This document shows, in pieces, positions 1 to 64,000 of a stretch of 64,000 bases of DNA. A program made the translations under genes and the position numbers. The DNA lies in NCBI GenBank assembly GCA_048772705.1, contig JBLWGC010000126.1:1-64000 (forward strand), given 5' to 3'. The stretch is from Leidyana gryllorum EB-2025a. Taxonomy: Eukaryota; Protista; Apicomplexa. The notes beneath the pieces were generated by a model. The model saw nothing but the letters and a program-made list of their open reading frames with translations, made no database searches and was not told the origin of the DNA. Each line of letters opens with the position of its first letter. The stretch's first letter is position 1.

Positions 1-860
1 TAGCGCCATGTTGACCGATAGGACGATCAATCATTTGCACCACATTGGTAGGGCCCGGTTTCAGAGTTCCCACCAATGTAATGTCGCGACCGAAACTCTG
101 TGTGACAGGGGCGGAATCGAAACTGAGACGAGCTTTGTGGTGGCCATAATCAGCAATGATCTCTTGCTGAGTGATGGGCGTTGCAAAGAAGGTCGGTTGG
201 CGGAGCACCAGATCCTGATGCTTAGCATACCAACGATGCCAGTCAATAGGCTCTGATGATTCGAGTTGCGAGAAGAGCTCCTCTTCGGGATAGTCTTCCA
301 GCTCTCTAACTTCTTCGCTACCAGACCCCTCCAGACGTTTCGCCTTGGTAAGCAACCCTTTCAAACCGCTGGGTTCTGGGTGTACCACGGTACGATAGCC
401 TGGGACAGGCTCACCATCCAGAAGAAGTTTCTCTAAAAGGGTTTTCGGGCTAATCAATCATGTATCACCACTCACCATTGCGTTCGAAATCGGCATCGTT
501 CGCCGCTACCAGCATCACATCGACATCATTAGCCACAGGCAGGGCAACGACGTCTACCTGAGGGACGGAAACGGATTTCACCGGGCGAATGCGCTCTTTG
601 AGCACCTTCAGCCTAGCTTCCTCCGATTCTACCATGCCGTAGACCTTCAAGCAGTCTTGCATGGCGGCCTCCACCTGGTCGGCAGGGGCATCGCCGAAGA
701 GCGCTTGGAGATGGTTGGCAATCACTGAGCGGGAGCACCATTCTGGGTTTCCGCCAGTGGCGCCCGCGGTGCTCAGGTTAGCCGGTAGTTCAGTTAGCGG
801 GTCTTCCGCACCTGCATGGTAGCAGAATCCAATAAGAGCTAGAACAGGAGTGCGCATCAA
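1..860 (-). CDS. Partial multi-exon hypothetical protein running off the left edge
   Basis: ORF 465..860 is followed by a minus-strand GTGAGT...TTTTAG intron (~433-475). An open frame (KLLLDGEPVPGYRTVVHPEP...) then continues to position 1. No family recognised; 5' end unresolved. Confidence 0.4.
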
Positions 861-1413
861 CTATCTAGAGTGTCTGTTGTCAGACCACAGGCGAGTGGAG
901 TGGCGTTTGTCTGGCTGTCACAACATCACAGACATCGCTGCCCTGAAAACCAAGGATGATCGATGTAATGAGCGTATGCTCCGATGACGCTTCCGCTTCC
1001 TGTGCCGAAGATGAGATCCGTAATAGCGTCTTTGGAGGCTCTGAGCTCGAGTCTGAATCATGCCACGGCGCTTGCGGGAACTCGCGAGCGGACCCCCTCG
1101 ACTCCAGGATAGATCCGGTTCGCTTCTACGAGGATTCCGAGCCCGACACGTCACCCCCCACCCCGTCCTACTCGTTCCACCCGGAACTATCGTTAGCCAA
1201 CTTTATGAGCGACCTCTACCGTGACCGCCGTCGTCAAACCCGTGTTCAAAGTAAGCCTCGGGAGTGCGGTCGGGAGTCGATAGCTGGGCGTAGGTCTGGA
1301 CGATATTGTCCTCCTGTTCGCTATTCCGCTGCGTAAACGTGATGGTACCCCTAACAAACAATGGTGGGTCATTTCTGACGATCTAAGCTGCTTGGAACGA
1401 TCATTTGGATCGG

Positions 1414-2334
1414 ATGATATTGAGCTTAAAGGGCCTCTTGACGGTAACGTCTGCGCCTTCGCAGGACACAGTGTGAGCTGAGGCCAACAAATGGATGCGG
1501 CGGGGAAGTCCGTCCACTAAGTCACCGGTTTGACGATCCAATCAATGGAGATCGAGTGTTTTCATATGTGTGCCCTGTTGCGCAGGACGCCCCCGATGGA
1601 GTCCTCAATTTTGTTATCGCGTGTAAGGGACGGGTGGCCGTAAGTATGATATTGGGAGCTTACGTATGCAGCGTTGGGTGGAGCTGACGTTGATACCTCT
1701 GTAGATGGGTCCTACTCCCTTCCTATGGGATCGCCAGGTATCTTCAGTCTCAGGGACGGGGTGTTGTGCGCTGGCGACAGAAGTAAGGCTCGGGCGTATG
1801 TGGTTAATTGATATGATTGCAGTTCATGATATGGGTATCATACTGTATCTTGAGCCGTAAGTCAGTTGACGATGGATCGGGCTTTCTGGTGTCTGGTTTG
1901 TGCAGTCTGCTGTGTGGTGCGTGTTGCATTTCACTATCTGAGTGTGGCAGGTCCCGGAGGCTGGATAAAGACAAAGACGAGCAGCCACCCATTCTGCATT
2001 TCTACGACGAAGTGACTGGTCTGTGGGGCCAGAAGACGTTCATTGTTACATGTATGAACGGCTCGTGGACCTTCCAGGCTGTTTTAGCCGGGTGTCGACG
2101 GACTCAGTTCGTGGTGGAGGATTACGTGACCAGGTAGGTGCTGTTGATTCTTGTTGGCAGAGTGTCTACTACTACTACACATTGGTTAGGGGATGTTGGT
2201 TGCGGGATAGCGGTCGCGATTTTTGTGTGGCGTGGCCGGGAACGTACGTATTGAGTCAGGGGGGGGAACTACGGATGCTGATTAAGGACTGTGGTATGGC
2301 GGCTGGAGATTCACACCCACAGGTGCAGCTTTAA
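1414..2334 (+). CDS. Possible multi-exon hypothetical protein
   Basis: Plus-strand donor/acceptor-like sites (gtaacg ~1444, gtaagt ~1640 and ~1856, gtaggt ~2134) link ORF pieces 1817..2137 and 2023..2334. No homology recognised. Confidence 0.25.
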
Positions 2335-2698
2335 GTAGAGAGAGAGTATTTCCACATAGACATAGACGATGCTTAGACGCATGTTTTAGTCGTAATTACC
2401 ACCACCACCACCACTGTGGGTGGAAGAAGAGGAGTTGAGTATTTGTCGCAGGTTAGCAGAGGTCTCGCTGAACTGCAGGGGGCATTGGGTACTTCCTTTG
2501 GACTTACGTACTACGTCATTAAAGTACGTTTCGAGGAACTCCGTGACGGTCAAGTCTCTGTAGGGTTCCAAGAAGGCCAGCACCTCCCGGAGAGGGAGCC
2601 TTTCATCGCGCTCGACATCTCCAGACATTTCAAAGGCCGAAATATATTTGGGATCTACTAGTCGCCGGAGACGTCCGGCTGTTCCTTCTCTAGGAAGA

Positions 2699-5021
2699 AT
2701 GTCCGCCTCATACACTTACACTGCGGCCAGCGCCCCGCGCCTCCCAGCTACAACAACTCAGAGCTACCCTTCTCCTCCGAGTTATGCGCCGTCAGTTCAG
2801 TATCGCACCGCCTACCCTTCTCCTCCGGGAGCTGTTGCTCCTCAAATTGTCTCCTACACCCGCCCCTCTACCACCAGTCCGCCGCCGTTCTCCGCTCCTC
2901 AAGCCGCCCCGTTCGGGCAGACGCAAGCTTCTTACCCCCCTACGACGACCCAAACTACCACTTATGGAGCCACGAAAATGAATATGTTGCCGCCCCAGAC
3001 GTCGCTTTCCTCTCTTCCGCCTCAGGCGCCCCGGTTTTTGGGCCCCACGCCCGGGATGACAATGGAACCGATGCACATTCAACAACCTCCGGTGCAGACG
3101 GCGCCGTCGCAGCCGCCTTCCGCTGTGTACACCACCCACCAAATGCCCCCGCAGGCGCCGCAGCAGCAGCAGCAACGCATCGCTCAGCCCCAAGCGCCGT
3201 CTGCGGCGGGAGCGCCCCCGAATATGAGTCTGCTGCAGCAGCATCTGCGTCCAGTGGCGCCCCCGAGCGCAACTCAAATGGGTCTGCCAAACCTCGAGTA
3301 CATTGTGGCGCCAAGCTCGGCCCGAGACCGCCCCATGAAGGCTACCCCTGTCCTGCCCCAGCAGTCGCAAGGGTACCCACCCTACACCCGAACCACGCCT
3401 GCCGCTGTTCCCCAAGCTCCTGCCTATCACACCGTTATGGCCATGCAACCCCAGCACGACGATACTGCTGCGTTTAAGCCTATCGCCGTCGGCGACAGAC
3501 TGCCTCCGGCTCACATTGATTTACACGGAGTCTGTGTTAATCTGCAAGAGTTCTTCAAGAATCGCAATGGGATCATCTTTGGCCTCGTTGGCGCCTTTAA
3601 TCCGGTCGATACCGATAAGGCTGTGCCAGCGATACTTAAAGCTCAGGAACATTTCGAACGTTTGGTCGATTTTGTTGGCTGTTTGGTGGTCAATGACCCC
3701 TTCGTCGTCAAGGGTAAGTTTTCTTCCCAAGTGGCCATGGCCACTCTCAACTTCTCTCCGTTCAGCTTGGGCAAAGAAGCTGGGTGTCGTCGATCAATTT
3801 ACATTCATTGCTGATTCCGATGCAAAGTTTACGAAGGTACTTGGTATGGCTCAATACTTGCCAGCCGAAGGACTGGGAATCCGGTCTCGTCGCTTCGCCG
3901 CTGTGGTGGGACCACGCGCGAAGATTCGCTGGATCGGCTTCGATGACGATTCCTTAGCGGACAATGTTCTCCTCCACTTGCCGCGGTTCGTGCGTACTCC
4001 TTGGAAGTCTTTCCTCGTTGGAGTCGGCTACAACGCCTCGGACGAAGACGAGGACGCGCGAGTTCGCGAAGACACTGTCAATAATCTGCAGTCAGTGCGA
4101 TCGCTTCTCGCCAGCCAAGTGAGTCGTTCAAACCTTCTCCCACTCTCAATCTCCTTTCCACCGCCAGGGGTTCTGTTCCGAACCGGATTGGCAGCTCCTC
4201 CTTTGCGACAAGATGATGGATGTATTCACCCCGACGCGCGATAACATTCTCAATGGTACGGCTCCGCCTCTCCGACCGCAAAACTCTCTCACTGCAGGTC
4301 TCCGATGGGTGGTGGAAGGTGCCCAAGCTGGAGATGTTCTCTGCTTCTACTTTGCAGGAAAGGGTGGAAGGTTTGTCAATGAAGATGGCACCGAGACCTC
4401 GGGATTGCTGCCCATGGATCACGAAGTGGCTGGTCCAATAGACGAATGGGAGATTTATGAGACTTTGGCACCTGTAAGCTTCGAACAGTTACCCCCCTTC
4501 CTAACCAACCCCCGCCGCTGCAGCATGTTCCGGAGAGTTGTCGACTGACTATCATTTTGGACATCCATAACGAAGAGCCCGTGCACTGTCCCATGCCGTA
4601 CGTGTACAGCTCCAAGGTATCGGTAGTGTCCTCTGGAGACATGGAGGCCCAGATTCTATCGAGCGAAAGTATCCAATGGCGGGAGCGCTATGGCGGTGAC
4701 CCCAAGTTGCGGGGCGAGATTATCGTTGTTTCACTGCACGGACACAGCCCCGTACCTCCCGGATGCTTGTCGAGTCTTCTCACCAGTGTTTGCGTACCTG
4801 AGGAGCGTCGGGATGAGTTTGATCAGCCCCTCACTTACGCCGATCAAATGGACCGGATGCAAGTGCAACTCGTCGAATGGCAAGCTGAGGTGAGAGAACG
4901 AACCCCCATCTATTTTCTGTGTTTCATACCATTGCACTATCCGCAGAAAACTGTGCAGCTCGCAACCTCCCGCCCCCTCAACCTGAACGAGGAATTCACT
5001 CTAGCAGATGTCCTCCCCTGA
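2699..5021 (+). CDS. Pro/Gln-rich N-terminus + Prx5-like peroxiredoxin domain + type I metacaspase-like domain; both domains appear catalytically dead
   Basis: Introns 3714-3765, 4119-4167, ~4256-4297, ~4474-4523 and ~4890-4946 join the ORFs in frame. Prx5 motifs: IAVGDRLP, GAFNP, VNDPFVVKAW, IADSDAKFTK, LGIRSRRFA. Metacaspase motifs: LVGVGY, PTRDNIL, RWVVEGAQAGDVLCFYFAG, LTIILD, MPYVY, VQLATSRPLNLNEEF. Confidence 0.8.
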
Positions 5022-5173
5022 ATTAGCGGTGCTTTTTCTGTCTGTGCCCGAAATCCCATATCTGCTTGCTTATTGACCTCATGTCTCGCCAGTGCAAACC
5101 ATAAAGGAGGACCACCGTATCTTGTGATACTTATCCCCTGTCGCCCTGTACAAACACTGTGCTCGCGCCACAC

Positions 5174-5203
5174 GTGTGTGTGTGTGTGTGTTTGTGTGTG
5201 TGT
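5174..5203. repeat. (GT)n microsatellite
   Basis: gtgtgtgtgtgtgtgtgtttgtgtgtgtgt in the intergenic region upstream of the helicase array. Confidence 0.9.
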
Positions 5204-5296
5204 ATAAGTGCGGGTGAGTGAGTCTGTTTCCAGTCCGCCACGTCATTTGCGGCTCTTTTTCGCTCGAAAACCGTTCATTGCTGCGGTTGTTTGACC

Positions 5297-7666
5297 ATGC
5301 ATCGGTTGAACAACTCACAGTCCCGAGTGGCGGATGTTGCGTCCGTGTCTAATCGTCTCACAATGGCTGTGGGAGGGCCCGGGACGGGCAAGACGACGGC
5401 TATCATAGGACGTCTGTGGAACAGGATCAATCTTGCCAGTGAGGGTTTGAGGAGGACTCTGTTGGTGGTCCCGACGCATCAGAGGCGACAGCGTATATGG
5501 CAGAGCTTGAAGGAGGACTATAACGCATTATGTGGCGATGTTGACTGCGTGTGGGCTGGCACCTTCTATACTGTTTCAAGACGTTTATTGCTGGAGTACG
5601 GCGAATCGCTTCTACCGGCAGACTCGACAATGCTGGATCTGCGTGGGCAACGGACGCTGATAAGCCGCCTGTTGTATGAGGGCGCCCAAAACGACTGTCC
5701 TATGAACGGCTACCCCTATCATCAGCACACCGACAGAGTTCTGAAGTATATCCAGGAGCAGAAACGTTGTGGGTATGACGCGGACGAAGTGCCTATGGCG
5801 TCGCGAAAGGCATTCGAAAGCAGCATATTTGACGAGTACGCGAGCGCGTGTGACCAGCAGGATCTGTATGACGCAGATGATGTCATTCTACGGTGTTTGT
5901 CCTTACTTCGACGGACTAAGAGCAATCGCAAGTTGAAACAGACATTACAGTCTAAATTCACGGATATTATCGTTGACGACTTCCAGAACACGACTCCGGT
6001 GCAACGGCAATGGTTGGCTGAAATGATCAAGATTTGTCCCGCCTCCGTGTGCATAGTGGGAGACGAAGACCAGTGTCTGTACGAGTGGCGGCAGGCGAAC
6101 TTGGGGACCTTAGAAGAGTGGAAACGGACGCATTCCTTCAATTATGTGAGACTGGAACGAAACTATCGATCGACCAAGAATATATGTAGAGCTGCCCGAA
6201 ACCTGATTAGTCACGCGGAAGATTGGTCTCGCAGAGGGATGTTCAGCAACAACGACAATGGCTCAGAAGTGCTGCTGTTCACCGCTGACAGTAACATCGA
6301 GATGTTCCGAGAGGTCGCTCTGAACGTTGCTCAGGATGCGGTCCGCTGGTCTGATACGGCGGTGATCTTCCCCAACCGCCGTTATCTGTCGGGACTTCGA
6401 GCGGCTCTCGACAACGAAGGCATACCATATCACGTGGTCGGCAACGTGAAACTCGTCTGCCAACCCGCAATCCGACACTTATTCGCCTTCTTGAAAATCA
6501 CAATCAATGAGAAGGACGATGTCTCTCTTGATAGGATACTATCACAGAAATGTCCCTATGTGTGGGCTGACGAACGGGACGACATCGTCGCATCACAAAC
6601 GATTGACAATTGTCAAGGTCAACTCCTTTGCACTCTCTTGGAACAACTGGATGAAGACCAATTGAGCCACAGTCTAGCACACATCGCCTCTTGGCTTGGA
6701 GCTATCATTGAGGAAATCAAAGAACTGATGAACTCTTGCAGTGGGATAGCCAATCTCATTGAGGAAGTTTTGCAAATACCATCGGTACGCACTCAATGCG
6801 TAGAGGCCGGAAGACGCGCTGGAGTCCCAAACGAGCGCAGTCAATCGGATCTCACCAAATTCGTTGAGTACCTTCGACAATTCGAAGCATCTCACGTTCC
6901 CCCCCAGCGACGAGTCACTCCTCTGCAAGATTTCTTTGCCTCTGTCAGTGACTTCTCGTGGCTCGTCGAGGATTCTGTCCAAGAATCCCGCGACGCTGTG
7001 CAACTCATGACGCCCTATGCTGTCCAGGGCCACGAGTTTGAGTCAATTCATGTACTCGGAGTCGCCGAGGGCTTCTATGATGATGCAGATGAAGAGTCTC
7101 TTTCGCCATACCTCAGAGAACTCTTCGTTGCTGTCAGCCGCGCCAGGAGGCATCTACGCTTATATGCCAGCCACACAGACGCGTGGGGCGCACCCCTCGA
7201 TCTCGACTTGTTCCAAAGCTACATACTCCAACAGCGGGGAGGCAGCAGAAAGCGCAAAGCATCCGATCAGCCCAACTTACTCGCCGTCTACTCGTGCCAC
7301 CCCGTACGTACTTCCACGGTCAACAGCGATGGCGGGGGCGGCCACACTCGCCAGTGGGGCGAGGCAGAGTCTGATGCCGATCTCTCACCCGACGAATATT
7401 ATGACGACGAAGACGACGAAGACGACGAAGAGGACTATGATGATGACGAAGACGACGAAGAGGACTATGATGATGACGACGACGACAACTACGGTGACGA
7501 CGACAACTACGGTGACGACGACAACTACGGTGTCACATTCAATGCAGCGGTTGGGGACTTCTTTGGTGACGGATTCGTCTGTCATGAGGACGGAACCTTC
7601 ACCATGACTTACTCCTGTGACGATCCGGATTACTACGCCGATGCGGATTACTACCACGGCGATTGA
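5297..7666 (+). CDS. Divergent UvrD/PcrA-family SF1A helicase (copy A) with altered Walker B and acidic C-terminal tail
   Basis: Q-motif LNNSQ, Walker A GGPGTGKT, WAGTF, Walker B IVDDFQN, motif III VGDEDQCLYEWRQA, IV LERNYRST, V LMTPYAVQGHEF, VI LFVAVSRA. Intronless; first ATG at 5297. Confidence 0.88.
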   Translation: MHRLNNSQSRVADVASVSNRLTMAVGGPGTGKTTAIIGRLWNRINLASEGLRRTLLVVPTHQRRQRIWQSLKEDYNALCGDVDCVWAGTFYTVSRRLLLEYGESLLPADSTMLDLRGQRTLISRLLYEGAQNDCPMNGYPYHQHTDRVLKYIQEQKRCGYDADEVPMASRKAFESSIFDEYASACDQQDLYDADDVILRCLSLLRRTKSNRKLKQTLQSKFTDIIVDDFQNTTPVQRQWLAEMIKICPASVCIVGDEDQCLYEWRQANLGTLEEWKRTHSFNYVRLERNYRSTKNICRAARNLISHAEDWSRRGMFSNNDNGSEVLLFTADSNIEMFREVALNVAQDAVRWSDTAVIFPNRRYLSGLRAALDNEGIPYHVVGNVKLVCQPAIRHLFAFLKITINEKDDVSLDRILSQKCPYVWADERDDIVASQTIDNCQGQLLCTLLEQLDEDQLSHSLAHIASWLGAIIEEIKELMNSCSGIANLIEEVLQIPSVRTQCVEAGRRAGVPNERSQSDLTKFVEYLRQFEASHVPPQRRVTPLQDFFASVSDFSWLVEDSVQESRDAVQLMTPYAVQGHEFESIHVLGVAEGFYDDADEESLSPYLRELFVAVSRARRHLRLYASHTDAWGAPLDLDLFQSYILQQRGGSRKRKASDQPNLLAVYSCHPVRTSTVNSDGGGGHTRQWGEAESDADLSPDEYYDDEDDEDDEEDYDDDEDDEEDYDDDDDDNYGDDDNYGDDDNYGVTFNAAVGDFFGDGFVCHEDGTFTMTYSCDDPDYYADADYYHGD
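7399..7531 (+). repeat. Coding tandem repeats (~30-bp x2 and 18-bp x3) forming an Asp/Glu/Tyr tail
   Basis: gacgaagacgacgaagaggactatgatgat x2; gacgacgacaactacggt x3 (DDDNYG). Confidence 0.9.
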
Positions 7667-8049
7667 AGCAGACGACCGGGGAGCTGCAAATTGGTCTGGT
7701 GTGTCAGCAGAGGAGCGGCAAAAAAGTGACAGTCGCTCATCCGGGGGAAGCCGGTGACGACAGAAGGCAGAAGAAGCTTTGCCGTCCCTATGATCCGACG
7801 AATCTGATCGTGGATGCATCACGTAGCGGCCACACGTGTGGTCAAGTTAGTCGATCACACACTGTGTTTGTGGATTGCCCTCTTCTTCTGACCTCCAACT
7901 TTGCTGATTGGCTTTTTCCCGTCATTCCTGGGTGTGTCACCGACCTGCAATGGTTCTCTGAGCAGTTTGAAGATTGACTTTTTTTGGCTGCCCCCGCCCA
8001 CCCCCGGCCGTCGTCAGTATCATATATATCTATATCTATATATATAGAG

Positions 8050-10308
8050 ATGACTGCTGTTCCTCCCACGCGTTATATGATCGTGGGGGGTCGGAAGAAT
8101 GAGAGAATGACCTGTATGGCTCGGTATATCAATGAGCGCCTTGGTTCTCAGTCTGCACAGCCAAACTCAATTGTGGTGCTGAACAGTAACGTTGCCGATA
8201 AGGACTTCCTCCGAGCCAAGTTAGACGAGCTGAATGGCGGCCAAGTAGAATTGGCCTATGCGGGGACATTTGAAGAAGTCTTATTCAATGTGTTCAGGTC
8301 ACAGAAGACTGGAGGCCGAAGGACTTTCAGTCTCATCACCCCAAAGCTCAAGGAAGCGATGATAAGAAAGATTGTTTTGGGCTCCTGTAGACGCGAAGGC
8401 AGGCTGTTCCGCGCTCGAGACGCAGAAGAGTGTCTACGGTACATCTCGAACGAGCAATTGAAACGGCGATGGCCGGGACATCCGAAAGCGGAACCGTCCA
8501 AAGAAAGAAGATGGGGGGCCGCGTACAAACAATATGAGCACAATAAACTCAATGAATGGGATGTGGAAGAATTGGTGGTCAAGACGATCGAAGGATCGAA
8601 ACGTACACACAAAGCGACCGCCCCCGTTTTCACCGATGTTCTGGTTGACGAGATATATTTGACCTCTCTGGCGGCGTCTGAGTTCCTTCGGTATTACATT
8701 GGCCCCCAAACGCACGTCGTGTTCACTGGTGATCCCGGAGACCGGTCCCGAAAAGCGCTCTGTCCGGCCACCGTCAGAGACTGGGCGAAGGAGTTTGATT
8801 TGTCTCTGATCAATCTGGACGAACCGCTGTCCGCCCCTCTCAACCACGGATTTTGGCCTCCTGTATGGCTCAAAAGCCCGAGTGATCATCCAATGGGGAC
8901 AAGTTCAAACCTCACTACGAGCACTGTTGCGACAAACGGAACAACAATAAGCGGCCGTCGAACATCGATTGCTGTGAGTGTGGGTGGGCCTCACTTCAAC
9001 AATTCGCGACGCGTCGCCCCCGAACAGCCGATCCGTGAGGTTGTCAGTGTGAATACTATCGATTCTCCCACACTTTTGGGTACTCACCACGCGCACCACG
9101 TGTCTCCCCCACTTTTGAGTACTCACCACGCGCACCACGTGTCTCCCCCACTTTTGGGTACGCACCACGTGTCTCCCGGGCAGCCAATTCGAGAGGTTGT
9201 GAGTGTTGAGACAACGGCTCCGCCCACTATCTTCTTTACGGTTGCGATAGACATTGAGGATGAGAGCGCGGCTGTGGCCCAGGTGATCTGCACACTGAAG
9301 GAGACGCGGGCTCTGAACGAGTTGGGTATAATGTACCCGGACGACTGGCATCTGGAGCACATCCAGATGGCGTTACTGAAGTACCGAATACCCTACAGAG
9401 TGTTGGGAGAGCCTTATATATGGGACTCGCCGTTGGTGGAAACGTTGACGAGTTATATCCAGGTGGCCTTGGACCACCCGGTTTTCTCGACACCAGCGGA
9501 GTCGGCGTCTTATTGTCGGGCGAAGCGACACTGGTCGAGTGTGAATGACTCGTCGTTGCCAATGGGCGGTTCTGCGGTGTTGCAGACGAGCGGGCGATCT
9601 TTCGAAGAAGTAATTAGTCTAATGTCGAGTATTTGTCGAGATCGGTCATTACCGTTGGCCAATGTTATCCGTCTGTTACTCCGTATCTCCAAGTTGCACC
9701 GAGAAGAGAACGAACTGAGCGCTACAGATGCAGCGATTCTGGGTGCCCTCAACCGACGGGTTGAATGTTTCCAGCACGGGTGTTTGCCCGATGACGGGCG
9801 AGTGGCTATAGAACAATGGTTGGAAGTTGTTGAAGGTCATCAGCTGTTGTTGGCCCCCCCGAGGACTCAATGTTCCTCGTCCAAGGCGGTGCAGTTGATA
9901 AGTGTTGAGAAGCGGTCGACCAATCTTGTTTTTCAGTCACTGTGTGTAGTAGGATTCAATGACTCGAGATCAGAGCTTTCAGAGTCCGATCGCGGAACCA
10001 TCGACGGACTCGTTGCAATGGCCCAATGTGACTTACGCCTTTTCAGCACAATAGGATTTGGGCCGTCTTGGCGATTTCTCAAACTCCCCTGTGAGGCGGT
10101 CGAGTACACCGGGACACTCAAGACCCATCACAGAGACTTCCCGCCCGACAACACCACCGCCACCAAACATCCCTCCTCCCAACGAGAGGACAGAAATGAG
10201 TCCCCTGTTGCGACTACGAGACCCCCCAAACGTGAATCTGCGCATTCCCCAGTACACCCTCCCTCCCCCAAACATATCAAAACTGAGAATAGCCCAACCA
10301 AACAATGA
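8050..10308 (+). CDS. Degenerate UvrD-fold pseudo-helicase (copy B)
   Basis: Residual motifs YAGTF, FTDVLVDE, VVFTGD, GIMYP, IPYRVLG, VQLIS..VVG are colinear with copy G. P-loop replaced by GGRKNER; motif IV missing. Intronless. Confidence 0.8.
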   Translation: MTAVPPTRYMIVGGRKNERMTCMARYINERLGSQSAQPNSIVVLNSNVADKDFLRAKLDELNGGQVELAYAGTFEEVLFNVFRSQKTGGRRTFSLITPKLKEAMIRKIVLGSCRREGRLFRARDAEECLRYISNEQLKRRWPGHPKAEPSKERRWGAAYKQYEHNKLNEWDVEELVVKTIEGSKRTHKATAPVFTDVLVDEIYLTSLAASEFLRYYIGPQTHVVFTGDPGDRSRKALCPATVRDWAKEFDLSLINLDEPLSAPLNHGFWPPVWLKSPSDHPMGTSSNLTTSTVATNGTTISGRRTSIAVSVGGPHFNNSRRVAPEQPIREVVSVNTIDSPTLLGTHHAHHVSPPLLSTHHAHHVSPPLLGTHHVSPGQPIREVVSVETTAPPTIFFTVAIDIEDESAAVAQVICTLKETRALNELGIMYPDDWHLEHIQMALLKYRIPYRVLGEPYIWDSPLVETLTSYIQVALDHPVFSTPAESASYCRAKRHWSSVNDSSLPMGGSAVLQTSGRSFEEVISLMSSICRDRSLPLANVIRLLLRISKLHREENELSATDAAILGALNRRVECFQHGCLPDDGRVAIEQWLEVVEGHQLLLAPPRTQCSSSKAVQLISVEKRSTNLVFQSLCVVGFNDSRSELSESDRGTIDGLVAMAQCDLRLFSTIGFGPSWRFLKLPCEAVEYTGTLKTHHRDFPPDNTTATKHPSSQREDRNESPVATTRPPKRESAHSPVHPPSPKHIKTENSPTKQ
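9071..9177 (+). repeat. 39-bp coding tandem repeat (LLGTHHAHHVSPP x~2.7)
   Basis: cacttttgggtactcaccacgcgcaccacgtgtctcccc repeated; flanked by a duplicated QPIREVVSV peptide. Confidence 0.9.
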
Positions 10309-10423
10309 GAATATATTGACAATCATTGAACAAAAGAGAGCGATTTGAGTCGATTGAGCCGTAGAGAGGGGATCGAGTCGACAATTGAGGCCAATATAGC
10401 ACCACTTTTTTTTTGGCGCCAAG

Positions 10424-11581
10424 ATGACCATTGCAGTTCGTGTTGGAGAGAGAGAGTCTTCTTCCTTTCATCAGCAAAAGGGGGGGCGTTTCCATCATGT
10501 CAGTGCCGTTTTGGGATCACTGTGCATTGGGGATGCACCAAAAGAAATCTCATCATCTCCAGCAGCAGAGTCAAGTTTGGGAAGTGGCAACAAAGTCTCA
10601 TCATTGACTCTGGGCAAGGCGGCATTTCTTCTTGATAACGCCACCGCTATCGACATAGCGGACGAGGAACTGCCCTCTTTTCGAAAGCGAAAGGATCTCT
10701 TGGATATTGAGATCCTCAACCATCAAACCCTGGATTGGCAATCGTGGCCCGACAAACCACTCACCGCCGACCAGATTCGAAACATCATTAGTGACCACAA
10801 AACGGCTGTGTATCTCGTCTACGAGGATCGTGTTCTCGAACTCGCAGACCTCCATATTCCCCGTGCGAATTGGAAAGCTTTCCAGACACTCGACGACGAG
10901 GGGGAGGCCGCCTCCTCATCCTCTCCAGAGGGCTTAGTCGAATGCGAAACCTCCCTCTTCCTCTCTCTCTACACCGATCGCGAGCCTACCCAGCCGCATC
11001 GGCGAAATCCGGAGACCGACGATGTCCCGTTGTACAGCACCAAGCCCATCAACCACTTGTACACGATAGCAGAGGCCGAGGAGGCCCCCCCGTTGTACAG
11101 CAGCACTGAGCCCATCGAGAACTCCGAGGACAGAGCAGCGGAGCTCGAACACATTCTCGGCTTCAAGGCTTCCACTCCCGCAGACGATGTCCCATTGTAC
11201 AGCAGCACTGAGCCCATCGTCATCCTCGAGGAGACAGCAGAGCTCGCCGAAGCACTCGCTCACACCGTGGGTCTCGCGCAAGAAAAGTCAGCAAACGCCA
11301 TTCAATCGCACTTTGACGATGTTCCAGCGGATAGTGAGCTCAAAAAGGTGGTGGCGGTGACTGTTGCCAATGGTCGAAGACGTGAGCTCCCTGGCGACAT
11401 TGTGCCCGGCTGGTGGCTCTCTATGCTCGGAACACGCAGTCTGAATCTCGAATTCCACTTCCTCAGAGACGGGGAACCTATTGTCAGAACCATCTCTTCT
11501 TCAAAGTACTTCTCGTGGGAGAAAAAGCGCCGATGTCCCTCCCGAGGATCTCTCGAGGCTGTCCGGGAACTTTCTGTGTGA
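10424..11581 (+). CDS. Orphan intronless protein embedded in the helicase array, with three PLYS(S)T[EK]PI repeats
   Basis: 385-aa ORF with ATG context gccaagATG, internal repeats at ~11020, 11085 and 11185, and no UvrD motifs seen. Confidence 0.7.
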   Translation: MTIAVRVGERESSSFHQQKGGRFHHVSAVLGSLCIGDAPKEISSSPAAESSLGSGNKVSSLTLGKAAFLLDNATAIDIADEELPSFRKRKDLLDIEILNHQTLDWQSWPDKPLTADQIRNIISDHKTAVYLVYEDRVLELADLHIPRANWKAFQTLDDEGEAASSSSPEGLVECETSLFLSLYTDREPTQPHRRNPETDDVPLYSTKPINHLYTIAEAEEAPPLYSSTEPIENSEDRAAELEHILGFKASTPADDVPLYSSTEPIVILEETAELAEALAHTVGLAQEKSANAIQSHFDDVPADSELKKVVAVTVANGRRRELPGDIVPGWWLSMLGTRSLNLEFHFLRDGEPIVRTISSSKYFSWEKKRRCPSRGSLEAVRELSV

Positions 11582-11853
11582 AGAAGGGCAAAAAGACGAA
11601 TAGATTGGAGAGTCTCTGAATCTGTCCCCAAGAGATTGCGAAACAGGGGTCTTTAATTTGGGGCGAATTTGGAGTCTGCTTTAGACTTTGCACTTTAGAA
11701 CTTGCGATATGTCACGCTTAACAGTTGTGTATCATTTGTCACATACTCATTCACACAAACTCTTTGCAATCTTACTGCGATCCTATACCGACTGGGGGGA
11801 AGGCCAAATGTGCGTTTGAACGATGTTTTTTTGGTCTACTAACACTAGCCAAG

Positions 11854-13860
11854 ATGACCACACCCCCACAAAGGTATATGATTGTGGGAGGGTCGGACGA
11901 GCATCGAACACGACTGCTGGCGCACTATATTTATGACACTGTTGTATCCGGACGGTCTGCCCCACAAAAGATGCTAATACTGAGTAATTGCGAGGTGGCC
12001 AAAACAGCCTTGAGGAAACATTTCAGGGCTGTACGGGGACGCCACCCCGGTCTCTTCTTTTCAGGACATTCGGGAACCTTCGAAGATGTGGCAGAACGAA
12101 TGTACAAATCCTGGACCGGTTGCCGAGAACTCCGCATAATGACCCCCAAAGAACGCGATGTGAAAATCACAGAACTACTCCTCAAACTCGCAATGGAAGA
12201 AGGCCGCTCCATAGTAGACCATGAAGCAGAAGAGTGTGTCCAATACATCAAACGCGAGCAACGAGAGGGACGACGCCCCGGACATCCTCAAGCGAGGAAA
12301 CCTCACTACCCAACATGGCAAGCTGTCTATCACCAATATGTTGCTGAGAAGGGCACACAAATGGAAAAGGAGGAAGTCATATGGGAGACCTTAAGACAAC
12401 TAGACGTCGAGTCCAAACGCCTGGACAAATTCACCTGTTACTTCACGGACATCATTGTTGACCAAGTGCATCTTACTACGCCAACAAACGAACGCTTCCT
12501 CCGTCGATTCGTCGGGCTGCACACACGTGTGGTGCTCACTGGCGAACTCGCCGCGGGAGGCTTCTACCGGGACAGAACGCAAGAAATCAGCGACAGTCTG
12601 CAATGCCGGATCATAAGCACAGATCTGGCCCCACCCCAAAGCTTTTGGTCAATACTTGGTGAAGAACACGAAAGACGAAAATCGCCACAACCGGAGTACG
12701 AAGAATACTGGCCACTGACCCCCAATCGAGAGCAGTCGGAGCCGGCCGTGAAAGTGACACAGCCGACGGTCTCATTGAATATCGCTACAGACTTGAAGGA
12801 TGAGAGTGCAACAGTCGCCCGTCTCATTGAAGGACTGGAAGACAAAAGTGCCTTGTATGCGGAAGGTATCATATATCCTGATGAATGGCATGCCGAACAC
12901 ATTCAGTTAGCACTCCTCCAGTCTCGGATACCCTTCAGTGTTGCTGGAGAACCCGATTTTTGGGACGACACCCACATTCGAACTCTGTTGAGTTACATCT
13001 ATGTGGCTCTGGGGTACATTGCCGCGACAGACGAGAAGACACTAGCTCGGGTCCATTGGGCAACTCGTCGTCACGATGACACACCGATGGCCAACGGCAA
13101 GCCGCGGTCATTCGATCAACTGATCGCTCGCATCGGAGACATATGTCGAGATCGAGCGTTATCGCTGACGAGTGTTATCCGGCTGGTGATGCAGTTGTGC
13201 GGTCTGGTTACCAGTTGTGACTTTGAGACGCTGCAAGCGTTTCAACACCGAGTGCAGTTGTTCCAATATGCGCTAAACGGCAACTATAATGAGGATCAAT
13301 TGGTGATCGAATATTGGCTTCGGTTCGCTGACGATTATTATTCAATGGAATCAAGTGGACCTTCAGACAGCTTGAATCAAGTGCGACTGATGAGCGTTGA
13401 TGATCCGTCAAACGATCAACCAATATTTCGCCATCTATATGTCGTTGGCTTCAATGACTCGAGAGCGGAGCTTTCTGAGACTGACCGACCAGCTGTGGAG
13501 AGCCTCCTCTCGAGAGCCACAGACAAAGTTCTACTCTTCTCTACAATTGGGTTCGGTCCGTTCTGGCGTTTTCTGCAGGTGAAATTCGAAACTCTGGCCA
13601 ATGAGCAAGAAATCATCACCACAAGTCGACCCTCCCCCAGTCCTGAGCCGTACGTGGCGGTGACGAGTCCAGTTCGATATGGCAGCGAAGAGTGCCAAGG
13701 CGGCGCTGAAGCTCTGCCTCAACCACTTCCTCCTTCTGCTAAGGCAAGACGCAAGAGAGCTCGTGGCAGCGGTCCGGCGGGCAACGCTGGTGCAGCGGGC
13801 GGGGGCGCTGGCTCTCGGCCTCCACCAGTGCGTAGCAAAGTTCCCAAAGTTGAGGCTTAA
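11854..13860 (+). CDS. Degenerate UvrD-fold pseudo-helicase (copy D)
   Basis: RYMIVGG N-terminus shared with copy B. HSGTF, FTDIIVDQ, HTRVVLTG, GIIYP, IPFSVAG, VRLMS, VVGFNDSR, FSTIGFGPFWRFL; basic C-terminus KARRKRAR. Confidence 0.8.
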   Translation: MTTPPQRYMIVGGSDEHRTRLLAHYIYDTVVSGRSAPQKMLILSNCEVAKTALRKHFRAVRGRHPGLFFSGHSGTFEDVAERMYKSWTGCRELRIMTPKERDVKITELLLKLAMEEGRSIVDHEAEECVQYIKREQREGRRPGHPQARKPHYPTWQAVYHQYVAEKGTQMEKEEVIWETLRQLDVESKRLDKFTCYFTDIIVDQVHLTTPTNERFLRRFVGLHTRVVLTGELAAGGFYRDRTQEISDSLQCRIISTDLAPPQSFWSILGEEHERRKSPQPEYEEYWPLTPNREQSEPAVKVTQPTVSLNIATDLKDESATVARLIEGLEDKSALYAEGIIYPDEWHAEHIQLALLQSRIPFSVAGEPDFWDDTHIRTLLSYIYVALGYIAATDEKTLARVHWATRRHDDTPMANGKPRSFDQLIARIGDICRDRALSLTSVIRLVMQLCGLVTSCDFETLQAFQHRVQLFQYALNGNYNEDQLVIEYWLRFADDYYSMESSGPSDSLNQVRLMSVDDPSNDQPIFRHLYVVGFNDSRAELSETDRPAVESLLSRATDKVLLFSTIGFGPFWRFLQVKFETLANEQEIITTSRPSPSPEPYVAVTSPVRYGSEECQGGAEALPQPLPPSAKARRKRARGSGPAGNAGAAGGGAGSRPPPVRSKVPKVEA

Positions 13861-14037
13861 TGAAAGCTATTCATCCCCAATGGATGTGATTCCCCAATGA
13901 ATGTCATTGTTGATTCATCCCATAGTTAGAACGTGTAATCCATCATTCATTTGTCACTGGGGCAAAGACGGGATTACACTAGTCTCTACTATGTATGCTA
14001 CTGCCCGTTCTGTGTTTCCGGTTTTTTTTGTTGGCCG

Positions 14038-16389
14038 ATGGGGGCTCACCTGCTCCTGGTGGGACGTACGGATCGAATTAGGACTAACCTGTTGGCACAG
14101 TACATTGATTATCGGGTGAAGGTTGAGAATGCCAAATTGGATAAGATATTGATGTTGTGCAATAACCGGCTCGACTTTGAGCAGTTCAAATGGGAGTACC
14201 TCAAAGTCATTGGAGGCTCGCAAGGCGAAAAGTATCCCAAGTATTGTGGAACCTTCAATGAAGTGGCACTCAGAATGTTCAAAGTGGTCATGAAGGGCAA
14301 AGCTCCAAAGGGCAACAAAGCTAAGAGGAACACTGGCTTCTCCTTGGTCTCGTCGAGAGCGAGAACTTATCGATTGAAGAAAGCCCTTTCAATACACACC
14401 CGACGAGAACCGGACGCCGAAGAGGTCAGAGACTTTGGACACTATGTAAAAAGGCGGAAAATGGCCATTGGTAATCCCAAGTTACACTCTCAGCCAATCC
14501 CTCCCAAGTTCCACCATTGGAAAAGAGCCTATGCGTCCTATGTTCAGATCAACAGGGACAATCTTAGTATCGACCCGGAAGATCTGATGCCCACCATGCT
14601 GGCACGGCTACGCCTCAAGACCAGTCCGAGGATACTGGGCGCCCTGGACTTCACAGATATTATAGTCGACCGGATAAGCTTCACGGACCCCTCCTTCACC
14701 GCCTTCGTGGAACGCTTCGCCGCCAAAGCCACTAATGTCATCTTCACAGGAACAATGGAGAACGGCCTCGCCGTTCAAACGACCGAATGGATGAAAAGGC
14801 TCCATTGCTCTCTCATCAACTGCAAACAGTTGCCTTCCACTCATGTCTGGAAACACATTCTGGTCGACCAGCACCCACGATATGCGTTTGTCCCTCCCAA
14901 CGCCCCTTCAGAGGCAACCCAACGACCTCCAAGTGCCCCCAGCGCTCCCAACGGGGCCAGTACGCCCAGCGTTCCAGACGCACCGAGCGTTATCCGGCCA
15001 CCCGGTGTTGCCAAGGGCCCGAGCGTCACCCCCAAGGCGCCCACCAAGAAGACGCCCACCACTCCCAGATCGACGAAAGGGGCGCTTCCAGCACGGGTGT
15101 CCCCCCCTCGTGTGGCTAAGGTGCCCCCCACCGTGCCTCCTATGGCGCCCCAACAAAAGAAGGCGGGTCCCGCCCCTCCACCTCGGCCACCCTCGTCGAC
15201 AGTGATCTCGGCCCGGCCGTCATCGGCTTTGATTCCTGTCATATCGCCCTCGACGGTGGTCCCGCCACCAACGTCAATCATTTCCCCGCCCGCCTCACCG
15301 AGGATCACGGCCTCGGTGGCAGTCAGCCTCAGTTGCGACCGGAAGGACTTGAGCAACCAAGTCGTTCGTACCCTCATAGAAGGTGAGGGCGGGCAGCGGG
15401 GTGCACTGTCAGAGGTCGGAGTGGTCTATCCAAACCCGGTCTATCTGGAGTACCTCAACAGGGCGTTGTTGAGTGCTCGAATACCTTTCCACGTCGCCGG
15501 AGAACCAAAAGTGTGGGAGTCTTCGTTGATTCTGACACTAACCAGCTATATCAAGATGGCACTCGATCCCGACAATCCCCGTTACAGACGGGGCTCCCGC
15601 AGACGGCAACGGGCTTTTATTCATTGGTATTCAACTAATCTTCCACCGCTCGTGTCTGCTGGTGAAGAAGAAGTACCGGTGCCCTCATTCGATTATGCTC
15701 TGCGAAAGATTGGTGAAGTTTGCAGAGATCCGTCTTTGCCGCTGTCCACTGTCATCGACTTGGTCCTGGACACATCGGGACTTCACCGCCGGGGTGAGAG
15801 ATGGAGTGCTCCGGAACAGCGAATCTACGATGCTTTCATGAACCGCATTAATAGCTTCACCGCAGTGGAGGGGCAGCCGCCGATTGACCAGTGGCTGAAA
15901 CTGAGCAACAGCCACTCGCCAATCGATGGGGTACCAGTTCCACTGCTGCAGGTGATGTGTTTGAGGGACTTGCGTCGAGACACAAAGTTTCCGTACCTCT
16001 ATATACTCGGTCTGAACGATGTTGCCGAGCTGCAAGAGACCCATCCACAAACTGTCAAAATGCTGCTCGCAATGGCAGTCAAACGAGCCCGATTCTTCAC
16101 GAACGTTGGAGTTGGTCCCGCTTGGCGATTTTTGAGAGTCAGACACGAACAGATAGAGTGCAGTGCCCAGTATCGAGCCCAGAAATTCCCGTCCCACCCA
16201 ACGATCCCCGCAGTCAAAGTTGAAAGGCGGGGCCTCAAGCGGCTGCGTGACGCACCCCAGGAGGAGGTAGGAGCAGAGGGCTCTGAGTCCCACACACGAA
16301 TGAGGCTCAATTCCTCAGTGCCCAGTCATACCGTCATTGATATAGACAGCGATTCAACCGATGATTCAGACAACAATCCAACCAATTGA
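14038..16389 (+). CDS. Degenerate UvrD-fold pseudo-helicase (copy E) with Pro-rich insert and C-terminal SIM-like motif
   Basis: YCGTF, FTDIIVDR, NVIFTG, GVVYP, IPFHVAG, LTSYIKMAL, ILGLND, GVGPAWRFL; ends TVIDIDSDSTDDSD. Confidence 0.8.
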   Translation: MGAHLLLVGRTDRIRTNLLAQYIDYRVKVENAKLDKILMLCNNRLDFEQFKWEYLKVIGGSQGEKYPKYCGTFNEVALRMFKVVMKGKAPKGNKAKRNTGFSLVSSRARTYRLKKALSIHTRREPDAEEVRDFGHYVKRRKMAIGNPKLHSQPIPPKFHHWKRAYASYVQINRDNLSIDPEDLMPTMLARLRLKTSPRILGALDFTDIIVDRISFTDPSFTAFVERFAAKATNVIFTGTMENGLAVQTTEWMKRLHCSLINCKQLPSTHVWKHILVDQHPRYAFVPPNAPSEATQRPPSAPSAPNGASTPSVPDAPSVIRPPGVAKGPSVTPKAPTKKTPTTPRSTKGALPARVSPPRVAKVPPTVPPMAPQQKKAGPAPPPRPPSSTVISARPSSALIPVISPSTVVPPPTSIISPPASPRITASVAVSLSCDRKDLSNQVVRTLIEGEGGQRGALSEVGVVYPNPVYLEYLNRALLSARIPFHVAGEPKVWESSLILTLTSYIKMALDPDNPRYRRGSRRRQRAFIHWYSTNLPPLVSAGEEEVPVPSFDYALRKIGEVCRDPSLPLSTVIDLVLDTSGLHRRGERWSAPEQRIYDAFMNRINSFTAVEGQPPIDQWLKLSNSHSPIDGVPVPLLQVMCLRDLRRDTKFPYLYILGLNDVAELQETHPQTVKMLLAMAVKRARFFTNVGVGPAWRFLRVRHEQIECSAQYRAQKFPSHPTIPAVKVERRGLKRLRDAPQEEVGAEGSESHTRMRLNSSVPSHTVIDIDSDSTDDSDNNPTN

Positions 16390-16546
16390 CCTAACTGGAG
16401 GCAGAGCACACACATACAATGTTATGATCTGTCCAGTCTGGCAGTGCACTTTGGAAGGCAGATTGTTCTTCAGAATAGATTGGAGTTTAATCGGAGTCAT
16501 ATACAGCATGTAGGCAGGAGGCAGAATTATTTTTTTGGTGCCGGAC

Positions 16547-18868
16547 ATGGCGACGATTCGGACCCGCCGAATTGCTTTACACTTGGGAGAGGAGGAATGG
16601 CGGACCAATTTGCTGGCCAGCTATATTCACTATAGAGTGGAGGTTGAAGGAGCAGATCCAAAGGCCATAATGGTTCTTTGTCCGGAGGCTGTGGGTGTAG
16701 CAAGGTTATTGACGGCTATGGAGTCGCTCAGGTGGAAGTCTGGTAGTCCTCCAGAGATTGCTTATATTGGAAGTTTCGCGAATGTGGCATTGAAGATGTA
16801 TGAGGATATGACAGAATCTGGACCGTGGAATTTGATGCAAAGTAATGTTAAAATTGAAGTAGTGAATGATATCTTAAAACGAGAATGTATGCTCGAAGGA
16901 CGGGAACCCATCACGATGGAGCTGTCCGCGTGCAATACTTATGTCAAATGGCGACAATTGTCTAACATGTATAAGGAAGACAATCAAAATGTTGCGGACG
17001 GCCCATTCCGGACCTGGAGATCTGTCTTTCGTAAATTCGAAGAGGATAAGCGTCAAACCCAACAACTGGACCCAGAGGACATTATCTGCAAACCGATGTA
17101 CTACATCGATAAGCATCAGGCGCAGGAGGCCAGAACCCGGTTCACCGACCTTGTCATCAATAAAGCTGATGAGATGAGCACACTTCATAAACAATGGATA
17201 AGTCGCTTTATTGGGCCCCAAACACACACGGTGATGGCTGGGCGTGAGATACCGCAGAATGCCCCGAAGAACGCTGCTGGGGCGCCAGTTTTCTGGTCAG
17301 ATGGCAATGAAGATGAGATGGTGCTGGTGAACATTAATCTTGACAGCAAAACAAACCCTGCATTTCCCCAGTTCTGGGAGGTTCAAATGGCCCGATGCGC
17401 AGCTGCACAGACACCGGGTCCCCAGGCCATAGACTCCACCCCCGAGCCGCGCAAGACGCCCGTCTCCATCAGTGCGAGTCGGCCTCCACCCATTGCTAAC
17501 CCGCCCTCCCCGCCCCCCATAAGCTCCAGCAAGCCCGTTTCTCACAACAACAACAATATCAACAGTCTTTCTGAGCTGCTGGCATCGCTAGGCTATCCCA
17601 CGCTCGCATCCGTCCCGTCCCCCTTTAAGTATGCGAATGTGCCACCAGCAGCACTACCCATTGAGTCACGGCGAGGACCTTTGAATGTCCCCCAACGACC
17701 GTCGGACATGTTCTATATACCCCCAGATCCCAACAGATTGACCCAATATCGCGACCATCACTTCTTGGGTGCCGCCTCAGAGGTGACATTTCATGTGACG
17801 TGTCATGTGACCGACTTGGTCTCGGATGTCGTGCGCCACATACAACAAGTCGACGGCGCCTCGCCAGTTGCTTTGGGTATCGTTTGTCCATCGCCTTTGT
17901 ACCTCGAAACACTCCGGCCAGCACTCTTCGCCAGCAGAGTACCATTCAATGTTACCGGAGAGAAGGTGTGGGGTTCACAAATTCTGGGGATCTTCCAAAA
18001 CCACCTCAAGGTCGCGCTGCATCACCCAAATGTTTCTGCGGTCGACGAAGAGATATACGCTGTTACCAAAGCTCATTGGTGGATGCAGCACGGCTTGAAG
18101 GTCATCAAGCACGAGCCTGAAAATAAATCATCTTCTTCAAAGATTCCGTCGGCGCGCCCTCTTGCGTACCCCAGTTATGACCACCTGATGACAACCATTC
18201 AGGAGATCTGTCGGCATAGCTGCACAATCGGACAAGGAGGTTGGCCTCTTTCTCGGGCGTTGTGTACAATCCTTGATATGCTCGATTTCCCTCGGTCGGA
18301 GAACTTCACGCCGCAAGATCACCGCGACTTGCGCGCTCTGAGAGCTCTGGCCCAAAGTGCGGACCAAATACTCACGCCAGGGTCGCAGGAAGGACTCGCA
18401 CCGCTGCTCAAGTGGATCGAATTAGTGGATTTTCATCGCAACCTCGTCGCCGCTCCGGATGCCAGCAAGATGAAGATAAAATATGTCACTCTTATGGAGC
18501 TCGAGGATGTTCCGCTCAACCAGGATTTTGGGGTCCTCTATGTCGCCGGATACAACGACTCCAGAGCCAGTCTGTCAGACAGTGACCCCCACACATTCGA
18601 TGAGCTTCGGCTGAGAACCAAATACACAATCCGACTCTTCACCATATTCGGGTTTGGACCGTCTTGGCGCCTCAAAAGAGGCATCCACTGCGGGCCAGTC
18701 ACCTATACTCCGATGTACCGAGCCCTTCGCGACCCCTCCACTGCCAACAGAATGGCAGCTCTCGTTCCATGGGTTCCAGAGCCACTGCCGCACACACCAT
18801 TGGGAGCCTCCAAACGACCATTCGGACCACCTCACGGTGTCCCTAGCAGCAAAATGCCGAGGCGATAG
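16547..18868 (+). CDS. Degenerate UvrD-fold pseudo-helicase (copy F)
   Basis: RTNLLASYIHYRV shared with copy E. DPKAIMVL, YIGSF, FTDLVI, GIVCP, VPFNVTG, VTLME, VAGYNDSR, GFGPSWRL. Confidence 0.78.
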   Translation: MATIRTRRIALHLGEEEWRTNLLASYIHYRVEVEGADPKAIMVLCPEAVGVARLLTAMESLRWKSGSPPEIAYIGSFANVALKMYEDMTESGPWNLMQSNVKIEVVNDILKRECMLEGREPITMELSACNTYVKWRQLSNMYKEDNQNVADGPFRTWRSVFRKFEEDKRQTQQLDPEDIICKPMYYIDKHQAQEARTRFTDLVINKADEMSTLHKQWISRFIGPQTHTVMAGREIPQNAPKNAAGAPVFWSDGNEDEMVLVNINLDSKTNPAFPQFWEVQMARCAAAQTPGPQAIDSTPEPRKTPVSISASRPPPIANPPSPPPISSSKPVSHNNNNINSLSELLASLGYPTLASVPSPFKYANVPPAALPIESRRGPLNVPQRPSDMFYIPPDPNRLTQYRDHHFLGAASEVTFHVTCHVTDLVSDVVRHIQQVDGASPVALGIVCPSPLYLETLRPALFASRVPFNVTGEKVWGSQILGIFQNHLKVALHHPNVSAVDEEIYAVTKAHWWMQHGLKVIKHEPENKSSSSKIPSARPLAYPSYDHLMTTIQEICRHSCTIGQGGWPLSRALCTILDMLDFPRSENFTPQDHRDLRALRALAQSADQILTPGSQEGLAPLLKWIELVDFHRNLVAAPDASKMKIKYVTLMELEDVPLNQDFGVLYVAGYNDSRASLSDSDPHTFDELRLRTKYTIRLFTIFGFGPSWRLKRGIHCGPVTYTPMYRALRDPSTANRMAALVPWVPEPLPHTPLGASKRPFGPPHGVPSSKMPRR

Positions 18869-19095
18869 GCCACCGAGAATATAGATCAGCCTCAGCATAT
18901 TGACAACTTTCATACGACATCTATCATGATCAATGCGCCCTCTCACAACACACAAATATAGTCAGCCTCAAGCTGTCCGCCGCGAATCCATTGAGCTGGC
19001 AGCCAGATGCCTCAGAATACACTCTTTGCCCTCGCCACAGCATTCAGTGCAATTCGCAGCTCTGTGAAAATCGATCCATTGCTGCTTTTTTTGTC

Positions 19096-21108
19096 ATGGA
19101 CGCGCTCAATGAGGAGCAACGAGAGGCTGTTTCGGACACAAAGACACGCTTCATGATGGTGCTGGCTGGGGCGGGTACCGGGAAGACTCGTACTCTTACC
19201 ACGCGTGTCTGGCGGCAAGTCAAGGTGGATGGAAACGATCCAGCTAGAATGATGTTAGTCACCTTCACTCGGAAGGCAGCCGACGAGATGAGAGAACGAA
19301 TGAAGATCATGGATAAGACACCAATTGAAGAACGGACCCTTCTTGATCAATTATGGGCGGGCACTTTCCATAGTATGGCGATGAGAATGCTGCGAATGAA
19401 AGGACGCAAGACCAAACACCTACCCGCTACCTACTCCATTTTGGACTCCACAGATCAGAAGTGTTTGGTCAAAGCCCTTTTGGAGGAATACGAGGAATCT
19501 CGATCGCCCTCCAGCGTATCCAGTCTTTCTACACGCGCTAGCTTTGACCCTTCTCAACTGCTTCCAAAAGCAGAGGCTTGCTTGGAATATATTCGTGAGG
19601 AAAAGAATCACGGGAGATGGCCTGGTGAATACGAAGCGGGAAAGAAGAGCTCCTTCTTCGAAGTTATATACAGACGTTATCACGGCCGATGCCGGGCTCA
19701 ATGGTTGCTGGACTTTGATGATATAATTATGCTTTGTGTTAAGATGCTCAAGGAGGTACCCGAAGTCCGCGCGCACTTTCAGAAACTGTTCACTGACATT
19801 TTGGTAGATGAGTTCCAGGACATCAGCATTGTACAGCAGGAGTGGCTGGAGTTGTTGATCGGGAAGCACACACGTGTGTTTGTGGTTGGGGACGATGATC
19901 AGTGCATCTACGGGTGGCGGCAAGCGAACGTTCACACAATGATGCGATGGAAAAACAAGTTTAACTGCAGGCTGATCAAGTTGGAGCGCAATTACCGGTC
20001 GACGGGGAATATATTAAATGCAGCTAACGGTTTAATCAGCAAGAATCAGCAGAGACTGGGCAAAACTCTTTTCACAACAGCGGGGGCTGGACCGGCGGTG
20101 GGGATCTGCTCAGCCAATAGCAAAAGAGATGAAGGTCAACAAGTCGCTCGGAAAATCAAAATATGGAAGGATGCAAAGCGAGCTTTGCGAGATGTGGCAA
20201 TTCTCTACCGAACAGCTGCCCAATCGGACGAGGTCACAGCAGCTCTGGCTCAGCACCAATTGCCTTACCACGTGGTGGGACAGATGGATTTATGGCTTCG
20301 CAAGTCTGTGCGAGACGTACTGGCCTACTTGAAGGTCGCGATCAATGATCGAGACGAGCTTTCATTGGAGCGTATCTTGAACAAGCCACCACGAGGTATT
20401 GGTTCCACGAGTGTGACTTTGCTCAAAGAAGTCTGTGAAGAGAGAAAGCTCACATTAATGGAAGCTCTCAAGTATGTGAGTAACTCACACGGTATTCCGG
20501 GTTTGCCGAGTGTGGGGCTGGCTGGAGTCCAGAGCTTCTTGGCGGTAATGGCAGAGATATCAGACTTATGCCACGACTCTTCCGTTCCGGTGGAGTCCGT
20601 GGTGGAATCGACCATGCGGATAAGCGGTCTCCTGGACCTCTATGAGGAGGAGAAAATGAAAGGGTTGCTGGGGGGTATGGAGTCGTACGAAAGGCTACTG
20701 GAGTATTCTCGGCTTCCTTTGGGTGAAGTGGATCCCTCTCTGCCTGAAGATGGCCGGTCGCCGATACAGAAGTTCTTGAATAGTATCGGAGTGTCATCGC
20801 CAGATGAGAGCGCCAAGACTGACGCGGTCCAACTGATGACTATTCACAAAGCGAAAGGCCTTGAGTTCCGGGCAGTCTTCGTAATTGGTGTGGAGGATGG
20901 AATGTTTCCGCATAAGCGATCTGATGATTACGAAGAAGAGAGGCGTTTGCTGTATGTTGCCATAACTCGGGCCAAACAACATTTGAATCTCTTTTGGTCA
21001 GCCATAGACGTTTGGTTACGTAGCACCTCTCCTTCTCCTTTTCTGAGTGACATTTCCTGCTCAGTGTCAGCAACACCTCCTCCAGCCAAGAAGCCTCGCT
21101 TGCACTGA
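19096..21108 (+). CDS. uvrD: Intact ATP-dependent DNA helicase, UvrD/PcrA family (copy G)
   Basis: All SF1A motifs canonical: LNEEQREAV, AGAGTGKT, VTFTRKAADEM, GTFHS, VDEFQD, VGDDDQCIYGWR, LERNYRST, AILYRT, NKPPRGIG, LMTIHKAKGLEF, EERRLLYVAITRA. C-terminal PAKKPRLH is NLS-like. Confidence 0.95.
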   Translation: MDALNEEQREAVSDTKTRFMMVLAGAGTGKTRTLTTRVWRQVKVDGNDPARMMLVTFTRKAADEMRERMKIMDKTPIEERTLLDQLWAGTFHSMAMRMLRMKGRKTKHLPATYSILDSTDQKCLVKALLEEYEESRSPSSVSSLSTRASFDPSQLLPKAEACLEYIREEKNHGRWPGEYEAGKKSSFFEVIYRRYHGRCRAQWLLDFDDIIMLCVKMLKEVPEVRAHFQKLFTDILVDEFQDISIVQQEWLELLIGKHTRVFVVGDDDQCIYGWRQANVHTMMRWKNKFNCRLIKLERNYRSTGNILNAANGLISKNQQRLGKTLFTTAGAGPAVGICSANSKRDEGQQVARKIKIWKDAKRALRDVAILYRTAAQSDEVTAALAQHQLPYHVVGQMDLWLRKSVRDVLAYLKVAINDRDELSLERILNKPPRGIGSTSVTLLKEVCEERKLTLMEALKYVSNSHGIPGLPSVGLAGVQSFLAVMAEISDLCHDSSVPVESVVESTMRISGLLDLYEEEKMKGLLGGMESYERLLEYSRLPLGEVDPSLPEDGRSPIQKFLNSIGVSSPDESAKTDAVQLMTIHKAKGLEFRAVFVIGVEDGMFPHKRSDDYEEERRLLYVAITRAKQHLNLFWSAIDVWLRSTSPSPFLSDISCSVSATPPPAKKPRLH

Positions 21109-21137
21109 TTCATGCTTTTTTTGTAACTGTCCTCCCA

Positions 21138-22355
21138 ATGTCTGAGGATTGGTGTCTGATAGAAAGTGACCCCGGCGTCTTCTATGATATTACCAGACGC
21201 TTAGGAGCCAAAGGCGTCCAATATGAAGAAGTTCTATCTTTAGATGAGGATACCATAAGGTGAGCTGCAATTATTCTGCTCCCCACTAATGACTCTCGTC
21301 GCAGATCCTCGCAGGACTATTTTGGAGAGCTGTATGGCTTAATATTCTGTTTCCGGTGGCATAAGGAGCTTGGGGCGTCTCTCGATCAACCGATGGAGAT
21401 GGCCCCCCCTCACTTATTCTTTGCCCGACAAATGATACAGAATAGCTGCGCCACACAGGCGATGCTCAGCATTCTCCTCAATCTTGAAGACAAGATTACC
21501 CTCGGCAACGAGCTCTCTGGTTTCAAAGACTTTGCCAAAGATCTCCCCTCTGATATGTAATACACTCTCTCTTCATACCTTTTCAACTCTACCCACAGGG
21601 CCGGAACTGTTCTCTCTATGCACGACACTATCAAGGCCGCTCACAACAGCTATCGTATGACCCACATGATCACCACTGGATCCGATAAAGGGGACCCCAA
21701 AGAAGACCCCTTCCACTACGTCGCCTATGTACGCTGCAACAACAGAGTTTATCAGCTCGACGGTCTACAATCCGGCCCCATTGATCTGGGAGCGGTCCCA
21801 GAAAATGCACCCTGGTGGACCCTCGCGACCACCTCCATACACCGCATCGTCGAAAAGTAGGAGACATCCCTATCTATCAACACTCGAAATCTCTGCCTCC
21901 ATAGACTCCAAACTCTGCCCAGCAATCACAATAATCGCCACGGAGGAGCCGGAGGTGATATCAGATTCAATCTTATTGTGGTCGTTCCCGACCGCTTAGA
22001 GCGAGCACAAAAGCAGCTCGAGGAATCGGTCAACGACGAACTGCTTGTAAGCAACCAATTGTCTGTATCTTTAAGATAGTCTGCGCCTTGGCAGAAGAGC
22101 GAGTTAAATCAGGTCATCAAACGTGAAGAGGAAAAAAGAGAGGTACGCTGCTCTCCTTCGAACCATGAATCATTCAACACCAGCTTTGGGCCGAAGAGAA
22201 TGAGTGGCGACGCCATGACCTCCTTCCCTTCCTCCTCGCCAGCCTCAGGTAATCGATCGTCCTTCGCAACCACTCCTACAAGTGAAATCCCAATTAGGCA
22301 TCTGGCTAAGAAGGGGCTCTTAACCCCTGCATATGAATCCTCTCGACTAAGCTAG
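21138..22355 (+). CDS. UCHL5: Ubiquitin C-terminal hydrolase UCH37/UCHL5 (multi-exon)
   Basis: WCLIESDPGVF, GLIFCFRW, FFARQMIQNSCATQAMLS (catalytic Cys), FHYVAY, QLDGL, IRFNL, and a C-terminal ENEWRRHDLLPF ULD-type segment. Confidence 0.92.
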
Positions 22356-22356
22356 C

Positions 22357-25300
22357 TCAACGTAGACCGAACCCATGACGATACTCCAATGCTTTCATCA
22401 AACACGACTGTAACTTCTCCTTTGAATCATACTCAGGTAACATCAGATGATTGTAACAGGTGTGGGCCGAAGGTAAGCTGACACAAATTCCTCAAACACA
22501 CAAACAACCAATTCTCACCGATTCTTGTCTCCTCCTGCGCGCCCTATCACCAACTTCATACTCGCCAATCCTTTTACCGGAGTTCGGTCAGACCCAGTGA
22601 TGAAAAACAATAACCTCTTCTTGTCTTCTTGGCTCATTGCATGAACAACTTCCCAGAACATCCTGATCACGGGACTCTCTGAAGTGTACCCGTCTTGGTA
22701 CTCAACACACTTCTCCAACTCCTCAAAGTTCAAGTCCTCCGGACACCCACAGATCACCAAATTCAAATCCGCTGGGTCAAACAGTCGCAAGACTTGGCTG
22801 CCCACACATCGATGGAATCCTTTATAGAATGCCTGAAAACACAACCCACATCTCATCAAACACCCACACACACACACACAACTCACATCAAATTGCGGCT
22901 TGATCGAATCCACCAGATAATATCGGAGCAAAGCTCGGACGTACTCTTCCCTGACAAACAGAAAGAAACACATCGTGAAACATTGTCAGATTCGCACCTG
23001 TTGTCTGCTGTGACGTCCTCTGGCTCGGATTTCTCTATATCAGCGCCGTTCTCACGGGGCAGCGGAACGGAGTTTACAACCCCAAATTGCTCCACGTCCA
23101 CACTGAAGGTCAAACACATACTTGCCACCGTATCTGGTGGTGCCATCAGAAGTTGCCGCAGTGATTTGACCAATTGCGGCTCAAAGTCCTCCAGATCCTC
23201 CAGACATGGCGTATAGACGGGGAGGCTGCGAGCCATAACAGCCACAATGTCCTGATCGGCGCTCTCGCCTCCGCTACCCGCCCCTATGTCCGATACGGAT
23301 CCAAAGATGGAGGCTGGACTCGCAGCCTGTCCTTCATCACCCTGCCCCGGTCCAGAGAGAACATCCTGGGCGATGCCCACATGGCGCATCACCATTCCAA
23401 GCAACTCTCCAATACCGCCCATTTGGATACCGCCGCCAACCTCGCCAGCTCTCCGAGAACCACTTCCCACGCCACTACCACTGCCCTCGGGGGGGGGCAT
23501 AACCATCTCCGCATTGCGATTGCTGTTCCCTGCTTCGGGGACAGTAACAGTAGAGGCCGAATGCGGTGTTGGCGTTGCACCGCTGCCATTATCAGGAACC
23601 GCGGAATTTTGACCGACATGGTGCGGACTCCTTGAGGTCGTCGTCGTGGCCTGAGTCGCTGGTGGTATCATCGCTGGCGAACCAGACAGCAGCTTTCGGT
23701 AAACTACTGGAGGGAAATGGATGTCCAAGATGATGTTGTTGTACAACGCCAAACCAAGGACAACGCCAATCAACTCGAATTGTACAAAGGCCTCAAACGA
23801 ATCCTTCCGGAACCAAAAGTACCGAGTCTCTGGGTAGTATGCGAACATCCCATAGTCAGGGTTGAACAACTGTTCCACCAACAGCTGGAAGAATTCCTTC
23901 GCCACACCGCCCTCGTCCACACCATCCTCTCCTGCAAACACCACTTTCAACGGCCTCTTCAGACGACAAGAGTTCATTCTGCGACTCCCATATCGGGTCA
24001 GCTGGGAGCACCAATTACCACAAAACTCAGTCAAACTCACCTGATTCAAAGCGTCTTCCACCAGATTACGACGGCGGACTTCAAGAATGAGATAAGGAGA
24101 CGACACAAGAGCCACTGGACTGCAGTTTGACAACAAAAGCATATCTCTCGCTGACTTGACAATTGCGTACCCGATATTGATCGCTCCACGACGACTCTCT
24201 GCTCGTTGCTGTTGCGTGGAGTCCCACTTCAGCAATTGAGCCTTACTAGCCGCGTCCAATACGAAGGGATGATCCAGTAGACCATATGTTGTAGACACTT
24301 TACGGTTGAAGTCATGGAAGTCGGTCAGCAGCATGATAGGCCTCTGATTGATTCCATCACAGTGAAATTCCTCAAGAGGCAGAGAGTTCCTCTTGAGAGG
24401 TTTCAACGAGTCAGACGCCAGGTCCCGGAATGGCAGTTTCCGGGCATAGAACTGCACTGTCATCTCCTGATCCAATTGCATCTGTTCGCGCTCCTTATTG
24501 GCTTTGTATATGATCTGTTAGGACCGTTTGTGATGGCCTCTATCGGCAGTGAGCTCACGTCAAGATATGTTATCCCATGTCGTACAGTTGGCCCCACCAC
24601 ATCGGGCAGATACATTTGGGGGATATCATCATCCATAATTGAGACTGAAGCAGGCAGGAAAACCCGAAATGAGTATTGACGAGAGGTAATGACGTACTTG
24701 TGAAGAGGAGACGTATCAGATCCACCTGGCTCTCCACAACAGACAGCGGACAATTGACATACCACCGCTTCAATATGTTTTTAGCCGGCTCCGGAAGATT
24801 GTGTACACATCGACAGACCTCCACCAACTCAGAAAAACTCAACAAGTTAGCGTAGAACGGACATCCTACCGGGCTGTCAATAGCAAGCGAGTGCATCCGA
24901 GAACTTACGAGCGAACAACGGTATGAATCTGAGAAGTAAGGGAATTTCATACCCAGAACAATATAGTTGGAATGTGCTGCAAGTGCGGGCGATTCTGGCA
25001 AGCACCATTCTCTGATATTTGACGACGGGGGCTGATGATCACAATTATTACATACACAAGTATACTGGCCCCACCACCACTCACTCTTGCTTTTCTGAAT
25101 CTGACCAGATGGGGAAACACCGGCGTCCATTTGAGCATCGATATGATTATCCAAGCTGCTGAATGCATCGTAGACCTTTTCCAGCAATCCATCATCAATG
25201 GCAGGACAATCTTCGTTCACTGACATACCCTCCTTTCGGGCTAGATATCCTAAGGCCACCGGGTTTCCCCAAATGTCTTCAACAATTCGGTCAATGGTAT

Positions 25301-25695
25301 CTGGCCACACCGAGAAGTGTTCCCAGCCTCGTTCTTTATCCTCCATCATCCGAGCCAAATCATCTCGCCCGCGTCGCCATCGCTTGTGCAAGTTCACAGC
25401 ATTCTGTACATTCGCAACCGTGTCAGACATGTCTCTTGTTGGTTGAGCCACTCTCGATAATGCTTTTGTCAATGACGGGACAACTGAACTGGGATTCTCG
25501 ATAGCCGTTTCGAAGTCGAAATCTCCACACAAGATGTTTCTCGCTTCCACGAAGGCTGCACACACTTGGACAACGACCGGAAGACAACATACCTGTGTCG
25601 GCTATGCGGGGTACTTTGTTCACTCCATCCTGAGAACTAGCCAACACCATGTTCTCCCATAGGAACTTCAGCCGCTCCAGCGTGTTCTGTGCCAT
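22357..25695 (-). CDS. HECT-domain E3 ubiquitin ligase (multi-exon)
   Basis: [60 protein letters not shown] (catalytic Cys), GFGLR-stop. Confidence 0.92.
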
Positions 25696-25739
25696 TCTGA
25701 CATCCCAGCTGGCGGATTTGATTGGGAAATTAATTTTCT

Positions 25740-26446
25740 TCAGACCAGTATGGGTTCCTCCTCCTCTTCAGCTGGTAGCTCGCTGCTCTGACTCAACAGA
25801 CGGTTTTTATCACCCTCTATCTGCTGTGGTTCGCCTGTGAATGGTACAAATCCTGCAATGTTGGGCCACCCGCCGACACTAAAGAAAGCTTCCCTGGTCA
25901 GCTTGATCCAATTGCGTATCAGGAGAATCTAGCATCCCGAATATGTGGGCCCCCCAGAAGTACTCACCAGCACCACGTCATCTATCAGGTACAATATGAC
26001 TGATATTTTCCCAATGCCCGTGATGTTGTGCCATTGCCATCTATTTGCTATCAGTCTGTGTGACCCACTTGAATCGGAAATCCCAGAATCTGTGACTCAC
26101 ATCCACAAGCCTTTCCCTGTTGCACTAGCGATCCCTATTGCCGCCACCCAGCATCCTTCATGCACTCCGAGCTCCTGTACACAATTCAAAGATACAAATC
26201 CCGTCCCATGAGTAACACACACCGGTTCGATAAGCAACGAAACAAAACCAATCAGGCAGACAGCCAGTAGCAGAGTGCCGTGCACATCATCCAGCCACAA
26301 ATGACCAGCGGCCAGGACGAATACTAGCGATATCAGTCCAGTAACGGCTGCTACTTTTGGGAAATCTTGCTCGCTGAGAAACACCTAATCTGAAGCATAC
26401 GAAACACTCACATCATAACTTCAACGCTAGCTCGTTCCTCGATCAT
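25740..26446 (-). CDS. Multi-pass membrane protein, unknown (multi-exon)
   Basis: Hydrophobic segments in ORF 26097..26384 continue through introns to ...EEEEPILV-stop. Confidence 0.5.
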
Positions 26447-26487
26447 GTCTCCTGCTAGCAAACACGTTTGCACTCTCCAAAAAGTCG

Positions 26488-26883
26488 ATGAACGCAGTCA
26501 TACAAAACCTTCTGGCGTTTGCGGCTGGCCGCTTCACGAACGGCAATGAGCGAAGCACCGATCGCTGGAGTATGGAGCCTCTGCGTGGTCAAGATAACCC
26601 CGACTTCGCTCGCTATTCCGCTCAAAATCCAAGTGGAAGCTCCTCAAGTTGGAGTCGAAGGCTGATGGAGTACTTCCCTGCAGTGAACTTATGCCTGGTT
26701 GTCATTCTACTGGTGGTCGTCATCATAGTCATCAAATGGGCGATTCCCATTCTGTTTTGGGGTGTAGTTGCTGTTTCATTCTTGATGTTGATACTTATGG
26801 TGTATCACACCGCGAATCGCATGAAAAGGTCACGAGAACATGAATTAAATCCGCAACGAGACGATGAAATCTATTACGCCTGA
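26488..26883 (+). CDS. Small two-TM membrane protein
   Basis: 131-aa ORF with two adjacent hydrophobic helices. Confidence 0.6.
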   Translation: MNAVIQNLLAFAAGRFTNGNERSTDRWSMEPLRGQDNPDFARYSAQNPSGSSSSWSRRLMEYFPAVNLCLVVILLVVVIIVIKWAIPILFWGVVAVSFLMLILMVYHTANRMKRSREHELNPQRDDEIYYA

Positions 26884-28144
26884 AGCTCATCCGACTCCGG
26901 TGTGCTGTCGTCACAAACCATGTCCACGAGTCTTGGGTTGCCGAAGGCTAAATACATGCTTCCTACTGACAGAGGCCCGATGCGGCGCGGACGGGGTGCA
27001 CAGAAGGCAATATCTCGAGCCCGAACCAATCGGCGAGCTTCTTCCCAATTCGGTGGGTGTTCAAAGCTCTCATCAAGGTTCACCACACTGCCCCCCGACC
27101 ACATGTCCAAAAGTTGGTACTGTGGCGACCCATCGTACAATAAGGCCAGCAGAGAGCCGTCGGGGCTTAAAGAGACTTCGCGGGCCCTTGCAAGATACCG
27201 TGGGTCTTTTGGGGTATGATAAGTCATAGCCAACCTAGCTCAACCTTTATTGCGTCCAAGAAAGTTACTTACTGTACGACTCCTTCCAAGCGATCCAGTC
27301 TGACTCGTGCTACATGATTGTCTTGATATCTGACAATAAAGTGATCTTTAACTGAAGGTACAGCCATCAAATCAGTCAAGCATCCCTCCCTTGCTGGCCA
27401 TCGGCCTCGGAAGATGGCTTTGCTAGGGTAACTGATAGATATCACGATGAACGTTTTGGAGTCCGTGTCGACCAGTAACGCCTCGTCGATGGTGTTTGAC
27501 AACCAGCACCCGTGATTAGGCCTGAAACGCTTGAAGAAGATGTCATTTCGCTGGCGAGTGGAGCGAAGCTTCCGCCCTCGTATGTCCACATAGAGAGCGT
27601 CTGGCCCTCCCAGATAGGAAATGGGAGTTCTAACAGGCGAAGTCATTCGAAAAGACTCCCACGAAGCTGGCGCCCCGATCTGGATATCGTGCTCCGGAAC
27701 AATAACTACGCGAGAGTGATCCTTGTCAGATAGAAGTATCCATTCATCAGTTGAAACCGGTGCCAGATCGTATTTACGTAGAGGCACATCCAAAGACGAC
27801 CACCGTGGGTCAGCGGGTGTTAGGTCATCGGGGACAGCAAATGAACGTCGGCCGTCCATTGTCACGGTGTCATAGAAGTTACGGACATAGGATCGCTTCT
27901 CCTTTCCGCTTCGGAGCTTAAGAGCCGCACTCACAAAGGATACTCTGCTCCCCCATCGTCTTACACCTTGGTGAGCAGCAGCTCGTCGCCGGCGATGCCA
28001 TTGTACCCAGTCCGGAGGGCTGGCTCGCACCGGCTTGAAAACCCTTCTCGGACGAGCGCTGGGTTGACCTGCTCTTTTGCCGGGAGCGTAATACCGCTGG
28101 GTTGTCTCATCCCATTCCAGGCCAGGGAGGGCCGGACGACTCAT
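26874..28144 (-). CDS. Divergent beta-propeller-like protein, possibly DCAF4/WDR21-like
   Basis: Two exons joined by a gtaagt intron (~27240-27270). N-terminal PALPGLEWDETTQRYY resembles the DCAF4 LPGFYFDPEK..YF motif; the body is beta-rich. Confidence 0.4.
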
Positions 28145-28197
28145 GACTTGTTTTTTCTGTGTCTACGTTGTGAAGAATGTTGGCATTGGTTGGGGCA

Positions 28198-28568
28198 TCA
28201 GAAAGTGCCCGGCTTCGGTAGCCGGAGAATGAAACTAAAGACGGAGAACCCGATTTTGACAGCCAGACCAACGAGGGCCAAAAACACGAACGCCACTGTA
28301 TGAAGAGCGATACTCCTGTGGAAATCTTTAAGTTAGAATGTAGAGTAGTTGTGTAAGTGGGCGACCTACCTCGCTTGTTGTAGCGTGAGCACGCTTCCCA
28401 GAATCGCTGACATCCTGAGATGAAATGTGTTGTGCGGAGTATGAGTTGATTATAGTGAGTCTGGACGAGTTTCAAGCATCTGCTTTCTCCCGCTTGGTGG
28501 GCCGCCACTTCTGCTGCCTGTGCGTCGAGCAGTTGGTCTTCACTGCTACGGCGCTTTGGTTTGGCCAT
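28198..28568 (-). CDS. Small protein with C-terminal hydrophobic anchor (2 exons)
   Basis: MAKPKRRSSED... then an intron (~28317-28369), then SIALHTVAFVFLALVGLAVKIGFSVFSFIL...-stop. Confidence 0.45.
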
Positions 28569-28590
28569 TGTCCGCCAAAAAAAACACTTC

Positions 28591-30012
28591 CTAGAAACTA
28601 TAGAAGTCAAACTGACCGTCCTTCTGCTTCACATGAGCATCCCAGCCCTTTTCAAAGTCTTTGGCCAGGATGACGTACCTGTAATGGGAGACACACACTA
28701 ATGCACACACGTCAAATGATCACTTACCGGTTCTTCCGCACAGCTTGCATGCCAGCTTCTTGGCAAATGGCTGCAATGTCTGCTGCCGATATCCTCCCAG
28801 GCCTGGACACAAAGTCTTCCAAGTCCACTTCAGGGGCAAGGTTCATTTTGCTGGTACAGGATTGGAAGATCAGACGACGTTGTCGTCTGTCGGGCAGGGG
28901 GAACTCTATTTTTCTGTCGAGCCGGCCTGTAGGGGTGCGTTGCAGATGTTGATCAAGATCGCGAGGGTTACCTGGACGAAGTAAGGCGGGGTCCAATGTG
29001 TCCACACGATTGGTGGCCATGATGACTTTCACGGAAGTGGCTTTCTCGAACCCGTCCATCTGGTTGAGCAGCTCGAGCAAGATTCTTTGAACTTCTCGAT
29101 CTGCGCCGGTTTGAGCATCGAATCGCCTGTGATTTTGAATTGTTTATGGTGGCAATCGAAGGATACTCACTTGGTAGCTATTGCATCAACTTCGTCGATG
29201 AAGACGATGGCTGGGGCATTCTCCTTAGCCATTCGGAAGACATCGCGAACCATTCGAGGACCTTCACCCAGATATTTCTGTACGAATTCGGACCCGACAA
29301 CTCTAATGAAGCTAGCAGTAGTGTGATGAGCGACAGCTTTAGCCAGCATAGTCTTTCCGGTACCGGGTGGGCCGTACAGAAGGACTCCAGTGGGGGCGTC
29401 GATACCGATCTGTTCATATAGTTCCGGGCAAGTGAGAGGGAGTTCTACAGCTTCTCGCATTTCTTGCTTCTGCACATCGAGACCGCCCACATCCTGAAGG
29501 GGTGTAGATAGAGGCGACGATGGGAGGCGGACTCACTGCGTAAGATACGTCTGGCTTCTCCGTCATTTGAAGCAGATGGATTGAGGAGTCTGACTCGAGT
29601 GGCAACACGTCCACAATACTATGGGAGTGTCGATGAAGGGCAACTGAAGCCGATGGCGTGAGCCTTTCTCTGCAGCAGATGGGTGTGTTGGTGTTGGTGG
29701 TTGCGTGTTGGCAGCTTACTTATCTATAGTGGAGAGTAGTCTGACAAAGTAACTTGAGCCTCCTGCGGAGCTGACGATAGCATGGCTGGAGTCGATGAGT
29801 TCCAGGAACTGTCCGATGACGAGAGGAACAGATTGTATTCTCTTGATTTCCTTTGCAGCCCGGATGAGTTCCACTCTCAAGTTCTTCTGCTCATCTCTGA
29901 TGAAATCGTCCTGAAGCTTCAAGAATTCCTCTTCTTTGTGTAGTTTCTTGTTCCGTAAATGGACATCTTCTTCTTCCTTTGACTGTAGTACTATGGTCGC
30001 GGCAGTGGACAT
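28591..30012 (-). CDS. RPT3: 26S proteasome AAA-ATPase subunit RPT3 (PSMC4), multi-exon
   Basis: [86 protein letters not shown]. Confidence 0.96.
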
Positions 30013-30042
30013 GAGGAGAAAAGTGTGTTTAAATTTTGTGGG

Positions 30043-32305
30043 CTACCACTCGGCGCTGTCAGTGCGCAGTTGGACCTTCTTAAGTGGCTCTGCAGCGGGT
30101 GCAGCGTTCTCTTTGCCGGCGACGGTCTTAGCTGCGGCCTTTGGTGTCTTAGCTTTGTTTCTGGCCAGTCGTTCAGCCTTTTCTGTCTTATCTTTCACGA
30201 TGGTGGCTAAAGTTCTGGCTATTTCGGCGGCATAGCGGAAGAACTGTTTGGGTTCCAATTTCTCTATGGTCTTATCAGTTTCGCCGTAAAACCGGGCGAC
30301 CTCTTTGAATCCCTCTTGAGCGTCTTGCAGCTTCTTCTGGAGCGACTCTATTTGTGTGTTGGCAATCTGAAGGAAACCGCCCAACGATTCTCCCACTTTC
30401 TCATCCCCATCGGCAGTGATCTTGGCCACTTGAGTTTTGGTTTTGTTGTACTCATTCACCAAGTTCTGCACACGTGTGGCGATACCATTCAGGTCAATGT
30501 TGGATGCATCCACACACGGCTGCAACTCGGGCAGCAGCATCAGCGAGTCTTTGTCGGCGTCGAACACCGTCTGCAACGAAAGTGTGTGACAAACGTTTCC
30601 ATATCCAACTCACATCCACAGCATACTGAAACACACTCCGCGCGGGTCTGGTAACAGTCTTTGTATCGAGGAATTTCTGGACACTGCCCAATCTGAAGCC
30701 TTTGGCTTCCGTTTCATTGATGGCATTTCCAATTCTGGTCAACAGATACAAGAAGTTCGGTAGTTTTTGGGCAGTCTTCAGCGCCTGGTTCGCCGCTTGG
30801 ATCTTCTCAATGGGATCCTCCAACTTATCCATTTCCGGATCAAAGTTGAGAGCGAATTTGTGAGCCTCAATTCGTTGAGCGTAGTTCTTGATGTGTCGCA
30901 CAACATCGATAAACTGCTCCGGGATATCGCATTTCGTGATATCCCCGCCGTTGTCCACATAAGTCTTCACCGCAGCCATCTCATCCGGCTTTGGTACAGA
31001 CATTAACAGCGATTCAGACACATCAACCGTCAATATCTCAGGATCCAAATCCTCCATAACGGCTGCGATGCGATTCAATGGCACTGCCTTCAAGAATTTG
31101 GCCAACTGCAAACTCAGGTTTTTGTGTCGCTGAGGATCCAACAACCGCACAGCGGCCTCCTTCTTGGGCTTCGCCTCCTTCTTGTCATCCTTCTTTGTCT
31201 CGGTACTAAAGTCTCGCTCCACGTCCTCAGGGTTCACTGGCAGATCACTTTTACCCTTCTCAAACTTGGTACCAGTTGCATCGTCAATAGGCTCCCAGGG
31301 CAGTCGTCGCAGCCTCTTCCCACCCTTCGCCCCTCCGGCTGCCTTGGACTCCTTCTTGCCACCTGCCTTCTTTGGAGGCGGTCCTTTCTTGGGTGGTGGC
31401 CCCTTCCCTCCGGGGGGGCCCTTACCACTGGGCTTAGCTGGGGCGGGCTTCTTCGCAGCCTCCTTGGCCGCGATGGCCGTCGGGGGAGCAGTCTGGGCCA
31501 CGGCTGGCGCCCCAGCCTTGCCTTCTTCCTCAGGAAACAGCATTCCGGTTTTGATCGCTCTCTTGAGCAGTGTGATCTTCTGCTCCATAGTTAAATTCGC
31601 TAACATGGCTGCACTCGGTCTCTGACTCGGTGACGCTGTATCTGTCGCATAGGCGCCCCCAAAGGAGCCCCAAGCCCCGCCCCCGCCCCCCATAGCGCCA
31701 GCCACTCCCCCGAACACATCCATTGCTCCCGCCCCCGCTGGACCAAACGCACTGAGACCAGCTGCGGGCTGAGCAAACGCGCTGCCGCCTCCACCACTCA
31801 GACCAGCGAACCCACCCAGACCGCCTCCAGCTCCGAACCCACCAAATGACTTAATGCCGCCCATGAACGCCCCCGACGTCACTGCGCCCCTCACCAGAGC
31901 AGCTTGTTGGGAGGTCGACAGGCCAGCCCCGAATCCCCCTTGACTTGCCCCTCCGCCACCGCCGCCCACTAACCCCCATAGTCCTGGACCGTGTCTAGCG
32001 ACCCACAACTCTTGATTAGCCCTCGAACTGGTGGTGAAGATGCCTCTAAAGGAACCAGCGGTACCCGGGATGTCGAGTCCAGCGGCGATCTGCATAGCGG
32101 CTGTGCTGGCATTCAGGGCTCTGGAGACTGGCGTGGGATAAATAACGCCTCCCCTGAACTCAACACCTCCTTCAGGGGCCAAGATCTTCTTCATATGCTC
32201 CGTAGGCACGAACATTGGGCCATGAACAGAGTCACTGACTCCCCAACAAATGCAGTCAAAGGGACGCATTGCGTCGATATTGATACGAGCGCTGGTTTCT
32301 GTCAT
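30043..32305 (-). CDS. Formin (FH2 domain) with Gly-rich N-terminal region and short Pro/Lys FH1-like segment
   Basis: RRLPWEPI, LLDPQRHKNLSLQL, PEQF, IGNAIN, AKGFRL, LDTKT, ARFYGE..FF; one intron near 30575-30617. Confidence 0.88.
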
Positions 32306-32489
32306 TGTCAGAGACGCCGAGGTGCGAGGTGCGTATGTTTGTGATCTATGATTGCTTTTGTTAGTGTGTGTGCGTATGTCTCTTGGGTCATTGCCACAAG
32401 GTTTGGAATTAGAACAACAAGATAACCAGCTAATCTTAACTTTCCTGACCTCTCTTCGATCACTACAACTGTTTCTTTCTTTCGTCAAG

Positions 32490-32738
32490 ATGAAGTTCGC
32501 CGCCGTCTTCGCTACTGTTTTCCTCGCCGTCACTGACGCTTCGGCTCTGCGCGGTATGGTCGTTGGTGGCCACCCCCGGGCTGATGAGTACACCGAAGTC
32601 GTTCCTGAAATCGTGCAGGCGGGTTCGGAATGTGTTGGTAAACCCACTTTCCCGTGCAAGGAGGAAGCCGAGAAGAACCCGATCATCGCCAAACTCGCCT
32701 TCGAGCCGGCTGCTTTCACTATGCGCGTTGCCTTCTAA
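32490..32738 (+). CDS. Small secreted protein (82 aa, signal peptide, 2 Cys)
   Basis: MKFAAVFATVFLAVTDASA signal peptide, caagATG context, C-ending codon preference. Confidence 0.7.
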   Translation: MKFAAVFATVFLAVTDASALRGMVVGGHPRADEYTEVVPEIVQAGSECVGKPTFPCKEEAEKNPIIAKLAFEPAAFTMRVAF

Positions 32739-32973
32739 GTGTATTCGTATTAGAGAAGCTCTATTTATCCGTGTGATTGTCCAAATAGTGTGACAATACT
32801 CGTTTGCTTTGTGGTGAGATGACACCTGGAAACCTTTCAACTTAAAGAGGCATTGTCAATATTTATGGTGTTGAATCGAGCCTGTCTTGACGTCTTTGGA
32901 CGCACGCTTAGGCAGCAAACGAGAGATATAGTGTTTCATGTGTGCGTGTCTGTGTGTGTGTGATCCTTCTTCT

Positions 32974-34359
32974 CTACTTGGGTTTGGCATCTGCTGACGA
33001 TATGGTGCGTGTGATCCGTCGACTCAGACTCGCTCTCTTCGGGGCAGCTATTCTTGGCTTTCTATCTTTGTTTGTGACTTTCCTCGCGGGACTCCCAACT
33101 CGGGAAGCTTTGGTGGATGTGTTACTTTTGTTTGCGGCGACGAGGATTTTGGGTGCCTCAAGGAGAACGACTGAGGGGGTGTTTGGAGGCGTCAGGACAA
33201 CGCGAGGGGCTTCGTGGGCGAGACTTGCAGAGGCTGTGTGAGGAGGAACAGTCTGGTCGGTGGTTGGATGGGACTGAAGTTGAGAAGGGAACGGAGAAGG
33301 CGACGGTTCGTTGAACAAATCGTCGGCTCGTAAGATGATGGGAAAGTCGTCCGGCGGTTGAACGACAGGAGAAGCGGTAAGTTGGTCGTGGGAAGGGGCC
33401 GTCAGATCACCAGCGGCACTGAGGGCGTCGTCGAGGAAAGAAGCAGCGGACATGGCGCCGGGCGGCAGAGGGTCGCTGACATCGGCCTGAATATCAGAAG
33501 GAGTTACGGAGCGCTTGGTATGTCGGTAGACGACGTCTCTGAAGTATCGAGAACGAAGATGAACAAAGGACCTGATGAATTTCTGCATTTCAAGTGTAGG
33601 AGATGAGGATACGAGTTTGGACAGAGTCTTCGCGAGCTCGGCCTTGAGGGCTGTGGGGATATGCAGTGTCTTGTACCGGAGACATATCAACAGGAGGGTT
33701 TTGTTGATGAGAGAAGTTAGGAAATCCTCCATTAGTGGAGTGGTGGTTTTTATGTCTTCCTTGCGGAGTTTCGTCAAGGCCTCCTTTTCGCACCGAGACA
33801 AAGGGAGCTCCGGAAGACGTACTTCAGGCTGATGGCCGGGGCGTTCGTGGCTAGTGATCTCTGGAAGCAAATGCTTCAGTTTCTGCAAGTACAATGGACG
33901 TCTGAGGGTGAAGAACGAGTCTTCCTCCTCCAAAGCTTTCCATATCACACTGTCCTCCTTGGAAACAACTGATTGCTCCAATTCTAGTGGAATGGACGAC
34001 GGCTTGTCAGAGGGGGCGGCTTTTATAGACACCGGTACCGTTGAGGGAAGAACGACCGGGTCTGGCCACTTTTTTTGTTGATATGCCGTCGCGGCAATCC
34101 TCAGACGCATTGCAGAGGCTTTCACCATAGCAGCCGGTGAAGTGTCTTCCTTCACTGCTGGTATAGGTGGGTGCCGGAACATTTCGAAGCCAGGAGCCGA
34201 GGTCCCATACATGACCTCATTATCAAATACCACAGGGTTTGCCCAAGGCAAATAAGACGATCCGCATCTCCATGCTGACCATCGATTAGATTCTTCGGCC
34301 AAGGCTTGGTGACTTGGCAGAGGATTAGTAAATCCATATTGTTGGTTGAGATAATCCAT
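32974..34359 (-). CDS. Hypothetical protein, 461 aa, with Pro/Ser-rich basic C-terminus
   Basis: Long uninterrupted ORF; no family recognised. Confidence 0.65.
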   Translation of the reverse strand: MDYLNQQYGFTNPLPSHQALAEESNRWSAWRCGSSYLPWANPVVFDNEVMYGTSAPGFEMFRHPPIPAVKEDTSPAAMVKASAMRLRIAATAYQQKKWPDPVVLPSTVPVSIKAAPSDKPSSIPLELEQSVVSKEDSVIWKALEEEDSFFTLRRPLYLQKLKHLLPEITSHERPGHQPEVRLPELPLSRCEKEALTKLRKEDIKTTTPLMEDFLTSLINKTLLLICLRYKTLHIPTALKAELAKTLSKLVSSSPTLEMQKFIRSFVHLRSRYFRDVVYRHTKRSVTPSDIQADVSDPLPPGAMSAASFLDDALSAAGDLTAPSHDQLTASPVVQPPDDFPIILRADDLFNEPSPSPFPSQLQSHPTTDQTVPPHTASASLAHEAPRVVLTPPNTPSVVLLEAPKILVAANKSNTSTKASRVGSPARKVTNKDRKPRIAAPKRASLSRRITRTISSADAKPK

Positions 34360-34655
34360 TCTTGCGATTTTTTTATACTTTTTTCGTCTTTTGCAAAGCG
34401 AATTCTATCTTCATAAGACCTAACTACATGACATCCGGGGTTCGGGCAGTAACCTGAACTCCCAGTGTCACAATGGCAATTGCAATGGCGACAATGTCGC
34501 GCGTGTGTGTAGGTAAATTCACAGTCCTGACTGCCGTCCGATTTTTGAAAAGGCAGTTCCATTAGATTAGGGTTGGGGTGGAATTGAATCGGCGCAGCCC
34601 GATTCCGGCGTTGTCCTTGTACCATCTGTCTGGGCTATTGTTCGGCTGGTTTACT

Positions 34656-35552
34656 TTATCCACCCTGGGGGGGTGGGATCGCTGTTTGAGCGCTCGGAAG
34701 TTCACCACCGGCCACAGGAGATGCGGACAACGGGGGCTGGTACCCTGTATTTCCCATTGGCTGACCGATAATATAGGGATGCACGGGGTTGGAGGTCATC
34801 ATAGCCACACTAGGTGGTTCAGCATTGACATGATTTGGGGGATTAGTGACAACAGATCCATCTTCTCTGATGTTAATTACATGAGCAGCAAGACCGTTTA
34901 CATTCGTGTGGTCTGGGCTTGCGAGGAAGCCTTCCCGTCTTGCCCTCTCGATATCTGCGCCGGCCATCTGGCCGTGAGGGTTGACAATGGGGTAAAGAGG
35001 GCCTTGAGCAGCTATGGCCCGTCGTAGCTGCCGGCGCTGCTTGCGCAAATGGCGTTCTACCAACACTCCGACTAGAGTGATCGCCGAATACAGTGTGCCC
35101 GCCAATACAAACAAGGCGTACGCAGTCCAGGCCCAAGCCTTAACGGTTGTCAGGGACGCGTCCCGGAAGACACCATCTCGAAAAGTCGGGTTCGTCCATA
35201 TGGAGGGTATGAAATGAGGAATGGGTCGGAAATTGTCTCGAATTCTGTGCCGAACGGCATGAGCGCTCTGGATACTGATCAGCCCCACTAACACAGGGAC
35301 ACTCAATGTGAATATGCTTTTACAGCCACTGTCGAACGCTCCTTCGATTTGTTCCACAGGGGCCATACTCATCGTAACGATGGTTGCGCCTGCTACTAAA
35401 TGCATAGTGATTTGTATAATCCCTGCCAGCACGGCTCCAGCAGCGATGAAGATTCCTCCACATCCAACCGCAGCACTCGCCGCTATGAGCGTTGCCCAGG
35501 CCAGACTCATCCTCACGAGCCCTTCGCGGCCACGCATTGTTGTGGGCAACAT
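34656..35552 (-). CDS. Multi-TM (about 4) membrane protein with Pro-rich tail
   Basis: 298-aa ORF with hydrophobic segments followed by a basic stop-transfer RHLRKQRR. Confidence 0.65.
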   Translation of the reverse strand: MLPTTMRGREGLVRMSLAWATLIAASAAVGCGGIFIAAGAVLAGIIQITMHLVAGATIVTMSMAPVEQIEGAFDSGCKSIFTLSVPVLVGLISIQSAHAVRHRIRDNFRPIPHFIPSIWTNPTFRDGVFRDASLTTVKAWAWTAYALFVLAGTLYSAITLVGVLVERHLRKQRRQLRRAIAAQGPLYPIVNPHGQMAGADIERARREGFLASPDHTNVNGLAAHVINIREDGSVVTNPPNHVNAEPPSVAMMTSNPVHPYIIGQPMGNTGYQPPLSASPVAGGELPSAQTAIPPPQGG

Positions 35553-35581
35553 GGGGACACACTGAATAAAAATAAAAGTTA

Positions 35582-36777
35582 ATGGGGAGGATGGTGAGTG
35601 AGAGACTGAGGGACACAGTCCAAACTGCTTTTGACGCCGGAGACTATGCCAGTGTCTATCTCCAAGTCAAAAAGGCATTGACAGAGAATCGTGCAGCACT
35701 CAAGTCTGACGGTAAGTACCCCAATTCGGCGGCCCTCCTACACATAAAACGTAAATTCAGAAGATGAATTGCGGGCACTCTATATGCAATCCGCCAGCCA
35801 CTTGAACGATCAAGAGACTGTCAGACAGCAATTTCAGATCCTCGTCAATAAGTATCCCGATAGCAATCGGATCAACCGTCTCGGAGTCTATGTCGGCTCC
35901 TCACGCGGAGAGGTGAGCGTTGGAAACGTTCTCGGGGATTTACCACACTCGGCCACCCGCTCATTGCAGAAAGAGTCCTGGGAAGCTACAGTTGGATTGG
36001 CCAAGGCAGGCATCCAGAAGGATCCGGCCAGCGTCACTGATCGTCATCTGCTACTCGCTCTACTCAAACATCGCGCCAAGGACTCCAGCGAGTTCCAAGA
36101 ACTACTCGAACAGTGAGCACACACACGCTTACCGCCGCACCCAATTGTTATTCCGTGTCTCCACAGACAAATCGAGGATATGCCCACTGACACAGCCAGT
36201 TGGCGGGAACTCGGCGAGCTCTGCATACGGAAGGGACGGACTATGGAAGCTCGCCTGGTTTTCGAGGAACTCGCGTTAGTCCTGGACACAGCGAACATCT
36301 ATAATTTGATCACATTGGGTGACGTAAGTTCCGCGATTGCCGCGTGTGTCCACTCAGAAACCCCATTTCTCCCAGCTGTGCCATGCGACTGACGCCCTGA
36401 CAGCAGCCTTCAAATATTACTCGCTCGCCGTTCAGTACGACCCCTATTCCCAGCGGGCTCTGTGGGGACTCATCACCGTAAGTTCAAAACCCACTGTTGC
36501 CTGCTGTAAGACTGGCCGTTCTGCCCAACAGACCTATGCCAAGATGAAAGGTGCTTCTGAGGACCACAAAGGCAAACCCGAGGAAGCCTCTGGCGACTAC
36601 AAAAGCAAACTCGAGGAGGTTTCTGACCTCACTCGTGCAGCCTGCAAAAGACTCCAATCTATCTATGAGGGGGAATTCGCCATCGAAACTGCCTCCACCC
36701 GGGACTCGAAGAGTGCCCGACAACTCTGGCTTGAAGCTTCACAAAACTTGTGCACTGCCATTCTTAAAGATCTCTAG
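35582..36777 (+). CDS. TPR protein, ER membrane complex subunit 2 (EMC2)-like, multi-exon
   Basis: KYPDSNRINRL, PTDTASWRELGEL, FEELAL, AFKYYSLAV, RALWGL match the EMC2/TTC35 pattern. Confidence 0.65.
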
Positions 36778-38328
36778 TCATATCGAACCTTGATCATACA
36801 TTGCCCGTGCCAGCCGTAGAAATGCACATATGTCAACAGCCGCACTGAAGTGTAGATCTGGATAAAAGTCGTCATATATCATACGACATTGATCGTGAAC
36901 ATATCCAGTATATACACACAATCGATGTTCATATTCATGCTGCTCCGTAGTCTCGGCCAAATTCAGTCCGATGACTGCCATACTCCCAATACCAGCGCCT
37001 TGGCTGGGTACTATTGTCACTCCGGCGTCCTCCAATATTTGAGTCGCCTCAGGAGTGCAACAAATATTAGACACTTCAACCAACCCTTTGATTCGAAAAC
37101 CTTTCACCAAATTCATTGCCTCCACTTCGCTGATCTCGTTCTCGTACGCACAAGCGAAAGTATAGTCAACCGGTACACATGCATCGTACACAGACCCAAG
37201 GTGCCAAGTCACCTTGCGTAGCCATCCGTCCTCTTGTATCATGTCTCGCAACGAAATATGCGCTCGCTTCAAGTCAGCAATTCTCTGCCACTCGGCAAAC
37301 TCCAGGCCGTCATTGTGCTTGACATACCCTCCTGTATCACTTAGCGTGATGACCTGAAAGCAGACGCACACGTGTGTGTCACTCACTGGGCATAGCCCGT
37401 CTCACTCACATGTGCGCCTTCAGCGATCAAATTTCTAGCTACGTGTAGTGCCACATTCCCGGATCCAGTCACCATGCACCGCTTCTTGTCGAAACTCGGC
37501 AGTCTGAAGAACCGCTTGGCGAACTCCACCACGCCCATCCCAGTAGCCCATAGCTTCCCGACAAATTCAGGGGTGGGTGTTACACGCTTGGTTTGATCCA
37601 GAGCTTCGTTGAGCGCGGCAAGTTCACGAAAGCCCACTCCCATATCGGCGACAATGTCAATCGGCGAGCTTTTGTCGATCCGCCTGCGATTAACGGGATC
37701 ACTGCCTCCCACACGCGACCTTACTTGATCAATTCTTGCATAAAAGCCTTTGCAAAGGAGTGGAGATCATAGTCAGACGCATGAGGTGCGTCGAAGTCGC
37801 TACCTGTCGCGGCTCCCCCCATGGGCATGTTCAAGAGAGCATTCCTAACAGTCTGTTGTAGACCTAGCAGCTTGATGGTAGATGCCCGGCATTCAGGGTG
37901 GAGCCTGATTGGCCCACGAGGAGGGCCCAATGTAGATGAGTACTCGCACCGCCATCCCCGATTGACTATCTGAGGAGAAATGGACATGTTAGTGGTGTAT
38001 TGAAACTCACCTCTTCGCCGAACTCATTCACCCATACGATCTCAAAGTGGGTGAACATCTCGGGATTCCGCAGCCGGCACAAGGCTGCGAGAAGGGGTGG
38101 CTGTCGGGCGATGGCAGGACGAAGATTGTTCGCCAGAGTGGCATAGGCCTGAATGAAGTCAGGAACATCAGACTGGCTGGGTGATTGTTCGATGTCGTCC
38201 AATAAAGTATTGATGTCGTTGTTTACTGGGCTGCGGGATATCTCGGAACGGAAGCGGTCCTCATTGCGTTTGCGGCGGAACCTCCTGAACCTTTCTGATT
38301 GTCTAAGACGTTGAGGTGCTGAGGGCAT
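36778..38328 (-). CDS. NADP-glutamate dehydrogenase-like protein lacking catalytic lysines (multi-exon)
   Basis: NRGWRCEYSSTLGPPRGPIRLHP, NALLNMPMGGAATGSDFD, FMQEL, DMGVGFRE, ATGMG, TGSGNVA, ACAYENEI. Confidence 0.8.
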
Positions 38329-38332
38329 TCTG

Positions 38333-39079
38333 ATGAAGCTTCAAATACTTTTACTGTTCGCGATATTGGGAGGATATGCTCTGATTTGCGACCCGAGCAG
38401 CTCCACCTCTTCGGATTCCACGTTGGTGTTGCGCTTCGTGCTTTGGCCAACCGCTCATTCTACACTTCTTGATCCGGTGGACAACGGATTAGAGTGGTTC
38501 TACAAACATCTAGCTCGCAGCATACCTCGAAAGGACATCATTCAGGTGATCGATGTGATTAAGGAATCCAACACCCGCTCATGCTGGGAGCCTGCGGTCA
38601 ATGCCAAATTGGTCATGAGTGCCAGTTCGGCCGCAGAAGATTTGCAAACGGTGTGGAATGAAGCTATTGCACAAGAGTCGGGCCATTACAACAATCGGTA
38701 CGGCCTTTCGTTGCTGCACCATATCATTAGTGAAGACATATTCACTGGTTCACTTAATGTACTAATTATGATATCTGGCGATGTCGAAATTGATTGGGGC
38801 CAGTCCAATGGCGGTGAGGGAAACATGATCTACGACCCAAATTACTGCTTGCGTGAAGTTCAACCCGAACTAATACCCCCTTTGGCAGAGGAAAACGAAG
38901 TGAAAGTCATCATTGTACAGAGTGTTACGGAGATGACTCGATGGCCTGTCTACGCACTGCACCGCCCAGATCAAGGAGTCGTCGTAGTCTACACTGATAC
39001 AACGAACAAACACCTTCGGCTGGGGCACTCATTGCTCATGGGACTTCGGATGCTCTTTTGCTACCAGTCCTCTAAGTAA
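38333..39079 (+). CDS. Secreted protein, possibly a divergent vWA/integrin-beta-I-like alpha/beta domain
   Basis: Signal peptide; alternating strands LVLRFVL, NVLIMISGD and VKVIIV. Fold call is tentative. Confidence 0.5.
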   Translation: MKLQILLLFAILGGYALICDPSSSTSSDSTLVLRFVLWPTAHSTLLDPVDNGLEWFYKHLARSIPRKDIIQVIDVIKESNTRSCWEPAVNAKLVMSASSAAEDLQTVWNEAIAQESGHYNNRYGLSLLHHIISEDIFTGSLNVLIMISGDVEIDWGQSNGGEGNMIYDPNYCLREVQPELIPPLAEENEVKVIIVQSVTEMTRWPVYALHRPDQGVVVVYTDTTNKHLRLGHSLLMGLRMLFCYQSSK

Positions 39080-39199
39080 AAATCATAGATAGCGAGTATG
39101 AGGTGATTCAGCCAGAACCGAACTACGAGCAGCTTCCAGCACAGGCCCAGCTGAAGGGCTCACACGTAACCGGTGTGTAGTGGCGTCGCTGGGTACGCG

Positions 39200-41160
39200 T
39201 TCATGGCCTTCGGTTGGCAAAACTGCGGGTCGATAGCACATTCCCTGAGCCTATCACGGAGTTGTGGTCAATGAGGCTTTTCGGCTGATCCTTTACCAAA
39301 GCGGGACGGAATGGATGGTGTTCGGGACTCGTGGAGTCGGCCAGAGGTGGTCTCATAGGTGGATATGGCGGGGCACCTAGTGTATATCCGTATAAAAATG
39401 ACTCCAGCTCACAAAGACAGTAGTTCTTCTGTTCATCTCGTAGATCACGCTCATACGTTGCAGCCGTTTCTGCGAGATCATTTTTGAATCAGACGATTGA
39501 AGGCATTCAACTTTCCCGCAGCCGTCTCCCCAATACGGACACACACGTGCGGCAGGCACACAACTTACTTATGAAGTGTTGAAAGGCACCCAGACACTCG
39601 TCAGTCTGATCGCAAGCCAAAGTCAGAGTCAAATGAGTGGGCTTACAGATGCATCGTCATCAAAGGTGAGCGCTATGTTCCCACTGTGACGCGTTTGTAT
39701 CAAAATAGCTCGGACACAGCGATCGGGGATCGGGCCTCGGGCTTCGGCAGACATGGCATCGAAAGAATAGTCCCCAAAGAAAGCAGCTCGCTTTGGTAAT
39801 AACTGGGGTTGGACCGGAGGCATCTCGTCTCCAGCATTGGCACACACTACATCAGACCCCCACCATTCCATTATGCGACCTGTAACTCCCCTCATAGTCC
39901 AGCGGCCAATACTTGCGACTGGTAGCTGAGCAATTGAAACATCCACAATGTCGCGGAAGCTGACATGATGTTGTCGATCCCATTTATGCAATGTACATAG
40001 GAAGACACCTGCGAAGCGGGGCGTTGGATGAAAGGGTGTGAAGGCAGATACTCACCCGTTTGAGGGCAGTGTTGTAGAATGAGGTTGGTTGGGGTCTTTT
40101 GAAACAAACTGACTTGATAACACTTGAAGACACGGATTGAAGCTTCATAGACATCAACACGTGCTTGAAGTCTGGACAGCTTGTTCCCCAATTTATCCAA
40201 CTCATGTCGTTTAGCATCTATTTCTTGTTCGAGGCAAGCAATCTGGTTGTCTTGACGGTTGACTCTGGCTGTCAAATCTTTGACCCAGTTCTCCCGGCGT
40301 TCGAGCTCGTGTGCACTCTGATCGAGTTGCTGTTGGAGTTCCATCTTTTCTCGTAGAATGGCAGCAGAGATCTCCTTTTCACGCTCCCATTGAGCTCTAA
40401 CCTCCTGAAGTCGACGATTGCGATTGTCAACTTCCTGTTGAAATGCCTCTCGCTCTCGATGGAGGTAGGATTCCATCTCTTCAAGCTGAGCCTGGGTTTG
40501 TACCAGCCGTCTGGAGCGTTGCTCAACAGCCTCTCGTAGTTTAGCGATCTCAGATTGACGATTGGCTATCTCTTCAGAGTTGTTGGTGGCGGTGGCCTGT
40601 TTCGCGCCCCAGGCCTTGGAGCTCAGTCCTTCTCGGAAGAGCCCCCCAATGTCCCAACCCCCTCCACTGGAGGTGGGTTTGGTGCGCGTATTGGACGTTA
40701 CCGCAGCATCACTGGCTGCCGAGCTGTTAGCCTTCTCCAACTGGCGCTGCAGGAGGCGTATATCTTCATCTTTTTGGGCCTCAATCAACGACTTCAATTC
40801 GTAGAGTCCCTTGTACTTCTCGACTTCATCGCTTAAAGCAGCTTTCTCTGCCTCCAATTGTCGCACATCTGTGAGAGTATCTACGGGGGCGCGGGTCCAC
40901 GACCGCCAACGTTCATTGTCACTGCTTCTAGAAGGCCGGCTGTCCGGGACTGAGGCTCCGCCTCCACCGGCTCGGGTAGATTCCAGGGGGGGAGTGGTCC
41001 CTACTTGAGGTGGCTCTGTGGCCGGCGACGAACTTGGCGCTTCTATGGAATTACGCTTAGCATCATTGAGGAATGCTTCCTTATATAGTTGTGAGAAGTA
41101 TGGAAGGTCGTCATCATGCATCCTTTTTTGACTTCCCCCATACCCAAGAAATGGTCTCAT
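39200..41160 (-). CDS. Coiled-coil protein with spliced C-terminal globular region (3' end approximate)
   Basis: ORF 39892..41160 has an E/Q/R/K heptad-rich region; introns lead to exons 39629..39991 and 39377..39559. Confidence 0.6.
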
Positions 41161-41918
41161 TATTCATCACTATCATCGGGTCTGCAGCACGCGTACCCTA
41201 CCCCTATCACCATGAATAAACCCACTAAGCTGCCTCCCACAATGTACCCAATTGCCTCATTCGACAAACGCCGCCCACCCGAGGATACCGGTGCAGGTTG
41301 TACCATACGCACATTACTCAACTGTTGGGCCATTACACCTGAATCATCTTCACCCTCCTCGTCCTCCTCGTCATCCGATGCTGACGCTGGTTGAGCGTAC
41401 TGCGCCAACGACACTGGCTGTTTCCGAGCCTCCAGCATCTTTTCTTCCGACAGGAACTTCTGCACCAGCCCGATCTCCTGGTTCACCACAGCCCGGCACG
41501 CCAATTGCTCTTTTCTCACATATCGCTCAAAGCACGGCCGTGAATACCGCGTCTCGGGCACCATGGCAACCACTAAATACATCCCCAGTCACTGTGCCAC
41601 AAAGTCTCTCACCTTTGCCCTTCGCGTGACGCATCGCCTGCGGACATTCAGCCCCACATCCCGCATAACAATGCCTGATCGAATCATAAGTCAGATCACG
41701 CCTCACACTCACTTGAGGTCCGCTGGATACACCGGCAGATCCGAGCAAAGCACAATTCGTTCACCAGTGGCTTCGGCGGAGGCTTGCTTTGCAAGCGCTT
41801 CAGCGGCTGCACTGATGCCTCGTTCCGATGACTTGGTCCGTTTGAAAGGTCTCGAGAAGCCCGCACCAAGCTCCGCGAGCGACAACCAGATTAGCAGCAC
41901 AGTCCACCACCGCAACAT
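41160..41918 (-). CDS. Type I membrane protein with Cys-containing ectodomain (3 exons)
   Basis: Signal MLRWWTVLLIWLSLAELGAG, two GTGAG introns, TM IGYIVGGSLVGLFMVIGVGYACC. Confidence 0.65.
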
Positions 41919-41948
41919 GTGGCCAGTCGCATGCACCTAGTCACTTTC

Positions 41949-43457
41949 CTAACACGGGAAGTCCGTTTGACAAGCCCCTGCTATAAGCATCCACTCCTTC
42001 GCACTGTAGTCTTGGGGATCATAGCGTTCAGAGCATCCTTCAGGTAGAGTTCTGCTTTTAGAGACGCAAACAGTCCCCGATCGAACGTGTGTGCGTGGGC
42101 AACGGGATTTAGAGTAGTTCGGGCGACACCGGTTACTGGAGCACCCCCAGGGCGTCAGACACACCCTCTCCAGATTATATTTATCTGCTGATGATAGGTT
42201 TCGACTCTTCCAGTGTACCGGACACGGCCCCATATAATCCGGTGGAGCCATACATGTACCATCAACCTGATCATGAGGTTGGTTCAGATTTTTATCCAGC
42301 GTCTTGCAGAATCACCTGCTTTGTGAAGTTCTGTGGACATGAGCTGGACAGGTTGCGGTAACGCGAGCAATGAGTGCGGCATGGCCATCGGTAGCCTTGT
42401 TCAACGAGTGTTTGTTTCGCAGTCTGGGATGCGGGTCTGGGGATCTGTGCGCGGACGGCGTGGTTGGCAGAGGAGGCAAGTGACGTACATTGTGATCTGT
42501 GGTGAAGGACTGGAAAGGACACGATGATTGTACGTTCTTTTCAGCTGTCCCACCTGACACCGGCTGTCTGCGGTGAGGAAGTATCCAAGCGGACAGGCCT
42601 TGGATGAGTAGTGTATATCCTTGGGAGCGCATGGATTCTGAGCCTTGGCGGGCGCCACACATGAGAAGGTGGCTTCACACGCATTGCTCAGGAAGACCCG
42701 CTGAGGCGTGGACAGCTGTGGGGAGGATGTGACGCTTTTGTAGCCACTGATGCCTTCAGACTCACATTCTGACTGTAACGCAGCTCGGCGAGGCAGCTTC
42801 CCTCATATAGAGGGGTCGGATAGCACTCGGCGCCTCTGTAAAGGAAGTGAGTGCAGAGGGAGATTGGTTGTGGCTATCTTACAGTACCACCCAGTGGTCA
42901 GGACACCACTGTTCCTCAACATCGAAGGCTGTGCAATCGTAATTGGGATTCCGGGCATAGAGTGCCGCTACCGTGGGGCCTGAATTAGCCAGATTTCTCA
43001 GTATGTTCCGCCATGAGTAGCCTTTGTACTTTGATCGCCAGTAACGCCAGCCGCTTCCCCAAGTCTTCCCGTACCCTCTCCATCGTCTGATTCCCTCTTC
43101 TTCTTCCTCCAATCGTTTGAGATGATCTTCTCTTTCCTCGGGTTCGACTGACTCTTCTTTGAGTCCGAGATCTTCTCCGGCTTCAACGACTGGGGGGCCC
43201 AGCGTATCATCGGCCCGATCCTTTGCCTTCTGGTTCGCCCGACTGATGGTATCGCGGGCCAAGTCTTCAATCTTCAGGGGCAGTTTGTCATCTTCGAACG
43301 TGGCCAAGTTTGAACTGAGTCGGTGGGGCGTGATAGGCCGCTGTGTCACAATGACCTGAGGCCTGATTGGGTAATCAGCAATGTTGCCAAGGCTCGATAG
43401 CTGGCCTGCAGCGAGCCAAGGCCAAGACGGGGCCAGAAAGATGGGGATGGGGCGCAT
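41949..43457 (-). CDS. CPW-WPC family protein (multi-exon)
   Basis: Signal-like N-terminus; repeats CPDHW, CPLGY, YRWPC, CMAPPDYMGPC, PWGC, DFPC typical of apicomplexan CPW-WPC domains. Confidence 0.8.
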
Positions 43458-43565
43458 TGGGATCGATCGTCTATCTATCTGACTAACTATATCTGTCAGT
43501 CTCACAATCTCAATCTCTCTGCGCTACTAATACATCAATGTATCAATGTGTACCACAGTGAATTT

Positions 43566-44130
43566 TCAGACCAGCGGGGTCATGTCGTCTCCACCGGGCG
43601 TGAGTTCGGGGCTGAGGGAGGAGAAGGCATTCTTGGCTCCGTATTTCATACTTTTGATGGAATCGGCAGTGACAAGTTCTCCTTTGAGATCTACTCGCCC
43701 ACAGCCGGTATAATGGAGGTTGGCTGATCGCGTGAGTGGAGTCACACACAGCAAATCGTTTGATTTCTCACGGATTTGATACGTTAGACTCTCAATGTAC
43801 TCGCAGGAAGTGCACATAACTGATCCCACATTCTCAGGCGATACCCAGCCGCTGATTGAACGGTTGGATGTACAAAGCGGAGTCTGTACTCACACTCACC
43901 ATCCTACGATTGGATGGTTACAGGTGCAGTCAGCACAGAACACCATGTCGGTGATGAGCATTCCTCGCTTGGGGATATTGAGAAACTCAACAAGAGGCTA
44001 CTCTTACAGCAGTCTCATGAAAGTCATTGATGCAACCGACTGGGGCAGGACGACAACAGGTTCCACATATCTCTGGGGTGCAGTAGTAGGCTGTGACAGC
44101 AGGGAGAAGGAGGATTGGTGACCACCACAT
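43566..44130 (-). CDS. Small secreted Cys-rich protein (3 exons)
   Basis: MWWSPILLLPAVTA signal; spliced product contains CTPEICGTCC, FCADCTCNH and MCTSCE. Confidence 0.55.
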
Positions 44131-44153
44131 TTTGCGAGAAAAAAGTGGGTAGA

Positions 44154-47100
44154 ATGTACCGACCACCCACCAAACGACACCGCTCTTCAGAAAGTGGTAA
44201 AGTACCAATGGGGCTGAGAACCGTACTGTCAAGCAGTCCCTCATTGCACTGTCTATCGTCTTATGTGACATCAAGTGATGTAGCACAACTCGGATTGACC
44301 TGCCGAAGTTTCCGCTCTCTCGTCGCTCGAGACTGGGCCGGCAACATCAAGATGGGTGGTGTCGCGATCGACAGATATTCCGGCCATACACATATAAAAC
44401 TGCCGCTGATCTACTGCGGCCTCGAGGAACGTCGCAGTGTCTATTATTGGACACCCAGCCATGTCTGCTTACGCGACCGACGTAACGGCTATTCACTCCT
44501 CCACCTCGAACTAAACGGTACCTCCTTCAACCGAATGAGTATCCAAAAGCAGCTCCAACTATTATGGAGCTGCAATTTCGTTCAAACACTCAATGTCGAT
44601 TCAACCTTCTTCAATTGCGACTGCCCTATCTGCGAATCCATCAACAATCCCAACGCTCTCTCTACTCTCGGACTCGCACCTGCCACCTCCCGATCTTTGG
44701 TTGGTGAGCCGTGTATCGCTAGAGTCGAGACCACTGGAGGCGGTGCTCCTCCCTCGACCTCCACTACTTCACAACAACACGGCACTGACACTGAAGCTCC
44801 CGCGGTATTCGCCTCTCTCTGGGTCGCTTCCGCAGGCAGCGAGAGCTCCCCCAGCTCGCCATCCAGTGCGAGTCCAGCCTCAACTGGCGGCCTTCCTCCC
44901 AGTCCGATCGTGGCCACTGTCGATGACTCCTCCCCTATCACTATCCCCAACCCCAATGTACAGACCGTTGTGTGCCCTCCCAAGATCAAAGTCCCCCTCC
45001 CAATTATTACTGGCTCTATGCCGCTCGCTGTCAGAAAAGAAATAGCTATTCTCCATGCATTTGAACGCCTTACCGTCGTATTTCAAATCGCCTATCGTAA
45101 CCGCGCAACACTCACTTCCTTCCGCATTGAAGGTCCGGCTTCCAATTTGTCAACAGCTCTCATGCGCGATGATGATCTGCCAAAGTTACCCTTCCCCCTC
45201 AAACCCAAAGCTCCACTTCCTCAAGGTGCAAACCCCAAGAATCACTCCAAGGCTCCTCCCCTCTTCTGCAAACTGGCCACTGCGTCATTCGGAGCTACTG
45301 TTGATTGCCGCTATATTGTCCCCTTTTTGGATTACAGCGACTTTGAGTGCCTCTCAACTGTCACTGTCGGTCGACTCACTGCCGAATACACCCACTCCAC
45401 TCCTCAATTCGGGGAAAAGGCCACTGTTGTCTTTGCGCCCCAACATATCTTCAACCAAATGTCTTTCCCTGCGGCACCGCATCTTCCGGCTATCTATAAC
45501 GGAGCCATTGATGAGGTGAGCAGATGCGATCGCTCAGTCTACAGTCGGACACACACGTGTGTATCTGCAGAATCTACGTTTCCAAGGTCGCGGAATTTTT
45601 GTATGTGATGAGTACACATATGAGGGAGAGTTCCGTGACGGTGTCAACAACGGATTCGGTCACATGAAGTCGTCAGCAGGTGAAATGTGAGATCTTCCAA
45701 CCCTCTCCCTCTTTTATAACACCTTTGATAGGTACACTGGAGAGTGGAAACATGGACAACGTAACGGCAAGGGTCGCGTAGTTCAGTTGTCGGGTGATAG
45801 TTTGGCCGGCAACTGGGTTCACGATAGTTTGGGAGGTCTCGGCACGCTGGAAACATCGGAAGGTTTCTCGTATGTGGGTAATTGGTTGAACTCCAGATTT
45901 GAAGGTTGGGGATCTATTTGGTACAAGAATCGGCTGATGTGTTATGGACGTTTCAGCCGTGGATTCCTCTGCGGGTGGTCCCGAACGGTACGGCTGGTCG
46001 TTCAGAAGGAGGTCGGTCTAAGCTGGGAGGAGGGGGAGCACGACGAGTCTGGGCGAGTATCACGGTGTTTCCAGATCACCCTGAATATCCCTATGAGGAA
46101 TCCGCGGACTGGCCACCTCGGTCGTAGTTTGATCAAGTTGTTGCCGCTAAATGGCATCGAAGAGCAGCGAGAAATGCTGAGAAGTATGAATCTGGACAGT
46201 CTCAAATCGCCATCTCATCTAAGATCTGAGACGAAAGTGCAACCGACATTGGCTGAACCACCTTTACTGAAGACTTTTGTCCACGACTTTCCGGATGAAG
46301 ACTCTCTCTTCGGAGAAGATGATGTCAATGATCCGGTGCCAACAAATTCGGCACCTGTGGCTTCCACTGAGCTGTGTATGTCGCCCGCGGCTCGCCGAAC
46401 TGTGCTTCGTCCCTTCGTGACTCCCATGTCGCACAGAGCGGATGCTCCTTCGATGCCCCTTCGTCTAATGTCTCTGAGTTCGTCTCTGGAAGCGCAGGAC
46501 TCCCCCCTCGCGACCCCGAATGGTCCCAGTGTTGCCGCGAGTCAGCCAGATGTGGTTGGGAGCCCTTCTCCCACAACGTTACCCGTGAGAGCGTTCTCTG
46601 AACGGTGCTGGACGAGTTCGGCTCCCCGGCATCTATCGGTGGAGGTGGCCTCCCCTGCGAACAGAGCTGAAACTGGGCTGCGATCGCGGATGGCTCACAG
46701 AACTTTGGCTCTATCGCAACGAGCGGCTGCGCGATTGGCGGCCTTCAGCCAGCATTTGGGTCAACAAAGTCCGGCTCAAAGTGCGCGGCCCGCGAGCAGC
46801 CGGTATCTGTCGCCTTCACCAGAAGGATTCCGAATGTCTCCCGGGGCGTCTCCACCGATGCCGCATCGACGGAGGATAAATTTGCCGTCTGACTCGGTGG
46901 AGAGTCCTCAGCCTCAGCCCCAGCCGCATCCCGACCGGTCGGCTCCGGAGCGGGTGGAGGTTGAGGGCGGTGCCCCTCATCAGAGTGAACAGCTGTCAAC
47001 GCACATCACATCGCCTCCAACGGGCCAGGAGTCCACCGGGAGTCCCCCTGAGTTACCGCCGCTTCCGTTGGAGGAGATGGCCGCAGCAGGCGAGGAGACA

Positions 47101-47532
47101 GGGGAGGGAGGCCGGACTCCACTGGGTCTCCCGGAGGTGGACGTGGACAGTATGGACGCTCCCGAGGACGAAGACGATCCCCGTCCGGCGGTGGAAGGGT
47201 TCTCGCGATCTCGGCCTGCTTTGCTGCAGGTGATGGAGACGGTGGCATTGATAGAGAAGTTTGGGAAAGGGCGGCAAGAAGAGATCTGGAAGTTCTTTTA
47301 CGAATGGGATCGCGCTTACTTTAAGCACGTTCACTGTGAATGGCTCAAGCCGATGGGTGAGAGCGTCGGAAGTGTTGCTACTCGGCGAATTACATCTCCA
47401 TTGCACGTCCCTGGGCCGGATGAAGTGCCTAATTGGCTGCGAGTGAAGATCTGGCAGTACTACAAGTATCATAGGATCGATAAGATGGACAGAAGCGCCC
47501 GCGAGGCTGCGATAGCGGAGTTTGAGATTTGA
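44154..47532 (+). CDS. Putative F-box + MORN-repeat protein (multi-exon)
   Basis: F-box-like LHCLSSYVTSSDVAQLGLTCRSFRSLV. MORN repeats YEGEFRDG..NGFG, YTGEWKHGQRNGKG and YVGNWLNSRFEGWG. Introns near 45515-45570 and 45680-45731. Confidence 0.7.
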
Positions 47533-47579
47533 ATTGTACCGATCGATCGATGGCTTTGAATGTAAAAGCCGTTTTCGCT

Positions 47580-48704
47580 CTATTTTTGTTTGTTGACTTC
47601 AGTGTTTTCATTCACATGGCATACTTCAAAATCAAAGACTGCTTCTTCGTCTCCATTGCATAGACGTATCTGCGACTGGTGGTGCTGCCGTTGGGGCGGA
47701 ATTGCGTTTTCCTCCCATCGAAGCAGCTTTTGAGGTGTCTGTGCCCAAAAGCGGCTGCTGCTGTTCTGGGGACGATTTGTTATCTCCGAGATCGCTAATG
47801 GTGTTGAGAGTGGGGGTGAGCTGGCGGTAGAAAGCGTGAAGGGTGGACAATTTGCTGATGATGCTGGAGAGAGAGTGTTGGCCTTCAGCATCTCGCAGAG
47901 CGTTCGCGAAGCAATCGTTGGTAATTCTGGGGAGTACCAGACTCTGTGGATTGGTGGTGGCCGGCTGACAAATCAGAAACTCACCCCGTACAACATATTT
48001 AAGGGTTGATTGGCTATCCGTTGTAAGAAGAAAGTGGGTCTGTCGGTGCGTTGAGTTTCAGCTTTGATGAATGTCTGTTGTGTGAGTGTTGCTCTATCGA
48101 ATCTGATGCGTTGGGCTGTGTAGATGACGCTGGTGATTCTGTTCTCATCCAGTTTCTTGGTGGCGAGGGTCTGGATGAGAGGGGTGAGTTCGGTGACGTG
48201 CATTCTCCAGCCGGCCCAATATATCTCCCACAACATCCAAAGATTGATGGCTTCTTCATCGTCTTGGCGGTTGTGGACGAAAGAGCAGTGGTTGCGAGGA
48301 CAGCCGACTTCTCCCCTCTCACAGGCCTTTGTGCGATAGAGGAGTGGGTGGAACATTTTCTCAAAGATGGTGTGTGATAAGCAACAATAGGGGTTGGGGC
48401 ACTGCAGGCCCTGGGGGCAGTCGGCCGGAAGATAGAAGACGGCGAAGCAATCGCGTCGCATCAACTTGGGTCGTTCGAAACATTTGGTGTGTGGTTCCAC
48501 TGTCGCTCGGACACTTCCGGTGACGGGGAAGTCGGAAAGGTCGGGTAGGGGGTGCAGCTTGCCTACTAACTCTGTGGGTAATTGCTGGTTGGAACCTCCC
48601 GTTCTCCAACCAGCGTTATACTCTGAAAGCCAATATGGACACAGTTCGGAGATCTCCCTCGGATGGAATAGGGCCCAGCCCAGATTGCTTGAAGACGACT
48701 GCAT
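47580..48704 (-). CDS. CCCH zinc-finger protein, unkempt-like
   Basis: CPQGLQCPNPYCCLSHTIFEKMFHPLLYRTKAC...CPRNHCSFVH; 3' exon approximate. Confidence 0.75.
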
Positions 48705-48851
48705 TTCTCGCTACACTTGGAGAAATATAATGCCGGTCACATGCATTACACAAATCACGCAATTTGCCTCCCGGCTTACAGCGACCAGTTGAGACGGGGG
48801 AAGATTTTTCAATTTCAATTGAGAGGCGATTCGTTGTCAATTAAGGGGGGG

Positions 48852-51800
48852 TCAACGTCGGAGCACAGGCATGTCATCATCGTCCTGATCATTATCGCTA
48901 TCGCCTACGTCTCCGTAGAACCACATTCCCAGACGTTTGGCTTTGGCGTCCTTCTCTGCCTCCTCAAACTTGCCGTTAGTCTCTCTCGGTAACACAGAGT
49001 TTGCCATCCGGTTGATCTTTGCTAAGCCGAGACCCAACAGCTTTTCATTCAGCGACTTCTTGTCCTGTGCATCCACAATCACAACGCCGGGTATGGTGCC
49101 TGGACGCTTGACGAGTTGAGTGATCCGGTACACCTGATGGCCCATTTCATCGAGCGCCTCGGCCGCTTGTCGTTCAAAATCACCCAGAGTCTTGACGGCC
49201 AATAGGTGTACATTCACAGCTTGCGGTGGTCTGACCACAACATTCAGTTCAGGAGGCATTCTCAATAATCTGTCGAGACTCAGCTTCTCTTCGTTACCGT
49301 AATCCAAATATAAAACTTGAACAGAGAGATTGTTTGCGGCCACAGACTTCACTCTCGCCCGGTACCACGTGTCGTCCTGCGAGAATCGGGCCAGAACAAT
49401 GTCTCCGACCTTAGGAGGTCTCTGTACAGTGAATCGGTCTTGGAAGGACTCCTCATTGGCGTCTCCGTGTTTATCGCACATCTCCTTTACCTTCAAAAGT
49501 TCGGTCTCATTCTCATTCTGCACAAAGAATGAGTGGACACCGACCACGTGGCTGATGACCAGTGGCTCAGTCTCGATCCATCCAATGTTGCTCGTGTCTT
49601 CGGCTGCCGCCCCCATAGCCGTCTTGCTATCAGCAGCACCCCAACCAGTCTTCGTCATCAAACCGCTCGGAGTACTGTTCGCGGTGCTCGGAGACGACTG
49701 AGCGCCCAGAGACGCCCCGCCACCCGTCACCGGATTGTTCAACTCGTACGCTGTCACCAACTCCGGGAGAGCCCACATACCCACCCGTTCTCGGACGGCC
49801 TGAGCCTCGGCGTCCAGGAGATCTTCGGCGATCGGACACATCCGAAGCCCCACAGCTTCGGTTCGGGCGCAGCCGTTGACGAGAACGCGGGCATTAATGC
49901 TCTCTTTGGCCGACATTGTGTGCAGAGGATACATTATGCCAATGTAAGCCCCCCCTCTGTCACACGCCTGAATTTTTATGTTGAAACTCCGATGCATCAG
50001 ATGGTACCGCGCCCACTCGATGGCTTCCAGGGCATACGGCCCGGCCTCTGTCACTTGACCGTTCACGGGATTCACGCGACCCGCCTGAGGGGCTCGCATA
50101 CCGCTCAGAACAAACGTCATCCGCGCGTGTTCCGAAGGGATTGTGATTGCAAACCGAGCAGCATTGAACACGTGATCCACCACACACTTCAGTTTATCGT
50201 GTCGTCGGAACGACTGCTCCAAAGCCCGAGCCTTGTTGACATTCTCGGGTCCCACGAGATCGTTGAACCGATGTTTCGGGATCTCCCCGCCGACTTTGTG
50301 CACACCGATCTTCTCGTTCTTTGCCGTCTCCTCTGCTTCCAGAAGCTGATCGTAAATCTTAGATCGATCTTCGTCAGCTCTGTGTCGAATTGTCTTTGCG
50401 TACCCTCTTCGTACCAGTTCCAGATTCACCGGGACCGGAGGTGTGCCAGTATAGATCGTCACATAGTGCAACCGGCCCAAGTTGTCACTGGCTGGCGGCG
50501 GCTCAGCTCCCGTGGCAGAAGGCGTGGGTTGGCGGATATAGTCAACGACCACTCTGAATTTCTTGCCCGCCAGCATATCTCGAACGAGCTCAAACGCCTC
50601 GTGAGCATAAGGTTCGGCCTCACGCACACGTGTGCGGGGTCGAGGACATCTGATCGAAGACAGATAGATACGAGTCTCATGCATCATCACCTCCGTCATT
50701 GGAGGGTTGTTTTGAGTACTCAATTTATTCAGAGGCACCACCGTCAAATTGTCCGCAGAGTGCAACTCTAACAGTCGAGCGGGATACGATGCGTCCCCTC
50801 CGAGACCAGTCTCTGTTGGGGAAGGGGCAGACACTTCCTCCGGAGCCGACTGGCGAGTAAGAAAGATTAGTTGAGTTGATGATCTCAAAACACAATGTCG
50901 ACGCTTACCTTCCAGACACCCTTGCGAGCGAGCTGTGCTTTCCGGGTTGCGCCCCGGAGGTCCTGTTGGTTGGGACAGTAGCGGGCGGAGTTCTCGTGGA
51001 TGCGGGCGAGACCCTCCTCGAGCAACAAAATCCCGATCGCACCTCTCGGGTGGAAAGGAGTGACATAGAGTGAGCCATAAGAGTCGTGGCCATCAACACG
51101 GAAAGGTATTGAGCGTCCGAGAAGTCGTAATTCTGTGAATTGTAACGATTGACGGCTCAGCACTTCTCCATTGGTCTCTCCCTTGGGATTGGGAGCTATC
51201 AGACCCGTGATGGAGGCTTGAGCATTCACGCACTCAGAAACAAAAAAGAGCTTCAGACTCGCACCGTCCCTCACGTGTTCCACAATGGCCTCCAATTGCT
51301 TTCCCTTATGCTTCTCAGCGAAAGCCTTTGTGTAGTTTACTGACAGGCGACGAGTAGACAGTCATAGAGTCCACACACACACACTTTGACTCACCATCTC
51401 CGGCAGTCCATTTGATCTGACGGATGGGGGGTAACTGCGTACCCCACATCCCTTTATGCTCCTCCTGAGCTGTCTTTTGGAGCAGCTGCAATTCTGCGGG
51501 ACGAGTGGTGGTTTTAGATGGGGGATCGGGGGGGGGGGGCTTACTATCAAGGTTGGGTGCCTGCACGGGTGCCGCTGTGGCGACCCTGGCGTAGCCCTCT
51601 GCGACGAGGAGGGCCGCTATGTCTTGACCATCGTGACCAATGGTGACGTAGGTACGGAAGTTGTGGGTGGCGACGTCCTCGTAGACGATCGACTGGCCGA
51701 TAAGGCGTTTCCTCACGAGTTCTCGGGCCTCAAAACCACAGGGTTCATCGAGAGCCTCCGCAGTTGTGGATTTGAATGCGACTCGAGGAGCGTTTATTCC

Positions 51801-51917
51801 AGCCAGATAGACGCGGAGAGTGGCGGGAGGAGCAGTCTTGTCAGTGCCAGATCGCACAAAGAGGTCGAGTGTATCTCCAGACAGTACATGTTTGACAACT
51901 GCCTGAATTGGAGGCAT
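48852..51917 (-). CDS. SND1: Tudor staphylococcal nuclease (Tudor-SN)
   Basis: Four SN repeats (VKHVLSGDT, VEHVRDGAS, IYLSSIRCPR, VDHVFNAAR), a Tudor domain (ARFSQDDTWYRA..YLDYGN) and a terminal GMWFYGD. Confidence 0.95.
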
Positions 51918-51988
51918 CTTTAGGCTGGCGCTGGCAATGCAAGGGAGAAAGCAGTGTTGTTGTTCTTTTTCTGAGAAGAAGAAAAAGC

Positions 51989-53765
51989 CTATTCTAGGTT
52001 GTAGGTCTTTTCAGCAAAGTACAATTCACCATCTTCTGGCACTCCCCGGCGGCTGAGATGCAACTCGTCGATCACTCCTTTGCCGAATTCGTATTTGGGG
52101 TTGATGATAGCCGCAGCGTTAAACGGGATATTGAATCTTCTACTGCGCAACGGTCTGCGAACTTGACGGCCTGCAGTGAGGGTGCGAGTCATGGCCGTCG
52201 ATCGCCACTTGTTGTTTATCATAGTGACATGCAACACCAATGACCGCTTATCCAATTGACCGGGTTCCGTAGATCCCTCAGCAGCAAAGATTCGGCGCTC
52301 TCGTTTACCCTCCTCGTCCAACAGATTCTCTTCCGTCATCAACTGCACCAACAGCTCGAAGACAATGAAAAGACGGCTGGCCTCGGGCCCTTCAACACTA
52401 GACGTATCCCGGTTGCTGCGGGAAGTGCGGGCTGTGTTCCCTCTAACCTGGCTGATAAGAGCCTTCACAGCTGCCTCTGTTTCTGAACAGCGCTCAGCAG
52501 CAGCCTTCAGTGTCGCAATTTGATTCTTGTCAGCTGTGGTATCTTCCAGAGCCTTCACAGTCCTATTGAGCCGGTTTTGGAACGCAGGTGTCGAACGCGC
52601 CATGCTCTCCAGGTCCAACAAAGTGGTGCGTCTCACTTCCGCTTGCATTGGCGCGGTATCATGATCGGGTCCTTCTCCATCCTTGGAGGTGAGACTCATT
52701 GCAGCGACACCACAATGGGCGTACACAATTGAAGCCCGCTCTGGTCGCTCGTTTTCGAACAGACACAGTCCCTTCAGGGAAATCTGGAGCGGGAACGAAG
52801 CCACATTGCGCTCTCTGACTACGCGTACCAACTTCTTCAGCACTCGGTCAATAGCTTCCAATGTCTCATGATCGTAGATACGCAACATCAGTAAGGTGAA
52901 ATGCAATCGCGATGGCAGTACCACAATGCTCTCGTCGATCGCATCCTTCGAGTTAGAGTGCTTCTCCAGCACGTCTTGTCTCCATTCTTCGACCTTCTTC
53001 GATAATTCAGTGTTCTTTCCAGGGATCAGAGGCAGAGATACGAAATGAGTATAAGGGGCGGTACGCGCCAAATCTTTGATACGCTTCCCGACGTCCTCCT
53101 TCACTGACTCCACCACCTCTTGGCTTTCATGAGATAGGACAACCTAAACCGCCGTGACAGCCCAGCACCCCAACATACAACCACTTACTGTAGTTAATCG
53201 ATTGCTGAGCCAAGTGTCGAACGTTGCCTTGTTGATCTCCTCACGTGTGAGTCGAGGACCTTTTTGCAACTGCAAAAAGAGCAATCTTTGATGGGTCGGT
53301 GACACAGCGAAGGCAGGCAGGCAGAGCAGGCAGAGCAGCACACGGGTTAAAAGAAGAGGTGTGTGTGGTGGAGCCGTCTCCCCACACACCGGCTACACAC
53401 ACACCGGGGGGTAGACTACTCGAGGAATATCAAGCAGTACGATATGCAGTGTTGCATTTGTGGACAGGGGGGGAGGGGCCAGTCAGTGCATTGGACGGGG
53501 GCAAGTGCATGGAAGGGTGAAAACTTACCTCGAATTCAAGACCAGGGTATTTCTTGATCAGCTCCTTGATCTCGCGCTGTTCACGGCCACAAAGAAGGCC
53601 CAGAACATGGTTGGGACATTTGATACCGACAGTGTAGAGGTTGGCGGTCTCATCACGCGCGACTTTCCCGTCGGGGTCTACGCTGCGGTCGGGAACTGCT
53701 GGGCGTTTGGGGTCCGTGACAGTCTCCTGGAAGATGTCAGTGTCTTCTTCCTTTTGGGAGGTCAT
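51989..53765 (-). CDS. ASCC1: ASCC1-like protein (KH + 2H-phosphoesterase)
   Basis: KH-like HVLGLLCGREQ; YTHFVSLPL, LHFTLLML, LHVTMINNKWR, FNAAAI..EFG..IDELHLS. Confidence 0.8.
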
Positions 53766-54041
53766 AGGGCTGAAAAGAGAGACGCGAGGGCTCTTTAGCA
53801 AGAATGAATACCGTCTTCCCAAAAAATGGGTAACTCACAGACGACTGTCAGCAATGTAAGAACACGCGAAGGTGAGAAGAATTAAAGAGCCAACGAACAA
53901 TACGCACACACAACAGCGGAGTCTCGGCTGGAGTCCCGCAAATTCCTGAGGATTCTAGGCGGACTGTTTTTTGCTGTTCCAAGCGAGAGTTGGAATTGTT
54001 GTCTAAATGACCCGACTCAATGCACCCCGATTGGAAACCCT

Positions 54042-55976
54042 ATGGCACAAACGTATCAACTGCACTTAAAGGACGGAACCGCTATAGTTCGGATCATAGA
54101 TCCTGATGACCTCTTCTCAGCAGCCAGCGCACAGCAAACCTGTGAATGCCCACCGCCCCCGGACTGGCACACCAAAGTGATCCTGCAAGTTGTACACTTT
54201 ACAGCGACAGATGTCGATCCTCTTGAGGATCAAGAGAACTCGGCGAGTGGTACCGCACAGAACTATCAGTTTCGGGACGATAACGATTCTTCGCTTATGA
54301 GCAGCAAAGACTATGTTGTAGAGGAGGACGCTTGTGACGTGCGTGTGTCTATCGGCAGTACTCCAGCCACGTCTCCTGTGGAAGAACGCCAGCACGGTAT
54401 CGATGCTATTGGTCGTCGTGCAGTTGACGAGGAGGAGGAAGAAGAAAGTGGCAGCACCGGTCGCGGTGGCAGCACCAGTGCGTCCTGGATGACCCGTTTG
54501 TTTCCTCAGATATTCAAAGGGAATCGCGCGTCTCTGCTGGCAGACCAAGACGATGCGAGTCTGGAATCCCCCCTCCTGCGTGCCCAACCGCGTCTCCCCC
54601 CCAATCACAAACGATATTCCGAATACAACAGCGCCGACTCGGGCCAAGAAGAGGAAGACGAAGACGAGGACGAGGACGCGGGAGACAACAACAACTGTGA
54701 CGACGACGAGGAGGAGGAAGAGGAGGAAGAGGACGACGACGGGGAAGAAGAGGACTCGGAGAGTCGCGAAGAGTGGCAGCCCGCCCAAAGTGTCCCAGCG
54801 GCGGCTCGGTACGAAGGAGACGGCGGGTGTTCGCGAGGAGACTCGGATGCCGAGCGAACGGAGGAATCCGTTCACGTTGAGCAAAATGTCAGTGAAAGTG
54901 AAGATGAGGAGCAGCCGTTGGTGGTCGAGCCCGTGGGTCCCGGCGGATGGGGCGCTGTGTCGAGTCAACGGTCACAGAGCAGCAGCCTCGGCTCCAGTGC
55001 TGCTCCTCCAGTGTCGTATACAAACATCACCGCGTCGAATCACCATCGACAGAGAGTCACACGGGCTGTGCGTCAGCAGGAATTGCCGATCAAAACTCGA
55101 TCTCCGCCCGTTGTGGTCCCTCCGACCGAAGAGTCACCGGTGGTGCGGCCAATAATGCCCGCGCATAAAGTTGTGGGAACATCTTTGAGTAATGTTCCGT
55201 TGACGGCGGAGAGAACCACGCGATCGGGGATGACCACATCGCCCTCGCGGCAGGGACGGCTCCACGGGGATCAGGTGTTGATCCCGAAGCCCGATACAAT
55301 TCTGTTGAGAGTCCCGGTAGGCGGACGGGCCGGCGTGTGTGCCTCGGGTGTCGAGTCGACGTTGATGCCTCCACCCAAACACGAGTGGATAAACCATTTG
55401 GATCGATTTGGTCCAGCCGAGGAGGAAGTGGGCGTGTCGCCTAACGCTACTGATTCAGATGAGAACGAGGAGGAGGAGGAGTCGTCGCCTTCTTCGTCGT
55501 CGTCGTCGTCGTCAGAGTCGCCCGCCTCCTCACCGCCCTCTAAACAAAAACGGCGACGGATGAATCAATGGTCCAAATTTGATCTCGGGGGATCGGATGA
55601 CGAGGACGAGGAGGAGGAGGACGTCGCCGTCGCAGACGCAAACGAGGCCGCTGCGGGGGAAGGAGTGCATCATCGAGGCGGCACCTCACGAGGACGGGGA
55701 GGCGGCGGCGAGTCGGTGGCGGTTAATCGTAAGAAGAGAGCGCCTCCCCCCCCAACGATGACGAAGAGCCCTGCACCCCCTCCTCCAGGTAGAGGCGCAG
55801 GCAGTGCATCAGCAAGTCGATCGAAGCGTCAAGCGCCTCTTCCATCATCAGCTGCGCGAAAAGCACCGTCCACAGTCGGAAGAGGGCGGAAGGCGGCTGG
55901 AGCGACACCATCTGTATCGACAACGCCGTGTACAACGGGGCGTCGTCGTCGACGAGGGGGCGCCGCTGCCAATTAG
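54042..55976 (+). CDS. Large acidic, Ser-rich low-complexity protein with basic C-terminus
   Basis: 644-aa ORF with poly-D/E tracts and KQKRRR / RRRRR NLS-like clusters. Confidence 0.7.
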   Translation: MAQTYQLHLKDGTAIVRIIDPDDLFSAASAQQTCECPPPPDWHTKVILQVVHFTATDVDPLEDQENSASGTAQNYQFRDDNDSSLMSSKDYVVEEDACDVRVSIGSTPATSPVEERQHGIDAIGRRAVDEEEEEESGSTGRGGSTSASWMTRLFPQIFKGNRASLLADQDDASLESPLLRAQPRLPPNHKRYSEYNSADSGQEEEDEDEDEDAGDNNNCDDDEEEEEEEEDDDGEEEDSESREEWQPAQSVPAAARYEGDGGCSRGDSDAERTEESVHVEQNVSESEDEEQPLVVEPVGPGGWGAVSSQRSQSSSLGSSAAPPVSYTNITASNHHRQRVTRAVRQQELPIKTRSPPVVVPPTEESPVVRPIMPAHKVVGTSLSNVPLTAERTTRSGMTTSPSRQGRLHGDQVLIPKPDTILLRVPVGGRAGVCASGVESTLMPPPKHEWINHLDRFGPAEEEVGVSPNATDSDENEEEEESSPSSSSSSSSESPASSPPSKQKRRRMNQWSKFDLGGSDDEDEEEEDVAVADANEAAAGEGVHHRGGTSRGRGGGGESVAVNRKKRAPPPPTMTKSPAPPPPGRGAGSASASRSKRQAPLPSSAARKAPSTVGRGRKAAGATPSVSTTPCTTGRRRRRGGAAAN

Positions 55977-56020
55977 TTAGATACCTTTTCCTGCCGGCGG
56001 CCCAAGCAGCTGACGCCAAG

Positions 56021-59000
56021 ATGGTGTTTGGATTCCACTTAGGTAGTAACGCTAAAAGGGATAAACAACACCGACCTCAACCAACTTGCTCTTCACCTTT
56101 TTCGTCCATGTTCGCCGCTCCAAATGCGTTAATCGCCAAGCAGCTGATCGATGAGCACGATGCCTTTGTTTTTGGTGAGAACGTGACATGAAGCAGGAGT
56201 GAGCTATGCATCATGGATCGACTCGGCAGATATGGATGGCGTTCTCTGGCGTGGGGGATCCCTCATCGAGGGCGCTGTTGAAGCCATCCGCTACTTGAAT
56301 GAGGAACAAGGCAAACAGATATTCTTCGCCACCAACAATAGTATGACCACTCCCCGGGAAGTGAGTTGCCAACCCAACCGGTGACTGACAACATATCCTT
56401 CTTTCCCCCCACCGACAGCTGGCTGAGCGTCTTGAACGACTCGGGTTTGGTGCCTTCCCCGAGGATCGGTTTTATTGTACGGCCTGGGTTGCCGCTGAAG
56501 TACTCAAAGAGAAAGGCATCAAGGGGAAGGTGTACGTGCTGTCATTATATACATTCATTCATGACAATCACAACAGGCTCGTGCTCGGTACAGAACCTTT
56601 AGCATCAAGTTTGAGCAAAGTTGAAGGTGTTGAAGTAGTAACGCTAACGACGCGGCCTACCATGCCGGCTGAAATGGACTCCGTCCCGGTAAGCTCGGAC
56701 TCCTACCTGTGCCCTCGCCCACGGCTGTAATACCTCATCACTCAGGTAGACACGTCAATACAGGCCGTCGTCATAGGATTCGATCCGGCCTTCTGCTATT
56801 ATCGGCTGGCATACGCCTCCTGTTTGCTCCGGGAACAACCAAATATCGTTTACATCGCAACTAACGAAGATATGAACTTCCCCACCAAGCGACACAAGAC
56901 TCCGGGAGCTGGTAAGTACCCGATGGTCCCACGCCCAACCGCCCAGTCAATACAAACACGTGCGTGCTCCAGGCACCGTTTTGATTTGCAGGGTCACTCG
57001 TACGCTCTCTCACTGCCGCTGCCGGAAGACATCCCATTGTGTGTGGCAAACCAAGTACTCTCATTGCCGATCACCTAGTTCAGTAAGTGCCGGACCCCCC
57101 AAACCTCACCACCATATTCCCCCCACAGCAAGCATAACCTGCGCCCCGAGCGCGTCTGTATGGTAGGAGATAACCTGCTGACGGACATCGCGTTTGGACA
57201 TAAAGCCAAATTCACGACCCTTCTGGTTGAGTCTGGAATGCACTCACGAAACGACGTGGAACGCATCTGTGGCAACACTAACAACAACAACAGCAACAGC
57301 AACAACAACATGAGCCACAACCCGCAACACAACCACGGCTGCCGTCTGCATACCGGAGGTGGCGGTGCCAACAATAACCTTCAATCTGGCGTCGACTCCG
57401 CTAACGAAACAGCCGGTGCTTGCGTTATCCGCAAGAGTCTCGACTCACCTGTTGACTGCTCTTCTGTCAAGGCTGTCGAGGTCATTCGCGAAAGAAGGCG
57501 ACATGAGCGCGAGGATCTACGTATCCGCAGGCGCTCCGAACGCGAGGAGTCGTATGAACGCCGCCTCCGACTCCGTGAAGAAGACGAAGAACACCGCCGT
57601 GTTGTACGCCAAGAGATTGCGTCCCGCATCCTGCAACTCAAGGCCGAAGAGGAAGCTATAAAGGAGCGCCTCCGCGTCGAGCGCAAAGAGTTCAAAGAAA
57701 GACAGAAACATGAACGTGAAGAGTCCCAGGTACGATACACACACACACACGCGCGCCCGCATATTCCGAACACACCGAACACACACATTTCGAACACCGA
57801 ACACACCGAGGACTTTTCGGGCACAAGTGCAATGTGAGAGATCGGCTGTGTGACTTTGGGCTGGAAACGGTGATATCTTCACCGCTTTCGTGCTGATGAC
57901 TTTTGATGTCGATCTTTCTCCCTCTCCCTCGGCCCCATTCCGATTACTTTCCCCTCTGTGCCCCGGTCGATCCCGTCTCACCGTTTGTTTGTAATCTTCT
58001 TCTTTCTTGTGATCTGATGGTTGTTATGTAAATAGGAGCGCCGTATCCGCCTGGAAGGAGAATTGGAGGCAATTGAAGAGAAGCTTCTGTTGGAGAAGGA
58101 GCGCGAGCGGGAGGAGGAGCACCGCGAGCGCGAGGAGTTGCGTGAACTGCGTCGTAGAGAGAAAGAGGAGCTACGCCTGCTGGAGGCCCGCTACAAGGAA
58201 GAGGCGCAGGGCAGAAAGTTGCGTGCGAGACAGGAGCGTGAGGAGTTGGAGGAAATGTTGCGCAGGGAGAGAGAGAAGTTGCGCGAAAAGTACGAGGCGT
58301 TGGAACGCAAGGCCGAAGAGCGCATAGCGATGGAGAAGAGCGAGCTGGAGAAAGTACATCGTAGCCGTCGTTCAGAGTCCCAAGAACGACATGCACAGGC
58401 CAAACGCGAGGCCACCGCTGCCATCAAAGCGCTGGAAGAAGCCATCGAAGTGTTGGAGGACCGTATGCGCAAGGAAGAAGAGAGTGTTCGTGAACGACTG
58501 CGTATGGAGAAGGAGGCCTTGCAGGTCCGCTTGGAGCGTGAAATGGTGGAGTTCCAACGCCGCCACAAAGAGGAGTACGAGAGACTGGCAGAACGTCGTC
58601 GCCGTGAAAGGGACGAAAGTCAGGAGCGCAGAAGACACTTCCGTGAGGACTCCCAGGAGCGTCGCATGCGTCTCCGCCGTGAACGAGAAGAAGTCAGAGA
58701 AATCCACAAAGTCGAACGCAGCGCCAGCCACGAACACTATCGCGTCAGTCAAGCCGAGCGTCGCGAGAAACTCCGTCTGCAACGTCACGAGGAACTCGAA
58801 TTCCGCAAACAGGAAAGAGAAGCCAGCCTCGAATGTATCCGACGCGAACGCCAAGCCAGTCTCGAAAGAGCCCGAACTGCCTGTGCCGAAGCTGAAGAGC
58901 GCCGCCGCCGCCATGCCAACGAATGCATTCTTGTCAACTCGACATCCGCCCAAGATCAAAGCTCATCCCCAGCCCCCGTAGGCGGCTGCAGCACTAACAA

Positions 59001-59328
59001 AGTTGAGGTCACCACCAATGTTGATGCACCACCCAAACGTCGTGGATTTCTGCGCGGACTCATCAGTCGTGATAACACAGCCGGCGGCGAATCCACCACC
59101 TGTGTCACCAAAATCGACCCCACAGGTGGAAACGGAGAGACCTCGACCACCTATGTTGTCCGCACCCGCGGCGTTGGAGGAGGAAACGCCATGGTCTCGG
59201 ACGCTCTCCTCGAGTCCTCCAACAATAATCGCCGAAACTCATTCGAATCCGCCGACCATCAAGTGAGTTACTGACACCTCAATAGTTTCTTCGCCCCGAA
59301 GATGTATTAGATCTACGAGGAAGATTAG
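56021..59328 (+). CDS. HAD-IIA phosphatase (phosphoglycolate/pNPP phosphatase-like) fused to a long Arg/Glu-rich helical tail
   Basis: DAFVF|DMDGVLW, FATNNS, IATNED, CGKPS, MVGDNLLTDIAFG. The last HAD exon reads without a stop into R/E repeats; intron 57730-58035 joins in frame to ORF 58063..59274. Confidence 0.8.
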
Positions 59329-59745
59329 CAGCAGCTGCTATCATCTGACCTTCCGCCTGTTCTGCCGCCGCCTCTTCTTCCTATCCATAACAATCCTCAT
59401 TTTGCTTCTTCCTCCTCAGGACGCCCTCAAATTCAGCAGCTCGAGTAGCTCCGAAAACTTCGTCGTGACCTCATCAATTGTGGAAGGCGGCGGTATTCCC
59501 AAACCAGACTTCGTGCTCCCCACTCTTGGGGCCATCCTCGTCAATAGGGAGCAAATCAACAAGGAGAAAACTACACAAGACACCAACTAAAGCTCGGCTG
59601 ACCTTGTTTTCCGTTGAATGGGCGAGCGAATATTTATGCTGCCAAACCGATAAAGTAAGTGTGACGTGTGTTCGTCACCCAACGGTCTGGGACGCGCATG
59701 TGAGTTATTCTTCTCATTTCCGATACTAACCTCTAAACACACCAA

Positions 59746-60642
59746 ATGAAGAGGAAACACCGACAACACATAGTAAATGATGCTCAAGAACCCAAACGTA
59801 CACATATGCTTCGCACTTCTCCCACTCTGAACGAAATGCAACGAGCACATGCTCAACTCGTATCCTTCGCCCAATCCACCGCAACAAGTATTCCATCACA
59901 CCACGACGGAGAGGATCAACACAAACAACAAGCTCTCCTCGGCTCCCAAAAGTTACCTACAAATGGCAGGGAATGGAAGATTCCACACTGGTTCATGCCC
60001 GCACATACGATACAGTATACCAGGTCAACCTTCTCGGCCGCTGGACGACCAGGACAACCGCCCGCGCCGCCTGTCGAGCCATTCTACAGAATGCTCACAA
60101 AGTGTCTCCATCTCGCACCGCATCCCACTTCCTCACCTTCATCTGCCCTACAGTCACAGTTCCATCAATTGTACAAATTCATCGTCTCCCATCCCGACGA
60201 TATGACTTCTTGCGAAAGTCTCCCCTGTCAAGCGTTCGACAAAGTCACTCAAGACTTCGAACTCCAAAACCCCCAACTTCAGGAACTCCCTCAATCTGTA
60301 CCTAACATCTCCAGGTCGCCTTCTCATCTGAAGAAAAACGTCAAACGACAGATTGGGATGGGATCCGGACTCTCCCCTGCCGTCCCAAGTCTCCCAACAC
60401 CCAACGCCTCACCTGGAACTCTGGCTCAAATTGGAGCAATCATCAAACCTGAACAAGATGCACTTTTAGACGCCCCAGACTCGACGACCGACACTCCTAT
60501 CTCTTCTCCTCCTCCATTAGATCATCTCGCCGCCACTACAACATCGTCTATCATAACTGCAGATAGTGAAGACTTCCATATCACACCGACCACAGCCACC
60601 AAAAGACCGAGAAAGCGAAGAAGGAAGAATGTGAATCAGTAG
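59746..60642 (+). CDS. Hypothetical nuclear protein
   Basis: 298-aa ORF with basic clusters MKRKHR and KRPRKRRRK. Confidence 0.6.
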   Translation: MKRKHRQHIVNDAQEPKRTHMLRTSPTLNEMQRAHAQLVSFAQSTATSIPSHHDGEDQHKQQALLGSQKLPTNGREWKIPHWFMPAHTIQYTRSTFSAAGRPGQPPAPPVEPFYRMLTKCLHLAPHPTSSPSSALQSQFHQLYKFIVSHPDDMTSCESLPCQAFDKVTQDFELQNPQLQELPQSVPNISRSPSHLKKNVKRQIGMGSGLSPAVPSLPTPNASPGTLAQIGAIIKPEQDALLDAPDSTTDTPISSPPPLDHLAATTTSSIITADSEDFHITPTTATKRPRKRRRKNVNQ

Positions 60643-61057
60643 TAGTTCAACTGTGTGCTTCAAGATAGCTTCGTGAGGAAGGAAAAAATGCATTGTCATC
60701 ATCGGAAGTGGGCAGGCAGACAATTATCTCCCCCGATGATGCTTGCTTCCGCTGATAGATCAGCCGATTGATCTCCTGCCTGCGTCTCTGTCTGCTGTTG
60801 CCTGTCTATGCTGTGATGATGTTGTGAGCAGTGTCGCTTTCATTACCTTGCTGCTGCTGCTCGTCAGACCAATCGGCCCGCCAATAATTCAGCCGCCTAG
60901 TGGTGGTAGTCACAGGAGCAGATAAAAATCGTTCTGGTAGCTCGCATTCCTTGCTAAAACTCACTATCCCTTGAACGAAGTCTTCTACCAATCCATCGTT
61001 CTGCTAACCTAATTGGCGTGCCACAGTTCACGCCAATCCATACAACCACTTTCAACA

Positions 61058-62081
61058 TCATCTGCGTTTCCTGGAACCCTTTCCGACCGCGCCCGGACTC
61101 CGCCCATATCGATACACCGTTGCGTACCGTTTCGGACTTGTCGCAGAAGCTGACGGTTGGGATCCGGTAGTCAACATCATCACAGATCGAGCAGGTACCT
61201 GCAACTGTGGTACGCACCTGGCAAGATCTGGATGTTTGACATATCCGGGCTCGCACAAGCAACGGGCCGACGGAGCGGCTCCATACTTCATACTTTCATC
61301 ATCCGTATTGGGAACCAAACATATTGAGAATGGGCCACATCCTCCGTTGTTCACACTGCAAGGATCGTTATGCTGTGTCACACCTAAAAACACAGAACCG
61401 CCATCAGACAAATCAATAACAAAACACTCGATAAGAGCACCATAATCAAACACGTCCACGAACAGCCCGTCTGCCTGTCCGAGGGCGGGGAGTTTGTGTT
61501 GCTATCTTTAAAGCTGATTGTACAGCTTGCCGCTTCTTCGGGCCGTGTCGTGAAGCATGCGTGGGTACGTGATGGGGGAAGGGAGAGTGATTGGGGGATG
61601 GAGTGGATTTGGAGCGAACACCCCTTCTGTTCCGAGGCACTCTCCGAGCTTGGAAGATTGCATCCTGGGTTGGGCGTTTCGGATGAGCAGTGGTGTTCGA
61701 GAGGCCACTGCTCGATTTGAGCCGATGGTGGGAGTGAGCGGTTATCGGCAGGAGAGAGGCAACAAAAGAAGTCAGGAGATCATTCTGTCGCCTGTCTGTG
61801 AGTAATTGCGGAGCCTCCATAATCAGCTTGTGAGTCAATAAGGAGATGTCGTGGACCTCGAGCAAGCTCTCAGAATCCCCGACAATAGACTCATCAGATT
61901 GCTGCTCTTCCTCCACAACCTTCGGGAGAGGATCGACCTCAAGCGCCAGAGTGACCTCCTTCAGCGATAAGAATTGCGGCGGTGCATCCGCAACAACATC
62001 TAGAGTTTTCAAATGAGATGACAACTCGAAGATGTTCTTCGGAGTGGCGGAGCAGTGAGGAGATTGCCTAGCCTCCCGCAC
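61058..62081 (-). CDS. EGF-domain-containing segment (possibly 3' exons of the subtilisin gene)
   Basis: DPCSVNNGGCGPFSIC...CLCEPGY...RC EGF motif; exon linkage unresolved. Confidence 0.5.
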
Positions 62082-62334
62082 GACGAGAAAGAGTGATCAA
62101 GAGGTTCACACGTTGGCAATGGGAACCAGGCGGGTGCGATCTCATCGTCCAAGTCCTCACGTCGAGTGTGACGCTGTGGTAGGCAGCCCCGAGCAATAGA
62201 TCGTCAGTGGGTGGAGATGGCAGAGAGGAGTATGGGAGGATCGGCATGGAGTGAGCAGACGGTAGTGCAGGGGTAGATCTGCGTTTGCTGTGTGTGGAGA
62301 GATACACAGGGAGAGGCAGATTGGAACGTACATC

Positions 62335-64000
62335 CTATCGAATGTGTGTGTAAAATATACCTCGAGGTAAAGCAGCATTGGGCAGTCCCCCAGCGATAGT
62401 GCGTTCAGCGGGAACGGTTATATTGGCGACTGGTTCACATTTTGCGCCCTTCTGGATCCATGCAAGACCATTCCATTGGGTTTGAGGTGGGCATTGACAA
62501 TCGAAAGCTCCTTCGGTGTTGATACATATAGCATTTCGCGGACATATGTGGGGGTCCAGAGCACATTCGTCGGTGTCGATACATTTTCCCAAGTGTTCAT
62601 TCTTTGAGAACCCGGCTTTGCATAAGCATCGGTTGTAATTCGCTTCAGGTCCTCCGAAATCGCAAACTTGGTCTTCCCCACACTCGGCACTCGTTTCGCA
62701 TTCATTCTTGGCAACACAGCGTCCTGAAACGTGGCGGTAGCCTACGTGGCATCGGCACCGGATTCCGTTCACGGTGTCTACGCAATGACTGCGCTCCGGA
62801 CAAATATCATTGGTAGCGCACTTCATATTTTGGATTTCTTGGGGTGCTACAGTGGTCAAAGAGGTGGGATCGTCATACGGGGCATCGTTGGCGTCCCCTG
62901 GTTTCTGTCGCCCAGCAGCATTGGTTATAGCCGCATAGATGTCCAAAGTGCCACCACTTGCTACTCTGTTCTTCAGAGACGGCAACTTCTTGACATTGGA
63001 CAATAGCCGGTCAATCACTTCTTCGGCGGTGAGCTCCGGTTCCCGACTCCATATCAAGGCCGCGGCTGCGCTCACGAAGGGGGTTGAGAAAGAAGTTCCG
63101 TCCATGGTGTTATAGCGATGTGCTAGTGAAGTCGACAGAATCTTGACTCCAGGAGCTGCGATATCCACAGCTTTTTTCCCGTAACAGCTGAAGGGTGCCA
63201 ATTGACCTTCAGAGTCAATCGCGGCCACCTGGAAGTACATGCTGTCATACTGACAAGTAATATATATTACTCACCGATACTATATTGCTGTCGTTATAGC
63301 TGGCCGGGTAGGTTGGCTGCATCCCATTGAAGTCGTTGTTGCTCCCGTAATTGCCCGCAGCTGCCACGAAGATCATCCCCTGCTTTCGGGCTCGACGGAC
63401 AGCTGTTTTCAAAGCCGCGAAAGAGCTCCCGCGGCCGCCGTATGAGTTATTGCTGACCTTCACACCTTGGACCACGGCATAATCAAGAGCCTGCGTTATA
63501 GATTGATGCCATCCATGTCACCTATGTACCTTTATAAAGCCAGATATGGTGCCTCGAATGTCTTTGTCCAAAGTGCGCAGAATCATGAGCCGGCAACCCC
63601 AACACACACCAGCGACACCGATTCCATTATTGGTCACAGCCGCCACGATGCCAGCGGATGCCGTCCCGTGTCCGTTCTCATCTTGAGGGGTGTTGTCGTT
63701 ATCGATCCAGTCCTGTAAGGAGTAAAAAAGTAGCATACCGCGATCGGTTTTGGCGTCTACTCACCCAGCCAATGCAGTCGTCGACATATCCATTTCCGTC
63801 ATCGTCTATACCGTTGAAACAGTCGGTCTCGCCAGTATTTCGCCAGTACTGGGCTTTCAGATCAGGGTGCTCCAGATCTACCCCAGAGTCGACCAGGGCA
63901 ACCACGAAGTTCGAGTGGTGCGCAGTCCACACCTTCCAAGCCTCGGGAGAATTCACACCAGTTTTCTTGTTATGATGAGCCCACTGATCGAAGTACAGAG
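62335..64000 (-). CDS. Subtilisin-like S8 protease with C-terminal EGF domains (5' end outside window)
   Basis: Catalytic triad motifs VDSGVD, GHGTASAG and GTSFSTP; oxyanion AAAGN; three EGF-like repeats including cbEGF-type DTDEC..C.NTEGAFDC. Confidence 0.93.

Follow-up and report, generated by a model that had tools for sequence, protein, structure and literature searches.

A tandem UvrD array in the gregarine Leidyana gryllorum contains one intact helicase gene, one partly degenerate copy and a clade of four predicted pseudo-helicases

UvrD-family genes are usually present in one or a few copies in eukaryotes. Among them, Srs2 of yeast and plants, a UvrD-family helicase with an anti-recombinase role, is an active enzyme with a long tail that binds Rad51, PCNA and SUMO. 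Utp25 and PriA are SF2 proteins and, to our knowledge, neither they nor a subunit of the worm CPUG complex derive from UvrD. Utp25, Deinococcus PriA and the CPUG subunit are reported to be helicase folds that serve as scaffolds without motor activity; these are single genes, with no tandem family. Closer to the present case, RecC and AddB use an inactivated SF1A fold as a non-motor subunit (PMC3064778), and vertebrate PARI (PARPBP) combines a UvrD-like fold having little or no ATPase activity with short linear motifs in its tail, of which the PIP and SIM motifs are needed while the UvrD domain is dispensable (PMC4838361). Among apicomplexans, PfUvrD is a 3'-5' helicase that binds MLH and for which E. 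coli UvrD, rather than Srs2, is the closer relative; it is described as a single enzyme, roughly double E. coli UvrD in size, with no mention of dead paralogs (PMC5298969). Our literature search returned no paper joining UvrD and gregarines, and none on UvrD pseudo-helicase expansions.

Here, a 64,000-nt window was analyzed (positions 1 to 64,000 of contig JBLWGC010000126.1, L. gryllorum EB-2025a); the beta-tubulin of this genome is 96% identical to that of Gregarina sp. Poly1. The initial annotation had proposed a co-directional array of six UvrD ORFs, and this array is indeed real, with all six frames open on the + strand, free of introns and homologous to UvrD. Copies A (5297..7666, 789 aa), B (8050..10308, 752 aa), D (11854..13860, 668 aa), E (14038..16389, 783 aa), F (16547..18868, 773 aa, the most divergent of the pseudo-helicases) and G (19096..21108, 670 aa) are 14-38% identical to one another. 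Freedom from introns is a weak sign of foreign or retro origin, as tubulins, an actin and six C204 helicases are intron-free as well. The description of the array as one intact and five progressively inactivated copies holds only in part. G is intact, but the others comprise one partly degenerate paralog (A) and one dead clade of four (B, D, E and F), and a progressive series is unsupported, since the placement of A in the tree has support of 57/47 and its grouping with B/D/E/F is neither rejected nor shown (AU p=0.42).

Six of the seven genes in the array carry a T-tract element near the start codon. On the + strand, this element lies 64 nt 5' of the start codon of B (7979..7987), 9 nt 5' of C (10406..10416), 21 nt 5' of D (11826..11834), 8 nt 5' of E (14022..14031), 10 nt 5' of F (16530..16538) and 3 nt 5' of G (19086..19095). 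A splice acceptor was ruled out, as no AG follows the tract, and genes behind a T-tract elsewhere in the genome have no evident common function class. The seventh gene, ORF C (10424..11581, + strand, 385 aa), is an orphan that is not UvrD-related and lies between B and D. It encodes an acidic protein with three short internal repeats, is single copy in the genome, exhibits in-frame codon bias and has no Pfam, PADLOC or Atlas match.

Motifs Q, I, Ia, Ib, II, III, IV, IVa, V, Va and VI are all intact in G, which bears out the initial statement that this copy has every motif. The 1A-1B-2A-2B layout with a 2B GIG loop is colinear with residues 1-635 of E. coli UvrD, its top PDB match (E 2e-116), and PF00580 and PF13361 score far over their cut-offs. 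Although G shares the motifs, four subdomains and GIG loop of E. coli UvrD, PcrA and Rep, and the same fold extends to all six copies, G lacks the C-terminal Tudor-like domain and remains under the bacterial NCBIfam equivalog cut-offs, at less than half for TIGR01075 (493 vs 1144) and 479 vs 911 for TIGR01073; the other five copies have lost catalytic or DNA-binding residues. Where Srs2 has a long tail, that of G is 22 aa, with an NLS-like PPAKKPR and no PIP or SIM. Among the best 8000 candidates within a set length range, the top matches of G are gammaproteobacterial UvrDs (36-38% identity) and no eukaryotic UvrD is among the matches listed, a set outside which eukaryotic orthologs may lie. 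No close relatives of G were found in viral contigs, and the motif III pattern common to G and A matched elsewhere only three distant prokaryotic UvrDs. G is the only complete UvrD among the genes found in this genome, which also has PCNA, a MutL homolog and two Rad51-family genes, Rad51 being one. PfUvrD is a natural candidate for the ortholog of G and, by analogy with the Plasmodium enzyme, G is probably a 3'-5' DNA repair helicase acting in mismatch repair and anti-recombination.

Copy A, 31% identical to G, keeps the Q motif, Walker A, motifs III and IV and the arginine finger, including K35, D220, Q251, R284, E566 and R605 in UvrD numbering (positions were transferred via a Dickeya UvrD of equal length), and retains the majority of the ATP contacts. 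Its Walker B carries a Glu-to-Asp change (DDFQN), as first noted. The DNA contacts of motifs Ia, IVa and V are altered, the 2B GIG loop is replaced within a still full-length 2B subdomain, and three residues presumed from their UvrD roles to be ssDNA contacts are changed (F62 to Pro, R355 to Pro and H560 to Tyr). The tail of ~150 aa is 34% Asp/Glu. A would be a separately tuned copy that probably binds ATP, with poor hydrolysis and a weak grip on DNA, and probably employs its acidic tail as a DNA mimic or chaperone.

In B, D, E and F, the P-loop strings first quoted (GGRKNER, GGSDEHR, GRTDRIR and GEEEWR) and the absence of motif IV were confirmed, but the reported lack of the Walker A Lys is more precisely its replacement by an Arg, invariant in all four. 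The motif III Gln and Trp, motif IV Arg, motif V Glu and motif VI Arg finger are missing, and with them motifs III-VI, the 2B dimer/duplex GIG loop and the separation pin; the Walker B Asp-Glu pair is still present in B. These four copies are almost certainly devoid of helicase activity, and are predicted from their motifs to be ATPase-dead pseudo-helicases that cannot be motors. The motif IV site is taken by a disordered insert, which is shortest in D (~38 aa), Pro-rich in E (150 aa) and F (127 aa), and 126 aa long in B, where a 13-aa triple repeat is found at 9064-9180. The tails of B, D and F are basic (Arg/Lys-rich in D), and E alone ends in a SIM-like VIDI with an acidic/Ser run. Basic C-terminal clusters resembling NLS tails are present and, by a crude test, there is no hydrophobic N-terminus or signal peptide, so that the nuclear site initially suggested for the family is plausible. 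The dead copies also share a C-terminal signature, G.ND at the motif Va site and F...G.GP.WR at the site of the separation-pin hairpin (+ strand; D, 13435..13568; B, 9940-10073; F, 18536-18669; second half in E, ~16090-16127), which is found in none of 48 database matches. Conservation peaks at D residues 331-370 and 521-580, with ~0.5 identity among the four copies vs ~0.2 to G.

Pairwise E values range from 1e-36 to 1e-98 among the dead copies and from 1e-5 to 1e-26 between them and G. When D and E were modelled with AlphaFold from alignments that contained no UvrD sequences, E. coli UvrD was the first Foldseek match of each (E 2e-18 and 2.5e-11, respectively), and the Atlas neighbours of D are UvrD clusters. 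Thus, the likeness within the array is not due to chance, and the proposed SF1A fold, with two RecA lobes and 1B and 2B insertions colinear with UvrD, stands for D and E by modelling and for B and F by sequence homology. The D and E models have pTM values of 0.42 and 0.36 and do not predict the relative orientation of the lobes; the C-terminal tails are disordered.

Phylogenetic analysis supports monophyly of the array (99/100) and a B/D/E/F clade (100/100), the dead copies having branches of 2-10 vs 0.84 for G. In a profile search, 48 of 48 matches were ordinary UvrD/PcrA proteins, and the array copies group with G. No relatives of the dead copies were found in 5.8 billion proteins, 1.84 billion representatives, JGI metagenomes or the rest of the genome, in agreement with the suggestion of a lineage-specific family. 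One UvrD gene, the ancestor of G, would have been tandemly duplicated in this gregarine lineage. One duplicate would then have been stripped of ATP hydrolysis, of stacking on ssDNA, and of both the separation pin and the 2B dimer loop, and would have acquired a disordered linker between its RecA lobes and, on the 2A lobe, a conserved surface that is new. Sequence and tree show that these predicted losses and gains fell in one duplicate, from which B, D, E and F arose by three further duplications.

By analogy with PARI, whose dead UvrD fold carries PIP and SIM motifs, the favoured, though tentative, reading is that B, D, E and F are non-enzymatic nuclear scaffolds or adaptors that act in DNA repair, in recombination or in the control of replication. 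The shared signature and conserved 2A/2B hinge could serve for binding to one another or to a partner that all four have in common. Contacts specific to each copy could come from the linkers and tails, which are unrelated (SIM-like in E; basic in B, D and F). Counting against an adaptor role, no array copy has a canonical PIP box and the SIM-like motif is confined to E. The likeness to PARI consists in a UvrD-like domain that is catalytically weak or dead, as judged by motifs only in the array; however, PARI is a single-copy protein with both PIP and SIM, and its UvrD domain is dispensable, whereas in the array the fold itself is the conserved part. B, D, E and F derive from their own lineage's UvrD and are not PARI orthologs, the two origins being independent. 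The dead copies are PARI-like in principle, but they are not PARI.

It is also possible, if somewhat doubtful, that the dead copies no longer take part in DNA repair and that their UvrD fold now acts as a novel module for binding nucleic acids or proteins, in stage-specific gene control or as a sensor or decoy in defence against transposons or viruses. Their extreme branch lengths are consistent with this, as are the replacement of almost every ancestral contact to DNA and ATP and the newness of the conserved surface. The genome contains a second, parallel SF1 helicase array of six IGHMBP2/Upf1-like copies, one with a broken Walker B; tandem expansion is thus a habit of this genome, affecting many families, and degenerate copies are common. 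The ancestral pathway therefore need not be kept. UvrD folds do work in Gabija defence, but the GajB matches of the array reflect general UvrD similarity, no GajA OLD-type nuclease lies beside it, and neither C nor the neighbouring genes have a PADLOC or Pfam nuclease match. Moreover, selection is purifying overall rather than diversifying, the dead copies are four stable single copies and not a turning-over family, and no effector domain is present in or beside the array.

The initial annotation had the dead copies partnering with the active one, and either they or A might bind G as a loader, activator or dominant-negative subunit in the style of RecC-RecB or AddB-AddA. Besides these precedents, the dead copies share a locus and start element with G, UvrD monomers can be activated by accessory factors, and A has a full-length 2B subdomain. 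However, partnership through the usual dimer is unlikely because the GIG/R421 segment of the 2B-2B dimer interface (PMC11912403) is deleted from B, D, E and F, and Rep or UvrD subunits without ATPase activity fail to activate the wild type (10.1101/2024.02.20.581227). RecC and AddB also have a C-terminal nuclease or nuclease-like domain, a helicase-nuclease partner and an ssDNA channel for Chi, none of which is seen in the array (no nuclease or nuclease-like domain was found in G or any other copy), and tandem duplication alone explains the clustering with G. Such binding to G is accordingly improbable. Less probable still is a co-expressed heteromeric nuclear complex of the dead folds B, D, E and F (possibly with A, C and G), an SF1A counterpart of Rad51-paralog complexes held together by the surface that replaces the separation pin, with a founding UvrD that came perhaps from a gut bacterium.

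Each of these proposals for the dead copies takes them to be maintained genes, which they very probably are. Their four frames, each >2 kb, are open even though synonymous sites are saturated, while in neutral simulations 0 of 400 frames per gene were still open at 0.1 substitutions per site. Omega among the copies is ~0.1 (0.097), omega=1 is rejected (2dlnL ~309), and identity at codon position 2 is 0.57 vs 0.41 in shuffled controls, with 20-38% at fourfold sites. These results support the earlier suggestion of selection rather than decay. Pseudogenes or neutrally drifting duplicates might be suspected from the codon bias, which is weak in all the copies, G included, but the derived motifs and T-tract start element are kept in common; this explanation is very unlikely, and only very recent silencing is still compatible with the data. 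Bacterial contamination or mis-assembly, which the intron-free genes and the gammaproteobacterial matches listed for G might suggest, is highly improbable, as the array has the GC content of its contig, host-type start elements, copies too divergent for collapsed repeats, a G far under the bacterial equivalog cut-offs, and eukaryotic neighbours (a UCH37-like gene beginning 30 nt past the G stop, then HECT, formin and Tudor-SN genes, the spliced ones being assessed as single ORFs).

The dead UvrD folds that we found described (PARI, RecC and AddB) are single genes, and here they form a family of four, under long purifying selection beside an active parent and a half-dead sibling. The scope is one genome, of an organism without genetic tools in which tandem arrays and degenerate copies are common. 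Within that scope, the array is a natural experiment in the change from motor to scaffold, displaying which surfaces are kept and which invented. Such a family could hint at uses of the UvrD fold beyond catalysis and, in gregarines, at a genome-maintenance or defence pathway of an unusual kind.

The array is host DNA with eukaryotic genes on both flanks, and GC content is ~52% along the window (the start of contig C126) with no shift in the array region. The host assembly is eukaryotic (15.5 Mb, 237 contigs). Its beta-tubulin is 96% identical to that of Gregarina sp. Poly1 and 95% to that of Blabericola migrator, and other single-copy tubulins among the matches listed reach at most 85%, except three unnamed Logan sequences; these values place the host among the gregarine apicomplexans. 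None of the host proteins tested was present in a 15-billion collection. The assembly has at least four alpha/beta-type tubulin matches (contigs C104, C182, C224; loci L034-L037, with the L036 alpha-tubulin quite divergent) and three actin matches of conventional length (C104, C82, C216; L028-L030, with L029 quite divergent).

Just upstream of the array, an intron-containing gene (2648-5021) combines a Pro/Gln-rich N-terminal part with a Redoxin (peroxiredoxin-like) domain. Downstream are a gene that we take, from its N-terminus, to be a UCH37-like deubiquitinase, then HECT, formin and Tudor-SN genes. The UCH37-like gene begins at 21138, 30 nt past the stop codon of copy G, which leaves hardly any space for the G 3' end and its own promoter. 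A 331-aa minus-strand frame upstream of the HECT frame (24570-25565) weakly matches Pfam FAKV_Clamp (E 0.0085).

The array consists of six plus-strand UvrD-fold frames, each 668-789 aa long, plus one orphan, arranged head to tail and separated by 115-383 nt: A (5297-7666), B (8050-10308), orphan C (10424-11581), D (11854-13860), E (14038-16389), F (16547-18868) and G (19096-21108). The orphan, single-copy with three short repeats, shares a T-tract start element with UvrD copies B, D, E, F and G and had no match in database searches. Mapped on UvrD numbering, G carries every motif, as the initial annotation held. Its E-values are 1e-69 and 1e-67 to the Pfam UvrD domains and 2e-116 to E. coli UvrD; it is 36-38% identical to gammaproteobacterial UvrD and is the sole complete UvrD found in the host genome. 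Copy A retains Q14, K35, D220, Q251, W256, R284, E566 and R605, is changed at E221D, F62P, R355P and H560Y, and lacks the GIG loop; its P-loop is kept and its Walker B altered, as described earlier. Its 149-aa C-terminal tail is 34% Asp/Glu.

B, D, E and F were described as lacking the P-loop Lys and motif IV. Both losses are real, and the damage goes further: K35 is Arg in all four, P-loop glycines are substituted, and the Q motif and motifs III, V and VI are gone. The Walker B Asp is present in B, D and E (the Asp-Glu pair in B only). A low-complexity insert of 38-150 aa takes the position of motif IV, 2B is shorter in its N-terminal half and has no GIG/R421 segment, and the separation-pin hairpin is reduced to a short Gly-rich turn. 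An alignment of 14 bacterial UvrDs has 190 invariant columns, of which 132 are kept in G, 80 in A, 48 in B, 47 in D, 40 in E and 25 in F.

Judged by modelling, the UvrD fold is retained in these dead copies, in line with the colinearity with SF1A first noted. AlphaFold models of D and E, with the four dead copies alone as alignment input, had pLDDT of 61 and 52; their cores are confidently predicted and the insert and tail disordered. In structure searches, the top match of both was E. coli UvrD (E 2e-18 and 2.5e-11). VIA-align of D against UvrD gave Z 14 with a large rmsd that stems from undocked lobes in the model; the 2A lobe alone gave Z 12.9 and rmsd 2.9 A over 135 residues. In the Atlas, D sits among UvrD clusters at 0.95-0.97.

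Selection was assessed within the dead clade, whose members share 20-38% identity at fourfold-degenerate sites, which are saturated, and 51-65% at second codon positions, with second-position identity of 0.57 versus 0.41 in shuffled controls. A codon model over 508 core codons gave an omega of 0.097, imprecise owing to saturation but sound in direction, and rejected omega=1 (2dlnL about 309). In neutral simulation at 0.1 substitutions per site, 400 of 400 frames per gene closed. These observations indicate selection on the proteins after catalysis was lost, and the open frames were rightly read as selection rather than decay. Conservation peaks at the 2A/2B hinge (D 331-370) and at a new signature (D 521-580) that stands where motif Va and the pin were, regions with about 0.5 identity within the dead four and about 0.2 to G; none of 48 database hits carries the signature.

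In a tree of the six copies and 22 bacterial UvrDs, without eukaryotic UvrDs and with long branches that call for caution, all six copies group together (99/100), and within them the four dead copies make up a single clade (100/100), which implies that the motor was lost once, ahead of three further duplications. A groups with G at 57/47, and its placement beside the dead clade is not rejected (AU p=0.42); R355P, common to A and the dead clade, and a 25-nt upstream stretch, common to A and G, are opposed signals. The 'progressive' inactivation initially proposed, a graded series, is not borne out. A palindromic word, CCACACGTG, lies upstream of A (5165-5205) and of B (7825-7840), and A has a GT repeat and no T-tract.

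Ten runs of at least seven T occur in the 64-kb window, six of them shortly upstream of the start codons of B (7979), C (10406), D (11826), E (14022), F (16530) and G (19086) and a seventh before the next gene after G (21116), all on the plus strand; another element lies at 28584 on the minus strand. The element has the form T7-9, then G and G/T, and stands 3-21 nt upstream of start codons. Genome-wide, it precedes ATG 300 times versus 43 for a reversed control, often at the head of long frames. Five of seven array genes carry it within 21 nt (p about 1e-5 if sites are independent, assuming 4000-6500 genes and inflated by common descent of the copies). That it has persisted while silent sites saturated suggests that it functions as a promoter or 5' element, and it is a candidate for the core promoter or a 5' UTR element in a minority of the gregarine's genes. 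Two T-tract contexts recur near-identically on dozens of small contigs (L055-L069; C3, C5, C10, C13, C18, C20 and many others), which suggests that they belong to a high-copy repeat, a unit resembling rDNA or a mobile element.

No relatives of the dead clade were found in 5.8 billion proteins, 1.84 billion representatives, JGI metagenomes or the rest of the host genome; weak matches were all ordinary UvrD/PcrA, the named ones bacterial, although the collection searched includes Gregarina sp. Poly1 and Blabericola transcriptomes. By these searches, the family is lineage-restricted, as first suggested, or diverged past detection. The arrangement itself is less surprising, since this genome habitually expands genes in tandem, degenerate members included: a second array, at C204:56583-74519 (L023-L025), comprises six intron-free helicases of the IGHMBP2/Upf1-like SF1B type, 26-56% identical, and in one of them (65570-68431) Walker B is broken and motifs V and VI are altered. 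Elsewhere, a 1243-aa frame of a Sen1/Upf1-like helicase (C230:1083635-1087363; L026) seems to contain another helicase-like segment, degenerate in sequence, around residue 1087.

G most likely serves as the repair helicase; the UvrD of Plasmodium has 3'-5' helicase activity and binds MLH (PMC5298969), and Rad51, MutL and PCNA genes are present in the host. For the dead copies, our leading but tentative reading is that they may act in the nucleus as adaptors that share a partner, or form a heteromer, since a conserved shared surface is joined to linkers and tails that are disordered and differ from copy to copy, with clusters resembling an NLS and a single SIM-like motif. Somewhat less probable is a new function away from repair, for instance in gene control or defence. 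Direct binding to G as a partner is more doubtful still: UvrD dimers assemble via 2B around R421 (PMC11912403), a segment missing from B, D, E and F, and an ATPase-dead subunit fails to activate wild-type Rep or UvrD (10.1101/2024.02.20.581227). Activation of G through the usual dimer is thus unlikely. That the dead copies are pseudogenes is highly improbable, with omega=1 rejected.

Comparison of the array copies with Srs2 and GajB led to rejection of both, as did that of the dead copies with RecC/AddB (PMC3064778), whose role would here be without its nuclease partner. PARI (PMC4838361) would be alike in its way of working, provided the adaptor reading holds, although the dead copies differ in showing no PIP box, in separate origin and in being four. 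A literature search of incomplete coverage returned no report of UvrD in gregarines and no expanded dead-UvrD family. B, D, E and F represent a real, selected and apparently undescribed family of UvrD pseudo-helicases with a putative adaptor role.
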